From Methanocellales archaeon (GTDB lineage: Archaea > Halobacteriota > JAWCLZ01): a stretch of DNA of 56,212 nucleotides. A model generated the notes under the pieces. It was not told where the DNA came from, ran no database searches, and worked only from the letters and a program-made list of their open reading frames with translations. Positions 1 through 56,212 of this stretch are shown here, one piece after another (the stretch's first letter is position 1; each line of letters opens with the position of its first letter). The stretch lies in assembly GCA_038850285.1 (NCBI GenBank), contig JAWCMA010000003.1, forward strand, positions 1 to 56,212, read 5' to 3'. Made by a program: the position numbers and the translations under genes.

Positions 1-2
1 CA

Positions 3-746
3 GCTGTAATTGGAGACAAACTAGCTAAGAAGCTAGAAGTAAGGGTGAGAGATGTAGCTTTACTGTCTTACCCTGATGCTAAAAGGAGCGTGAGAATTAT
101 AGGCCTCATTCATACTGGTACTAGCATTGATGAAACCTTGGTTTATACTTCTCTCTTCATGGCTCAGAGTTTTTATGGGGTAAATGATGTGGTAAATGAA
201 ATTGCTATTAGAGTGGATGATATCTATATAGCAGATGAAGTGTCTAGGGAGATCGAGAGAGAAACCGAATATAGAGCAGCGAGCTGGATTGAATCTTTAT
301 CGGATTTACTCGCTTTTTTAGAAAGTCAATATGGTATGATCTTATTATACTATGCATTGATATTCATCATCGCGGGATTTGGTATTGCTAATGTGCTTAT
401 AATGATTGTTTCAGCGAAGATAAAGGAAATTGGAATGCTCATGGCAATGGGAGCAACAAGGCGAAGCATAGCAGAGATTTTCATAATCCAGAGTATGGTC
501 TTCGCCTGCATTGGTATAGCTATTGGAAGCATTGTGGCATATGTACTAGAGCTATTACTCCAGAGTTACCCCATATCAACTCCTGAAGAGATTTATTTCG
601 GACTTACATTTCTCCCAGTTGAAATCAACCTGCAAAACTTCTTAATCGCCGCTGTCTTTGCATTTCTAATTAGTGCGATAGTCGGGGTTTATCCCGCTTT
701 ACAAGCAAGCAAATTAGACCCTGTGGAGGCATTAAGAGTTGTCTGA
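3..746 (+). CDS. ABC transporter permease, FtsX/MacB/LolCE-like (5' end truncated by window edge)
   Basis: The frame is open from base 3 (AVIGDKLAKKLEV...) upstream of the track's GTG at 45. The C-terminal part is a multi-TM FtsX-type domain. The stop (744-746) overlaps the start of the downstream ATPase gene. Confidence 0.85.
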   Translation, partial: AVIGDKLAKKLEVRVRDVALLSYPDAKRSVRIIGLIHTGTSIDETLVYTSLFMAQSFYGVNDVVNEIAIRVDDIYIADEVSREIERETEYRAASWIESLSDLLAFLESQYGMILLYYALIFIIAGFGIANVLIMIVSAKIKEIGMLMAMGATRRSIAEIFIIQSMVFACIGIAIGSIVAYVLELLLQSYPISTPEEIYFGLTFLPVEINLQNFLIAAVFAFLISAIVGVYPALQASKLDPVEALRVV

Positions 747-1419
747 AAATGCAGTTGAATTGAGAAATGTGAACAAGATCTATCGCAATGGCGTAGGCCA
801 CCATGCCCTTAAAGATGTTAACCTAGTTATTGAAAAGGGGGAGTTTTTGGCTATCGTTGGTCCCTCGGGATCGGGTAAAAGTACTCTCCTCAATTTAATA
901 GGCTTGCTAGATACACCCACTTCGGGAGAAATATACATAAGAGGTGTGGACGTGACTAAAATCTCTCAAGAAGAAAGGGCTAGAATTAGAAATCAAGAAC
1001 TAGGTTTTATCTTTCAATACCACTATCTCCTCCCCGACTTTACTGCTCTAGAAAATGTAATGATGCCGCTTCTAATAGCGAGGAAGAGTAAAGCAGAAGC
1101 AGAAAAAACCGCGAGAGACTTACTTGAATTGATGGGACTTGGTGCTCGAATGGATCATAAATTTAATCAACTTTCAGGTGGTGAAAATCAACGAGTAGCA
1201 GTTGCAAGAGCCCTAGCAAACAATCCTGCTATTGTACTTGGGGATGAGCCAACAGGCAACTTGGATACCAAAACGAGCGATGCAATCTACGAGCTCCTGA
1301 GGCACTTGAATCTAGAGAGAAAGCAAACATTTATCATCGTCACCCACAATCTTGATCTGGCTAAGAAGGCTGATAGAATCATCAAGCTCGTGGATGGCAT
1401 TATTATCATCCCAGATTAA
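739..1419 (+). CDS. ABC transporter ATP-binding protein (MacB/LolD-like)
   Basis: Walker A GPSGSGKST, ABC signature LSGGENQR, Walker B LGDEPTGNLD. The TTG start overlaps the permease stop. Confidence 0.93.
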   Translation: MSENAVELRNVNKIYRNGVGHHALKDVNLVIEKGEFLAIVGPSGSGKSTLLNLIGLLDTPTSGEIYIRGVDVTKISQEERARIRNQELGFIFQYHYLLPDFTALENVMMPLLIARKSKAEAEKTARDLLELMGLGARMDHKFNQLSGGENQRVAVARALANNPAIVLGDEPTGNLDTKTSDAIYELLRHLNLERKQTFIIVTHNLDLAKKADRIIKLVDGIIIIPD

Positions 1420-1507
1420 ATTCACCTTTTAGGGTTATAGAAGAAACTCCGACTTAGACGAATAGAACGGATTGAGTTTCATCTTACCAATACCCAGTAA
1501 ATCCTGT

Positions 1508-2320
1508 TTAATGTATAAATGCATCCACAGCAACATGCCACACCCCAGGTGAATATTTTTTAATTCTCCTCTGCTCTATGATTTCAGCCTTTTTGCCAAG
1601 TGCTTCAGCCGCTTGCCTTATTCTCTCTCTGGGTCTTGTTTCCAGGAGTGCCTCTGGTGCTGCTTCGTGATAATGTAGAAATCCACTTGGTTTTAGCGCT
1701 TCTATAGCTGGCTTTAAATAAGCGTGGGTCTCATGCACATAGCCCATTATAACTCGATCAGCGATATTCTTAGGAGTGACTTTTGAGCAATCACCAAGTA
1801 GGGGTTCCACTATTTCCTCAACTTTATTCAGCACGATATTTTGTTTTAAATAGTGAAAAGCAACTGGATTGAGTTCAATTGCATAGATTTTCTTAGGCTT
1901 GGAATGCACCGCCATTGGTATTGAAAAATACCCTATACCTGCGAACATATCCACAACCACCTCGCCTCTGCCAAGCTTTGACATTCGCAACCGCTCAGCT
2001 AAATTACCCGGGGAGAAAATTAACTTTGCTGCATCGAGTTTGAATTTGCATTTATTTTCAAGGTGTATGGTTTCGGTTTCACTCCCTACTATTATTTCCA
2101 CATCTGGCTCTCTAAACTTGCCCCTAACCCCTTTATCATTTAATACTGTTTTACATCTTGGATATAGCTTTGAAAATGCTTCTCCAATTTCTTTTTTCCT
2201 ATGCTCAAGTTCCCTTGGTATTTTAACAATTATAATGCTTCCAAGCACTTGCCAGCGCTTGGGAAGCAGCTTTAGTTCTTCTTCTGGTAAGGATAGAACA
2301 CTTGCGAGCGCGCTTTTCAT
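1508..2320 (-). CDS. SAM-dependent tRNA-modifying enzyme, Trm5/Taw2 (Met-10+) family
   Basis: SAM-binding motif VVDMFAGIGYFSIP and family-typical ELNP and GY..E segments. At 270 aa it lacks the extra N-terminal domain of full-length Trm5, so it is closer in size to Taw2. Confidence 0.8.
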   Translation of the reverse strand: MKSALASVLSLPEEELKLLPKRWQVLGSIIIVKIPRELEHRKKEIGEAFSKLYPRCKTVLNDKGVRGKFREPDVEIIVGSETETIHLENKCKFKLDAAKLIFSPGNLAERLRMSKLGRGEVVVDMFAGIGYFSIPMAVHSKPKKIYAIELNPVAFHYLKQNIVLNKVEEIVEPLLGDCSKVTPKNIADRVIMGYVHETHAYLKPAIEALKPSGFLHYHEAAPEALLETRPRERIRQAAEALGKKAEIIEQRRIKKYSPGVWHVAVDAFIH

Positions 2321-2390
2321 CGAATTTAATTAGAATCAAACTAAATTATATAAGATTGCATTAGAACTTATATTTATATTTAGAAGCTCT

Positions 2391-3236
2391 TTGAGGACGA
2401 AGGTTATGAATATCTTGATTTATGCTGGGAGAGAGCAAAACTGGATGCCTGTTTTTAAGTCGCTTGGTGTTGAGGCAAAGCAAGTTATGTTCGAGGAAAC
2501 CGAGGTAATTAAAACCATTGATGATAAGCACGAGATTTTGATCGCCGGTGAGGGATCAATGGAATTCGATGGCATCCTCTGGAGAATTGGCAATATCCAG
2601 CCTTTTAAATATCATCTTCAAACGCTCTATACCCTTAATCTATGCAGCATTCCAATGCTAAACAGTAGAGCTTGCTCGATTCAATGCTATGATAAATTGC
2701 TCATGTTTTCTGCTTTGAAAAAAGCAGGGCTGCCCCTTATTCCAATGGAGGTATATTCTAGTGCTCGTATGCTCTCGCAATCTCCACCTTTTCTCCCCTG
2801 TGTGGTGAAAATCGGAAGCTATCATGCGGGATTGAATAAATTTCTAGTTGAAGATGAACGTGAGTGGATGGACTTAAGAAGTGTAATTAGAACAATGGAG
2901 CAGTACCTCGTGGTGGAGCCATATATAAATGTATATGAAGACATAAGGCTGCTTAAGATAGGCGAAGAAATTTATGGATTAACTAGGAAGGGCTGGACTT
3001 GGAAGTCAAATGAGCTTTTAAAATCACATGAGTTCTTTAAGCCAAGGGATGATTTGAAAGAAATGATTTATAAAGCATCAAAAGCTGTGGATGCTGATGT
3101 ATGCGCTTTAGATCTTTTGCTAGACTATGAAAATCGCATATATGTGCTTGAGTTAATCGATGTACCTGATTTAGAGCTCTTTCCAAAGGCATATGAAAAA
3201 GTGGCTAAGTTAATGATTGAAAAAGCGAGAAAATAG
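2391..3236 (+). CDS. ATP-grasp protein, synapsin-C/RimK-like
   Basis: VVKIGSYHAGLNKFLVE ... EPYI...DIRLLKIG ... WKSN ... CALDLL...LELID resembles the synapsin C-domain ATP-grasp core. The true start may be the ATG at 2406. Confidence 0.65.
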   Translation: MRTKVMNILIYAGREQNWMPVFKSLGVEAKQVMFEETEVIKTIDDKHEILIAGEGSMEFDGILWRIGNIQPFKYHLQTLYTLNLCSIPMLNSRACSIQCYDKLLMFSALKKAGLPLIPMEVYSSARMLSQSPPFLPCVVKIGSYHAGLNKFLVEDEREWMDLRSVIRTMEQYLVVEPYINVYEDIRLLKIGEEIYGLTRKGWTWKSNELLKSHEFFKPRDDLKEMIYKASKAVDADVCALDLLLDYENRIYVLELIDVPDLELFPKAYEKVAKLMIEKARK

Positions 3237-3422
3237 CAGCAACTGGATTTCGGTAATCCCTCTAAGTTCATTACTGCAATTACACGGGTTTTGAATCGTG
3301 AAAGATAGCAACTTGGCTTGGTATTTGAGTGATAGAGATCGCTTCGATCTTGTGGTAAATGTAAATAATCTATAATCTATATGACCATCAAACTTAAAAA
3401 TATATAAACCTAATAATAAGTA

Positions 3423-4199
3423 GTGTTTGGTGATAATATGAAATTTGATGTAACAGTCAGAAAAGACTTGGCCACAACTGGCGTGAGAGGACTTGATTCA
3501 CTGCTAGGCGGGGGGGTACCATATGGCACTTCTCTCTTACTGCTAGCTGAACCAGGTGCAGGCTCTGAAACTTTTGCAGAGCAATTCATAATAGGGGGGC
3601 TGCAGAGTGGTGAAGAGGTGAGTTATTTCTCCACAGAGAGGCCTGTTGAGGAGATAAAAAAGGAGATGCTGCGCTTCAGTTGGGATACCACTCCCTTTGA
3701 AGAAGCCGGGAAAATAAAGTTCATCGACGCATATACCCCGAGATTCATACATATAATGCCAAAAGCTTTGATCAAAAAACAGGATGCAAAGGAATATCTT
3801 AGATCTGGCGCAGATGCCCTAAGTCTATTGAAATCTGTAATGGTAGATGAATGCACTACTGAGTATAGAGGAGTGATCGACTCCCTTTCATTCTTCCTCA
3901 CGAAGTATAATCTCGAGGATGTAACTAAAGTAATGGAGTCAGTGATGTCAATGGGCAAGGCTACGAGGGGTACAAGATTGTTCCTCATGACCCGCGGCAT
4001 GCATGATTCTTTGATTGAGAATACCATGAAGCACATGGCTGATGGAGTAATTGAATTTATAATTCGCGAGCGAGGCAGTGAATTGGAGAGACAGGTTGTA
4101 ATTCGAAAGATGAGAGGCATGTTCATCCCGAATAAGACTTTTGTTTACCATATAACTCCTCGAGGCATAGAACTCGAAACCACCACTAGAGTGCTTTAG
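3423..4199 (+). CDS. KaiC/RecA-superfamily single-domain protein with degenerate Walker A
   Basis: GVRGLDSLLGGGVPYGTSLLLLAEPGAGSETFAEQF: the P-loop reads GAGSE where GxGK[ST] is expected. It has a Walker-B-like VIDSLSFF and a C-terminal IRKMRG motif. The start could be the ATG at 3438. Confidence 0.8.
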   Translation: MFGDNMKFDVTVRKDLATTGVRGLDSLLGGGVPYGTSLLLLAEPGAGSETFAEQFIIGGLQSGEEVSYFSTERPVEEIKKEMLRFSWDTTPFEEAGKIKFIDAYTPRFIHIMPKALIKKQDAKEYLRSGADALSLLKSVMVDECTTEYRGVIDSLSFFLTKYNLEDVTKVMESVMSMGKATRGTRLFLMTRGMHDSLIENTMKHMADGVIEFIIRERGSELERQVVIRKMRGMFIPNKTFVYHITPRGIELETTTRVL

Positions 4200-4211
4200 G
4201 ATAAAATTTTC

Positions 4212-4616
4212 ATGACAGGAGAATTGCTAAGCACGCATGTTAAGCCTAGACATATAAGTGAAGAAATACTCATATTCGGGAGCTGCACTGCAATCGAGTA
4301 TCCTGAGATTCTTAAAAAATTCAAAGAAAGTACAAAGCTGCATATCTGCCTTGAGAAATTCCACGTGGAGCAAGCTGCTTGGAAGATAGCTATGATAGCG
4401 AGAGAAAATGAAATTAAAAGCATTGCAGTATTAACAGTGGATGGCTCTCCTCACTGCCTGCAGCTGCACTTTGCACTTGAAGACCTGCAGAAATTATTTC
4501 CAAATTTGAAGGTAAGGCACTATGTGATAGAAAAATCAAAACTCCATGAGGTAAGCAGTGAAGCAATAAGAATCTCGAGGCATTTGAGTGCAATTGAAAA
4601 ACTGATAAGGGAGTGA
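4212..4616 (+). CDS. hypothetical protein (134 aa), family not recognised
   Basis: Protein-like ORF packed 12 nt after the KaiC-like gene and 4 nt before the PIN-ATPase gene. It contains three Cys. Confidence 0.5.
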   Translation: MTGELLSTHVKPRHISEEILIFGSCTAIEYPEILKKFKESTKLHICLEKFHVEQAAWKIAMIARENEIKSIAVLTVDGSPHCLQLHFALEDLQKLFPNLKVRHYVIEKSKLHEVSSEAIRISRHLSAIEKLIRE

Positions 4617-4620
4617 GAAT

Positions 4621-6441
4621 TTGAAAGTCGTTCCAGACACCAGCGTCATAATAGATGGTAGAATAACTGCTAAAATTGAAAGCGGTGAATTCGCAGGTGC
4701 AGAGATAATCATACCCGAGGCAGTTGTAGCTGAGCTTGAGGCTCAAGCTAATCAAGGCAGGGAAACGGGATTCAGCGGGCTCAATGAATTAAAAAAACTT
4801 AGTGAAATGGTCAAAGAGGGAAAAATTACCCTGAGATTCGCTGGCGATAGACCAACCCTTGAACAAATTAGATTGGCATCGAGAGGCGCGATTGATGCCG
4901 TGATCAGGCACATTGCCTCCGAAGCTGGCGCCACATTCATAACAAGTGATATAGTTCAAGCAGAGGTAGCCAGAGCCAAGGGCCTTGAGGTGATATATCT
5001 ATCTCCAGTTAAAGAACCGCTGGATAAACTCAGACTCGAGGAATTCTTCACTAAGGATACTATTTCAGTTCACTTGAAGGAGAGAGCTATTCCAATGGCA
5101 AAGAGAGGTGCAATTGGAAACCTGCGTTTAGTTGAGCTCAGGGATCGCCCAATGAGCGAGAAGGAAATGCGAGAATTAGCCCACGAGATAATTGAGAGAG
5201 CAAAGCGAGACCCCCATGGTTTTATTGAAATTGAGAAAGAGGGGGCAACCATTATTCAACTCGGGCCTATGAGAATAGCAATTGCAAGACCACCTTTTTC
5301 AGACGGCTTAGAGATAACTGCAGTTCGCCCAATTGCAAATATAAGCCTTGATGACTATCGAATGAGTCGAGAATTAAAAGAGCGCATTCTTGAAAAACAG
5401 CGAGGCATACTCATCGCTGGTCCACCTGGTGCGGGTAAGTCAACGCTTGCAGCTGGAATTGCACAGTATCTCCAAGAGCATGAATTTGTAGTCAAGACAA
5501 TGGAGAAACCCCGAGACTTGCAAGTTAGCGAGGAAATCACTCAATATACAGCGCTTGAGAATAGCATGGCGAATACCGCGGATATACTGCTCTTGGTCAG
5601 GCCAGATTATACAATATTCGATGAACTTCGCAAGACTGAAGATTTCAAGGTTTTCGCTGATCTGCGCTTAGCTGGCGTGGGAATGGTGGGCGTGGTGCAT
5701 GCTACTAGAGCAATCGATGCCCTTCAGAGGTTGATTGGAAGAGTGGAACTAGGTATAATTCCACAAATCGTGGATACCATTGTATTCGTGGAAGCAGGGG
5801 AGATCAAGAAAGTTTATGATATTAAGTTCACTGTTAAGGTCCCCAGCGGCATGGTTGAGGCAGACCTTGCAAGACCAGTTATAGAAGTAATTGATTTTGA
5901 AACCCGCGAACTTGAATTCGAAGTCTATTCTTTTGGAGAGCAAGTGGTTGTAATGCAGGTTGGGAGGGAAAGGGTAAAGAAACCAACTTGGAGACTTGTG
6001 GAGCGGGGTATTCAAAAAGAAGTTGGCAGATATACCGAGGGCTATGTGGAAGTGGAAATGAAGTCTGACTCAAAGGCAGTGGTTTACCTCGAAGAAGAAG
6101 ATATTCCACGAGTTTTAGGAAAGGGTGGGAAAACCATTGAGAAGATAGAAAAAGCGTTGGGTATAAGTATAGATGTTCGAAGCATTGAGGAGAAGAAAAA
6201 GGAGAAAATGAAGGGGGAGAAACTTCCAGTTAAAGTAGAAATAACGGATAAACATATAATTTTAAAGGTCAAAGGCTCGCCTGGCGATACAGTGGAGATA
6301 TATGCAGGTGGAAGTTATCTTTTCACAGCAACTATAGGCAGAGCAGGTGAAATAAAGATTACCAAGGGTTCAACCATTTCAGATGAAATTCAAGATATAA
6401 TTGAGGCAGGTGAAGAGATATATTCAAAATTTGTGGGATGA
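4621..6441 (+). CDS. PIN domain + PilT/PhoH-like P-loop ATPase + KH domain protein
   Basis: N-terminal PIN-like VVPDTSVIIDGR...TSD, Walker A GPPGAGKSTLA, and a C-terminal KH GxxG motif (VLGKGGKTIEKIEKALG). TTG start. Confidence 0.88.
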   Translation: MKVVPDTSVIIDGRITAKIESGEFAGAEIIIPEAVVAELEAQANQGRETGFSGLNELKKLSEMVKEGKITLRFAGDRPTLEQIRLASRGAIDAVIRHIASEAGATFITSDIVQAEVARAKGLEVIYLSPVKEPLDKLRLEEFFTKDTISVHLKERAIPMAKRGAIGNLRLVELRDRPMSEKEMRELAHEIIERAKRDPHGFIEIEKEGATIIQLGPMRIAIARPPFSDGLEITAVRPIANISLDDYRMSRELKERILEKQRGILIAGPPGAGKSTLAAGIAQYLQEHEFVVKTMEKPRDLQVSEEITQYTALENSMANTADILLLVRPDYTIFDELRKTEDFKVFADLRLAGVGMVGVVHATRAIDALQRLIGRVELGIIPQIVDTIVFVEAGEIKKVYDIKFTVKVPSGMVEADLARPVIEVIDFETRELEFEVYSFGEQVVVMQVGRERVKKPTWRLVERGIQKEVGRYTEGYVEVEMKSDSKAVVYLEEEDIPRVLGKGGKTIEKIEKALGISIDVRSIEEKKKEKMKGEKLPVKVEITDKHIILKVKGSPGDTVEIYAGGSYLFTATIGRAGEIKITKGSTISDEIQDIIEAGEEIYSKFVG

Positions 6442-6466
6442 GGAGAGTTATAAGGAGAGTTATCCT

Positions 6467-6610
6467 ATGGAGAAGATCTGTCCCGAGTGCAGCGGGAAGA
6501 TGGTTCCTTGGCGATATAAAATGGCAGATGCATATGGCAAGATAAAGCCATATCAGCAGCAGGTAACCATCTATAAATGCACCACGTGTGGACTTGAGAG
6601 AGAGGAATAA
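6467..6610 (+). CDS. small zinc-ribbon protein (47 aa)
   Basis: CPEC...CTTC pair. ATG at 6467 is preceded by AAGGAGAG. The longer track ORF from 6401 overlaps the upstream gene and is unlikely. Confidence 0.55.
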   Translation: MEKICPECSGKMVPWRYKMADAYGKIKPYQQQVTIYKCTTCGLEREE

Positions 6611-6626
6611 GCTAAATCAAAAAATA

Positions 6627-6974
6627 CTAAATCAATGGTAAAACTCGATTGCGCAGGTAGTTCAGAAAAGTCTGCTCCTGCGCGAGATCGATTTCAAGCT
6701 GCTTTATTTCATCTGAATAGCTGTTTAGCTTTGAAAGATATTCAGGGTAAACTTCTAGATTTATCTCTTTGAGTAAATTTATGGCTTGATTGAGTTTTTC
6801 GTGCTTTTCCCTTAATTTTTCCATTTGCTTTAAATAGCGATCAATATTGGCAAGATGCTCGCTCTCGAGTTTCTTAAGCCTTTCCATTGGCTCTATTTTT
6901 ATCTCATTTCTATTTTTTGCATATAACTTTGCAAGTTCCTCAACAAATCCTATTTCAGCTTTTTGAAGCTCCAT
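6627..6974 (-). CDS. coiled-coil hypothetical protein
   Basis: Heptad-rich, K/E/L-rich 115-aa ORF located 80 nt downstream of a KaiC-like gene on the same strand. Confidence 0.5.
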   Translation of the reverse strand: MELQKAEIGFVEELAKLYAKNRNEIKIEPMERLKKLESEHLANIDRYLKQMEKLREKHEKLNQAINLLKEINLEVYPEYLSKLNSYSDEIKQLEIDLAQEQTFLNYLRNRVLPLI

Positions 6975-7054
6975 TTCATCATAATGATGAGATAAACTAA
7001 TATTTAAATTTTATCATATTTTATATTAATAAAATATAATTTGAATAGTATTAC

Positions 7055-7804
7055 TTAGACATATACTTCTTCGTGTGGATGCACCACTATTCCCCGAGAT
7101 GTAATCTCAAAAGGATGCAGCTTTCTGCTATGATCTGAGCCGCGCATCTTGAATACCTCTATGCTTCGCACTCGCACGTTTTCAGTTCGCCTGTAATACA
7201 TAGCAATGGTGCCCTCAGTGATAAATGGCTCTACGCCAAATCTGCTTGGATGATTCTCATCAACAACTTCGCAGGTTAAAAGCGAGGTTAAACCTAAAAT
7301 ATCCAGCGTGGCAGCAAGTTTCAAAAGCTCCAGGCGAATTCTAGGCACTTCACCCCCTAAAGAATAACCTATAGCAGTGGTGGAATCCACAACAGCACGC
7401 TGAGCATCTATTTCCTCTTGAACAGTTACTATCTGGTCGATTAGGGATCTTAAATCAAAAGGCCGAACATCTACATAGCGCTCGTGGGATGGTATGCCAA
7501 TTTTAGTTGCAGAGGCATCAATTATCGCTAGCTTCTTATCTTCCTCAAGTTTTTTTAAATCCCAGCCGAATGCAAGTACATCCTTTCTGATTTGCTCAGG
7601 GCGCTCCTCGGTGGCCACAAAAATTCCCCTCTCTCCATATTGTACAATACCATTGTAGAGGAATTGAACACCAAATATGGTCTTACCTGCACCGCTACCG
7701 CCTGCGAGTAGATAGCTTCTATCTCTGATCATTCCTCCGCCACATATCTCATCGAAACCTTCAATTCCTGTTTTCACGCGTTCATGCTTGTACGCCATAA
7801 CCAA
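7055..7804 (-). CDS. KaiC/RadA-like single-domain ATPase (intact P-loop)
   Basis: GIEGFDEICGGGMIRDRSYLLAGGSGAGKTIFGVQF (canonical Walker A), ATEE catalytic-Glu region, VVDS Walker B, FKMRG near the C-terminus. Confidence 0.88.
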   Translation of the reverse strand: MVMAYKHERVKTGIEGFDEICGGGMIRDRSYLLAGGSGAGKTIFGVQFLYNGIVQYGERGIFVATEERPEQIRKDVLAFGWDLKKLEEDKKLAIIDASATKIGIPSHERYVDVRPFDLRSLIDQIVTVQEEIDAQRAVVDSTTAIGYSLGGEVPRIRLELLKLAATLDILGLTSLLTCEVVDENHPSRFGVEPFITEGTIAMYYRRTENVRVRSIEVFKMRGSDHSRKLHPFEITSRGIVVHPHEEVYV

Positions 7805-7871
7805 TCCCCGGTTTCAATTAAATTTTGATTCATTCTCCTTTCGATATATAATGTTTTTTGAAGCTGCTCTT

Positions 7872-7893
7872 GGTTGAATTTGTAAATTCAACC
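7872..7893. promoter_or_regulatory. perfect 22-bp palindrome in a divergent promoter region
   Basis: GGTTGAATTT-GT-AAATTCAACC, with two perfectly complementary 10-nt arms, lies between the KaiC-like gene (-) and nrdH/nrdD (+). Confidence 0.5.
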
Positions 7894-8177
7894 TGCCATC
7901 ATTATGATGATTTGTTAATATGAACATATATTCATATATTATGACCATAGAGAAAAAGGCATAAAATATAAGGTCTTGCTGAAAAATAAAAAAATTTCAA
8001 AATCAACCAAATTTGTTATCATATTTGGTTAAATATAGTTATCAAAGTTGGATCAAAAATAATATTGTTTTGATCAGCTTTCTTATCAAAAACCACTTAT
8101 TGTTGTAATTCTTATGGGATCTTGCACAGAGATACATGCAATACACCCGCTCTCTCTCGGGTTGGAGGGGATTTACT

Positions 8178-8453
8178 ATGGTTTCAATAATAATATATAC
8201 TCTCCCAAACTGTCCATCTTGCGATAGACTTAAAAAAGAGCTAGCAAGCACTGGCTGGGTCTTTGAGGAGAGAAATATGTCCACCGCTGATTCACTTGTA
8301 GAACTTCGCTTCAATGGAGTATTCACCACCACAGCACCTGTACTGCAAATAGATGAGGAATTCTATACTTTTAAAGAAATTTTCAAAGGAGAGGGTTTGA
8401 ATAGAGAAATAATCAAGAGACTCGAGGTGAGCAAATATGGAATCCACGATTAG
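8178..8453 (+). CDS. glutaredoxin-like protein (NrdH-like)
   Basis: Redox motif YTLPNCPSCDRLK (CxxC). ATG at 8178 is preceded by GGAGGGG. It sits immediately upstream of nrdD and overlaps it. Confidence 0.8.
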   Translation: MVSIIIYTLPNCPSCDRLKKELASTGWVFEERNMSTADSLVELRFNGVFTTTAPVLQIDEEFYTFKEIFKGEGLNREIIKRLEVSKYGIHD

Positions 8454-10770
8454 AGTTCAATCTAAGCCAGATCTAAATGTCCTTCAGCAGGGAGAGACGC
8501 AGGAAAGGCACAAGCAAACAACTTTAACCGGTGAAGTTGCTCCAGAGATGCCAGAGGTCATGACGAGCGACGGGCACTTGGTACCGTGGGATCGAAATGA
8601 GATCATAGATCAGCTAATAACTGAAACCAAGATTGCCTCTAAATTTCATGGAAAAGATCCTTGCGATCGCGCCACAGCTATTGAGATAGCCAAAGAAGCT
8701 GAAAAGCTAATTAGAAATATGAATCTCGATGTTGTGGCTGCCCCACTTGTGAGAGAAGTTGTCAATACAATTCTACTTAAAAGGGGATATTTTGAATGGA
8801 GAAATGTATCTACTAGAGTTGGCATGCCACTTTATGATGCTCACCAAATCGACACAGGCTTTGGCTTCGAGGCAAAGGAAAATTCTAATTTAATTGAAAA
8901 TGCTGAAACAGCACATAAGAAAAAAGCTGATAAGCTATCCAAGGAACAGGCACTGCTGCAATTGCCTCCTGAACTCGCGAAGCTTCATATATCTGGAGAT
9001 CTCCATATCCACGACCTAGAATATTTCACCACTCGCCCCTTCTGCCAAGACCACGATTTAAGAGTTTTCCTCTACTGCGGCTTGGTACCTGATGGCGTGG
9101 GTAACAAAACCAGTGTTGCTGGTCCAGCTAAGCATCCAGCTGTAGCTGTGCTTCACGCGGCGAAGATCTTGGGATCAAGTCAGACAAATTTCTCAGGGGG
9201 TCAGGGATTCTATAACTTCATTACCTTCCTAGCCCCTTACTTCGAAGGCTTGCCCTATAAAGAGATCAAGCAGCTTGCTCAAATGTTCATCTATGAAATA
9301 GGGGAAATGATGGTTGCGAGAGGCAGTCAAGTGGTTTTCTCCTCTGTTCAACTTAGCCCGGGTGTGCCAAGGATCTGGAGGGATAAACCAGTTGTAGCAA
9401 GAGGCAAGATATATGATGGTAAAATGGCGCCCCTCTGCGTTTACGGGGAGTTTGAAAAAGAGAACCGCCTTTTCTTCAAGGCCTTTATGGAGGTAATGCT
9501 TGAAGGTGACTACTGGGGCAAGCCCTTTAACTTCCCCAAGCCAGAGATCTCCATAGAGCCAGATTTTTTGGTTGAAAAAGAAAAGGATGAATACTATGGA
9601 ACTGAAGTACCTACCTATGAAGAGCTCTATAACCTAGCTTTTGAATTAGCAGCCAAATTTGGCACCCCCTACTTTGACAATCAAGTGCCAGAATATCGAG
9701 GCGCTGGAAAGGGGATTTCTTGCTATCAATGCTGCGCCTATAACTTCTCTTCCTCATTCCAAGAAGATAAAGAATTCGAAGACAAACTTTACTTCCGCAA
9801 TGGAAAGCACTTCTCAATGGGAAGCTGGCAAGTGATCTCGCTTAACCTTCCGAGAGCAGCATATAAAGCAGAGAAAGAAGATAAAGCCTTAATTCGCGAG
9901 CTGAAAAAACTTATGGATAGCGCTGTGGAGATTTTCAAAATCAAGCACATCTGGATGAAGGAGCTCATTGAGAAACACCGCATGCCATTCGCGCAGCAGC
10001 AAATGATAGATTCAAATACAGGTGCCAAGCTGCCTCCGCTGGTGGATTTCAATGGCTTAGTGTGGACAATTGGCGTAGTGGGACTAAATGACATGGTGCA
10101 CTACCACCTAGGCAAGGAGCTGCATGAATCGAAAGAAGCGCTTAAACTTGGAATCTGGGTTATGACCGAGCTTGAACTCTATGCGAAAGAGCTGAGCAAG
10201 AAGCACGGTATGAAAATAGCCCTTGCTCGAACACCCGCTGAATCAACTGCACAGCGATTTGCAGTTAGCGATCTCTTGAGCGATGAATTCAAAGAGAAAG
10301 CAAGGCATATTGTAAAGGGCAATATAGCGAAGGCTGAGGAGATTTATCGACGTGAGAGAACAAGGGATCTGCCTGTGTATTACACCAATGGCACTCACGC
10401 CTCGCCCTCGGCTGATATATCGCTCATAGATCGAATTAAAATTGAGCATATTTTCTTCCCCATCGTTGACGGAGGAAATATTTTCCATATATGGCTGGGG
10501 GAGAGCGCTCCAGATCCAGTTGGACTTCGAGGTCTTGCTTGGAAAATTATAAAAAATACTCAAATTGGCTATTTTGCATTCACTAAAGATTATACTATTT
10601 GCCTCGAAGATCATCACGTTGAGCCCGGATTGCAGGACAGCTGCAAGCGCTGTGGCTCAATGCACGTGGATCACTACAGCCGAATAACTGGCTATTACAA
10701 TGCAGTGAGCGGCTGGAATGCTGGCAAGAGACAGGAGTTAATGGATAGAAAAAGGTATACCATCGCTTAA
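8437..10770 (+). CDS. nrdD: anaerobic ribonucleoside-triphosphate reductase (class III)
   Basis: 777 aa. C-terminal CKRCG zinc site followed by the glycyl-radical motif SRITGYY. The N-terminal segment is ATP-cone-like. Confidence 0.95.
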   Translation: MESTIRVQSKPDLNVLQQGETQERHKQTTLTGEVAPEMPEVMTSDGHLVPWDRNEIIDQLITETKIASKFHGKDPCDRATAIEIAKEAEKLIRNMNLDVVAAPLVREVVNTILLKRGYFEWRNVSTRVGMPLYDAHQIDTGFGFEAKENSNLIENAETAHKKKADKLSKEQALLQLPPELAKLHISGDLHIHDLEYFTTRPFCQDHDLRVFLYCGLVPDGVGNKTSVAGPAKHPAVAVLHAAKILGSSQTNFSGGQGFYNFITFLAPYFEGLPYKEIKQLAQMFIYEIGEMMVARGSQVVFSSVQLSPGVPRIWRDKPVVARGKIYDGKMAPLCVYGEFEKENRLFFKAFMEVMLEGDYWGKPFNFPKPEISIEPDFLVEKEKDEYYGTEVPTYEELYNLAFELAAKFGTPYFDNQVPEYRGAGKGISCYQCCAYNFSSSFQEDKEFEDKLYFRNGKHFSMGSWQVISLNLPRAAYKAEKEDKALIRELKKLMDSAVEIFKIKHIWMKELIEKHRMPFAQQQMIDSNTGAKLPPLVDFNGLVWTIGVVGLNDMVHYHLGKELHESKEALKLGIWVMTELELYAKELSKKHGMKIALARTPAESTAQRFAVSDLLSDEFKEKARHIVKGNIAKAEEIYRRERTRDLPVYYTNGTHASPSADISLIDRIKIEHIFFPIVDGGNIFHIWLGESAPDPVGLRGLAWKIIKNTQIGYFAFTKDYTICLEDHHVEPGLQDSCKRCGSMHVDHYSRITGYYNAVSGWNAGKRQELMDRKRYTIA

Positions 10771-10816
10771 AAATTATCTAATCCATCCCCTTTCTTTTTT
10801 TAAATCTCCCACTAGA

Positions 10817-11269
10817 TTAAAAAGCTAAAAAAAGCACGCCTGCGAACATCAGCACGAGTACGAGGAGTACTAGGATTATTGCAAGTGCAATTGCCAAGGA
10901 AGCATGCCTTACATCTGAGCCAAATATAATAGGAATCGGACCTATCATTACCACGCCCCCGCCCTTAATTTCTGTCCTTCGCTCCGGCTCAGCGATTTGC
11001 TCTAGTTCGATTCTCATTTGCATTTCCCTTTCGCGTATTCCACGTTGGAACCAGAAGAGAAAGAAGAAGTAAACTATGATGAGCAGGAGGCCGATTATCA
11101 TTGCTATCACTGTGAACTCCGCGGTTGATCCAAATGCAATTGGAATGGGGCCGATCATTATCAATCCACCGAAGTTTGCAGCGCTGGATAGAGCTAAAGC
11201 TAGAAATAGGATGAAAATTGCCATTACGGCAAAGATGAATATAATTGGTATGAGGGAAGCACGGTTCAT
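10817..11269 (-). CDS. small integral membrane protein with internal duplication (DUF131/TIGR00304-like)
   Basis: Two copies of GG(L/V)(I/V)MIGPIPI(A/I)FGS, each followed by a TM segment. Confidence 0.7.
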   Translation of the reverse strand: MNRASLIPIIFIFAVMAIFILFLALALSSAANFGGLIMIGPIPIAFGSTAEFTVIAMIIGLLLIIVYFFFLFWFQRGIREREMQMRIELEQIAEPERRTEIKGGGVVMIGPIPIIFGSDVRHASLAIALAIILVLLVLVLMFAGVLFLAF

Positions 11270-11313
11270 CTTTTAATTTATATTTAGTTAAGGGTATTTT
11301 AATAATTCGCAGC

Positions 11314-11985
11314 TTAAACTATTGTTTCAAGGAATTTTTCAAATCCAGCTTCATAAACTGCATTTCCAACTATTATGGTATCCGCGTATTTCTTCATCTC
11401 AAGAGCTTTCTCTTTAGAAGTTATTCCACCGCCGTAGAATAAAGCGGCTTTTTTCAAGCTCTGCTTTGCTGCTTTCACAATCTCCACATCGCCATAGGTA
11501 CCGCTGTATTCTATATATACTATTGGAAATTTGAAGTAGTTCTCCGCAATCCTAGCATAGGCTGCAACTTCTTCTCTATTTAGATCTGTTTTCGATTTAG
11601 TTAGAATTGCAACTGCTGAGTTAGGATTGAGCACTATATATGCCTCTGGCACGATTTTATCCCAGTTTACCATGTAATGCTGCACCCACTCTCGATGCTT
11701 GCCCACCAACCAAGTTATATCTTGAGTATTTATAACACTGGGCACGAAGACTGCATCGATATCTTCATAGCAAACGGCTTCAGGCTTCGATGGCTCAAGT
11801 ATTTTTGGAATTTTAAGTGGCTTGAGCATGCTTATTAAGCGCTTCACTTTAGCAGGGGTTATTTTTTGGGTGCCGCCAATCATTATTGCATCTGTACCGC
11901 TGGTGGCGATTCTATCTATATCACGCTGAGAGATCTTGCGATCTGGATCTAGCTTGGTAATGTGGCGCCATTTTCTGAAATTCAT
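11314..11985 (-). CDS. geranylgeranylglyceryl phosphate synthase (PcrB family)
   Basis: N-terminal WRHITKLDPD motif, IMIGGT, and a C-terminal GGGI...IVGN phosphate-binding region. Confidence 0.88.
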   Translation of the reverse strand: MNFRKWRHITKLDPDRKISQRDIDRIATSGTDAIMIGGTQKITPAKVKRLISMLKPLKIPKILEPSKPEAVCYEDIDAVFVPSVINTQDITWLVGKHREWVQHYMVNWDKIVPEAYIVLNPNSAVAILTKSKTDLNREEVAAYARIAENYFKFPIVYIEYSGTYGDVEIVKAAKQSLKKAALFYGGGITSKEKALEMKKYADTIIVGNAVYEAGFEKFLETIV

Positions 11986-12953
11986 ATGCCCTCTCCAATT
12001 AGATCTATCTCCATACCTAAATTCATCTGCTTTGCAGCGCTATAAATGGCTCTCGCGGTAACTGCATCTTGAATTGCGAGTCCGGTTGAGTCAAAAACCG
12101 TTATCTCTTTACCAGTGCGGCCTTTCTTAAGTCCTGCGACGATCTCGCCTAGGGAAGCATAGATGTCCCGGCGAGTGAAGATTTTTTTACTAGCAGGCAC
12201 ATTGATTTCCCCGCTGTGCCATGCTTGGTCGTAGTCATCGACCACAACTTTAGCGTCGAGTAAAATCCTAGGATCAAGTTCTTCTTTGCCAGGTGCATCG
12301 GCGCCTATTGCATTTATATGCGTGCCCTTTCTTACCCAAGCGCGCTTCACAATTGGAGATCTAGCGGGTGTTGTAGTCGAGACTATATCGCAGCTAACTG
12401 CATTTTTGAGAGAAGTCTTAAGGATGTTGAAATCTTTATTTCTCTCTGCAAATTCATCCATGGCTTTGCTTGAGATATCATATATTTTAACCTCCTCTAA
12501 TTGAAAGAGCTTGTTGATTGCAAGTAATTGAGTGTGAGCTTGAACTCCGCAGCCAACTAAGCCAAGGGTTTTTGATTCCCCTCTAGCGAGGTATTTTGAG
12601 GCAACTGCTGCTCCAGCGCCGGTTCGATAGCTAGTTATTATGGTGCCATCCATTATCGCTAGGGGGAAGCCAGTGGTTGGATCGCTGTAGATATACACTG
12701 CCATAACTGTAGGGAGATTCTTCTCTCGATTATTCAAATGGACATTTACCCATTTTACTCCCGCTGCATCTTTGACATAACTTGGCATAGCTCTGAAATC
12801 TCCAGCGTACTGCGGCAAATTGATGTAAACTTTTGATGGCATAATCGTTTTACCCAAGCCATGTTCTCTAAAGCATTCTTCAACCCCTTCGATAACCTGA
12901 TCCATTTTTATTACTTTTTTCACGTCTTGAGAAGTTAAAATGAGTGTCTTCAT
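11982..12953 (-). CDS. ornithine cyclodeaminase/mu-crystallin family dehydrogenase (archaeal alanine dehydrogenase-like)
   Basis: Rossmann motif LGLVGCGVQA and family-typical SYRTGAA. I start the gene at the ATG at 12953 (MKTLILTSQD...). The track's longer N-terminus would overlap the upstream gene. Confidence 0.85.
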   Translation of the reverse strand: MKTLILTSQDVKKVIKMDQVIEGVEECFREHGLGKTIMPSKVYINLPQYAGDFRAMPSYVKDAAGVKWVNVHLNNREKNLPTVMAVYIYSDPTTGFPLAIMDGTIITSYRTGAGAAVASKYLARGESKTLGLVGCGVQAHTQLLAINKLFQLEEVKIYDISSKAMDEFAERNKDFNILKTSLKNAVSCDIVSTTTPARSPIVKRAWVRKGTHINAIGADAPGKEELDPRILLDAKVVVDDYDQAWHSGEINVPASKKIFTRRDIYASLGEIVAGLKKGRTGKEITVFDSTGLAIQDAVTARAIYSAAKQMNLGMEIDLIGEGI

Positions 12954-13020
12954 ATTCTCACTTGAAGAAAAAAAATGCGCTATAGAATAATAGACTTTTC
13001 CAGTGCTGGAATGGAAATAA

Positions 13021-13296
13021 TTACTTCTTGGCCTTTTTAATTTTTTTCTCCACACTATCCAAAAATTTGCCTGTTGATTCCCAGCACTTCTTGATTTCTT
13101 CTAATGTAAAGCCCTCTCCCTTGCGAGCATAAACAGGTATATCTTTATCGGCACTCTCAATGAATCCAATCCATAAGTCCTTACCCGGCTCCCCGCAGTC
13201 TGAGAGGCGCTCAAATCGCATATTTCCAACTCTATATACCTCGAATTTGCCCTTCTTCAACTCTATGCTCTTTACCGGTATATCGCCGGATTTCAT
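13021..13296 (-). CDS. hypothetical protein (91 aa)
   Basis: Protein-like ORF with a K-rich tail at the head of the OCD-GGGPS gene string. Family not recognised. Confidence 0.45.
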   Translation of the reverse strand: MKSGDIPVKSIELKKGKFEVYRVGNMRFERLSDCGEPGKDLWIGFIESADKDIPVYARKGEGFTLEEIKKCWESTGKFLDSVEKKIKKAKK

Positions 13297-13414
13297 TCAA
13301 TATTCACCATTATATTTTAATTTTTGCAACTATTTAAATCAATTGATATATAGATATAGCTGTCGATTAAAGCGTCAAACTTGTTTTTTTGATAAAGCAC
13401 TTGCAAAAATTGCA

Positions 13415-14251
13415 TCATACTAGAATTTCGCCGCGATAAACAGTTTCACACGCTCCTTCGAGATATGTATTTCCATCTTTTAATAAAATTCTGAGAAAAC
13501 CGCCCTTTGTATATACATCAACTTGATTTCCAATTAAGCCAAGTTTGTTGGCCACAGCTGCACTAGCAGCTGCACCTGTTCCACAGCTAAGTGTTTCCCC
13601 TTCAACTCCGCGCTCATAAGTTCTAATCCTCAAGCCTGTTCTCTCGAGCTTGACAAAATTGACATTCACTCCCTTTGGGAAGATCTTGGAGTATCTAATC
13701 TTGGGAGCAATTGCAGTAATAGGAAGCTCGAGATCTGCAACGAAGATCACCGCGTGCGGCACACCTGTATTCACCGCTGATACTTCGAATCCCTCTATTT
13801 CTCTCTTTAGAAATTCGCCCTCTCCCACAGCTGGAATGGATTTGCATTCGAATTTAGGCCTGCCTATGTTTACCTTTACCATAATTCTTCCAAGTTCTCT
13901 TCGAGTTTCAACTGCAATCACACCCGCTAGGGTTTCAACTGTGCAGCTGCCGAGTTTTACATAGCCTGCGTCAATTGCATATTTAACCAAGCAGCGCACG
14001 CCATTGCCGCACATCTCTGCTTCAGATTCATCCTGTTGAAAGAGACGCATTTTTAAATCAGCTATGTTGGAGCTACCTAGAAATAAAACGCCATCTCCAC
14101 CTATTCCAAATCTCCGATCGCAATATTTCGCTGCAAACTTAGCTTTCTCTTTCTCAGGAACCACAATTCCTTTGAATTCATCGATTAAAATGAAGTCATT
14201 GCCATTGCCATGGAGCTTGTAGAACTCCCTTCGCTTCATAATGCTTATCAA
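13415..14251 (-). CDS. dapF: diaminopimelate epimerase
   Basis: HGNGNDF N-terminus and both catalytic Cys motifs (CGNGVRC and SCGTGA). Confidence 0.93.
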   Translation of the reverse strand: MISIMKRREFYKLHGNGNDFILIDEFKGIVVPEKEKAKFAAKYCDRRFGIGGDGVLFLGSSNIADLKMRLFQQDESEAEMCGNGVRCLVKYAIDAGYVKLGSCTVETLAGVIAVETRRELGRIMVKVNIGRPKFECKSIPAVGEGEFLKREIEGFEVSAVNTGVPHAVIFVADLELPITAIAPKIRYSKIFPKGVNVNFVKLERTGLRIRTYERGVEGETLSCGTGAAASAAVANKLGLIGNQVDVYTKGGFLRILLKDGNTYLEGACETVYRGEILV

Positions 14252-14505
14252 TTAATTTAGTTTAAAATAAGGATTTTGTAATTTAAATGGTACTGTTCTT
14301 TGCATTATCTCCTTGCAATGTATGTAATTTTTTCCCGCTAGCTAAGATCTTCGAGTGCAATAAAAATGGAGGCATAGAGCTAGTTGAACACATACCCAAA
14401 GCATTTCTTAGGAAATAGCTGTCAAAATATTTAATATCTATATTTCAATAAAATTTTCCCAAAAATTACCAAAAAATTTATAAATATTTGCTTAAATAAA
14501 AAATA

Positions 14506-14706
14506 TTGATTATGTCTTTCTTCTATTCACCTAAGATGGACTGTCGATATGCTTATCAATGCATCAAGCACGATCCAGCGAAATGCGTAGAGAGCCATAG
14601 AGGCGCTAAGGATAGACCTCCTTGTTTTCAGCCCAAAACTAAAATAATGGACTTCGGGGACTTCAAAACCTATCTGCCGAGCAAAAGAATAATTGAAGAT
14701 AAATGA
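14506..14706 (+). CDS. hypothetical small Cys-containing protein
   Basis: 66-aa ORF only. It ends 1 nt from the 3' end of the convergent tRNA. No family recognised. Confidence 0.25.
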   Translation: MIMSFFYSPKMDCRYAYQCIKHDPAKCVESHRGAKDRPPCFQPKTKIMDFGDFKTYLPSKRIIEDK

Positions 14707-14707
14707 G

Positions 14708-14803
14708 CGCCGCCGACAGGACTCGAACCTGTGACATGCTGGTTTCTGCGATTGAGATTTGAGAATTAACAGCCAGCCACTCTACCATCTGAGTTACGGC
14801 GGC
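14708..14803 (-). tRNA. tRNA-Asn(GUU) with a 23-nt intron at 37/38
   Basis: Hand-folded: acceptor GCCGCCG/CGGCGGC, D arm ACTC-AGATGGTA-GAGT, anticodon stem GCTGG/CCAGC with loop CU-GUU-A[intron]A, T arm ACAGG-TTCGAGT-CCTGT, discriminator G. CCA is not encoded. Confidence 0.9.
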
Positions 14804-14856
14804 ACTAATATTAAAATTTAAAATAGCAGCTTGGACTTAAATCTTTTGTTCATTCT

Positions 14857-15153
14857 TCATTCTTTTAGCTTCATTGCTTTGATTTCCTCTATTTCTTTTT
14901 CAATCGCCTCAATTTTTTTATGGAAATCATTAATGAACTGCTTTGCCCTTCTAGTGGTTACTGCACCATGCTGAGAGGGCTTGATCAAGCCTTTGTGCTC
15001 CAAAACGCGCAGAGAATATCGCACCTTATGCTTCGGCAGCCCAGTTTCATCAGCTAGCTTTAAAATTCCAATTGGCTCTTCCTTGAGCACTAGTCTTAGC
15101 ACTTCTAAGTGGCGCTTCAACATCTTCAATTCATTCTCCACCTTGCTAAACAT
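14857..15153 (-). CDS. winged-helix DNA-binding protein (small transcriptional regulator)
   Basis: LEVLRLVLKEEPIGILKLADETGLPKHKVRYSLRVLEHKGLI is a typical wHTH segment. The gene is divergent from aroA. Confidence 0.7.
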   Translation of the reverse strand: MFSKVENELKMLKRHLEVLRLVLKEEPIGILKLADETGLPKHKVRYSLRVLEHKGLIKPSQHGAVTTRRAKQFINDFHKKIEAIEKEIEEIKAMKLKE

Positions 15154-15159
15154 AATTAT

Positions 15160-15190
15160 ACCATGCTATTACCATGCTATAGCATAGCAT
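15160..15190. promoter_or_regulatory. direct repeat plus 12-bp palindrome in the regulator/aroA divergent intergenic region
   Basis: ACCATGCTAT occurs at 15160-15169 and 15171-15180. The perfect palindrome ATGCTATAGCAT is at 15174-15185. Confidence 0.45.
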
Positions 15191-15222
15191 ACATTTATAC
15201 TCTCCTGCGCTATAATTTTTTT

Positions 15223-16503
15223 ATGCAAATGAAAGTCAAGATATTTCCCTCAATTGTTAAAGGCAGCGTTATTGCTCCTCCTTCAAAGAGCTATACCCAT
15301 AGGGCAATTGTTATGGGCAGCCTTGCAGAGAACTGCACCATTAAATTTCCATTGATCTCAGCGGATACAAAAGCAACTATCAATGCTTGTAGAGCAATTG
15401 GAGCGAGCATTGAGGAGGGAAAAAACAAGCTTGAGATAAAAGGCATTCAAGGCAAACCTGAAACGCCGGAGAATGTAATTGATGCGATGAATTCAGGCAC
15501 AACTCTTAGGATAATGGCAGCAGTTTGCAGTCTAGCTAAAGGTGCAAGTGTTCTAACCGGAGATGATTCACTTAGAAAAAGGCCGAATATACCTCTACTT
15601 GCTGCCCTTGAAGACTTAGGTGCAGTTGCTTTTTCCACAAAGGGCGATGGCACTGCGCCTCTAGTTATTAAAGGGAGATTAAAAGGAGGTAGCACTGCCA
15701 TCGATGGATCCATTAGCTCTCAATTTATAACAGCTCTATTAATCGCCTGTCCCCTTGCTGAGAAGCAAACAGAGATAAAGATCAAGGGAAGACTTACCTC
15801 CAAGCCCTATATTGAAATTACCCTTGAATTGCTTGAGAAAGCTAGCATAAGTATTCAAACCGACTTCACTAAATTTAAAATCCCCCCTAACCAAAGTTAC
15901 AAAGTTAAAAGCTATCTCATCCCAGGTGATTTCTCCTCCGCAAGCTATATGCTTGCAGCCGGCGCAGTTACTAACTCTCGCGTGGAAGTTAAAAATCTAT
16001 ACCCCAGCAAGCAAGGGGATGTTAAAATTCTGGAGATCTTAAAGCAAATGGGCAGCAATATACACTGGGATAAAAAGGCTGGTATAGCAAGAGTGGATGG
16101 CGCAGATAAAATGGGAGTGGAAATAGATGCAAATCAATTCCCGGATCTTGTTCCTACACTTGCAGCTATAGCAGCTTGCGCTAAAGGCACGACCGTGATT
16201 TATAATGTGGAGCACGCGCGATATAAAGAAACAGATCGCCTGCATACAATTGCAAGTGAGCTGAAGAAAATGGGTGGAAAAATTGAGGAGCGAAGGGATG
16301 GATTAATTGTAAAAACCTCAAAACTTAAGGGAACAGAGGTCACGGGGTATGGCGATCATAGAATTGTCATGGCACTTGCAATTGCAGCTCTAGCTGCAGA
16401 AGGTCCAACAACTATCGATACCGCAGAATGCATAGATGTATCCTATCCAAGTTTTTTTGAGGATTTGAAAAAACTAGGTGCAAAAGTGGAATACTTGGAG
16501 TAA
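15223..16503 (+). CDS. aroA: 3-phosphoshikimate 1-carboxyvinyltransferase (EPSP synthase)
   Basis: [22 protein letters not shown] and other family-typical motifs. I start the gene at ATG 15223 or 15229. The track's start at 15109 overlaps the divergent regulator and promoter. Confidence 0.93.
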
Positions 16504-16507
16504 GACC

Positions 16508-17602
16508 ATGAGTGGCAATACCTTTGGAAAAATTTTTAAAGTCACAACTTGGGGTGAGAGCCACGGCAGAGCTGTGGGAGCAGTTATAGATGGATGCCCA
16601 GCTGGTCTAGAGCTGAGCAGGGATGATATTGAAAAAGAACTCCGCCGGAGGCGCCCTGGGCAGAGTAAAATTACTACTCAGCGTAGAGAGCTGGATGAAG
16701 TAGAAATCCTCTCAGGAGTTTTCTTGGGTAAAACAACTGGCACGCCAATTTCAATGTTGATCTGGAATAGAGATGTGGACTCAAGACCATATGAATTGAT
16801 CAAAGACACTCCACGTCCGGGACACGGGGATTTAACATATGAATTGAAATATGGATTTCGGGACTATAGAGGAGGGGGTAGAGCCGCTGCTAGGGAGACT
16901 GTTGGTAGAGTTGCCGCAGGTGCAATTGCCAAGAAATTGCTATCGCTGAAAAAAATAGAAATCCTAGGCCACGTTGTGGCAATTGGCGATATTAAAGCTG
17001 GCAAGCTAACGATTGAGCAAATTAGGGAAAATGCGGAGAGAAATGAAGTTAGATGCGCGGATCCAGCGGTTGCAAATGTTATGATTCAGCGCATCGTGGA
17101 AATAGCAGCAACTGGAGATAGCATTGGGGGAATAGCTGAAATCATTGCCACTGGAGTTCCCCCTGGAATTGGCGAGCCTGTGTTTGATAAACTTGAGGCT
17201 GACCTTGCTAAAGCACTTATGAGCATTGGAGCCGTACGCGGTTTTGAAATTGGAGCTGGCTTTAAATGCGCTGAGATGAAGGGCAGCGAGATGAACGATC
17301 CAATTGTAATTAAAGAGGGAAAAATTGCCTTCGCATCTAATAATGCAGGTGGAGTTCTAGGTGGAATAAGCACAGGGGAGGCAATTATTTGCAGAATAGC
17401 TGTAAAACCCACGCCCTCCATAGCAAAAGAGCAGAGCACTATAAATATCAAAACACTGGAGGAAACGAAAATTAAAGTTCTAGGCAGACACGATCCCTGC
17501 ATTCTCCCGAGAATAGTCCCGGTTGCAGAGGCAATGGTAGCTATTGTACTCGCTGATCACGCGCTTAGAAGCGGCGTAATACCAAGCTGTAGAATTATAT
17601 AA
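16508..17602 (+). CDS. aroC: chorismate synthase
   Basis: [21 protein letters not shown]-terminus, GRSSARET-like [11 protein letters not shown], and RHDPC near the C-terminus. ATG at 16508 is 5 nt after the aroA stop. Confidence 0.95.
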
Positions 17603-17738
17603 TATAAATTAAATATAATTATTAAATAAATAAATTTTCTCAATTTCTTGACTTACGAATGGGAGAATAGAGACTAAAAAGTATTTATATAATAACTAAA
17701 TATTTAAATTGGGGATTGGATTGGTACGAATTGTAGAT

Positions 17739-17924
17739 ATGCGTGCTATAACAAATGTTGAAAGCAAAGTATGCGAACACTGCCAAGCGGTTTTAAGTCC
17801 AATGCAGCAAGGTTATGTGCTCGATATCGAGGGCAAAGAGCACGTATTCTGCGGAAAGAGATGTGCTGAGCACTTTCTGCATCCTAGAGCTAAAAAGTCA
17901 GAGAGCAAGTTAATTATCGTCTAA
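17739..17924 (+). CDS. small TRASH-type (C-x2-C-x22-C-x3-C) metal-binding protein
   Basis: The Cys spacing in CEHC...(22 aa)...CGKRC matches the TRASH/YHS-type pattern. Confidence 0.5.
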   Translation: MRAITNVESKVCEHCQAVLSPMQQGYVLDIEGKEHVFCGKRCAEHFLHPRAKKSESKLIIV

Positions 17925-17926
17925 TA

Positions 17927-17944
17927 GGAGAACCTAGGTTCTCC
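17927..17944. terminator. perfect 18-nt palindrome between convergent genes
   Basis: GGAGAACCTAGGTTCTCC lies 3 nt after the + gene stop and 26 nt from the - gene stop. Confidence 0.4.
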
Positions 17945-17969
17945 TCTTGACGCCCTCTTAACACTCTCC

Positions 17970-18947
17970 CTATGCTAAGAAAGGTTTCCCCTTCGCCCTT
18001 CTTTTTAAAGCCTGCCAAGCTATATAGGCCGCGCCTAGTATACCAGCGTCATCGCCAAGCTCGGCCTTAAGCAGCTTTATCCTCTCGGCCGGTACCTTAA
18101 ATGCCCTTTTTCTCATCTCGAGTTTCGCGCTTTCTATGAAAAAATCATAGGCAGAGGCTATGCCTCCCCCAATTATGATCGCTTCCACATTGAAAATATT
18201 AACAAAAGTTGCTAAGCCGATGCCTAGAATCCTCCCAACTTCTTGCCAGATTTCAACGGCTGCTAAATCGCCGCGTAGAGCTGCTTCATAAACAAGCTGT
18301 GGAGTTATATTCTGCCTTTGTTTTAAAGTGCTAGGGTGTTTAGCTTTTTTAGCCATTCTCATTATACCCCCTGCAGATATATATGCCTCTAGGCAGCCTA
18401 GATTGCCACATTTACATTTCAAGCCATCTGGATAAATTGTAACGTGCCCGAGCTCGCCAGCAGTGCCATCTATGCCCCTCCAGAGTTCATTGTTCAATAT
18501 AATTCCACCTCCAACTCCAGTACCAATTGTAAGGCAGAGCAGCGAACTAAAACCTCTACCCGCTCCAATCCATTTCTCCCCCATAGCATAGGCATTGGCA
18601 TCGTTCTCCAAGAAAACCGGTAGAGCTAGTTCTCTCTCCAACTCAGCTTTCAAAGGAAAGTTCTCAGAATAAGCAAAATTCGGGGATTGAAGCAGTATTC
18701 CATTTTTAAAATCAATTGCACCTGCCATTCCCAGTGCAACTCCAGCAATTTTATATTCCACTGCAAAACCTCGAGCAGTTGAAACAAGGTTTTTAACCAC
18801 AGCTCGCATTCCCCTCTCAGCTTCTGTGCTGCATTTTCTCCGGCACACGATATTTCCCTCGCAATCAACCAATGCTGCTTTAATATAAGTACCCCCGCAG
18901 TCCATACTTACAATCAATTCCCTGGCTTTCAATTTTCCACCCTTCAC
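17970..18947 (-). CDS. ROK-family sugar kinase (glucokinase-like)
   Basis: N-terminal DCGGT ATP motif, ROK signature CKCGNLGCLEAY, GGGI near the C-terminus. Confidence 0.9.
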   Translation of the reverse strand: MKGGKLKARELIVSMDCGGTYIKAALVDCEGNIVCRRKCSTEAERGMRAVVKNLVSTARGFAVEYKIAGVALGMAGAIDFKNGILLQSPNFAYSENFPLKAELERELALPVFLENDANAYAMGEKWIGAGRGFSSLLCLTIGTGVGGGIILNNELWRGIDGTAGELGHVTIYPDGLKCKCGNLGCLEAYISAGGIMRMAKKAKHPSTLKQRQNITPQLVYEAALRGDLAAVEIWQEVGRILGIGLATFVNIFNVEAIIIGGGIASAYDFFIESAKLEMRKRAFKVPAERIKLLKAELGDDAGILGAAYIAWQALKRRAKGKPFLA

Positions 18948-18975
18948 CTCATCCAGAATTTCCTATAACCATAAC

Positions 18976-19299
18976 TTAAGCACCCATATTATAAATGGCT
19001 ATGCTTAACCAGATCGCATTGGAGATCAAGCCCGCTATAAGCAAATTTACAGCCATCTTGGGGTTGATTTTTCTGAAAAATAAATAGCCTATTAATCCTC
19101 CAGCGATCCCAAATAAGACTGGAAGAAGATACCACCATAAACTAGCTTGCCGCTCAATGCGCTCTCCAAATTTTGCACCTGCGCACTCTCCGCAGTAATT
19201 CTTTCCACCCACCTGTTCCAAGCATTTATAGCAAATGGGTTTGCTGCAGTTAGTACAAATAGCAGTGGCTTGATTTTGAGGATGATTCACGCATTTCAT
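18976..19299 (-). CDS. membrane protein with N-terminal B-box-like zinc finger
   Basis: CVNHP...CTNC...CYKC...CGEC is followed by two hydrophobic helices. Confidence 0.55.
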   Translation of the reverse strand: MKCVNHPQNQATAICTNCSKPICYKCLEQVGGKNYCGECAGAKFGERIERQASLWWYLLPVLFGIAGGLIGYLFFRKINPKMAVNLLIAGLISNAIWLSIAIYNMGA

Positions 19300-19322
19300 A
19301 GCTGCATTTCAAAATATTCTAT

Positions 19323-20294
19323 TCAGGTCTTTCTTGGCTTTCCCTCCAATGTGAATTGAGCAAGCAGTGCTTCAAGCTGTATGCGCTCATTTGCACCTTC
19401 AGTTAGTCTGAAATCAGCTTCTCCTAAAAGCTCGATCAATCTCACTTTAACTTCATCGCGCACACCTAGCTCAAAAATGGTTCGGTGAATTTGATCCACA
19501 ATATCCTCTCCTGAGAGACCATATTCTATTAATAACACATCTAGCATCTCTCGCGCTTTAAAAAAATCGCCATTTAAAGCAAGTTCCACGAGCTCGCGAA
19601 TTTCCTCAGGTCGAGCAGTTGCAGCGATCATGTAAATGGTATTCGCATCAATCTCGCTGCTCAGCACTGAAGCTGCCTGCAGTACATTTATAGCACGCCT
19701 AAGATCGCCTCGAGCAATGTATTCAATTGCTTCAAAGCCCTCTCTAGTTATATGAAGTTTCTCCTGCTGAGCTATCTGCTGCAGTCTTTTTCTAATTGCC
19801 TTATCGCTAATTGGTCGAAATCTATAAACTGCACATCGAGATTGAATTGGCTCAATTATTCGACTTGAATAGTTGCAGCTCAAGATAAATCTACAGGTGG
19901 TTGAGTACTGCTCCATCGTTCGCCTTAAAGCAGATTGAGCGTCCTCAGTTAATTGATCTGCTTCATCGAGGAAAATTATTTTAAATCTAGCCTCACCAAG
20001 AGGAGCAGTTCTAGCGAAGTTTTTGATCTTGCTGCGCACCACTTCTATGCCGCGTTCATCACTGGCATTGAGCTCAGTGAAATTACTATGCCAGGCTTCC
20101 TCGCCATATAGCTCGCGTGCAATGCAAATAGCGCAAGCGGTTTTTCCCACGCCAGGCGGACCTGCGAATAGCAAATGAGGTAGATTTCCACTTTTAACAT
20201 AAGACCTCAATCGCTTCACAATCTCATCCTGCCCAACCACTTCATCTAGAGTGCGAGGGCGGTATTTCTCAGTCCAGATCTGCTCTCCATCCAT
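19323..20294 (-). CDS. rfcS: replication factor C small subunit
   Basis: Walker A GPPGVGKT, Walker B DEAD, SRC motif (QSRCAVYRF). The length of 323 aa indicates no intein. Confidence 0.95.
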   Translation of the reverse strand: MDGEQIWTEKYRPRTLDEVVGQDEIVKRLRSYVKSGNLPHLLFAGPPGVGKTACAICIARELYGEEAWHSNFTELNASDERGIEVVRSKIKNFARTAPLGEARFKIIFLDEADQLTEDAQSALRRTMEQYSTTCRFILSCNYSSRIIEPIQSRCAVYRFRPISDKAIRKRLQQIAQQEKLHITREGFEAIEYIARGDLRRAINVLQAASVLSSEIDANTIYMIAATARPEEIRELVELALNGDFFKAREMLDVLLIEYGLSGEDIVDQIHRTIFELGVRDEVKVRLIELLGEADFRLTEGANERIQLEALLAQFTLEGKPRKT

Positions 20295-20427
20295 GCCGCA
20301 AAACTATAAGAATTTTAGACTTATAGTTATTTTGTTTATCCAGCTTTATCCCAGTTTGCTTATCTCAGAGCAAGTCCTAAAATATTATTATAGGAATTAT
20401 AAGAAATAAAGATCTGGAGGAAGCAAG

Positions 20428-20643
20428 CTGATAGAAATCAATAAAAACTTCTGCAAAGGCTGCCAGATCTGCGTGCATTTTTGCCCGAAAGGCGTATTTA
20501 AAACTGCAGATGAGCTTAATTGCTTCGGTTACTACTTCGTCTATCCTGCAGCAGTTGAAAAATGCATAGGTTGTGGAATCTGCGAAAAATACTGCCCTGA
20601 TTTTGCAATCAAGGTTGAGAAGGAAGGGGGGAATAAGAAATGA
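20428..20643 (+). CDS. 2-oxoacid:ferredoxin oxidoreductase delta subunit (2x[4Fe-4S] ferredoxin)
   Basis: Not in the ORF track. Hand translation gives (L)IEINKNFCKGCQICVHFCP...CIGCGICEKYCPDF...KK*, with two CxxCxxCxxxCP motifs. The stop TGA 20641-20643 overlaps the alpha-subunit ATG (ATGA). GGAGG is at 20416-20420. No ATG, GTG or TTG is available, so the start is placed provisionally at CTG 20428. Confidence 0.8.
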   Translation: MIEINKNFCKGCQICVHFCPKGVFKTADELNCFGYYFVYPAAVEKCIGCGICEKYCPDFAIKVEKEGGNKK

Positions 20644-21761
20644 AGAGAGCGCTTATTCAAGGGGCAACTGCCTGCGTAGAAGGTGCAATAGCAGCTGGCT
20701 GCAGATTCTATGCTGGCTATCCTATTACGCCTTCTTCTGAGATAATGGATCTATTTGCAATTCGAATGCCTGAGGTCGGAGGAGTTTTCATTCAAATGGA
20801 AGATGAAATTGCAACTATATCCGCAGTCATAGGTGCATCTTGGGCGGGGAAGAAAGCTATGACTGCTACCTCTGGCCCAGGGCTTGCTTTGATGCAAGAG
20901 AGCATAAGCTATGCTGCCATGACTGAGACGCCTATTGTTATCGTGGATATTCAGCGTGGAGGCCCTGCAACTGGTACACCAACTTTACCTTCGCAGGGTG
21001 ATGTACTCAGCGCTCGCTACGGGGGGCACGGGGATTATGAAATCATCGCTTTATGTCCTGCATCGGCTCAGGAGATGTTTGATTTCACTGTGAAAGCATT
21101 TGAACTAGCGGAGAGATTCAGAGTTCCAACTTTCATCTTGAGCGATGCAATAATAAACCACTTGAGGGAGCAAATTATAATTAGAGAGGACATAATACCC
21201 TATGAGAGAAAAGAGCCTTTCCAGAGTGAAATTGGATTTCCATTTAAGCCAAGAGCAAATCTCGTGCCGCCTATGCATACTTTTGGAAAGGGCTATAGAT
21301 TGCACATCACTGGCTTGGTTCACGATGAATCTGGCTTCCCAGTTACCTCTGATTTGAAGTTATATGAAAGGCTAATTCGCAGGCTAAGTGATAAGGTCAA
21401 TAAAAATAAGCGTGAAATAGTGGAATTTGAGGAACTCTGGCTTGAGGATGCTGAACTCGCTGTGCTCTCATATGGCGCAGTAGCTAGAGCTTGTTATTCC
21501 GGAGTGGAAATTGCTCGAAGGAGAAAGCTGAAAGCTGGCCTGCTTAGATTAAAAACCCTCTGGCCATTTGACTTCGAAGGGATAAAGAGAAAAATTGGAG
21601 CTCGAAAGGTACTTGTGGCTGAGATGAACAATGGTCAAATCTATAGCTTATTGAGACCTTGGTTCAAACACTGCTATAGCCTGAGAACCTTTGGAGACAT
21701 TCCAACACCTGAAAAGGTTTATAAAAAACTGAAAGATCTCTATGGACTACGAACTCCTTAG
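20640..21761 (+). CDS. 2-oxoacid:ferredoxin oxidoreductase alpha subunit
   Basis: Family-typical GYPITPSSEI and the N-terminal pyrimidine-binding domain. The gene is coupled to the delta and beta genes. Confidence 0.9.
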   Translation: MKRALIQGATACVEGAIAAGCRFYAGYPITPSSEIMDLFAIRMPEVGGVFIQMEDEIATISAVIGASWAGKKAMTATSGPGLALMQESISYAAMTETPIVIVDIQRGGPATGTPTLPSQGDVLSARYGGHGDYEIIALCPASAQEMFDFTVKAFELAERFRVPTFILSDAIINHLREQIIIREDIIPYERKEPFQSEIGFPFKPRANLVPPMHTFGKGYRLHITGLVHDESGFPVTSDLKLYERLIRRLSDKVNKNKREIVEFEELWLEDAELAVLSYGAVARACYSGVEIARRRKLKAGLLRLKTLWPFDFEGIKRKIGARKVLVAEMNNGQIYSLLRPWFKHCYSLRTFGDIPTPEKVYKKLKDLYGLRTP

Positions 21762-22563
21762 ACTTGATCGCTTACCCACGATGTGGTGCGAGGGCTGTGG
21801 AATAGGCATAGCTCTCAAGGCGCTGCTTGAAGCAATTAGCGATAGAGATAAAAATAAAAGCGTCATAGTCTCAGGGATTGGCTGCGCAGGTCGAGCAGCT
21901 TCCTATGTCAATCTTGATTCAATTCATACCCTGCATGGTAGAGCAATTCCAGTTGCAACTGGAATAAAACTTGCAAATCCAGATTTAAAGGTAATTGTCT
22001 TCTCAGGCGATGGCGATCTCTTCTCCATAGGCGGCAATCACTTGATTCACGCCGCTAGAAAGAATATAGATATACTAGTGATCGCTGTGAATAACAATAT
22101 CTATGCAATGACCGGTGGGCAAATGGCTCCAACTACGCCTAAAGGAATGATCACTAGAACCACGCCCTATGGCAATGTAACAGGCAAATTTGATGTAGCT
22201 GAAATGCTTGCAGCACTGGATGTGAACTATGCAGCTAGATGGACAACTTATCACGTGGATAACTTGGTGAAGTCCATTAAAAAATGCTTGGATAAAGAGG
22301 GCTTCTGCTATGTTGAAGTGGTAGCTCAATGTCCAACTGTATTTGGGGTTTTAAATAACATGCCCAAGGGCTATCAAATCATGGAGTGGTATAAATGGAA
22401 TTCCATTTATGTAGAGGAAGCTAGGAGGATGGATAAACATTTAATTGAGGATAAAATCGTCATAGGCGAATTTGCTGAGAACAATAGAAAAGGCTTGGTA
22501 AGGGTATTTCAAGAGCGCATTCAAATGCTGAGGCTGACTGAGCTTGGCAAGAAAAGAGGTTAG
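21742..22563 (+). CDS. 2-oxoacid:ferredoxin oxidoreductase beta subunit (TPP-binding)
   Basis: WCEGCG N-terminal Cys motif and the TPP motif SGDGDLFSIGGNH. Confidence 0.9.
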   Translation: MDYELLRLDRLPTMWCEGCGIGIALKALLEAISDRDKNKSVIVSGIGCAGRAASYVNLDSIHTLHGRAIPVATGIKLANPDLKVIVFSGDGDLFSIGGNHLIHAARKNIDILVIAVNNNIYAMTGGQMAPTTPKGMITRTTPYGNVTGKFDVAEMLAALDVNYAARWTTYHVDNLVKSIKKCLDKEGFCYVEVVAQCPTVFGVLNNMPKGYQIMEWYKWNSIYVEEARRMDKHLIEDKIVIGEFAENNRKGLVRVFQERIQMLRLTELGKKRG

Positions 22564-23071
22564 ATTCGCAGGGGTAGGTGGTCAAGGAATATTATTGATG
22601 GCAGTGCTCTATGCTAGAGCAGCGAGCAAAAAAGGCTACTATGTTACAAATTTGCCTGAATATGGAGCTGAAAAGCGAGGCAGTCTTTCAACCTCAGATG
22701 TTGTCATATCTCATCAAGAAATAGGCTTTCCCAAGTGCCTCAGACCAAGTATGCTTGTGATAATGCATCAAAAGGGCTATGATGCAAATTTAGTTTTTAT
22801 AGAGAAGGCAAAAAAGCTTTTATTGGATAGCGATATGGTTCAAGTTAAGGTTAAAGGATTGCTCATTCCTGCCACGCGAATAGCGCATAGCGTTGGCAGC
22901 AAGATGACCGCTAACATAGTTATGCTTGGCGCATTAGCAGCCGTGGATGAAACAATAGATCTAGCTAGCTTGCTTGAGGCAATAGATGAAACACTGCCAA
23001 GTGCGAGTATTGCAATTAATTTAAAAGCATTGAATGCTGGTTATGGATTTATGATAAAGAGCAAGAGATAA
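22544..23071 (+). CDS. 2-oxoacid:ferredoxin oxidoreductase gamma subunit
   Basis: RFAGVGGQGILL motif, 175 aa. The delta-alpha-beta-gamma order resembles OorDABC/Kor-type operons, but I cannot tell the substrate. Confidence 0.85.
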   Translation: MARKEVRFAGVGGQGILLMAVLYARAASKKGYYVTNLPEYGAEKRGSLSTSDVVISHQEIGFPKCLRPSMLVIMHQKGYDANLVFIEKAKKLLLDSDMVQVKVKGLLIPATRIAHSVGSKMTANIVMLGALAAVDETIDLASLLEAIDETLPSASIAINLKALNAGYGFMIKSKR

Positions 23072-23076
23072 ATAAA

Positions 23077-23232
23077 ATGAGACTAATCATCGGTAGAAAA
23101 TATATGACGAAGAAGTCAACAGTTCAAGAGATCGTTGAAATTAGATATAAAATGATCTTAGCAATTGCATTTTTAATTCTAGGTCTGCTTGTGGCATCAG
23201 CGGTGCTCTGGTATATATTCAAGAAGCTCTAA
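23077..23232 (+). CDS. possible 51-aa single-TM mini-protein
   Basis: Hand-translated MRLIIGRKYMTKK...ILAIAFLILGLLVASAVLWYIFKKL*. It is below the track's size cut-off. Confidence 0.25.
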   Translation: MRLIIGRKYMTKKSTVQEIVEIRYKMILAIAFLILGLLVASAVLWYIFKKL

Positions 23233-23366
23233 GTTCTGGAGACTTTTTCCTCTCCACACTGCGGGCATTTAACTGGAAATTTATCTGGATCTTCTTGAAA
23301 TATGAAGCCGCATACATTGCAGATAAAGAATACCTTGCTTTGATCTAATTCATCCTCGCGCGGCAT
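23229..23366 (-). CDS. possible 45-aa rubredoxin-like zinc-ribbon mini-protein
   Basis: Hand-translated MPREDELDQSKVFFICNVCGFIFQEDPDKFPVKCPQCGEEKVSRT*, with CxxC...CxxC. Its stop overlaps the stop of the convergent mini-ORF. Confidence 0.4.
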   Translation of the reverse strand: MPREDELDQSKVFFICNVCGFIFQEDPDKFPVKCPQCGEEKVSRT

Positions 23367-23419
23367 CAATTAATAATTTAACATTTTATTATAAATCTTT
23401 TTATATGATTTTTATATGA

Positions 23420-24619
23420 TTATGATGGCTCGGTATACTGGCTCGGTAGGTGCAGCTTGCCTCTCTCCATTATAACATGCTTCTCCCCGCTGAGGTATTC
23501 AACTTCAATGGTTGCCTTTGCCTCGGTTACGAAGTCCCAGTGTAAATTTGATTTATTCACACCACCATAGCCTTGATTATCGCCAATGGCAACGTGCACC
23601 GAGCCGCCGATTTTCTCATCCGTTAATATATAGCCAATTGCTCTATCGATCATCGGATTTAAGCCAATGCCAAGTTCTCCAATTGCGATAGCATTTGCTT
23701 GATTATATTTCTTCAAATCCAGATCAAGCATTCGCTTCACAGTATCTTTAAGCGCTTCCTCCCCTTCTTCCGCGCTGCATTCCTCAAGTATTAACCTGCC
23801 ATTTTTAAACACCAGAGTAGCGCCTTTTATAATCTCCTCAGTTAACTTATCAATTGTTAGAGGGCAGTAGAGCTTTCCCTCCCCATAGGTTTCAACTGGG
23901 GCTATAAATACCTCCCCAGCTGGCAAGTTCCCGCCTAGATCGCCAGCTCTATGTTTTTCCTCAGTAGCAATGCCATCGTCAAGGTTAATCCTCCGCCCAG
24001 TTATTTCTAACTTTAAATCCGTGCCCTTAGTATCTTTAATATGCACATATCGAGCATTTTCCAGCATTTTCCTCAATGCCTCGCAATTACTTCTCAATTT
24101 ATCGTGGTCTATCAAACAGCCGCCTAGAATTAAGCGCTTTAACTCGCGATGAGAAATGCGATATTTCCTCGCCATAGCCCTGCTTGGCCAGCCCATGTAG
24201 AGCCACTTCTTCCCGGGCTTTGAATATATTATTTCTCTAATTGGAGATCTGCCCTCTCTATAAGCTGCAAGTTTTACTCTATGGCCAAGTAAAATACTGG
24301 GATCCTCATAGGGCTCAATAACTATATAGCCATCGATTGCCTTAACTAGTTCAATTTCATGGCGAGGCGCGGTTTTGAACCAGTCTTCTGGGATTTCTTC
24401 AAGCAAGCGCTTGAAGTAGTGATCGCTGGATGTGGAGATAATTGGATATGCACCTAGCAATGCAGATTGAAATGCAATTTCCTCCACAAAAGCTTGAGTG
24501 TGAATGCCGCTTTTTATATATAAGCAATCACCTGGTTTAACAAGCAGTGCTCTTAAGGCATTTTTAGCAAGCTGAGTTAAATTTATATCGCGCAAAGAAT
24601 TCTCTCTCAATTTTTTCAT
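23420..24619 (-). CDS. aminopeptidase, M29 (AmpS/aminopeptidase T) family
   Basis: GGNLPAGEVFIAP, LGIGLNP and HWDF segments are typical of M29 thermophilic metallo-aminopeptidases. Confidence 0.88.
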   Translation of the reverse strand: MKKLRENSLRDINLTQLAKNALRALLVKPGDCLYIKSGIHTQAFVEEIAFQSALLGAYPIISTSSDHYFKRLLEEIPEDWFKTAPRHEIELVKAIDGYIVIEPYEDPSILLGHRVKLAAYREGRSPIREIIYSKPGKKWLYMGWPSRAMARKYRISHRELKRLILGGCLIDHDKLRSNCEALRKMLENARYVHIKDTKGTDLKLEITGRRINLDDGIATEEKHRAGDLGGNLPAGEVFIAPVETYGEGKLYCPLTIDKLTEEIIKGATLVFKNGRLILEECSAEEGEEALKDTVKRMLDLDLKKYNQANAIAIGELGIGLNPMIDRAIGYILTDEKIGGSVHVAIGDNQGYGGVNKSNLHWDFVTEAKATIEVEYLSGEKHVIMERGKLHLPSQYTEPS

Positions 24620-24667
24620 AAATTCATGAAAAAGCTTTTCTCCAGCTTAATACTTCTTATTAAAAAG

Positions 24668-25714
24668 ATGATCGAGGAAATTCGCGCATTAGTTTCAATA
24701 GATGCCCCACCTGGATTTGAAGCCCCCCTTAGAAACTATCTAGCGGGTGAAATGAAAAAATATATTCAAGAAGTGAAGGTGGATCGCTTTGGAAATCTCA
24801 TTGCAGTTAAACCATCGAAGTCTAAGAATCCCGCTAAAATACTGCTAGCCGCACATATGGATGAAACTAGCTTCATCATTCGAGATATAGATGAAAATGG
24901 ATTCATAGCTTTCAATGAATTAGGAAGTTGGTCAGATCAAGCTGTTTTAGGAATGCTGATAAAAATTTTAGGCGAAAAAAGAGCAGTGCTAGGTACAATA
25001 GGAGCTAAGCCTCCTCATATTATGACCGAGGAAGAGCGGAGTAAGCTAGTTAAAATTGAAGAAATGTTCATAGACACTGGCTTGACAAGGCAGGAGCTTG
25101 AAGAAGCTGGGGTGAGAATTGGCTCGCCAATTGTTCCATTTTCCAATTTCCAAGTGCTCAATGAAAGAAGAATCATGGGAAAGGCATTTGACAATCGCAT
25201 TGGATGCACTGTTTTACTTGAAACTGCCAAGCGCCTCGAGGGAGAGGAATTGAATAGCGAAGTTTATTTCATCTTCACTGCTCAAGAAGAAGTTGGATTG
25301 CGGGGTGCAAAAACCGCTATCCATGGAATTGAAGCTGATGCGGCATTTGTATTTGAATGTACAGTTGCAGGCGATATCCCGAGCGTGGCGAGGAAAGACT
25401 CGCCCTCAGAGCTTGGCAAGGGTGCTGCAATTACAGTTATGGATAGATCGTTGATCACTCAGCCTAATTTACTTAACTATGTTTTTTCCCTGGCAAAAGC
25501 AAGGGGAATAAAATATCAAATTAAAAAACCCCCATCAAGTAGAACTGATGCTGGGGAGATACATCTAGCTAAAGCCGGGATACCAACTGCGGTTATCTCA
25601 GTGCCATGTAGATATATTCATTCAAGTGCTAGCATAGCTGACTTGGAGGATGTTGAAAGTGCTATAGCTCTTGCAATAGCAATTCTAAAGGACTTCTCAA
25701 GAGAGCGATTATAA
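24668..25714 (+). CDS. M42 family peptidase (TET/FrvX-type aminopeptidase)
   Basis: DRFGNLIA, AHMDE, FTAQEEVGLRGA and CRYIHS motifs. The start is placed at ATG 24668 (MIEEIRALV...). The track's start at 24626 leaves only 6 nt to the divergent gene. Confidence 0.9.
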   Translation: MIEEIRALVSIDAPPGFEAPLRNYLAGEMKKYIQEVKVDRFGNLIAVKPSKSKNPAKILLAAHMDETSFIIRDIDENGFIAFNELGSWSDQAVLGMLIKILGEKRAVLGTIGAKPPHIMTEEERSKLVKIEEMFIDTGLTRQELEEAGVRIGSPIVPFSNFQVLNERRIMGKAFDNRIGCTVLLETAKRLEGEELNSEVYFIFTAQEEVGLRGAKTAIHGIEADAAFVFECTVAGDIPSVARKDSPSELGKGAAITVMDRSLITQPNLLNYVFSLAKARGIKYQIKKPPSSRTDAGEIHLAKAGIPTAVISVPCRYIHSSASIADLEDVESAIALAIAILKDFSRERL

Positions 25715-25727
25715 ACAGGGTGAGAAA

Positions 25728-26330
25728 ATGGTTAAAATTGGCATAATCGCTCTTCAAGGCAGCGTGGAAGAACATATTGCTGCGATGAAAAAAGCACTGC
25801 AGGAGAGAGGAGGAGGCGAGGTTGTGGCTATAAAGCATCGAGGCATAGTTCCAAGCTGCGATGCAATTGTTATTCCAGGGGGTGAAAGTACCACTTTAAG
25901 CAGGCTTGCGTGGCGCGAGGGAATCGCTGAGGAAATAATAGAAGCTGCAAAGCAGGGAAAGCCCGTTTTAGGCACCTGTGCTGGTTTGATATTACTCGCG
26001 AGATATGGAGATGGGGAAGTGGCTAGATCTGGACAGAGGCTTTTATGCCTCATGGATATCCACGTGAATAGAAATGCCTTCGGGCGCCAGAGGGAATCTT
26101 TTGAGGTGGAACTGGAGATAAAGGGCTTTGATAAGCCTTTCAACGCAGTTTTCATTCGAGCACCAGCCATAACTAAAGTTGGTGAGGGAGTTGAGGTCTT
26201 GGCAAGATATAATGATTTCATAGTTGCAGCTCAACAGAGCAATCTACTTGCGCTAGCATTTCACCCTGAATTAACCAGCGATCTCCGCCTGCATCATTAC
26301 TTTTTAAGCTTCCTCAAGCAAAAGCAATAA
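25728..26330 (+). CDS. pdxT: pyridoxal 5'-phosphate synthase glutaminase subunit
   Basis: IGIIALQGSVEEH, GGESTT, catalytic GTCAG, C-terminal FHPE. Confidence 0.93.
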   Translation: MVKIGIIALQGSVEEHIAAMKKALQERGGGEVVAIKHRGIVPSCDAIVIPGGESTTLSRLAWREGIAEEIIEAAKQGKPVLGTCAGLILLARYGDGEVARSGQRLLCLMDIHVNRNAFGRQRESFEVELEIKGFDKPFNAVFIRAPAITKVGEGVEVLARYNDFIVAAQQSNLLALAFHPELTSDLRLHHYFLSFLKQKQ

Positions 26331-26395
26331 GCTATATCAAGCTATATATCAAGTTATATCTATGTCATTATCTATATCAATATCAAAGTTAAAGC

Positions 26396-27202
26396 ATGAT
26401 GATAGCCATTTTAGGCCCTGAGGGTACGTTTTCTGAGAAGGCAGCTAAAATTTGGAGGAGAAAAGCAAAGCTGAAGTATTTCAATGATATCCCGGAGATA
26501 TTCAAAGAGGTAAGCGAGGGAAAGGTCGACTTCGCCATAGTACCTATCGAGAATTCCCTAGAGGGATCTGTGATTGCTACTTTGAATCTGCTGCTTGAGT
26601 CTGATTTGAAGATCGCTGGAGAAATAGTCATTCCCATAGATCACTGCTTGCTTTCCAAGGGAAAGCTTTCAAGTATAAAGGTCATTGTCTCCCATCCTCA
26701 AGCGTTGGCGCAGTGTAGCAGGTTTTTAAAATTAAAATTTCCCAATGCGGAGTTAAGAACTGTTGGAAGCACAGCTCATGCTGCTAAATTAGCCATGGAA
26801 TTTGAGGAAATGGCAGCTGTGGCTTCAGAGGAGGCTGCGGGTAAATATGGCTTGAATGTTTTAATGCGCGAGATTCAAGATGAGAGGGAAAATTACACTC
26901 GCTTCGCAGTACTAGCTAAGGAAATTCCCCGGCCCAGCAAAAGAAATAAAACCTCAATTGTGGTGCATTTGAAGGAAAATCGACCTGGAGCGCTATATGA
27001 ATTTTTAGGCGTATTTGCAAAGCGAAATATAAATCTAACTAAGATTGAATCCCGTCCGAGTAAAAAAGCGCTTGGAGATTATTTATTCTTCATTGATTTC
27101 GAGGGACATATAAGAGATAGAGCTGTTGTGGAGGCACTTGAGGAAGCCGAGGAGATGGTGGATAACTTAAAGGTGCTTGGCTCTTATCCAGCTGCACGCT
27201 AG
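26396..27202 (+). CDS. pheA: prephenate dehydratase (PDT + ACT domains)
   Basis: LGPEGTFSE N-terminus, NYTRF, TKIESRPSKK motif. Confidence 0.92.
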   Translation: MMIAILGPEGTFSEKAAKIWRRKAKLKYFNDIPEIFKEVSEGKVDFAIVPIENSLEGSVIATLNLLLESDLKIAGEIVIPIDHCLLSKGKLSSIKVIVSHPQALAQCSRFLKLKFPNAELRTVGSTAHAAKLAMEFEEMAAVASEEAAGKYGLNVLMREIQDERENYTRFAVLAKEIPRPSKRNKTSIVVHLKENRPGALYEFLGVFAKRNINLTKIESRPSKKALGDYLFFIDFEGHIRDRAVVEALEEAEEMVDNLKVLGSYPAAR

Positions 27203-27846
27203 AGCCTTTTTTTTATAATTCTCAAGCGGAGGTATATAAAGGCTATTAGGAGTAATAATGCGATTATTATAGCTATATAGGGTGCTTCAGCGTAGATCAA
27301 TTTTATCAAATCCATTGCTAGGCTAACTGTTACCGCCCATATCACAGAGGAAGATAGAGAGGCGACTAGGACTATGGGAAAAATTTGGTTCATTTTGAAT
27401 CCGAAGAGCTTTGCAATGCAAGCTGCTGTTAAAGCACCGGTTACTTGTAGAGGCACGAAGCATAGTACGAAGATTCCTATCAAGCCATATTTCCTCACAG
27501 GATTGTCTTTCTCCTGCTGCACCTTCTCCAGTCGCTTTATTGGTTCCGAGAGTAAGCGAGTTCTCTTAAGCTCGCTGTGAAACATCACGAATATGGGATA
27601 GCCCATGAATAGCACGAATACATCCTCAACTGCACTGCCAATTATCATCGTTGCCAGCGGTATTCCTTGAGCTGCACCGGAGATCATTGCCACTTCTCTG
27701 CCTACGAAAAATTGAGTGAGTGCTATGAAGCCCATTTGCGCTAGGAATTCAACTTTATAGAAATAGGAAAGCAGGGAAATAACTATTAAGCCTAAAACTC
27801 CGATTACAAATACAATTGTTAAGTTAAATCTATTCTCTTCAAGCAT
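27199..27846 (-). CDS. polytopic membrane protein, family uncertain
   Basis: Five or six hydrophobic helices. It possibly resembles small multidrug-export-like proteins, but I am not confident of the family. Confidence 0.6.
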   Translation of the reverse strand: MLEENRFNLTIVFVIGVLGLIVISLLSYFYKVEFLAQMGFIALTQFFVGREVAMISGAAQGIPLATMIIGSAVEDVFVLFMGYPIFVMFHSELKRTRLLSEPIKRLEKVQQEKDNPVRKYGLIGIFVLCFVPLQVTGALTAACIAKLFGFKMNQIFPIVLVASLSSSVIWAVTVSLAMDLIKLIYAEAPYIAIIIALLLLIAFIYLRLRIIKKRL

Positions 27847-28030
27847 CTCTACTACCTACTCCTGCGCGATATTCAATTTTTTCATTGTTTTTACTTGAAA
27901 CCAAAAATAATAAATTTTCATAAATTGAATCTTTTTGTTAATTATTGCAAATTTTTTCCTTATTATTATCATTATCAGCAAAATATTTATACGTTAAATT
28001 AATTATCATTAATATGAACTGGGGAGTTCT

Positions 28031-29791
28031 GTGGAGAAGGAAAAAGGCGCTGTCAAAAGAAGTCCAGAGGAAATCCGGTTACTACTTAGCCAGCTTCAGA
28101 TAGATGCAGCTGCGAAAGAAAAGCGGGAAGAACTTACCTTAGATTCAAAAGCTGCTGCTGAAACGCCAGTAATAGAAATCCCTAGAGAAGAAATCCATAG
28201 AGAAGGAAAAAAGAAAAAAATCGGACTTAAATGGCTATTCAAGAAACCTGAGCTTAAAAAGCAGGAAATTAAGATTGAAAAATACGATCCTGAGAAGCAT
28301 GGAGTAATAACTCACTTTGAGGGCATACCAGGCTATGAGGAAGTTGAGCGCTACTGGGTAACTGAGCCTTATGCTTTTGTTACAATACTCTACAGCAGAG
28401 AAAAAAATGAATATCTCTACCACGTGGTTGAACCAGCGCTAACTCCCTTTGAAAAAACCCTGCTTGAAGAGGTTCACGATCGCCTAGAGGATATCTTAAT
28501 ATTAGAGGACATCGATGCCTCCTTGGATAAAGAAAGCATTTTAGAACAGAAAACCGCTGCTATAATAAAGGACTACATAGGTGAAGTTGAGCCTCTTACG
28601 CTCTACAAAATCCTTTACTATGTGAAAAGGAACTTCGTAGATCTAGGGAGAATAACACCTTTAATGAATGATCAATTCATAGAAGATATATCCTGCAATG
28701 GCGCAGGCATACCACTCTATCTTTTCCATAAAAATTATGAAAATATTGTGACAAATATAATTTTCGAAGAGGAAGAATTGAATTCATTTGTAATACGCTT
28801 AGCTCAGCGCTGCGGTAAGCATATTTCAATAGCAGAGCCAATGGTGGATTCTACAATGCCAGATGGCTCAAGAATACAAATGACACTTGGCAAAGAAGTC
28901 ACAACTAAGGGAAGCACTTTTACCATAAGAAAATTCAAGGAAATCCCAATAACCGCTGTAGACTTAATAGTTTGGGGAACCTTCAACTCCGAGATAATGG
29001 CCTATCTCTGGCTAGCAATTGAAAATAACAAAAGCTTAATCTTCGCAGGAGGCACCGCCTCAGGGAAAACCACAACTTTAAATGCAGTAGCACTTTTCAT
29101 CCCTCCTAGAGCAAAAATTGTTACTCTTGAAGATACAAGAGAGCTAAAGCTACCTCATCAAAACTGGATCCCTGGGGTAACTAGAGACTCTTTCACAGCT
29201 GATGGGAGAGGAGCCATCGATATGTATGAGCTATTGAGAGCTGCACTTAGACAGCGCCCTGAATACCTCATCGTGGGAGAAGTCCGAGGCAAAGAAGCAC
29301 TCACGCTCTTCCAAGCAATGAGCACAGGCCACACCACTTTTTCAACAATGCACGCTGACTCCGTAGCCTCAGCCATACATAGACTTGAAAATCCCCCAAT
29401 TAGCGTCCCGCGTTCCATGATTCAAGCCCTCAATATTATGAGCATACAAGCTCAGACATATACCAAGGGGAAGCGCGTTAGGCGGAATTTGAAGATAGTT
29501 GAAATCACTGATATAGATCCAGTTACTAGGAACATACGCACAGTGGATATCTACGCCTGGGACTCAGTTACCGATAGATTTGAAAGAGTTGGAGATTCAA
29601 AAGTACTCAGAGACATAGCTGAACGCCGAGGCTGGACTAGGTATCAGCTTCAAGAGGAACTTAAAAGAAGGCAAGATATCTTGGAATACATGGTGAAGCA
29701 CAAGATAAGAGATTACTACACTATTTCAACGATTATACAGGAGTACTACATCAATCCCGAGAAAACCTTGAGGAAATTGAAGTTAGGGTGA
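28031..29791 (+). CDS. type IV filament / archaellum-type secretion ATPase (ArlI/PilB/VirB11-like)
   Basis: Walker A GGTASGKTTTLNA, RPEYLIVGEVRGKEA, His-box-like TGHTTFSTMHA. About 100 aa of K/E-rich N-terminal extension. GTG start preceded by GGGGAG. Confidence 0.9.
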   Translation: MEKEKGAVKRSPEEIRLLLSQLQIDAAAKEKREELTLDSKAAAETPVIEIPREEIHREGKKKKIGLKWLFKKPELKKQEIKIEKYDPEKHGVITHFEGIPGYEEVERYWVTEPYAFVTILYSREKNEYLYHVVEPALTPFEKTLLEEVHDRLEDILILEDIDASLDKESILEQKTAAIIKDYIGEVEPLTLYKILYYVKRNFVDLGRITPLMNDQFIEDISCNGAGIPLYLFHKNYENIVTNIIFEEEELNSFVIRLAQRCGKHISIAEPMVDSTMPDGSRIQMTLGKEVTTKGSTFTIRKFKEIPITAVDLIVWGTFNSEIMAYLWLAIENNKSLIFAGGTASGKTTTLNAVALFIPPRAKIVTLEDTRELKLPHQNWIPGVTRDSFTADGRGAIDMYELLRAALRQRPEYLIVGEVRGKEALTLFQAMSTGHTTFSTMHADSVASAIHRLENPPISVPRSMIQALNIMSIQAQTYTKGKRVRRNLKIVEITDIDPVTRNIRTVDIYAWDSVTDRFERVGDSKVLRDIAERRGWTRYQLQEELKRRQDILEYMVKHKIRDYYTISTIIQEYYINPEKTLRKLKLG

Positions 29792-31734
29792 ATATGAATA
29801 GCATAGAAAAATTTGCATATAAACTCTTCGGCGGAGAAGTGAAAAAAAAGAAGCCTAAATACTATAATTTGCAGAAGAAACTCAGGCAGGCTAGAATAGC
29901 TAGACCTTGGGATGTCTATGTTTCAACCGCAATGCTTTACTCCGCGATTGCAAGTTTAATTGGAGCTATAATAGGCGCTATAGCAGCATATGTGGCAGTA
30001 GTGCTAGTAGGTCTACCCAGGGAATTAACCAAGCTATACCTCCCGCCTGAACTCACTTGGTTGCTTCAATATCGCGATTTCATAGTGGCTTTATTTATCT
30101 TCTCAAGCTTTTCGTTGATCTTCGGAATTGCAGCTTATTTTTTAGTAATGATGCTCCCAGCGTTTATAGCTAATGAAAGGAAGCGAAAGATCCAGAGAAA
30201 TCTACCATATGCAGTTACCTTCATGTATGCATTAAGCAGGGGGGGAATGAATATCATAGAAATACTTCAAGCACTAGCAGCTAGCTCAAATACCTATGGC
30301 GAGGTCTCGAGGGAAGCCTCCCTTATTTTAAGAGACATGGAATACTTCGGCCACGACTTGAGAAGTGCACTGCAAAATGCAATTTTACTCTCCCCATCAG
30401 AGGGTTTTCAAGAACTCCTAGCCAATTTGGTATCAGTTATAGATAGCGGAGGTGATATAACCAAATACTTGGAGGATAAAGCCGAGCAACTTCACATTCG
30501 CGCAGTTCAAGAGCAAAAAGGCTTCCTTGAAACCCTTGGTTTAATCGCTGAATCCTATGTCACAGCCTTCGTCGCTGGACCCCTTTTCATAATCATCATG
30601 ACAACAGTGATGACACTCATAGGAGGCGCCAGTGAAACAATGCTCCATGTAATAGCCTATGTAGTTGTACCAGTTGGAAGTGCAATGTTCGTGATATTAA
30701 TAAACATAATAACACCCTCAGATGAAACAAAGACAGCGCTATTCTCAGAAGAAAAAATAGAGGTATATAAACGAGAGAGAGTGGCTGAACCAGAAGAAGA
30801 TGAAAGCAGGAAATTTGAATTGATTCAAAAGGCAAAGAAAACCCTAGCATTAAGAGAATTCCTCTCCAATCCACTGAAGCCAATTAAAGAAAAACCCCTG
30901 CTCTCATTAATATTAAGCGTGCCAGCTGCAGCTATATTCTTCGCAGCTGAAGTACTTCTCCATATAAATGATCTCACAATCGCTGCTCTAGATGACTATA
31001 TAGTTTTCAGCATCTTAATTGCCCTAGCACCTCTATCATTTTTCCATGAATTAAAAATCAGAAGGGAAAATAAAATTCAAGCAGAAATGCCTGATTTCTT
31101 GAAGAAACTCGCCACCACAAATGAAACTGGCATGACTCTCTCTCAATCAATTGCCTTAATATCCAAAACTAATTATGGCGTGCTAGGCCAAGAAGTCAAA
31201 AAAATGTGGCGCGATATGGAATGGGGGGCCTCGGTGACTCAAGCACTCATTAGATTTGCAAATAGAGTTCGAACAAGTCTAGCTACCCGCATTGTAACTC
31301 TAATTACAAAGGCAAGTGAATCCACTGGGGATATAGGAATAGTGCTAAATATAGCGGCAAAAGACGCAGCGATGAGCCAGCAATTGAGAAGAGAGAGGAT
31401 TCAAAATATGTTCATCTATGTAGTTATAATCTACATATCATTCTTGGTATTCGTTGCAATAGTATTCATCCTCTCCTCAACTTTTCTACCTGTAATGGCA
31501 AGTGCCGGATCAAAAGTACAGGCCACTAAAACCGCTAGAGCAGCAGTTATGCTAAAAGGCTTCGACCTTTTAAAGTACAATAGACTGTTCTTCCACTCAG
31601 CAGTCATCCAAGGCTTTTGCTCAGGCTTAATAGCAGGTCAAATGGGAGAGGGCAATGTTTTCTCAGGATTGAAGCATTCCCTTATAATGATGATAATCAG
31701 CTACCTGCTATTCACATTATTGATCGGAGTATGA
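29788..31734 (+). CDS. polytopic platform protein with two T2SS-F-like repeats (ArlJ/PilC/TadC-like)
   Basis: Two repeats (LPYAVTFMYALSRGGMNIIEIL... and MPDFLKKLATTNETGMTLSQSI...), each followed by TM helices. It overlaps the ATPase gene by 4 nt. Confidence 0.88.
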   Translation: MNMNSIEKFAYKLFGGEVKKKKPKYYNLQKKLRQARIARPWDVYVSTAMLYSAIASLIGAIIGAIAAYVAVVLVGLPRELTKLYLPPELTWLLQYRDFIVALFIFSSFSLIFGIAAYFLVMMLPAFIANERKRKIQRNLPYAVTFMYALSRGGMNIIEILQALAASSNTYGEVSREASLILRDMEYFGHDLRSALQNAILLSPSEGFQELLANLVSVIDSGGDITKYLEDKAEQLHIRAVQEQKGFLETLGLIAESYVTAFVAGPLFIIIMTTVMTLIGGASETMLHVIAYVVVPVGSAMFVILINIITPSDETKTALFSEEKIEVYKRERVAEPEEDESRKFELIQKAKKTLALREFLSNPLKPIKEKPLLSLILSVPAAAIFFAAEVLLHINDLTIAALDDYIVFSILIALAPLSFFHELKIRRENKIQAEMPDFLKKLATTNETGMTLSQSIALISKTNYGVLGQEVKKMWRDMEWGASVTQALIRFANRVRTSLATRIVTLITKASESTGDIGIVLNIAAKDAAMSQQLRRERIQNMFIYVVIIYISFLVFVAIVFILSSTFLPVMASAGSKVQATKTARAAVMLKGFDLLKYNRLFFHSAVIQGFCSGLIAGQMGEGNVFSGLKHSLIMMIISYLLFTLLIGV

Positions 31735-32522
31735 ATACCCACGAATATAAACACGAATATAAACAGCTTAAACAAGATATTTATTATAAAAAAGCTAACT
31801 TAGAGATTAAAAGCTCGAGGCGTGCATCTACAGTGAAGAAATCAACTGGAATAGAAATCCTCGACAAAAACCTTGGAGGAGGCATACCATCAGGCTCAAT
31901 AGTATATTTCACCTCCGATCCAAAATCAATGTCAGAGGTATTCCTATTCCACTTCACCACTCCTCGCATAACTTATTACTTTGCAACAGATAGAAGACCT
32001 AAATACATAGAAGAAGACATTCGAAGGCTTGACTTTGACGCTAGCAATATTCGCTTTATAGATATATATAAAATGTACTATGAAGACGCTGCCTCTCTAG
32101 GTTTAGAGCGAGAAAATATAGATAATTACATCCTCGAGTTCTTAGAAAATGAACTTCAAAGTTTATATTTAAATGGCGAGAAAGACTTCACTTGCATCAT
32201 AGATTCCTTCTCATTCTTCCTAGAGTTAAATATCAACTTCAATCGAATTAAAAGTACCATTAACTTGATCTACGAGGTCATAAAAAACACTGAGAGCATC
32301 TGCTATCTCTACATACTTAAAGGCGTGCATGATCAAAAAATCGAGAACTTGCTCTTAAACATCTCAGACGTGGTTTTCGACATAGAAATTGAGAAAAAAG
32401 GCGAAAAAATTGCCAATAAACTTTCAATACCAAAAATAAGAGGCACCATACCAACAACTGACTTCATAAAATTCAAAATAGCAGAAGGAGTTATAATTGA
32501 TACCTCGAGAGATATAGCATAG
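31731..32522 (+). CDS. KaiC/ArlH(FlaH)-like RecA-fold protein with degenerate P-loop
   Basis: GIEILDKNLGGGIPSGSIVYFTSDPKSMSEVFLFHF: the P-loop position lacks G-K-[ST]. It has a Walker-B-like IIDSFSFF and a C-terminal PKIRG. The ATG at 31731 forms an ATGA overlap with the platform-gene stop. The track's start at 31617 lies inside the platform gene. Confidence 0.75.
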   Translation: MNTHEYKHEYKQLKQDIYYKKANLEIKSSRRASTVKKSTGIEILDKNLGGGIPSGSIVYFTSDPKSMSEVFLFHFTTPRITYYFATDRRPKYIEEDIRRLDFDASNIRFIDIYKMYYEDAASLGLERENIDNYILEFLENELQSLYLNGEKDFTCIIDSFSFFLELNINFNRIKSTINLIYEVIKNTESICYLYILKGVHDQKIENLLLNISDVVFDIEIEKKGEKIANKLSIPKIRGTIPTTDFIKFKIAEGVIIDTSRDIA

Positions 32523-32555
32523 GGGAAAAGAAAGAGAGAGTAGTTCAAACTATTT

Positions 32556-33239
32556 CTATTTCTTTTCTAATTCTAATTTCTTATGGCAAAGCCACCAGTC
32601 ATAATACTCAAATTCGCCTGCTTTTGCTTTTTCAAGGCGCTCTTTTGCGGTTTTCACATCCCTAGCTGGTGGAATAATTACGTGGTCTTTCACTATCTCG
32701 TTATTTGGCCAGTTAGCAGGCATAGCCACATTGTATTTATCAGCTATCTGCATAGCTTCCACTATCCTTAGGATCTCATCCATATTTCTGCCTAATTCCT
32801 GTGGATAATAAAGGATAATTCGTATTTTTGCTTTGTCGTCTACAACAAAAACCGCTCTAACTGTGTTTGTTCCTTTCCCGGGATGAATAAGCCCAAGCAT
32901 CTCCGCAATTGCTCCCGTATCGGCAATTATCGGAAATTGAATTTCCACGCCAAGCTTTTCCTTTATCCATTCTTCCCACTTTATGTGGGAAAAAACTTGA
33001 TCCATACTAAGACCAATGAGTTCACAATTTAATGCTTTGAATTTTTCGTATCTCTTTTGAAAAGCAACGAATTCTGTTGTACAAACAGGCGTGAAATCTG
33101 CGGGATGGCTGAAAAGAACAAACCATTTTCCAGAAAAAGCCTTTGGAAGTTCCATCACTCCATGAGTGGTTTGCACTTTCATTTCCGGGAAATTATCCCC
33201 CAAAAGGGGCATGCTTTTCTTTCCTTGTATATTTTCCAT
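32556..33239 (-). CDS. peroxiredoxin (1-Cys/Prx6-like AhpC-TSA family)
   Basis: Active site [12 protein letters not shown], 227 aa. Confidence 0.93.
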
Positions 33240-33320
33240 AATTTTTCTCCCCTAATTTTAACTGTTTTCAGATTCAACTAGGAATATTTAAAATTACTGC
33301 TGATAACTGCATTCGATAAA

Positions 33321-34058
33321 TTAACCTAGTTCTTCAATCGAAGCAGTGATTAGATTTCTTAAATTCTTCATTCGAGCTATAAAGAGCTTCTCTGGAAATT
33401 GAGTATCAAGTGGCTTAGAATAATAGCATATAGTGGCTGCAGTTCGATTTAGCTTAAGTCTTGCAGACTCCGGAAGCACACACCATTTTTCAAGAATAGC
33501 GTTGAACATCCTCATAATTTTAGTATATTTATCCACACCTTGCTCTTTCAAGAAGGACTTAATCGTATAAGTTCTTCCCTCACCAACTCCTCTACATCCT
33601 TCATCTATAACGAATTTCTCTTTTCGGATTTTAGTTTTTTTATTTTTATCATTATTTATATCATAAGATCTACCCACTGGATATAACCTGCAAATGAGAG
33701 GCCTTGCAGGATAAATTTCACAGATTCCTTTTTTATTGAATTTACAGCAGGGATTGGTATCTAAAATGCAAATTGGGAAAAGAGAATTACCCTCGGTATC
33801 TCCCCTGCAATAATTTTTAATCAATTCCCCATTTGATATGCTTAGATATTGAGATATATTATCTATGTCATAGGGAGTGAGAAATATAATAACATTGGAG
33901 CAGCATTTAGGGTAGCAATCAAATTTGCATATAAATTTAAATTCATAGGTCTCTGGCACTGCTTCTTTTTCAAATTTCTCTTCCACAGCGCAAGTTAACT
34001 TCAGCCTTCCAATCATTAGAGGTTTCAAATAGTTAAGTTCAAATTCAAAGCTTTTCAA
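33321..34058 (-). CDS. YkgJ/UPF0153-type cysteine-cluster protein
   Basis: CKFDCYPKCCSN and CCKFN...GICEIYPARPLICRLYP match the CxxCxxCC zinc/iron-chelating family pattern. Confidence 0.75.
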   Translation of the reverse strand: MKSFEFELNYLKPLMIGRLKLTCAVEEKFEKEAVPETYEFKFICKFDCYPKCCSNVIIFLTPYDIDNISQYLSISNGELIKNYCRGDTEGNSLFPICILDTNPCCKFNKKGICEIYPARPLICRLYPVGRSYDINNDKNKKTKIRKEKFVIDEGCRGVGEGRTYTIKSFLKEQGVDKYTKIMRMFNAILEKWCVLPESARLKLNRTAATICYYSKPLDTQFPEKLFIARMKNLRNLITASIEELG

Positions 34059-34073
34059 TATTTTAATCAGGAT

Positions 34074-34826
34074 GTGATTGATATAAAAATTGCTGTCAGT
34101 GGGAAAGGTGGTGTGGGTAAAACAACCATTGCAGGCAGCCTGGCGAGATTGCTCGCTAGCGATGGATTGAGTGTGCTCGCAATTGATTGCGATCCAGATA
34201 TGAATCTTGCCTCTGCACTAGGTATAAGGGGAAATCCAAAGCCAATTTCAGAGTTAAAAGACCTAATTGCAGAGAGAGCAGGTGGAAGGAATGGGATATA
34301 TAAGCTCAATCCCAAGGTGGATGATGTGATTGATAAATATGCACTTAGTGCGCATGGCGTGCGCTTGATTGCAATGGGCACAATTGAGCGAGGGGGGAGT
34401 GGCTGTTTATGCCCGGCCTCAGCGTTTCTACGCGCGCTTATACGCCACGCGATTTTCAAGGAAAAAGTGGTGATCTTCGACATGGCCGCGGGAATAGAAC
34501 ACCTTGGAAGAGGCACCGCTGAGGGTGTTGACTTAATGCTTGCTGTGGTTGAACCTGGTATGCGCAGCCTAGAAACTGTAAAGAGAATTCAAAAACTCTG
34601 CGGAGAGCTGGGGATAAAGAAAATCGCTGGAGTTATCAATAAAGATGTGGGAAACACTAAAGTTGAGCAAGTGCTGGCGGAACTTGGAATTTCAGTGCTG
34701 GGTAAAATCCCATTTGACCCGGCTTTGGTTAAAGCAGACCTTGAAAAAATTCCACCTGTAGAAGTAGCCTGTCCCGCGAGAGAGGCATTGATTGAGTTGA
34801 AGGAAAATCTTAAAAAGTTGATTTAA
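34074..34826 (+). CDS. CooC/AcsF-like MinD-superfamily P-loop NTPase
   Basis: Deviant Walker A VSGKGGVGKTT and the metal-binding CxC motif GGSGCLCPA. GTG start. Confidence 0.85.
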   Translation: MIDIKIAVSGKGGVGKTTIAGSLARLLASDGLSVLAIDCDPDMNLASALGIRGNPKPISELKDLIAERAGGRNGIYKLNPKVDDVIDKYALSAHGVRLIAMGTIERGGSGCLCPASAFLRALIRHAIFKEKVVIFDMAAGIEHLGRGTAEGVDLMLAVVEPGMRSLETVKRIQKLCGELGIKKIAGVINKDVGNTKVEQVLAELGISVLGKIPFDPALVKADLEKIPPVEVACPAREALIELKENLKKLI

Positions 34827-35564
34827 ATGCAAGTAGGAGTTATAACGCGGGGTAAATATGGCAAGCGCTTGATCGAAGTAGTGAAAAATAAAACCCCATT
34901 TAAAGTTATCTCAATAGAACTACCAATATTGCTCCCTGAGTTCATCGATGATCCTGGGAAATTCTTGGATGAGCTAAAAATTAACAACGCAGTTTTCAAA
35001 GCAGATTTAATCATAAGTTATGCCTTGCACGCGGATTTAAATCCTGAGATAGTTAGAAGAGCAGCGCTGAGTGGAGCAAGGGCAGTTATAATAGCAGGTA
35101 CGAAGAACTCCTTAATTTACCAAGAACTAAGGAGGAAATATGATATAGCTCTAGAGGTAAGCGAGGTCTGCTGTTCGCTAGTGAATCCTGAGAATGAAGT
35201 GCTTGAGAAATGGTTTAAGTACTTTGGCATGCCCGAGTATGAAATCCAGGTTGAGGATGGCAGGATTAGTGAAGTTAAAGTAATTCGAAGCACACCCTGT
35301 GGGGGAAGCTACTACGTGGCTGAGAATCTCCTTGGCACCAAAGTTGAAGAAGCACCTAGAAAAGCAGCTTTACTGGTGCAATATTATCCATGTCGAGCCT
35401 CTCGAGGTTGGATCGATGGTAAATGCGGCGCGATCCATCTCTCAGGCGAGCTTCAAATGCGCGCAGTGGAGAGAGCGTTGGAGAAACGGTTGAATGTTAA
35501 AGTTAGCTCTGCGGATTCTCGGCAACGAGTTAATGAAAAATGGAAAATGGAAAAAAATATTTAA
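34827..35564 (+). CDS. Cys-containing hypothetical protein, possibly DUF166 family
   Basis: It starts on the nucleotide after the CooC-like stop. The CC, PCGGS and YYPCRAS motifs recall archaeal DUF166. The family call is from memory only. Confidence 0.5.
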   Translation: MQVGVITRGKYGKRLIEVVKNKTPFKVISIELPILLPEFIDDPGKFLDELKINNAVFKADLIISYALHADLNPEIVRRAALSGARAVIIAGTKNSLIYQELRRKYDIALEVSEVCCSLVNPENEVLEKWFKYFGMPEYEIQVEDGRISEVKVIRSTPCGGSYYVAENLLGTKVEEAPRKAALLVQYYPCRASRGWIDGKCGAIHLSGELQMRAVERALEKRLNVKVSSADSRQRVNEKWKMEKNI

Positions 35565-35618
35565 TATTATTGATATTAATATTATTAATTAAAATTTTTA
35601 ATATTTAAAATTGCTGAA

Positions 35619-36167
35619 TTAAATGCCTATGCCAATTGCTCTTGCTATGCCTGAAACGCCAGCTTGAACTACGAATGAAACTGCTAGTAGCACGCCAGCC
35701 ATCAATATTGCAACTGCGACGTTACCTTTTTTCAACTCTTCCATTTCATCGATTTCAACTGTTATCTTATCCAGTACATTTACTGCGATATAGATTGCAA
35801 CAACTGCTATTGCAATGCCAATTAAAAGCTGAATAACTCCAATGCCAGCGGCAATGATCAAAGCACCCCCGGTTTTGCCTGTAACCGCTTCTGATAGACC
35901 TGCAACACCACTTTGAACAACAGTTGCTATCGAGAAGATAACGGCAGCCATAAATATGCCCACTGCGATATTGCCATTCTTTAGTTCCTTCATTTCATCG
36001 ATGCCCTTCGTTAACTTATCCAGCAGCTTCAGACCTATATATACTGAACCCATTGCGAGTAATAGACCAATGATTAGCTGGCCAAAGCCAATCGTCAAGC
36101 CAATAAGCATATCCATTAAAGTCAATTCGATACCTCCTTTTTTAAAACTATCTAAATAGAGAAACAA
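35619..36167 (-). CDS. membrane protein with tandem DUF350-like repeats
   Basis: Two copies of LLDKxTxxIDEMxELKxGNxAV(G/A)I.MA.V, each flanked by TM helices. Confidence 0.7.
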   Translation of the reverse strand: MFLYLDSFKKGGIELTLMDMLIGLTIGFGQLIIGLLLAMGSVYIGLKLLDKLTKGIDEMKELKNGNIAVGIFMAAVIFSIATVVQSGVAGLSEAVTGKTGGALIIAAGIGVIQLLIGIAIAVVAIYIAVNVLDKITVEIDEMEELKKGNVAVAILMAGVLLAVSFVVQAGVSGIARAIGIGI

Positions 36168-36588
36168 GCTTAAATAATTTTTTATTATTTAATAAATAAT
36201 AATTATAATTAAATTAGAGTATATAAAACTCTTTCTCTCCAAGAAGCTCTAGGCTTTCTCTAAACAGGTTTTCCCGCTGAAGACTTTTGCTGAGATTATA
36301 GACTATGAGAAAAGAAATTTTTGATAGCACTTCAAGTCAACTTGAAGAATAGGATCAAGCGACTACGGTTAACTTTTTCTCCATCTCCATACATGCTAGG
36401 CGCTCTATCTCTCGCGAGCTATCTAGATGTAAGGAACCTCTCCAAGTTCATCTTAAAGCCAAGCTTTGTATTTCTTTGCTTTTGTCGTGCTATTTGGAGT
36501 TCTATTGTCAAATTTTAAAACTGCTTCTTGCACTGCTAATGCAATAGCTCTTATATTAATACTTTAACCTCAAGCAGCTAGCTCTTTA

Positions 36589-38589
36589 TTACTTAATCTT
36601 AGTTCCACTTGGCACTTTTTTTTCAACCACAAGTAAAACCGGTTCTGTTTCTCCAGCAGCGAGTATCATCCCCTGGGATTCCAAGCCAAAGAGCTTGGCA
36701 GGCTTTAGGTTCACTAGCACTGCTACTTGTTTCCCAATCATTTCCTCAGGTTTATAGTTCCTAGCGAATCCACCTATTATCTGCCTAGGCTTTTCCTCTC
36801 CTATGTCTACTTCAAAGCGCAGCAGGTTTTTGCTCCCCTTAATCGGCTCTGCCTTTAATATAGTACCTGTTCTTATATCCAGTTTCTGGAATTCCTCGAT
36901 TGTAATTTCCTCCTTCATTTTCCTCACATCCTTGAGTTTTGCCTTCTCCCTCTCGATCTCCTCTCTTTCAATGATTCTGAAGAGCGGTTTCACCTCTTTC
37001 AATTGTTGATTAAGTGCAATTCTCTCGCTAGTGGAATACCAGCTTTGCTTGTGCACAGAGCTATCGTAGCCAAGCATGTGCCAGAGCTTCTCGGCTGAGA
37101 AGGGCAAGAATGGCGCTGATAGGATAGCTAGTGCTCTAGCGAGATTTGCAGCTGCATATAAAACCGTTGCTCCTCTTTTTCTATCGCTCTTCACAAGCCT
37201 CCAGGGTTCCATTTCATTTAAATATTGATTGCCCGCGGTGGCAAGTTGCATTAATCTATTCAATGCGCGTTTGAATTCAAATTTCTCAATGAATTCTCCA
37301 ATTTCCCTCTCTGCTTTTTTGATCTCTTCAAATAGCTTGAGATCCCTCTCCTGAAATTCCCCTGGCTCTGGAATCCTTGCTTGGAAGAATCGCTCGATGA
37401 AGGTGAGCACTCTATGGGCGAAGTTGCCAAAAGTGGAGACCAGCTCTTCATTATTTCTCCTTTGAAATTCATCCCAAGTAAAATCTGCATCCCTTGTCTC
37501 AGGCATGTTTATGGTAAGCGCGTATCTCAAAGGATCAGACTCAAAAGTAGCTAGGTAATCGTTCAGCCACACTGCGTAGTTTCTGCTGGTTGAAAACTTG
37601 CTTCCCTGAAGATTGAGGAATTCATTAGCTGGTACATTGCTAGGTAGATTGAGATCGCCATGCGCAAGCAGCATGGCTGGCCAGATTATGGTGTGGAATG
37701 GAATGTTATCCTTGCCTATGAAGTAGTAAATCTCCGCCTCTTTATTCTGCCAGTACTGCTTCCAGTCATCGCTGCCTTTGAAATATTCCTTGGTGGCTGA
37801 GAGATAGCCAATTACTGCATCGAACCAGACATAGATAACCTTGCCCTTCGCATTCTCAAGTGGAACTTGTACTCCCCATTCAAGGTCGCGGGTAATTGGT
37901 CTATCCACTAAGCCTTCTTTAAGCCAGTTAATGGTGAAGGTATAAACATTGGGCTTGAAAACACTGCTCTTGGATTCAACCCATTTTATCAATTGGTCTT
38001 GAAATGCTGAGAGCTTGAAGAAATAATGCTCACTTTCCCTCGCAACTGGTCTAGAGCTGCAGTGCTTGCAGTAGGGATCGATTAGCTCTAGGGGATCTAA
38101 AGTGCGCCCGCAGGCATCACATTGATCGCCTCTCGCGCCTTCTGCTCCACATCTAGGGCATTTTCCCTCGATATAGCGATCGGGTAGAAATTTTCTGCAG
38201 TTTGGGCAAAAAGGTAAAAGCATGCTTTTTTTATAAATATATCCTTTTTCATAGAGCTTGAGGAAAAATGCTTGAACAGTTTCATAGTGGTTTTCAGTGG
38301 TGGTTCGAGTGAATAAATCATAAGAGCAGCCCAGTGCCTCTAAGCTTTGAGCTATGATCTGGTAATATTTATCCACAATTTCGCGAGGCGTGGTTTTTTC
38401 AACCTCTGCTCTTACTGAAATTGGCGTGCCATGTTCATCTGTACCGCTCACCATTATCGCCTCGCTGCCTATCATGCGTTGATAGCGCACGAAGATGTCT
38501 GCGGGTAAATAGCAGCCTGCAATGTGACCTAGGTGGAGCGGTCCATTGGCATAGGGCCAAGCTGTTGTAACCAGCACTTTCCTCTGCAT
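36589..38589 (-). CDS. metG: methionyl-tRNA synthetase with C-terminal tRNA-binding (Trbp111/EMAP-like) domain
   Basis: HIGH variant PLHLGH, KMSKS variant KFSTS, CPNC/CPRC/CDAC/CKHC zinc knuckles, C-terminal LVNLKPAKLFG.ESQGMIL. Confidence 0.96.
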   Translation of the reverse strand: MQRKVLVTTAWPYANGPLHLGHIAGCYLPADIFVRYQRMIGSEAIMVSGTDEHGTPISVRAEVEKTTPREIVDKYYQIIAQSLEALGCSYDLFTRTTTENHYETVQAFFLKLYEKGYIYKKSMLLPFCPNCRKFLPDRYIEGKCPRCGAEGARGDQCDACGRTLDPLELIDPYCKHCSSRPVARESEHYFFKLSAFQDQLIKWVESKSSVFKPNVYTFTINWLKEGLVDRPITRDLEWGVQVPLENAKGKVIYVWFDAVIGYLSATKEYFKGSDDWKQYWQNKEAEIYYFIGKDNIPFHTIIWPAMLLAHGDLNLPSNVPANEFLNLQGSKFSTSRNYAVWLNDYLATFESDPLRYALTINMPETRDADFTWDEFQRRNNEELVSTFGNFAHRVLTFIERFFQARIPEPGEFQERDLKLFEEIKKAEREIGEFIEKFEFKRALNRLMQLATAGNQYLNEMEPWRLVKSDRKRGATVLYAAANLARALAILSAPFLPFSAEKLWHMLGYDSSVHKQSWYSTSERIALNQQLKEVKPLFRIIEREEIEREKAKLKDVRKMKEEITIEEFQKLDIRTGTILKAEPIKGSKNLLRFEVDIGEEKPRQIIGGFARNYKPEEMIGKQVAVLVNLKPAKLFGLESQGMILAAGETEPVLLVVEKKVPSGTKIK

Positions 38590-38627
38590 AGCTAGGCTAT
38601 TTCAGAAATTAGGTATTTAAAGATATT

Positions 38628-38800
38628 GCACTTGCGCGCTTGCGCCTTGAGCCCTTTTTACCAGTATTACCAATAAATAAATTATAATGCACGCTCGTGC
38701 ATCAGTCATTGAAAGTGCCCTCGCGTGTGACATCCTCGCTTATCTCAGCTGCTTCTCGCCTGCCTGCTACAGCTGAGAGAGCGGCTATTAACATTTGGCC
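38628..38800. other. GC-rich stem-loop island in otherwise AT-rich intergenic DNA (candidate small structured RNA or regulatory region)
   Basis: Tandem CTTGCGC at 38631-38637 and 38639-38645. Hairpin GCAC-GCTC-GTGC at 38689-38700. An 8-bp stem CTCAGCTG/CAGCTGAG at 38744-38751 and 38770-38777 has an 18-nt loop. The strand is unresolved. Confidence 0.3.
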
Positions 38801-38807
38801 AAGTTGG

Positions 38808-39041
38808 TTAAGAACGATCGATATATATCTCTGCAGCATATTTTTCAGCTGGATAGGCTCTGCTCTGGATCAAGTAATTTCTTTCCAACAGTAGATCTAA
38901 ATAGTCGCTCATTATTTCTCTAGCTTTTTTATCCGATTCAAGTGGCTTCAGGCATTCTTCGATTTTCAACTCCCATTTTTCACTCGAGAAAGCATCTTTA
39001 AAGAAAAGCCTTTTTCCTTTTCCCTCGGTACTTGCAATCAT
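38808..39041 (-). CDS. hypothetical protein (77 aa)
   Basis: ORF with protein-like composition. No family recognised. Confidence 0.35.
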   Translation of the reverse strand: MIASTEGKGKRLFFKDAFSSEKWELKIEECLKPLESDKKAREIMSDYLDLLLERNYLIQSRAYPAEKYAAEIYIDRS

Positions 39042-39131
39042 ATCTATATCCTTAATTTAGTATAAGATTTCACCTTAAATTCGCGCTTAAATAAGTTTAT
39101 TTATTTTCACAGCAATATTTATTAAGGAGAC

Positions 39132-39452
39132 ATGCGATTAAGAAATGCTTTGATTTTGCCCGCAGTGTTATTAATGGCTTCAGGCATTGCTTCAGCGCAG
39201 CCTCTTTCAGGACTGCTCGGTCTTTTTGAAACTGATCCGATTTTGCGTCTTTATGCTGCAGCTGCTTTCTTTTTGATCATAGCCGTGGAATTTTATTTAC
39301 TGGGTTATTTAATGCGCCGGGAAAAGCTTAAGAGTAAGGTAAAATTCATATGTTTCAACTGCGGCTATTCCGTGAACTCTGCACGTGCCTTGAAATCCGA
39401 GGTTTGCCCAGATTGCAAGCGGAAAACAACTTGGATGGAAATCGATGCTTAG
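39132..39452 (+). CDS. secreted/membrane protein with C-terminal zinc ribbon
   Basis: Sec-type signal peptide (LLMASGIASAQ), one TM segment, then CFNC...CPDC. Confidence 0.5.
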   Translation: MRLRNALILPAVLLMASGIASAQPLSGLLGLFETDPILRLYAAAAFFLIIAVEFYLLGYLMRREKLKSKVKFICFNCGYSVNSARALKSEVCPDCKRKTTWMEIDA

Positions 39453-39667
39453 GGGATCCATTTTATCCAGTGTCTGCATTTTGGGCATCTTGCATATTCA
39501 AACCAGTCACCGTTAACTGTGTAAAAAGGGATATTTACTCTGATATCTAGTGCTAGATATTTAGAGTAATATTTTTTGGGTATATCAAATACCACTGTAA
39601 CTCTTTCCTTGCAAAATTCACAGGTTCTAATGAGATTTTTGTTTAAATATTGCAATTCGTCATTCAT
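39449..39667 (-). CDS. small zinc-ribbon protein
   Basis: CEFC...CPKC. Its stop overlaps the stop of the convergent gene. Confidence 0.45.
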   Translation of the reverse strand: MNDELQYLNKNLIRTCEFCKERVTVVFDIPKKYYSKYLALDIRVNIPFYTVNGDWFEYARCPKCRHWIKWIP

Positions 39668-39720
39668 TTTTTATAAAAATTGGTATTAATTTACAAAATA
39701 TTAATAATTTTTGGTTATTA

Positions 39721-40359
39721 TTAAAAGTAGCAAAAAACTGGTTGAAAAGCAAGACCGCTAGATCCCTCATAAGAAAACCAGAAAAAATCATCGCTTGTCC
39801 ATGGATATCCTCTAGGTACATAGTAATCATAAAAAGCAGTTTTATTCAAAATTAATCCCGCGGTTGGATCGTAAACCATATCATTAATTTCCACCCAAGC
39901 ATGGCCTGTTCCATAGCAGGCAAGGAGCAAGGATAAGTTGGATTTATTCAACTGCGAGGTGTAATTTATATTCACATTTCCAAGCACAACTTTAACATAA
40001 TTCTTTTTATTATATGGCTCCCCCAAGTAATATGCTGCAGATGCAAATGCAATTGCTTTATCCTCGCAATCGCCAGCTTTATTGACATAAAACTCACTAG
40101 CTCTTGCGTAGTGATCAAAGCAGTGATATAGCTCTTGATCGCTAGCATAAGGCAAGCTATGAATGTAATAAAAGTTCTCCAACAGCGTTGAATTCGACCC
40201 AGCGCAATTAAACCACTGCCCGCGATCGCCATCTCTCACTTTTTCTATAAACCAGAAATAATATTCACCAACTGGCTCGCGGTGCAGCAGCTCGTCATGC
40301 ACCAGCGTAGAAATTATTAAGCTGGAGATTAAAATTGCCATCAATATTAATGCTCTCAA
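39721..40359 (-). CDS. transglutaminase-like cysteine protease-fold protein, N-terminally anchored
   Basis: N-terminal hydrophobic anchor and a Cys-His-Asp core: GDCEDKAIAF, GHAWVEI, YDPT. Confidence 0.75.
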   Translation of the reverse strand: MRALILMAILISSLIISTLVHDELLHREPVGEYYFWFIEKVRDGDRGQWFNCAGSNSTLLENFYYIHSLPYASDQELYHCFDHYARASEFYVNKAGDCEDKAIAFASAAYYLGEPYNKKNYVKVVLGNVNINYTSQLNKSNLSLLLACYGTGHAWVEINDMVYDPTAGLILNKTAFYDYYVPRGYPWTSDDFFWFSYEGSSGLAFQPVFCYF

Positions 40360-41399
40360 AAAATTCTCAGCACCTCCTCTCTAGCTGCATTTACAAATAT
40401 ACCTCGAATTGGTATCTCACTCTTGCAATTCAAGCATTTCTTATCAAGCGAGATATTATGAAAAGCTATATAAGGCCCAGTTCTTTCTATGAGCAGTGAA
40501 TTGCAACTTGAGCAGTAAGTGCTTTCAAAGCGATGGCCTCGAACATTTCCAATATATACAAATTCCAAGCCCATTCCGCAAGCAATTTCTCGAGCTTTCT
40601 CAAGAGTTTTCACAGGAGTTGGATAGAGATAAAAAAGCTTGTAAGCTGGATAGAAGCGCGGGAAATGCAGTGGAGTTATTTCACCTAAATTATCGCGAAC
40701 CCACTTCGCGAGAGCTTCAATATCTCGCCTTGAATCATTTTTCCTAGGAACTAGAAGATTTACAGCTTCCACGTGCAAGCCAATTTCCCTAGCTAGTTTC
40801 GCGCTCTCAAGCACTGGCTCGAGCTTGGCAGAGCAAATTCCTCTATAAAATTCTTCGCTCATTGCTTTTAAATCAACGCGATAAGCGTCGAGATAAGGAC
40901 TTATTATCTTTAAAGCCTCGGGGGTTAGAGAGCCATTTGTAATTAGTACTATATAGAGGCCTTTATTTTTCGCTAGCTTTGCGCAATCATAGATATATTC
41001 AAACCAAATCGCTGGCTCATTATAGGTAAAGGAAATTCCCTGCGCATAGGAATAAGCTATCTCCACTGCAAGCTCTGGGGGATATACCTCCCTGCTTTAT
41101 TGGGAATTCTAGCTTGAGAAATAGAGCAGTTCTGGCATATTTAATTGAAAATTACAGCCAAATGTACCGAGGGAATAAACATTGCTCCCGGGATAGAAAT
41201 GATAAAGGGGTTTTTTCTCAATGGGATCTATGGCTTCTTCTGAAACCAAGCCATAAACCTTACTATAGAGTTTGCCGTTGAGATTTACTCTGGTATTGCA
41301 ATACCTTTTTATCCTCGAGGATGAGACATCTTCTAAGCAAGTGCTGCATCTCACCTTATTGTCTTCTAATTTCTCATAGAGTAAAGCTTCCTTAAGCAT
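40356..41399 (-). pseudogene. AmmeMemoRadiSam-type radical SAM enzyme (PflA-like activase family), disrupted
   Basis: The N-terminal ORF (41109-41399) ends ...DPIEKKPLYHFYPGSNVYSLGTFGCNFQLNMPELLYFSS*. The C-terminal ORF (40356-41066) carries FTYNEPAIWFEY... and the rest of the fold in the same frame. The expected CQNxxISQ segment is readable only in another frame between about 41081 and 41140. See findings. Confidence 0.8.
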
Positions 41400-43201
41400 T
41401 ATAGCTTCTCGAATCGATCTTTCCTTTCCAAATTAGCTTTAAGCTCGCTATCATACAAATTTCCAATGTCGATTCTTGTGATAATTCCCACGAGCTTCTC
41501 AGGATTTGATAGCTCTACCACTGGCAATCTGCCTATTTCATTGCCCACCATTTTCATGAAAGCATCATAGAGTGATTCATCTGGCTTGGCTATGATCACA
41601 TCCTTACTCATCTTAGATTCCACCGGTGTTTTTCTCCAGAGTTCTTTAGGTATTTGCATGATATCTGTTAATGTGATCACGCCCTTGATCTTGTTATCTT
41701 CAATAACAGGCAAGCCTTTAATTTTATGTCTCTTTAAAAGTTCAGCTGCTGCTTCAAGAGTGGTATTTGGAGCAATAGTGATCACATTTCTAGTCATGGC
41801 ATCTTTGACCTTCAAGCGCTGAAGGAGCGGAGTGGAATATTCGACTCTATGCGCTGGAGACTCGGCTCTTGAAGCGAGTTGGCTTTGATAGATCGTGTTC
41901 TTACCAGTGAGCACATAGGCAATAACAACCGCCACCATCGAGGGTAAGAATAATGCATAGCTCCAAGTCATCTCGCTCACCATGAGTATAACGGCTATTG
42001 GTGCTTTGCCAACGCCTCCAAAGAATGCCATCATGCCCACGATTACAAATGCAGCAGGCATCAAATCTGGGTGGGGATTTATTAAAGTGCAAGCATACCA
42101 CACTGCTCCTCCCGTCATCCCCCCGATGAAAAGCGAGGGAGCAAATACTCCACCGCTGCCTCCTGATCCTATTGATAGCGAGGTTGCAAGGATTTTAGCG
42201 AATATGAGAATGAAGATTATATGCATAGGCAAAATCGTGAAATTGCCCTGCATGGCTAATTGGAGCCAGCCATAGCCCATGCCAAGTACTTGAGGCAGAA
42301 ATATCCCGATAACTCCAACTGCAAATCCACCTATAGCTGGCTTGAGATAATTGGGAATTTTTAATCTATGGAAGAAACTTCTGAATCCATAGAAAGCTTT
42401 TATATAAACTATTCCAATCAATCCGCATACCAAGCCCAGCAATGCATAGGCTGGAAGTATTTCAGGACTGGTGAAGGAAAAACCAATTACATGCCCAAAT
42501 ATTGGCTCCCAGCCCTTTATTGAGGCGAATAGACTATAAGCTACGCTCGATGCTATAAACCCTGGAACCAGAGCTTCAACCTCGAAGTCCTCTCGATATA
42601 GAATTTCAGCGCTTAGCAACGCTCCTCCCATTGGGGCTTTGAATATAGCGCCCACGCCAGCCCCCATTCCACACGCGAGAGCTATTCTTCTATCTCGTGC
42701 ACTTAAATTCAGCATCCTTGCTAGAAAAGAGCCAAAACCAGCTCCTATTTGAGCAATAGGCCCCTCTCTTCCAGCACTTCCTCCCGAGCCTATGATCAAA
42801 GCCGAGGCTATCAATTTCACAAGTGGAACTCTAGATTTTATCTCCCCCTTTTTATGGTGAAATGCATCTATAGCTGCATCCGTTCCGTGGCCCTCTGCTT
42901 CCGGAGCTATGGTATAAACTATGAGTCCGCTGAGAAACCCTCCTAGTGCTGCAATTAATGGGAGGAAATAGGGATTAAGGGGATAAGTAGCAATAGTTGT
43001 TCCCTCTCCCATTGGTGAAGGTGGTAGATATCCAGCGCCAGCGCCTAGGAAAAATGAGGTAGCTAGGGATATTGCCTCATAGAAAATAATAGCTCCAATT
43101 CCGGCAACTATTCCAATTACTATGCTTATTGGAACCCATTTTCGCAGATAGCGAAATTCAACTATTTCCATAACAGGTGCATAGCGCGTCTTAGCTTTCA
43201 T
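41399..43201 (-). CDS. ClC-family chloride channel/antiporter with C-terminal CBS pair
   Basis: GSGGSAGREGP selectivity motif, GGVFAPSLFIG, and two CBS repeats at the C-terminus. Confidence 0.93.
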   Translation of the reverse strand: MKAKTRYAPVMEIVEFRYLRKWVPISIVIGIVAGIGAIIFYEAISLATSFFLGAGAGYLPPSPMGEGTTIATYPLNPYFLPLIAALGGFLSGLIVYTIAPEAEGHGTDAAIDAFHHKKGEIKSRVPLVKLIASALIIGSGGSAGREGPIAQIGAGFGSFLARMLNLSARDRRIALACGMGAGVGAIFKAPMGGALLSAEILYREDFEVEALVPGFIASSVAYSLFASIKGWEPIFGHVIGFSFTSPEILPAYALLGLVCGLIGIVYIKAFYGFRSFFHRLKIPNYLKPAIGGFAVGVIGIFLPQVLGMGYGWLQLAMQGNFTILPMHIIFILIFAKILATSLSIGSGGSGGVFAPSLFIGGMTGGAVWYACTLINPHPDLMPAAFVIVGMMAFFGGVGKAPIAVILMVSEMTWSYALFLPSMVAVVIAYVLTGKNTIYQSQLASRAESPAHRVEYSTPLLQRLKVKDAMTRNVITIAPNTTLEAAAELLKRHKIKGLPVIEDNKIKGVITLTDIMQIPKELWRKTPVESKMSKDVIIAKPDESLYDAFMKMVGNEIGRLPVVELSNPEKLVGIITRIDIGNLYDSELKANLERKDRFEKL

Positions 43202-43212
43202 CGCTTACCCTC

Positions 43213-43407
43213 TTATTCTCTGCGAGCTCTATCAAATAGCGCTCCTCCGAGTACGAATAAGATGAACATCAATGCGAATAGAAATAATGGGTCGCGAAAG
43301 CTGATTTGCGGAAGCTCTATCTCGGGTGGGCCAAGTAAGAGTATGATTATTGCAATGGCTAGTAGAATACTCAATATCATGGTTGGAATAGGAACTTTTC
43401 TCTTCAT
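43213..43407 (-). CDS. small two-TM membrane protein
   Basis: 64-aa ORF with two hydrophobic helices, 11 nt upstream of the ClC gene. Confidence 0.4.
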   Translation of the reverse strand: MKRKVPIPTMILSILLAIAIIILLLGPPEIELPQISFRDPLFLFALMFILFVLGGALFDRARRE

Positions 43408-43520
43408 CGCGAATGTAGATAATTTTCAGCTTTACTTTATTTATGCTTTTTTATGCTCTTTGCACTATAAGTGTAAAATTTCTTTTACATTTACAGTTTT
43501 GAACAAGTTATTTAAGATTA

Positions 43521-43550
43521 AATATCTAAATAGATCTAAATAGATCTAAA
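43521..43550. repeat. short AT-rich tandem repeat (10-nt unit)
   Basis: AATATCTAAA-TAGATCTAAA-TAGATCTAAA. Confidence 0.6.
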
Positions 43551-43674
43551 TATTAAATATTAATATCTAATTTTTCTATCAGTAACCAAGTCGCAGAGTA
43601 TTAAATCTCTAAAAATAGAGCTTTCCTCTTGAGGCTCGAAGTCGAAATCAAATTTGCAGTAATGGCAGAGATCT

Positions 43675-43995
43675 TCACTTTTGATCTCTCCACTTGAAGC
43701 CTTCGCAGAAAGCGCTCATAATTGTCCAGTCAAACTCGCTTGCTACTTGCAATCTTTTATATTTTTTACAGTAAATCACGTATTTGAAATGCACAAATGC
43801 AAGGATTGCATCAGATTTTTCTTGCTTCACAATTTCATTGAAATCGGTTTCACAATGCTCGCATCCATAGCACCATTCCTCTGGAATCATTACATCAAGA
43901 TCATTCTTGCTCGTATAATAATCATTTGCCTGTTTACAAACAAAGTTTATGCTGCATAAGTTCTTTTCTCTGTTTGATGAGAAAGTATAATGCAA
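43675..43995 (-). CDS. Cys-rich hypothetical protein
   Basis: ORF containing WCYGCEHC. The start is uncertain, with an alternative ATG at 43890. An antisense ORF of similar size also exists. Confidence 0.3.
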   Translation of the reverse strand: MHYTFSSNREKNLCSINFVCKQANDYYTSKNDLDVMIPEEWCYGCEHCETDFNEIVKQEKSDAILAFVHFKYVIYCKKYKRLQVASEFDWTIMSAFCEGFKWRDQK

Positions 43996-44539
43996 TTTTA
44001 CTGCTATTATTGTTTTCAGCGCTTGTTGGCAGCTTCAAGAAAATTCGCTGGTCAAGATTGTTAACTTCACAGCCAGCAGAGGTTCGCTTAAAGAGGCTGA
44101 GTTTATTGAACTATCTGTTACTCTTAAGAATTTCGGGAGCGTAAATGAAAAAATTAGTTTGAGTGTTGATTCTAGAGATCTAGCAGTTGCACCATCTTCC
44201 CTTGATTATGAATTCAAGTCTTTCGAGGAGAAAACATTTGAATTCCGCCTCATAGGTGGTGATGCGGAAGAGCCCAAAACAGTTTACTATACTGTGATTG
44301 CAAATGGCACAAATAGCTGGGATACTAAAACTGGCTTTCTAACTCTTGAGCCAAATCCAACCATGAGGTTCATTGTTAAATATTACCTACCGCTTCAAAT
44401 CGGCCTAGGTGGTGTAGCAGTGGTTTTGATTTATATCAATTATAAGGAGTATAAGAAGCGCAAGAGGCAGCGCGAGGGGATGGAAAAGAAAGAGATTCGG
44501 TTTAAAAAGAAGGTTAAGGGAAGAAGAGAGGTAAAGTAA
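43977..44539 (+). pseudogene. signal-peptide / beta-rich domain / C-terminal TM-anchor protein, apparently split by a 1-nt frameshift
   Basis: The ATG at 43977 encodes MRKYNAILLLLLFSALVGS. The frame of track ORF 44159-44539 is open back to 43991 and reads ...LVKIVNFTASRGSLKEAEFIELSVTLKNFGSVNEKISLSVDSRD... with no canonical start before the TTG at 44159. The C-terminus is a TM helix plus a K/R-rich tail. Confidence 0.45.
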
Positions 44540-44608
44540 AAATTTTTTCTCGAATGAATTAAAAAATTAAAAAAATTGGAATTGGTGTCTCTTTCAGAGA
44601 CCGTTTTT

Positions 44609-45883
44609 CTACTTCGCTGGTGCTGCTGCAGGTACCTCTACTGGTGGAGCTGGCCTCTTCATTACGAAGGATAGCCCAGCTGCGATGAAGTTCAATAAAG
44701 CTGCCACGTAGAAGGCTGTAATATAGGTTCCGGTGACTGTTCTAATGTAGCCAGCCATATATGGTCCTAGCACGCCTGCTGCGCCCCAAGCTGTGAACAC
44801 TGCGCCATAGTTCAATCCCAAGTTCTTAGTGCCGAAGAAGTCAGCTGTAATTGCTGGCATTAAGGCAAGCACGCCGCCGTAACACAGGCCTATGAATAAG
44901 CAAGTTAGGAATAGGCCTACTTCCTTTGCAGCTAAAACTAAGCCCTGTGCTCCAGCCATAAATAAGCCCATCACCAGAGCATCTATGACCATTGCGTTTC
45001 TTCTGCCAATTTTATCTGATAGCGCGCCGAAGCCCGGTCTTCCCAAGCCGTTGAAGAACGACAGGAAGCCAACTGCGAAAACAGCTGTTTCTCTAGCAAT
45101 TCCTGATTCTTGGGCAAATGGTGCCAACTGACCTATCATCAATAAGCCTGAGGCAGCGGTGAACCAATACCATAGCCAGATCAAAACGAATTGCGGTGTC
45201 TTGATCATCTCACGCCATACGTAGTCTTTATAAGCTGTAGTGGTTACCTTTGCGGTCGGAGGTGGCGGTGTCCAGCCTGAGGGCTTATATCCTGCAGGCG
45301 GGAACTTCAATACTTGTGCACTAGCGCAAACCACTATTAGGAATAGTATGCCCATATATAGGAAGGTAGCTCTCCAGCCAACTGATATGATTAATGAGTT
45401 AGCCAGCGGTGCTAGGAATAGCGCTCCCATGCCGAAGCCCATGACTATTAACCCAGTTACCAAGCCTCGTTTATCTGGGAACCATCTTACGCCAGTGGGA
45501 ATTGGACAGTTATATGCCAAGCCAATGCCTATGCCGCCGATCACGCCATAGCTGAGATAGAGCCATTCTAAGCTATTGGTTAGATAAGCGAGAATCCACG
45601 ATATTCCTAATATAGCGCCGCCTATGGTTGCAATTAGCCTCGGCCCTTTTTTGTCGACCCATCGACCAGATGGAATCATGCCAACTGCGAAGAAGATTAC
45701 CACAAGCGTAAATGTGAGCGATGTTTGTGCTCTTGTCCAACCATATTCTTTTTCAAGAGGTGCTACGAAGATTGACCAAGCGTAGATAACGCCCAGCATC
45801 AGGTTGATCAAGAAGCCTGCGATTACAAACTTCCAACGACCTCCTGCTCCTGCAGCTCTTTCATCGAGAAATTGTTCTGCCAT
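44609..45883 (-). CDS. MFS transporter, oxalate/formate antiporter (OFA)-like
   Basis: 12-TM profile. The loop 2-3 motif GRWVDKKGPR and overall pattern are typical of the OFA subfamily. Confidence 0.9.
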   Translation of the reverse strand: MAEQFLDERAAGAGGRWKFVIAGFLINLMLGVIYAWSIFVAPLEKEYGWTRAQTSLTFTLVVIFFAVGMIPSGRWVDKKGPRLIATIGGAILGISWILAYLTNSLEWLYLSYGVIGGIGIGLAYNCPIPTGVRWFPDKRGLVTGLIVMGFGMGALFLAPLANSLIISVGWRATFLYMGILFLIVVCASAQVLKFPPAGYKPSGWTPPPPTAKVTTTAYKDYVWREMIKTPQFVLIWLWYWFTAASGLLMIGQLAPFAQESGIARETAVFAVGFLSFFNGLGRPGFGALSDKIGRRNAMVIDALVMGLFMAGAQGLVLAAKEVGLFLTCLFIGLCYGGVLALMPAITADFFGTKNLGLNYGAVFTAWGAAGVLGPYMAGYIRTVTGTYITAFYVAALLNFIAAGLSFVMKRPAPPVEVPAAAPAK

Positions 45884-45925
45884 TTTTTCACCTCTTTATT
45901 TTTATTTTTTTTAACCCCTATACTA

Positions 45926-45997
45926 CCGAGAGTTTACTCTTTCGAGTTTTTCCCTCCTTTTTTCACCTCCATACCCCTGTCTCGAAAGTCCTCTCGG
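45926..45997 (-). promoter_or_regulatory. 72-nt two-stem hairpin with purine-rich loop in the putative 5' leader of the MFS gene
   Basis: On the minus strand: CCGAGAG-GA-CUUUCGAG-[33 nt A/G-rich loop containing GGAGGUGA]-CUCGAAAG-AGUAAA-CUCUCGG. This gives perfect stems of 7 bp and 8 bp. Confidence 0.5.
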
Positions 45998-46224
45998 ATT
46001 TGATAAGTCCCTTTTCCGTCCTCTTTTTAATTTTTGCACCGCGTCACCCATTTTTTATTATTTCGCTGACTTTGTAGCTGAACTCTGCTTTCATGCCATT
46101 ATAGATGTTATCTGGGTTTAACTCAGTGACGGAATGGACTTTAACGATTTATAATCATAAACTATATTCTACTTATACTTTGCGATTCATTCTAATCGAG
46201 TTTCGGGAGCAGCTTCGGGAGCTA

Positions 46225-46294
46225 ATTTCGTTTATTGACGATTATTATTACGTTTATCTTTGGAATAATATATAAAGATTTCGTTTATTGCCGA
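46225..46294. repeat. 17-nt direct repeat pair in a long intergenic region
   Basis: ATTTCGTTTATTGACGA (46225-46241) and ATTTCGTTTATTGCCGA (46278-46294) match at 16 of 17 positions. A partial copy, ACGTTTAT, lies between them. Confidence 0.6.
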
Positions 46295-46413
46295 AATCAT
46301 AATTTTAGTTTATTTTTAAATATCAATTTTAATATTAATTAAATTTTTTTAATATAATATTTACAATAAAATGAAATAAACCATATATAATACCTGCACC
46401 CAATTATATTAAC

Positions 46414-47538
46414 ATGGATAAAGAGGAGCTGAGAATCTACAGTGGAAAACTAATTATACTCAACGTCTTCGATCACGGCGGGCAGATCGAAAAGGAGAAG
46501 CTCTGCAGAGCATTAAACTGCCCAGTTAGTTTGGACTGGGATAAACCAGTGGAAATAAAACTAGGGGAGAGCGAAGGCATAATTGCCTCTAAAGGCGAAG
46601 AGAAACCCTGCAGAATAAAGGTATACTCTGATTTATTCCCAGCGGGCTCTTCAATTATAAGAGTGGAGATAGAATTCAGCAATGCAAACTTCGCACTTCT
46701 AGACCTAACTAGAGCAATTCACAGCCCAGCGATTTACATAGATGGCGAAGAACTATATGGCTATGTAAACAAGCGAGTGGAAGAAATAAGAGATAAGCTA
46801 AAACCATACGTTGAGAGCAATTACTTAATTGAAAAAGGCTACTACCCTTGGATAAGCGATTACGCCATTTTAAAAGTCAGCGAGTTCACGCCAAAGGTGA
46901 ATCAAAATGAACTCAAAAGAACCTATGGATCAGAGCTCACCTTATTCCTCTCAGGAGAGGCAAGCACTAGAATTCTCCATGGAAAGGAAATCGCAGAAAA
47001 GCTAAGCCACGATATTTCCTACTACGATGACGAGCTATTCCTCGCTGCCTATGAATATGCCCTCGTTTGGAAATGCGATGACTACTTCACTGAGCTATTG
47101 CGCTACATCGAACTCGCCCTCTCCCTATCGCTAACTTTTCACGCCTACGACTGGCGCATTGACAGCGAAATTGAAGAAGCATATAATGCAATAAAACTAG
47201 CTCAAAGACCACTCATCTTCAGCCAAGCACCCCGCAAGCTGGAAAAAGCTTTGCTAAAAGTAAGCGAGATGCATTTAGATATCCTAGACAACATCGAAGA
47301 CCTAATGAACCCAGTAAAGATAACTCCAGACTGGTACTATCAATCAGCCTATGAGCGAATTCTAAAGATTTTAAAAGTCAATGAATTTGAAAAAATAGTG
47401 GAGGAAAAAATCCACACCCTGCAAGAACTATACAACACTAGTCAAGAAATCTCCTATAGCAAAATCGCAATGATACTTGAAATATTAATCGTCCTGCTAA
47501 TAGCATTTGAAATCGTGCTCTTTTTATGGATAATTTGA
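46414..47538 (+). CDS. tail-anchored hypothetical protein, possibly DUF155/RMD1(YagE)-like
   Basis: 374 aa, soluble body with a single C-terminal TM (IAMILEILIVLLIAFEIVLFLWII). The family suggestion rests only on my recollection of the C-terminal LE..I..LI..E pattern. Confidence 0.6.
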   Translation: MDKEELRIYSGKLIILNVFDHGGQIEKEKLCRALNCPVSLDWDKPVEIKLGESEGIIASKGEEKPCRIKVYSDLFPAGSSIIRVEIEFSNANFALLDLTRAIHSPAIYIDGEELYGYVNKRVEEIRDKLKPYVESNYLIEKGYYPWISDYAILKVSEFTPKVNQNELKRTYGSELTLFLSGEASTRILHGKEIAEKLSHDISYYDDELFLAAYEYALVWKCDDYFTELLRYIELALSLSLTFHAYDWRIDSEIEEAYNAIKLAQRPLIFSQAPRKLEKALLKVSEMHLDILDNIEDLMNPVKITPDWYYQSAYERILKILKVNEFEKIVEEKIHTLQELYNTSQEISYSKIAMILEILIVLLIAFEIVLFLWII

Positions 47539-47545
47539 AATAGAT

Positions 47546-48046
47546 ATGCCTATGAAAATCGGAATAATGGCAGATACCCATGATAATATAGAAGCAATAA
47601 ATAAAGCAATAGCATTTTTCAACGAGCAAAAAGTGAGCCAAGTTATCCACTGCGGAGATATAATTGCACCCAGTGTAGCTCCTCTCTTCAAAGCACTAAA
47701 GCCAAAGCTAAAAGTTGTATTCGGCAATAACGATGGCGACCGCTACACTCTGCGCAGGCGATTAGAAGCTCAGGGAGCAGAGGTCTACGAGGATTTTGGA
47801 GAGCTCGTGATAAATGGAGAGCGAATTTGCTTCCTCCACGGCACAGTGGAAGCAATAGTAAGCGCACTTATCAAGAGCAATATCTACAAAGCAGTTATAA
47901 GAGCCCATTCACATCAAGCAAACATAATCCAAGGCGAAACTCTGCTGATAAACCCAGGAGAAGCAAGCGGCATGCTCACCGGGAGGAAAAGCATTGCAAC
48001 ATACGATTTGAAGAGAAATAAAGCCGAGATAGTGGAATTGAGGTAA
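47546..48046 (+). CDS. metallophosphoesterase, YfcE/MJ0936 family
   Basis: ADTHDN, HCGDI, GNNDGD, LHGT and AHSH motif series. Confidence 0.9.
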   Translation: MPMKIGIMADTHDNIEAINKAIAFFNEQKVSQVIHCGDIIAPSVAPLFKALKPKLKVVFGNNDGDRYTLRRRLEAQGAEVYEDFGELVINGERICFLHGTVEAIVSALIKSNIYKAVIRAHSHQANIIQGETLLINPGEASGMLTGRKSIATYDLKRNKAEIVELR

Positions 48047-48092
48047 GTAAAGATTGATTAAATATTTATCCCCCTGAAGCAATTAAGAAATT

Positions 48093-48293
48093 ATGGAAAG
48101 GAAAATTCTAGCTATCCTTTTCGCCTTATTAGCTGTGGCGGTCTTCACTGGATATCTACTTGGCACTTGGTATACTCGAGTTACATACACAAGCTATCCC
48201 TATGGATATGCATTTCAAGGATACCCTTCAGGCGTAGGAATGATGGGTTATTATGGACAGGGAATGATGGGCAGCTATGGAAATATGATGTGA
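48093..48293 (+). CDS. TM anchor + Gly/Met/Tyr-rich segment (first of three colinear in-frame ORFs)
   Basis: N-terminal TM ILAILFALLAVAVFTGYLLG, then YPYGYAFQGYPSGVGMMGYYGQGMMGSYGNMM. It ends at TGA 48291-48293. Confidence 0.5.
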   Translation: MERKILAILFALLAVAVFTGYLLGTWYTRVTYTSYPYGYAFQGYPSGVGMMGYYGQGMMGSYGNMM

Positions 48294-48296
48294 TAT

Positions 48297-48545
48297 ATGA
48301 CTCAGATGATGGGTGGAAATATGCTTGTAAGCGGTGGCACTCCCTACAATTCAAATGGAAGCTTAATAAAGCTAGAGCAAGCTAGAGAAATTGCAAAGAA
48401 ATACCTAGCAGCGCTGAGCAATCCCGATTTAGAACTAGCTGACCTAGAGGAATGGGAATTCAATTTCTATGCAGAGTTTAAAGAGAAAAGCACAGGTATA
48501 AAAGCATTTCAAATAGTCATCGATAAATATAATGGTATAATCTAA
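48297..48545 (+). CDS. PepSY-like module (second in-frame ORF)
   Basis: MTQMMGGNM... then LEQAREIAKKYLA...FQIVIDKYNGII. It is in the same frame as the preceding ORF, 3 nt after its stop. Confidence 0.5.
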   Translation: MTQMMGGNMLVSGGTPYNSNGSLIKLEQAREIAKKYLAALSNPDLELADLEEWEFNFYAEFKEKSTGIKAFQIVIDKYNGII

Positions 48546-48551
48546 CCAGAA

Positions 48552-48833
48552 ATGGGGCCAAATATGATGTGGAATACAAAATATGGAATGATGGGAGCGC
48601 AAGATGCAATGACCTTAACAAAGGAGCAAGCAAAAAGCTTAGCCCAACAATTTCTAGATTCTAGGCTGCCAGGTACGCAAGCAGAAGAAAGCGGCTTGTT
48701 TTACGGCTACTACCACTTCGATGTTAAAAAAGATGGCAAAATGTATGGAATGCTAGATGTAAATGGCTACTCAGGAATTGTGTGGTATCACACTTGGCAC
48801 GGTAATTTTATACAGGAAGACCAGAGCTTATAA
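48552..48833 (+). CDS. PepSY-like module (third in-frame ORF)
   Basis: MGPNMMWNTKYGMMG... then TKEQAKSLAQQFL...GMLDVNGYSGIVWYHTWHG. It is in the same frame again, 6 nt after the TAA at 48543-48545. Confidence 0.5.
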   Translation: MGPNMMWNTKYGMMGAQDAMTLTKEQAKSLAQQFLDSRLPGTQAEESGLFYGYYHFDVKKDGKMYGMLDVNGYSGIVWYHTWHGNFIQEDQSL

Positions 48834-48839
48834 AAAGCA

Positions 48840-48914
48840 TGGGGTTGCTGAGATTCGAACTCAGGTCACGGCGTCCCGAACGCCGTAGGATGAACCAGGC
48901 TACCCCACAACCCC
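48840..48914 (-). tRNA. tRNA-Pro(CGG)
   Basis: Hand-folded: acceptor GGGGTTG/CAACCCC, anticodon stem CGGCG/CGCCG with loop UU-CGG-GA, T arm CTGAG-TTCGAAT-CTCAG, discriminator A. Confidence 0.92.
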
Positions 48915-49103
48915 TTAGTGATAAGGTGAAAAAGTATCTATGAATTCAACGTGAGAGAGCAGCATGCGCCGGCAGCAATATCTTGTAATACCAAGCTCAT
49001 CAAGCACTTTACCCGGCGGCTCTCCCTCTTGCATCCTGCGCTTGTATTCATCCCATACATTTGAAATTACCTTACCGCATGTGAAACAGCGCACTGGTAT
49101 CAT
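48915..49103 (-). CDS. rpoN: DNA-directed RNA polymerase subunit N (Rpo10)
   Basis: [13 protein letters not shown]...[12 protein letters not shown]. Confidence 0.92.
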
Positions 49104-49108
49104 ATTTT

Positions 49109-49510
49109 TCACCTATAAGACTTCTGCCTTCGCTTTCTCGCCCCTCTACCCCCCATTTTCTTAGGCTCCTTCAAGCGAACATCGTTAACTAGTAGAGTTC
49201 TATCGTGTGCGAGGAAAATTTCTTTAAGCGCGGAGTCATTTGTCCATTCAACTAACCCGCGGGCAATCGCGGTTCTAGCAGCATCAGCTTGACCTGCAAA
49301 TCCCCCGCCTTTAGCTTCTACATCTATATCTATTTCATTCACAAGAGAGCCTGCAAGCATAAGTGGCTCTAGGAGTTTTAAGCGAATGAGCTCGGGCTCA
49401 ACTATTTCAACTGGAATTTTATTGAATCTAACTCTACCCTTTCCCTTACTTAAAATTGCTCTTGCAATCGCGGTTTTCCGCTTCCCACTTGCACATACCA
49501 CCTTAACCAT
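49109..49510 (-). CDS. rps9: 30S ribosomal protein S9 (uS9)
   Basis: [10 protein letters not shown] near the N-terminus and a C-terminal ...[14 protein letters not shown]. Confidence 0.95.
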
Positions 49511-49519
49511 TAATTCACC

Positions 49520-49945
49520 TCAGAACTTCGCACCCAGCATTTTACTGAGATCACCCAGCTTTATATATTTAGCCAAGCTTAATCGAGACATTGAGGCGAG
49601 CTCGATACTCTCAAATTCCATTTCTCTGCTCTTAAGCTCATCTGGTATACCTATATATATCCTTAACCTCGCCAGTGCCTCTTTGCCTTTCTTCTGCCTA
49701 TAGGGAAGCATGCTTCTTATGGTTCTCTTCATAATTTGATCAGGCATTCTAGGGAAATAAGGACCTTTTTCTCTACTTCCTTTATCCCGCATGGCTTTAT
49801 ATTCTTTAAATGTATTTTCCTCGCTGCCTGAAATAACAGCTTTTTCAATATTCACAATCGCAATCTCCTCTCCAAGTAAAAGCCGCTTTGCAACGATGCT
49901 AGCTAATCTACCGAGAATGAGGCCATCTGCATTGATAATCGCCAT
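49520..49945 (-). CDS. rpl13: 50S ribosomal protein L13 (uL13)
   Basis: MAIINADGLILGRLASIVAKRLLLGEEIAIVN. The start is placed at ATG 49945. The track's extension to 50020 overlaps the L18e gene. Confidence 0.93.
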   Translation of the reverse strand: MAIINADGLILGRLASIVAKRLLLGEEIAIVNIEKAVISGSEENTFKEYKAMRDKGSREKGPYFPRMPDQIMKRTIRSMLPYRQKKGKEALARLRIYIGIPDELKSREMEFESIELASMSRLSLAKYIKLGDLSKMLGAKF

Positions 49946-49953
49946 TAAACCAC

Positions 49954-50334
49954 CTATTGAAAGATCTTCACTCCCCTGCCCTTTGGATTTAAATCCAGGA
50001 GCTCCTCGATCGTCAAGCATTTGCCATTTAAACTCAAAATTTGCTTAGCAGCTGAGCTGCTGAAATCAAGCGCAGCTACAGTTACCGCATGGTTTAAACT
50101 CCCGCTTCCAAGCACCTTGCCAGGTACAACTATAACGTCATTCTCCTTGGTATAGCGATTGATTCTACTGAGGTTAGCTTCAGCATAATTTCTCCTAGGT
50201 CTCTCAAGCCTCTCAGCGATGTCCCTCCAGATCTTGACATTTTGCTCCCTTGATTTAGCTTTCAAATCATTGATTAGCTTAATTATCCTTGAATTGGTCT
50301 TTCTCATTCGCTTCATCTTATTCCCCGGATTCAA
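49954..50334 (-). CDS. rpl18e: 50S ribosomal protein L18e (eL18)
   Basis: WRDIAERLERPRRNYAEANLSRINR...VVVPGKVLGSG...VTVAALDFS pattern. Confidence 0.88.
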   Translation of the reverse strand: MNPGNKMKRMRKTNSRIIKLINDLKAKSREQNVKIWRDIAERLERPRRNYAEANLSRINRYTKENDVIVVPGKVLGSGSLNHAVTVAALDFSSSAAKQILSLNGKCLTIEELLDLNPKGRGVKIFQ

Positions 50335-50397
50335 AAAGCGAAACTAATATTATCTACATCAGACTATAAATCCCTTTCGATGCCTTTTGAAAAAACA

Positions 50398-50487
50398 TGC
50401 GCCGACCGGGATTCGAACCCGGGTTAGAGGCTATCTCCCGAACCAAAAGATGGAAGGCCTCAGTCATAACCGCTAGACCATCGGCGC
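50398..50487 (-). tRNA. tRNA-Gly(UCC) with an 18-nt intron at 37/38
   Basis: Hand-folded: acceptor GCGCCGA/TCGGCGC, anticodon stem GAGGC/GCCTC with loop CU-UCC-A[intron TCTTTTGGTTCGGGAGAT]A, T arm CCGGG-TTCGAAT-CCCGG, discriminator A. Confidence 0.85.
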
Positions 50488-50602
50488 TTGATTATAAGTT
50501 CAATGCTTGAAAATTTAATCCTTTCGCTTTAGATGCTAGGCCAATAATTACGCCAATAATTATAACTATAAGAAAGCAAATCAAATTCTTTGAGGAATTG
50601 CA

Positions 50603-51301
50603 ATGAGTCTTATTAATAGAATTAGCACTGCAATTAAGGCAAAAGTTCACAAGATTCTTGAGACCTTCGAAGACCCTAGGGAGACTCTTGATTATTCCTA
50701 TGAAAAACAGCTTGAGCTCCTGCAAAAGGTCAAGCGAGGCATAGCTGAGGTGGTAACTTCTAAGAAGCGCTTAGAATTGCAAAAGGCAAAACTCGAGGAA
50801 ACTGTGAATAAACTCAATGCTCAAGCAAGAGAAGCAGTGGCACTTGGAAGAGACGATCTAGCGAAGCTCGCGCTTGAGCGCAAGCGTCAAACCATGGAGC
50901 AAATCGATGCTATTTCAGCGCAAATAGCACAGCTTGATCTCGAGGAGCAAAAGCTAATTGCAAGTGAAAGAAGGCTGAGTGCAAAAGTGGAGGAATTTAG
51001 AACTAGGAAGGAAACAATCAAGGCAACCTATACCGCTGCAGAGGCACAGGTTAAAATCACTGAAGCTGTCACTGGCATATCAGAGGAGATGGAGGACATT
51101 GGCATAACGATTCAGCGTGCAGAGGATAAAACCGAGAAAATGAAAGCCAGAGCAGCTGCTCTCGAAGAACTCGTTGCAAAGGGCACTTTAGTCGACCTAA
51201 CAAGCAGCAGAGATGAAGTTGAGCGCCAGCTCGCAGAGCTGCGAATCGCTAGTGATGTTGAAAAAGAACTCGCTATTCTCAAGCAAGAGGTGAGAAAATG
51301 A
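50603..51301 (+). CDS. pspA: PspA/IM30 (Vipp1, ESCRT-III superfamily) protein
   Basis: N-terminal amphipathic MSLINRISTAIKAKVHKILE, then FEDPRETLDYSYEKQLELL and a long coiled coil. Confidence 0.9.
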   Translation: MSLINRISTAIKAKVHKILETFEDPRETLDYSYEKQLELLQKVKRGIAEVVTSKKRLELQKAKLEETVNKLNAQAREAVALGRDDLAKLALERKRQTMEQIDAISAQIAQLDLEEQKLIASERRLSAKVEEFRTRKETIKATYTAAEAQVKITEAVTGISEEMEDIGITIQRAEDKTEKMKARAAALEELVAKGTLVDLTSSRDEVERQLAELRIASDVEKELAILKQEVRK

Positions 51302-51576
51302 TCATCCGCATAATGGGCGACCAGCAATATGAAGTTAAAAGCAGTATTATAGACCGGCTTAATAAAATTGATAACAAAATAGTTGAACTAGTTGCCAAGG
51401 GAGATGAAAAAAACTTCAAAAAGGAACTCTCAAGGATGATCAACTTGGTGAGAAAAAAGGGCAAGCCCCTGGATCCAAAGGTAATAGTTGAATCACAGCT
51501 CATTATCCCCCCTGAAGACTTAACTCTAGAAGAAGCTAAGAAGATATTCAGCGGCGAGGGAATAATACCAGGCTAG
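51298..51576 (+). CDS. PspA-associated small protein (PspAA-like)
   Basis: Its ATG overlaps the pspA stop (ATGA). MIIRIMGDQQYEV...LNKIDNKIVELV..GDEKNF...LIIPPEDLTLEEAKKIF matches my recollection of the PspAA family. Confidence 0.65.
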   Translation: MIIRIMGDQQYEVKSSIIDRLNKIDNKIVELVAKGDEKNFKKELSRMINLVRKKGKPLDPKVIVESQLIIPPEDLTLEEAKKIFSGEGIIPG

Positions 51577-51668
51577 AGTACCTATAATGGAGGCTGAGTA
51601 GAGTAAAGAAGGCGCAATTATAGTATAGGTATAGATTATATATCACAAAGTGCATTTTTAATCGCAGC

Positions 51669-52865
51669 ATGAAATACGCGATTATAATTGGCGATGGGAT
51701 GGCGGATTATCCCATTAAGGAATTGAATGGAAAAACGCCATTAGAAGTCGCTAGCACGCCGAATATGGACTATATCGCTAAGCATGGTAAATGTGGAATG
51801 GCAAGAAATGTCCCGGATGGAATGGAGCCCGGGAGCGATGTGGCAAATCTCTCTATCCTTGGATTCGACCCTCGAAGGTATTATACTGGTAGAGGCCCGC
51901 TTGAGGCAGCCAGTGCAGGGATAAAACTTGGAAAAAAAGACGTTGCCTTCAGATGCAATTTAATAACTGAGAACAATGGTACCCTGCTCGACTACAGCGC
52001 TGGCCATATTAAAACCGAGGAATCCAGGGAACTCATGCCCTTCATCGATAGAGCACTTGGTAATGAAAAAGTGAAATTCTACCCAGGGGTAAGCTACCGC
52101 AATCTTCTGGTAATAAGAGACCTGGAATATGAAAAAGTACAGTGCACACCTCCCCACGATATAATTGGACTTGAAATTGAGAAATACTTTCCTAAGGGAA
52201 AAACCCGGCAGGCTAAGTTTTTAACCAGCTTGATATTAAAATCCAAGTCAATTTTAGAGTCCCATGAGATAAATAAAAAGCGCAGGGAACTCGGGGAAAA
52301 TCAAGCAAATATGATCTGGATGTGGGGACAGGGGAGGAGACCTGAGCTTCCTTCCTTTAAAGAAAAATTTGGAGTGGAAGGCGGTATGATAAGCGCAGTC
52401 GATCTCTTGAGGGGAATTGCAATATATGCAGGTCTTAAGATCATAAATGTACCTGCTATAACTGGCTACTTTGATACTAATTACAGGGGAAAAGCTGAGT
52501 ATGCACTAAAAGCACTTAAGGAAATGGACTTCATCTGCGTGCACGTGGAAGCACCTGATGAAGCTTCCCATCAAGGCAGCGCTGAGCTTAAGCTAAAGGC
52601 AATTATGGACTTCGATAGATATGTAGTGGGCGGGATTTTAAAGGGCATAAAAAAATTCTCCTCATATAAAATATTAATATGCCCAGATCACCCCACTCCC
52701 CTCTCACTGAGAACCCATTCCAACGAGCCTGTGCCCTTTGCAATAATGTCCTCGAGAAATGAAAAAGACGATGTGGAAGCATTCAACGAAGTTACCGCGA
52801 AGCAAGGCGGATATGGCTATATCAAAGGCCACGAACTCATGAATTTAATGTTTGAGAAATGTTAA
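51669..52865 (+). CDS. apgM: 2,3-bisphosphoglycerate-independent phosphoglycerate mutase, archaeal type
   Basis: MKYAIIIGDGMADYP N-terminus, HVEAPDEASHQG, CPDHPTP. Confidence 0.92.
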   Translation: MKYAIIIGDGMADYPIKELNGKTPLEVASTPNMDYIAKHGKCGMARNVPDGMEPGSDVANLSILGFDPRRYYTGRGPLEAASAGIKLGKKDVAFRCNLITENNGTLLDYSAGHIKTEESRELMPFIDRALGNEKVKFYPGVSYRNLLVIRDLEYEKVQCTPPHDIIGLEIEKYFPKGKTRQAKFLTSLILKSKSILESHEINKKRRELGENQANMIWMWGQGRRPELPSFKEKFGVEGGMISAVDLLRGIAIYAGLKIINVPAITGYFDTNYRGKAEYALKALKEMDFICVHVEAPDEASHQGSAELKLKAIMDFDRYVVGGILKGIKKFSSYKILICPDHPTPLSLRTHSNEPVPFAIMSSRNEKDDVEAFNEVTAKQGGYGYIKGHELMNLMFEKC

Positions 52866-53128
52866 ATTCTTGTTACTCCCACCACTTCAACGCTTTCCAC
52901 GCCTTTTATTTTTCCAAATGCTTGCTCCACGCTCTCAGTGCCACCCTCAGCGTCTTCTAGAATAACATTCACCAGCAGAGCACGCAATCCAAAAGCAATT
53001 GGCTTTATCTTCACCGCTCCTATTTTAACCCCAGGAGGGCAGTTTTTAATCACTTCATTCTTCAGCTCAAGCAAATCTGTTTCCACGCCCTCGGGCATTA
53101 TCTTAATCTGCGCAAGTACCTCTGCCAC
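52862..53128 (-). CDS. translation elongation factor aEF-1 beta
   Basis: (M)AEVLAQIKIMPEGVETDL...IAFGLRAL...EDAEGGTE... A GTG start at 53128 reproduces the usual distance from the start to the MPE motif. The track's longer start overlaps the upstream zinc-ribbon gene. Confidence 0.88.
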   Translation of the reverse strand: MAEVLAQIKIMPEGVETDLLELKNEVIKNCPPGVKIGAVKIKPIAFGLRALLVNVILEDAEGGTESVEQAFGKIKGVESVEVVGVTRI

Positions 53129-53136
53129 GATCTCAC

Positions 53137-53322
53137 CTAAGGTCCTAGGAAACCGCATTTCTTGCATATATATTGATTGCTCTGTTGCCTGCACTTAGCA
53201 CACCTCCCCAAGGACTCGCCGCAGTTGGGACAGGGGAAGCGCGTGAATCCCTTGCCAAAAAGCCTGACTCCACAGGAAATGCAGTATTCCACATTCAATT
53301 TCAGCATAGCATTTTCTCCCAT
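53137..53322 (-). CDS. Zn-ribbon protein of the type usually found upstream of aEF-1 beta (COG2888-like)
   Basis: CISCG...CPNCG...CAKC...CKKCG. The start is placed at ATG 53322 or 53307. Confidence 0.75.
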
Positions 53323-53416
53323 CGAGATTTCATAGAATATAATTGCATGAAGCATAAACATTACTATTAATATTAAAAACATTTATCTGCAGCTGTTTCA
53401 TTAGGAGATATTTAAG

Positions 53417-54442
53417 ATGTTTAAGAAAGTGGTGAGAGAAGCGAGGTTTAAAAACCATTTAAAAGGCTTTGAACTGGATATTCAGCAGATTGAATATAGA
53501 AAAGATCCCTTGCTAAATAGGTGGTGCAGAATAAATGTACTTCGAGCTCAAAGGAGAAAGGAATTTATAGCTCGTTCAGATATCTCAGAGTTGATCAAGA
53601 GCTCAGCCGAGAAATGCTACTTCTGCCCTGATAGAATTCAAACTCAAACACCCATGTTCGCTGAGGAAATCGCTCCTGAGGGTAGAATCAGCGTGGGGGA
53701 GAGCACTGTCTTTCCAAACCTAAATCCTTTTGCGCAGTATCACGCAGTTGCAACTATCACTCAAAAGCATTATTTAAGGCTGGAGGACTTCACGGAAAAG
53801 CAAATTCGAGATACAATAATAGCGAGCTTGGAGTATATAAAGCGGGTGAATAAATTTGATGGAAAAGCGAAATTTTCCACTTTAAACTGGAATTATCTAC
53901 CCCCATCTGGAGCGAGCATAGTTCATCCGCATGTTCAAATCACAGTGGATCCACAGCCAACCTATTTCCTAGATTCCCTGCTTAAGGCAAGCAGTCGCTA
54001 TTATCGCAAGCATAAAGAGAACTTCTGGCATTGCCTATTAACTAAGGAGAAAGAAATTAACGAGCGATATATTGCGAGCATTGGAAGCACTGATTGGCTA
54101 GCGAGCTTTGTACCGCTTGGAAATAATGAAGTGAGCATTATTTTTAAGGATATAGCTTCCATAGTTGAGCTAACCCCTAATTTAATTCAAGATTTTGCCA
54201 TTGGATTGAAAAAAGCACTCTATGCTTACTCCTGCTTTAGCGTGGAGAGCTTCAACTTAAGTTTTTACTCTGCACCTGTAAATGACACCAAAGCCTATTG
54301 CTTGAATGCCAAGCTTATCTCTAGACCGAGGTTGAATTATTATTATACTAACGACGCAGGCTTCATGGAGAGATTGCACAGCGAAGTTGTGGTTGAATCA
54401 AGTCCGGAAGCGATCGCTATGGAGATGAAGCAGTTCTTTTAA
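53417..54442 (+). CDS. GalT-like nucleotidyltransferase (galactose-1-phosphate uridylyltransferase / HIT branch III)
   Basis: Zinc motif CYFCP and the active-site HPHVQ (HxHxQ). Confidence 0.85.
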   Translation: MFKKVVREARFKNHLKGFELDIQQIEYRKDPLLNRWCRINVLRAQRRKEFIARSDISELIKSSAEKCYFCPDRIQTQTPMFAEEIAPEGRISVGESTVFPNLNPFAQYHAVATITQKHYLRLEDFTEKQIRDTIIASLEYIKRVNKFDGKAKFSTLNWNYLPPSGASIVHPHVQITVDPQPTYFLDSLLKASSRYYRKHKENFWHCLLTKEKEINERYIASIGSTDWLASFVPLGNNEVSIIFKDIASIVELTPNLIQDFAIGLKKALYAYSCFSVESFNLSFYSAPVNDTKAYCLNAKLISRPRLNYYYTNDAGFMERLHSEVVVESSPEAIAMEMKQFF

Positions 54443-54524
54443 CGGCTTTAAAGACTAAGGGCTAAAGGCTAAAGTCTTAAAGGCGCAAGTTATTTAAGCG
54501 TGAAATAAAATTCACCATACCTGA

Positions 54525-56212
54525 ATGAAAAACGGTGTATTTGTAGTAGAAGTATCCTTTGAAGTAGCCAATAAAGTCGGTGGAATCTATACCGTGCTCG
54601 CTTCCAAAGCGAGCCAGATGATGAAGCATTTCCCAAACTATCTAGCAATAGGCTTCTATAATCCCTCTACCTCTCCCCAGGATTTCACATCAAAAACGCC
54701 CTCCATCGAGATGGAAAATGTACTTCGGGAATTAAGCAATGAAGGAATAATTGCACACTATGGGATATGGATTGGGGGGAGCAATGCTCCCTGTATCTTG
54801 CTTGAAACCCATAGATATATGAATGCAATTGTGGATCAAAATGACTTTTATCGAAGAATTAGCGATAGCACGCTTCCTGGAGCAAGCGTGAATCGCATTG
54901 CTTCGCATGTTATAAAGCGGCGTAACTGGGAGCTATTTAAAATCGATAGCTATCATACCCCTCTCAGTTATGATGAGCCAATTAGCTGGTCGGAGGCAGT
55001 TGGGCACTTGCTTGAATTGCTCGTAAAATCACCGCTATTTAAAGATAAAGAGATGGTGGTTTTTGCACATGAGTGGCTAAGCGCTGGGGTTATATTTAGA
55101 AAGAAGGCAAAGAACTTGAGCTATCGCACCATCTTCGTAACCCACGCTACTGTGAGTGGACGCGTGGAAAGCAGTTTGGGAATAGATATTGTTACAAAGA
55201 TGTCCAATGGACTTGCAAAGGGAGAGCAATTTCAAGTACAGAGCGCTTATGAACGGGGAATAGCAGCATTGCATTTAACCGAGGTGGCAGCAGCTAACAA
55301 TGCCGACCTCTTCGCCACAGTTTCCAAACTCGCTGCGAAAGAAGCCGAGTACTACCTCGGCAAAGCGCCTGATATAATCTTAACCAATGGCTTCGATATA
55401 ACTAAATATAAGAGTTTCAGCGAAATAAGGCGCACTCACTATGTTAACAGGGAAAAAATTCTAGGATTCATCGAAGCATTTTTCTCACCCTACTATGAAG
55501 TGGAAACCACGAACTGCATAATATTGACGACCTCAGGGAGGTATGAATTTAGAAATAAAGGCTTTGATCTCTTAATTGAAACCCTTGCAAAGCTAAATCA
55601 AGAGCTGAATAAGAGCAGAAACGCGAATCCAATCTATGCATTCTTCCTCGTGCCCTCAAATGTGAAAGGCATAAATAGCGAAGTACTCGATGCAATTATG
55701 TACTACCACGATGTAAAAGCCATGCTTGAGCCTATAGCTGAGTACTTTCAGAAGAGACTTGCAAATGCAATTGTGCAGAGAAAGTATACTTTGCTTAATA
55801 AAACTTTAAATGAATTAATAGGAGAAAGAATTGCACTACAAAGCTTCCTAGAGAAGGCAACAGCAACCACACCAGTGAGCATCGAAAAAAACTGCGCGCC
55901 GCTCTCGACTCACGACTATCTTTATTCTCCTGATCCAATAATAGACCATTGCTGGAATCTTGGATTGCGAAATGAAAAAGACGACGTGGTTAAGGTAATT
56001 GTTATACCCTCATATCTAAGCAAAAACAAACCACCGCTATTCCTCGATTACTTCGATTTCCTCAACGGCTGTGATATAGGCATATTTCCAAGTAAATACG
56101 AGCCTTTTGGCTTAACACCAGTGGAAGCCGCTGCCAACGGCTGCCTAGCGGTTACTACGGATTTAGCGGGATTTGGAATAGAACTCATCAACCTGGGTAA
56201 AGCGAGTGAGGA
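54525..56212 (+). CDS. glycogen synthase, GT3 (eukaryote-like) family, 3' end truncated by window edge
   Basis: Not in the ORF track because it is open to the window end. Hand translation gives MKNGVFVVEVSFEVANKVGGIYTVLASKA..., HEWLSAG, FVTHATVSGR, GRYEFRNKGFDLLIE, FPSKYEPFGLTPVEA. The frame was checked as open and in register at 56079. Confidence 0.88.
   Translation, partial: MKNGVFVVEVSFEVANKVGGIYTVLASKASQMMKHFPNYLAIGFYNPSTSPQDFTSKTPSIEMENVLRELSNEGIIAHYGIWIGGSNAPCILLETHRYMNAIVDQNDFYRRISDSTLPGASVNRIASHVIKRRNWELFKIDSYHTPLSYDEPISWSEAVGHLLELLVKSPLFKDKEMVVFAHEWLSAGVIFRKKAKNLSYRTIFVTHATVSGRVESSLGIDIVTKMSNGLAKGEQFQVQSAYERGIAALHLTEVAAANNADLFATVSKLAAKEAEYYLGKAPDIILTNGFDITKYKSFSEIRRTHYVNREKILGFIEAFFSPYYEVETTNCIILTTSGRYEFRNKGFDLLIETLAKLNQELNKSRNANPIYAFFLVPSNVKGINSEVLDAIMYYHDVKAMLEPIAEYFQKRLANAIVQRKYTLLNKTLNELIGERIALQSFLEKATATTPVSIEKNCAPLSTHDYLYSPDPIIDHCWNLGLRNEKDDVVKVIVIPSYLSKNKPPLFLDYFDFLNGCDIGIFPSKYEPFGLTPVEAAANGCLAVTTDLAGFGIELINLGKASE

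Follow-up and report, generated by a model that had tools for sequence, protein, structure and literature searches.

Three tightly coupled plus-strand genes in a 56-kb window (the whole stretch of Methanocellales archaeon DNA that was analyzed) encode, in order, an assembly ATPase, a platform protein and a protein of the KaiC/ArlH fold, and the question is whether they represent part of an archaellum, a pilus or a machine of another kind. The earlier note had described a translationally coupled trio between unrelated opposite-strand genes, and the open reading frame coordinates and codons agree with this description, including both overlaps (Table 1). The GTG start of the platform gene yields a 4-nt overlap with the ATPase gene, whereas an alternative ATG at 29794, which is the choice of the public annotation, leaves a 2-nt spacer and yields a protein of 646 aa. 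The ATGA overlap of the platform stop codon with the start of the third gene (31731-31734) is real and is also present in a 94%-identical relative, L002, although the mechanically called frame of the third gene opens earlier, with a TTG at 31617. Upstream of the ATPase gene, the assignment of a TATA box is weak, because the entire intergenic region is very AT-rich. Neither flanking gene is related to the trio.

Table 1. Features of the locus (positions within the 56-kb window).
Feature	Position	Strand	Remarks
Sm_multidrug_ex membrane protein (flank)	27199-27846	-	
Possible archaeal TATA box, TTTATA	27986-27991	+	by eye, ~40 nt upstream of the ATPase start codon
Shine-Dalgarno-like ribosome binding site, GGGGAG	28021-28026	+	by eye, 4 nt upstream of the ATPase GTG start
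PilB-type (VirB11/T2SSE superfamily) hexameric assembly ATPase gene	28031-29791	+	586 aa
ATPase stop codon, TGA	29789-29791	+	
PilC/TadC-type polytopic platform gene	29788-31734	+	648 aa from GTG 29788; two T2SSF repeats
DUF7125-family single-domain KaiC/ArlH-fold gene, lacking a Walker A loop	31731-32522	+	263 aa from ATG
SDPKSMSE at the Walker A position (GxxGxGK[ST])	31914-31937	+	codons 62-69; alignment to SSO2452 (GEPGTGKT)
C-terminal motif IDTSRDIA	32496-32519	+	residues 256-263; conserved from Methanocellales to Halobacteria (alignments)
AhpC/1-Cys peroxiredoxin (flank)	32556-33239	-	

The first gene product matched Pfam T2SSE (1.5e-37) as well as PilB3_C (40.1 bits) and PilB3_N (32.3 bits), each exceeding the 27-bit Pfam cut-off, and its Walker A motif, GGTASGKT, is intact. 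Its closest relative of solved structure is the Archaeoglobus fulgidus GspE protein (PDB 2OAP/2OAQ), which aligned over residues 101-584 with a score of 469 bits and has the same catalytic motifs, as compared to 313 bits for Sulfolobus acidocaldarius FlaI. The N-terminal extension of about 100 aa described in the earlier note corresponds to residues 1-100, which are rich in K and E, are poorly conserved and precede the aligned part; A. fulgidus GspE lacks this extension. Against the NCBIfam FlaI equivalog, the ATPase scored 416 bits, under the cut-off of 550, and 10 of 10 ArlI-sized proteins, drawn from among the 150 nearest cluster representatives at 50% identity, likewise fell below the ArlI cut-off (322-457 bits). 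Orthologues at 62-70% identity occur in Methanocella, Methanoperedens, Methanohalobium and Methanomethylovorans. The probable orthologue of Methanocella paludicola, GI 282163997, matched by gene position, is assigned to Clade_2 in the table of Makarova et al. 2016. The published tree puts the Methanocella-type ATPase together with Archaeoglobales, in a subclade that is sister to the haloarchaeal PilB3 group within the same larger branch. Judged from its sequence, the ATPase is thus of the euryarchaeal Clade 2 PilB type and is not ArlI.

The second gene product matched Pfam T2SSF (1.4e-33) in two stretches, as had been proposed for a 648-aa platform protein with two such repeats, and shows 30% full-length identity to the platform protein of a pilus locus on Haloferax mediterranei plasmid pHME505. 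Its best ArlJ equivalog score was 102.7 bits against a cut-off of 550, and its UpsF score was 79 against 400. These results bear on the suggestion that the trio is a split archaellum locus, consisting of arlI, arlJ and a degenerate arlH, with the archaellins and arlF/G/C/D/E encoded elsewhere. By name, the best NCBIfam matches are FlaI, ArlJ and ArlH, and the third protein has an ArlH-like fold. However, all three proteins score far under the equivalog cut-offs (416/550, 103/550 and 38/215 bits), the ATPase is nearer to A. fulgidus GspE than to FlaI, its probable orthologue belongs to Clade 2, separate from the archaellum-clade ATPase that Methanocella genomes also encode, and the Walker A motif, which is needed for ArlH function, is missing from the third protein. 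The gene order also differs, being I-J-H in the trio and H-I-J in arl operons. A split archaellum is therefore highly improbable, and an archaellum identity of the trio was rejected. The view of the earlier note that this is no canonical archaellum operon is upheld, and the scores speak against a bona fide ArlI and ArlJ; we consider the two genes to encode the ATPase and platform of a type IV pilus, probably of the adhesion type.

No filament genes accompany this core in the window, as had been reported. A six-frame regular-expression search from all possible starts, which is a weak substitute for FlaFind, returned no convincing class III signal peptide in the window, Pfam scans of 30 other ORFs of at least 40 aa found no Peptidase_A24, archaellin or Arl family, and none of arlB/C/D/E/F/G or arlX is present in it. 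This absence had been taken as a sign of an undescribed variant, but stand-alone PilB/PilC loci are already described for euryarchaeal Clade 2. The pilB3-C3 operon of Haloferax volcanii contains no pilin genes, its pilins being encoded elsewhere, and the pil-1 transcript of Halobacterium salinarum has three genes, with no prepilin gene within ~100 kb (PMC4858521, PMC4292770, PMC6491452). Since pilins are supplied in trans in these related operons, their absence at the present locus is to be expected. The resemblance extends further: PilB3-PilC3 and pil-1 (PilB1-PilC1-OE2210R) likewise combine an ATPase containing PilB3_N and PilB3_C with a long two-repeat PilC in ~4.4-4.5 kb, pil-1 likewise comprises three genes, and their ATPases belong to the same major clade (Clade 2, Makarova et al. 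2016). One difference is that DUF7125 was not beside a PilB/PilC pair in the haloarchaeal chromosomes checked (Halobacterium hubeiense and Halohasta).

The lack of a pilin or peptidase gene in 56 kb would also fit a transport machine without a filament, such as one that secretes proteins or transfers DNA, in which a PilB/PilC-like motor works with a pseudo-ATPase adaptor. Pilin-free two-component ATPase systems are known from Thermoproteales subclade 4D (PMC4858521) and provide a precedent. We consider this improbable, because PilB3 of H. volcanii and PilB1 of H. salinarum, of the same clade, have been shown by experiment to build adhesion pili whose pilins are encoded in trans, because the platform is a full two-repeat PilC and not the short protein of 4-5 transmembrane segments found in 4D systems, and because the homologues on the Haloferax plasmid lie among pilin genes. 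Of the two readings offered in the earlier note, a filament machine with its substrates encoded elsewhere is accordingly the better supported; the other, a pseudo-ATPase docking on the motor, concerns the third protein.

The third protein matched Pfam DUF7125 (5.5e-29) and KaiC (1.7e-10). Its AlphaFold model (pLDDT 81.3, pTM 0.80) retrieved KaiC domains (E 2e-14) and FlaH (4YDS; TM 0.79 normalised to the target, rmsd 2.9 Å) as top Foldseek matches. Relative to Walker A, the SDPKSMSE segment has serine in place of the lysine and glutamate in place of the threonine. Across the family, conservation reaches at least 90% at S66 and at E69. The description of a P-loop-less, ArlH-like protein of the RecA/KaiC fold is thus accurate, and the alignment to SSO2452 revealed no intact P-loop. 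The loss is no mark of an undescribed variant, since the P-loop is missing from every aligned Pfam DUF7125 member, the position reading ADPxSMSE in methanogens and PPASQSEL in haloarchaea. The protein retains the RecA fold, the Walker B aspartate (D158) and a K-x-R-G motif (K235, R237). From methanogens to haloarchaea, 15 alignment columns never vary, D158, K235, R237 and D257 among them, and by this conservation the family is under constraint and not decaying. The C-terminal motif contains the invariant D257 together with S259 and I262, each conserved at 90% or more; residues 259-263 have pLDDT values under 50, suggesting that the tail is probably flexible. A full-text literature search for DUF7125 found no paper.

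At least 531 loci in Methanosarcinales, Methanocellales, Methanoperedens and ANME-2 carry DUF7125, which is present in Halobacteria as well. We sampled the neighborhoods of 80 loci, of which 67 could be judged. Platform sequence lies directly upstream of DUF7125 in 14 of these (13 full genes and one remnant), including all 10 loci labelled Methanocellales or Methanocella among the 80 sampled, plus some ANME-2. The ATPase-platform-DUF7125 order, with the dead P-loop, is kept in 10/10 sampled Methanocellales-labelled loci and some ANME-2, and the trio is also found in the complete genome of cultured M. paludicola SANAE. On pHME505 of H. mediterranei, DUF7125 heads a complete pilus locus, in the order DUF7125, PilB (931 aa), PilC; two class III signal peptide genes follow PilC, and upstream there is a pilin gene in divergent orientation. 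A Salinibaculum plasmid carries DUF7125 together with a TFB gene and a gene for an A24-family peptidase, which may be a prepilin peptidase, both less than 6 kb away. In Met33H (locus L054; ~1-Mb genome), DUF7125 is abutted by a pilin-like gene and a platform remnant. At the remaining 53 judgeable loci, DUF7125 adjoins neither an ATPase nor a platform gene: its neighbors in Methanosarcinaceae are a helicase-like gene on one side and another opposite-strand gene without a pilus link on the other, and in Methanoperedens a TPR protein precedes it. DUF7125 also stands alone in H. hubeiense and Halohasta. The linkage of DUF7125 to the pilus core is therefore recurrent but partial.

This partial linkage raises the possibility that the core is an ordinary PilB3/PilC3-type one, and that DUF7125 is a general KaiC-family signaling or housekeeping protein with its own targets, in which case it merely landed downstream of pilus genes in Methanocellales and a few other lineages, and the operon link would be at best weak or regulatory. 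In most sampled genomes DUF7125 occurs on its own, and the conserved neighborhoods around it are of several kinds; in Methanomethylovorans and Methanoperedens, DUF7125 does not neighbor the orthologous ATPase-platform pair. At the Met33H locus, the ATPase is absent and the platform remnant is only 49 residues long, yet the DUF7125 frame is intact, which hints at a function independent of this ATPase. The window itself also holds a second, paralogous P-loop-degenerate KaiC-like gene beside a different, PINA-like ATPase, so that such proteins are not specific to pili. Nevertheless, we regard this reading as unlikely, though a serious contender. Pilus linkage recurs in distant lineages and in two gene orders, including a full haloarchaeal locus with pilins, and the ATGA coupling persists in the closest relative. 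DUF7125 and the ATPase subclade are also both found in Methanocella and in genera such as Methanolobus, Methanococcoides and Methanohalophilus, and neither is found in Methanosarcina among the matches listed; this similarity of phyletic ranges is suggestive only.

Association of KaiC-like genes with archaeal pili has been recorded before. The census of Makarova et al. 2016, in the portion available to us, places KaiC-family genes (arCOG01171-01175) within or beside archaeal type IV pilus operons and names arCOG01172/01173 as possibly co-transcribed with VirB11/TadC in "Methanomicrobia", which at that time included Methanocellales. This contradicts the statement in the earlier note that archaeal pilus loci have no KaiC-like partner, and, together with the M. 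paludicola genome, shows that "undescribed variant" was an overstatement: the arrangement is not new, although it is still uncharacterized. DUF7125 may correspond to arCOG01172 or arCOG01173. That portion of the census treats the KaiC-family genes as ATPases with autokinase-type signaling and does not mention P-loop loss.

On balance, we favor the reading that the locus encodes a Clade 2 pilus core with DUF7125 as a nucleotide-independent, ArlH-like accessory of the pilus ATPase, which we consider probable though far from certain. The hexameric ATPase would power the platform, which would pull processed pilins out of the membrane and polymerize them, the pilins and prepilin peptidase presumably being encoded elsewhere in the genome, as in H. 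volcanii pilB3-C3 and H. salinarum pil-1. An accessory role toward this ATPase is the most likely one for DUF7125. ArlH binds ArlI as a hexamer (PMC8978795), and DUF7125 resembles ArlH in size, in fold and in its single RecA/KaiC domain, and likewise shares an operon with a VirB11-type ATPase and its platform. In contrast, ArlH has an intact Walker A, binds ATP, which is needed for its function, and autophosphorylates. Since ArlH acts on ArlI only with bound ATP, a homologue without the P-loop cannot work in the same way, and DUF7125, an ArlH/KaiC paralogue with a conserved S-x-S-E motif in place of the P-loop, is predicted not to bind ATP. It may instead dock on the ATPase ring from the cytoplasmic side and act there, independently of nucleotide, as a scaffold or a modulator of ATPase activity, with its conserved glutamate and arginine perhaps standing in for nucleotide-mediated contacts between subunits. 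The conserved IDTSRDIA tail is a candidate docking peptide.

The three-gene layout that the earlier note had read from the sequence was confirmed in its coordinates and its junctions. The ATPase stop codon (TGA, 29789-29791) overlaps a possible GTG start of the platform gene at 29788, for which the public annotation gives the in-frame ATG at 29794, and at the second junction the platform stop and the start codon of the third gene share the sequence ATGA. This coupling is kept in the closest relative, comparison locus L002, with genes at 4246-6033, 6037-7977 and 7974-8762 and a third protein 94% identical to that of the window; the nearest relatives of the window are Methanocellales MAGs. Candidate signals seen by eye 5' of the ATPase gene are a GGGGAG ribosome-binding site and an AT-rich stretch with TTTATA. 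The flanking genes are, as claimed, unrelated and on the opposite strand, encoding a Sm_multidrug_ex membrane protein and an AhpC/1-Cys peroxiredoxin.

Coordinates of the three coupled genes in the window
Gene	Position	Strand	Product length
PilB-type ATPase	28031-29791	+	586 aa
PilC-type platform	29788-31734	+	648 aa
DUF7125 protein	31731-32522	+	263 aa

Profile searches agreed with the families named from the sequence. The ATPase contains T2SSE, PilB3_C and PilB3_N domains (PF00437, 129.5 bits; PF23989, 40.1 bits; PF23990, 32.3 bits; all above gathering scores) and an intact Walker A motif (GGTASGKT), the platform contains two T2SSF stretches, and the third protein matched DUF7125 and, more weakly, KaiC. 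PilB3-like N- and C-terminal domains, together with a two-repeat TadC/PilC platform encoded directly downstream and overlapping or abutting the ATPase stop codon, are features of a euryarchaeal Clade 2 (PilB3/PilC3-type) pilus assembly module, and the locus has both. The claim that this is not a canonical archaellum operon held at each curated threshold. The ATPase scored 416.2 bits against the ArlI equivalog NF058587, below the 550-bit cut-off, though this was its best-named NCBIfam match; the platform scored 102.7 bits against the best ArlJ model, with a cut-off of 550 bits (ArlJ equivalog thresholds are 400-570 bits); and the third protein scored 38.1 bits against the ArlH equivalog NF052589, with a cut-off of 215 bits. 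A search of 1.8 billion 50%-identity cluster representatives returned 150 ATPase clusters at 410 bits or more, and none of ten ArlI-sized near-neighbour clusters (322-457 bits, NCBIfam scan) reached the ArlI cut-off.

The solved structure nearest to the ATPase was Archaeoglobus fulgidus GspE (2OAP; 469 bits, residues 101-584), ahead of Sulfolobus FlaI at 313 bits. Because the GspE alignment covers residues 101-584, residues 1-100 constitute an extra K/E-rich extension, of the length that the earlier note had assigned to it. Within the ATPase family, the length of this extension (window 28031-28330) is highly variable; the window protein is among the shortest, orthologues mostly being 650-800 aa and some cluster representatives exceeding 1500 aa. 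Orthologues 62-70% identical occur in Methanocella paludicola (70%), M. conradii, Methanoperedens, Methanohalobium and Methanomethylovorans. The supplementary tree published by Makarova, Koonin and Albers (2016) includes an M. paludicola ATPase, GI 282163997, which we infer from gene order to be the orthologue of the window ATPase; it is labelled Clade_2 and groups with Archaeoglobales. The same larger branch of that tree holds the haloarchaeal PilB3 group with H. volcanii and Halobacterium NRC-1 entries. Methanocella genomes have a separate archaellum-clade ATPase as well. On the basis of the published tree, through GI 282163997, and of the higher score of A. fulgidus GspE over FlaI, the window ATPase probably falls outside Clade 3 (archaellum). 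Neither archaellins nor arlF/G, arlC/D/E or arlX were found within the 56-kb window. The alternative of a split archaellum locus was rejected on the curated thresholds, the PDB similarity and the published tree. It is well supported that the locus encodes a motor with its platform for a type IV pilus of Clade 2, the subunits of which would be supplied in trans.

A FlaFind-like pattern applied to every possible start in the window gave no convincing class III signal peptide, as the earlier note had stated, and Pfam scans of 30 further window ORFs, all housekeeping, revealed no A24 peptidase or Arl families. One candidate pilin (10817-11269, MNRA/SLIPIIF...) was rejected as a DUF131 membrane protein that does not fit the FlaFind pattern. 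The absence of pilins at the trio is unsurprising, because related PilB3-type operons lack them. In H. volcanii, the genes for the PilA1-6 pilins assembled by pilB3-C3 lie at other sites. The H. salinarum pil-1 operon, in which pilB1, pilC1 and OE2210R share one 4.4-kb transcript, has no prepilin gene within approximately 100 kb, and deletion of pilB1 eliminates thin adhesive filaments (PMC4858521, PMC4292770, PMC6491452). With pilins in trans documented for both systems, a pilin-less PilB/PilC locus does not constitute an undescribed variant. OE2210R, of which the pil-1 paper gives no description, was suspected of being a DUF7125 protein, and this was not confirmed; in Halobacterium hubeiense, the DUF7125 gene has a ParA-like gene before it and no PilB/PilC close by.

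The third protein is a member of DUF7125 (PF23442; 101.2 bits, E 5.5e-29, gathering threshold 29.1 bits), as are all of its close homologues. A confident AlphaFold model from 28 homologues (pLDDT 81, pTM 0.80) predicted the single-domain RecA/KaiC fold of ArlH, with KaiC domains as the best structural matches and FlaH (4YDS) second (TM 0.79, rmsd 2.9 A). The reported loss of the P-loop was borne out: SDPKSMSE occupies the position of GxxGxGK[ST], so that the Walker A Lys and Thr of an active KaiC autokinase/ATPase are replaced by Ser and Glu, and the Walker B residue D158 is kept. This loss is not special to the locus, since the loop is missing in every aligned DUF7125 member, reading ADPxSMSE in methanogens and PPASQSEL in haloarchaea, and its Ser and Glu are at least 90% conserved across the aligned sequences. 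From Methanocellales to Halobacteria, 15 columns are invariant, including D158, K235 and R237 (K-x-R-G) and D257, which sits in an extreme C-terminal IDTSRDIA motif modelled as flexible. Such conservation marks a pseudo-enzyme that is being maintained rather than a gene in decay. The C-terminus itself, [IV]D[TV]SR[DN]I[AV] (window 32496-32519; alignments A1 and A2), is kept from methanogens to haloarchaea though modelled as disordered.

According to Makarova et al. (2016), KaiC-family genes often occur in pilus operons, and in "Methanomicrobia" the VirB11/TadC genes possibly share a transcript with arCOG01172/01173. Because of this census, the trio of a cultured Methanocella and the existing Pfam family, the window locus belongs to a known, uncharacterised kind. 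The observation reported by the earlier note was confirmed, its interpretation stood in part, and its suggestion of an undescribed variant was overstated. A full-text search found no publications on DUF7125, and none of the texts read mentions its missing P-loop. What remains novel is the proposal that adhesion pili have an ArlH analogue that works independently of nucleotide.

When each GTDB species was scanned through a single genome, DUF7125 relatives turned up at 531 or more loci, in Methanosarcinales, Methanoperedens, ANME-2 and Methanocellales, with haloarchaeal DUF7125 as a large sister group. Linkage was counted in the best 80 of these loci, 67 of which had enough upstream sequence for judging. 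Platform sequence lay directly upstream of DUF7125 in 14 of the 67 (13 full genes and 1 remnant): each of the ten loci with a Methanocellales or Methanocella label, two from ANME-2, one unclassified and the remnant, in Met33H. The same trio is carried by M. paludicola SANAE, which is cultured and fully sequenced. The gene order ATPase, platform, P-loop-less protein is therefore conserved in relatives as far as all ten Methanocellales loci and M. paludicola are concerned, but most other DUF7125 genes stand alone. In Methanosarcinaceae, the gene has a helicase-like gene on one side and another opposite-strand gene on the other, without a pilus link, and in Methanoperedens it comes after a TPR protein; the orthologous ATPase-platform pairs of Methanomethylovorans and Methanoperedens are found elsewhere, either by RNase HII or flanked by a MinD-like gene and UvrB. 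DUF7125 is likewise alone in H. hubeiense and Halohasta.

The predominance of stand-alone genes supports the main rival explanation, in which DUF7125 would be a member of the KaiC family that acts on other targets and neighbours pilus genes only sometimes. The Met33H genome (approximately 1 Mb) also supports this explanation, having an intact DUF7125 gene in a fetched locus that lacks the ATPase and retains only a 49-residue remnant of the platform. However, plasmid pHME505 of Haloferax mediterranei (L082 6083-14329) carries a complete pilus locus that opens with the gene for a P-loop-less DUF7125 protein (207 aa). Next come PilB (931 aa), PilC (674 aa) and a pair of genes whose products have class III signal peptides, and upstream of DUF7125 there is a divergent gene for a typical haloarchaeal pilin. 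This PilB, which has long N- and C-terminal extensions and is missing from the PLSDB gene table, is 41% identical to the window ATPase, and the PilC is 30% identical to the platform. This locus is a second, independent linkage of DUF7125 to a pilus. That the link is found again in distant lineages, and with two gene orders, argues against the rival, yet the link is far from universal.

Two loci were noted separately. In Met33H (L054 6659-8672; a Methanosarcinales archaeon with a complete 987-kb genome), the remnant is a platform C-terminus, 65% identical and just upstream of DUF7125, and no ATPase was detectable in the fetched locus; the opposite strand encodes a protein of 137 aa that begins with a class III signal peptide (MSLRENDQGQ/IIILAGFILAMGVIFF), and there is a TFIIB gene close by. 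The arrangement looks like a recent loss of the pilus core with retention of the pseudo-ATPase. On a plasmid of Salinibaculum sp. KK48 (L083 7004-13315), a DUF7125 homologue lies within 6 kb of TFIIB-family and A24-family peptidase genes, the latter possibly a prepilin peptidase, in surroundings that also hold replication/repair genes (PCNA, Hjc).

ArlH binds to the ArlI ring in hexameric form, for which it needs bound ATP, and autophosphorylation leads to its departure (PMC8978795). In contrast, the DUF7125 protein would play an ArlH-like part at the pilus ATPase without nucleotide. The Glu at the Walker A Thr position and the invariant Lys and Arg of K-x-R-G could, speculatively, stand in for nucleotide-bridged subunit contacts, and the flexible, conserved C-terminal tail could serve as a docking peptide. 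A broader proposal, which we consider doubtful enough to advance only tentatively, is that euryarchaeal Clade 2 adhesion pili may have a third core component, so far unrecognised, in DUF7125. This would hold for Methanocellales, Methanosarcinales and Halobacteria, perhaps with H. volcanii PilB3-C3 among them, and the component would be a nucleotide-independent ArlH paralogue docked permanently on the PilB hexamer. If so, the ArlH-like ring would not be an invention of the archaellum but an older trait of this branch of type IV filament motors in archaea, ATP-gated in archaella and constitutive in pili. ArlH is usually counted among the parts that distinguish the rotating archaellum from non-rotating archaeal pili. 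The evolution of the archaellum motor from a pilus motor would therefore be seen differently if a conserved ArlH-like protein without a P-loop is made together with the ATPase and platform of an adhesion pilus. If DUF7125 binds the ATPase, it would offer a natural "nucleotide-free" comparison for the role of ATP binding and autophosphorylation in ArlH. Haloarchaeal DUF7125 genes occur in genetically tractable species with existing PilB3-C3 adhesion and piliation assays. If it is unrelated to the pilus, the locus is an ordinary PilB/PilC operon.

Several other genes in the window and the comparison loci deserve mention. Window ORFs 39721-40359 (-, 212 aa), 46414-47538 (+, 374 aa) and 53417-54442 (+, 341 aa) had no Pfam match at E <= 1e-5. 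In Methanoperedens (L089 7210-12226), the orthologous PilB-PilC pair is preceded, at a distance of 8 nt, by a gene for a MinD-type ATPase; in H. hubeiense (L084 6365-7627), the lone DUF7125 has a divergent ParA-like gene 27 nt upstream; and 1.5 kb past the trio the window encodes a ParA/CooC-like P-loop ATPase (Fer4_NifH, CbiA, ArsA) followed by a DUF166 protein (34074-35564, +), probably unrelated to the pilus genes. A MinD/ParA link among the three places was rejected, as the proteins share generic kinship only (27-34% identity over partial lengths) and that at 34074-34826 is more like a nickel-insertion (CooC-type) ATPase; the adjacency was not counted as linkage because the kinship between the Methanoperedens and Halobacterium ParA/MinD proteins is distant. 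The window also encodes, at 3423-4199 (+), a second KaiC-like protein whose P-loop is degenerate, with AEPGAGSETF at the Walker A position, the same Lys-to-Ser and Thr-to-Glu changes as in the DUF7125 protein, and 26% identity to it over the full length (E 3e-23); a metagenome scan with it returned one near-identical fragment only. It is followed on the same strand by a 134-aa ORF without a family match (4212-4616) and by a PINA-like protein with a PIN domain and a PilT/VirB11-type ATPase (4621-6441; PRK13764, 884 bits). With 3423-6441, there are thus two clusters in the window in which a pseudo-KaiC is paired with an ATPase of the secretion superfamily. A further KaiC-like protein of one domain, the third in the window (7055-7804, -; Pfam KaiC, 5e-73), has an intact Walker A motif, GGSGAGKT.
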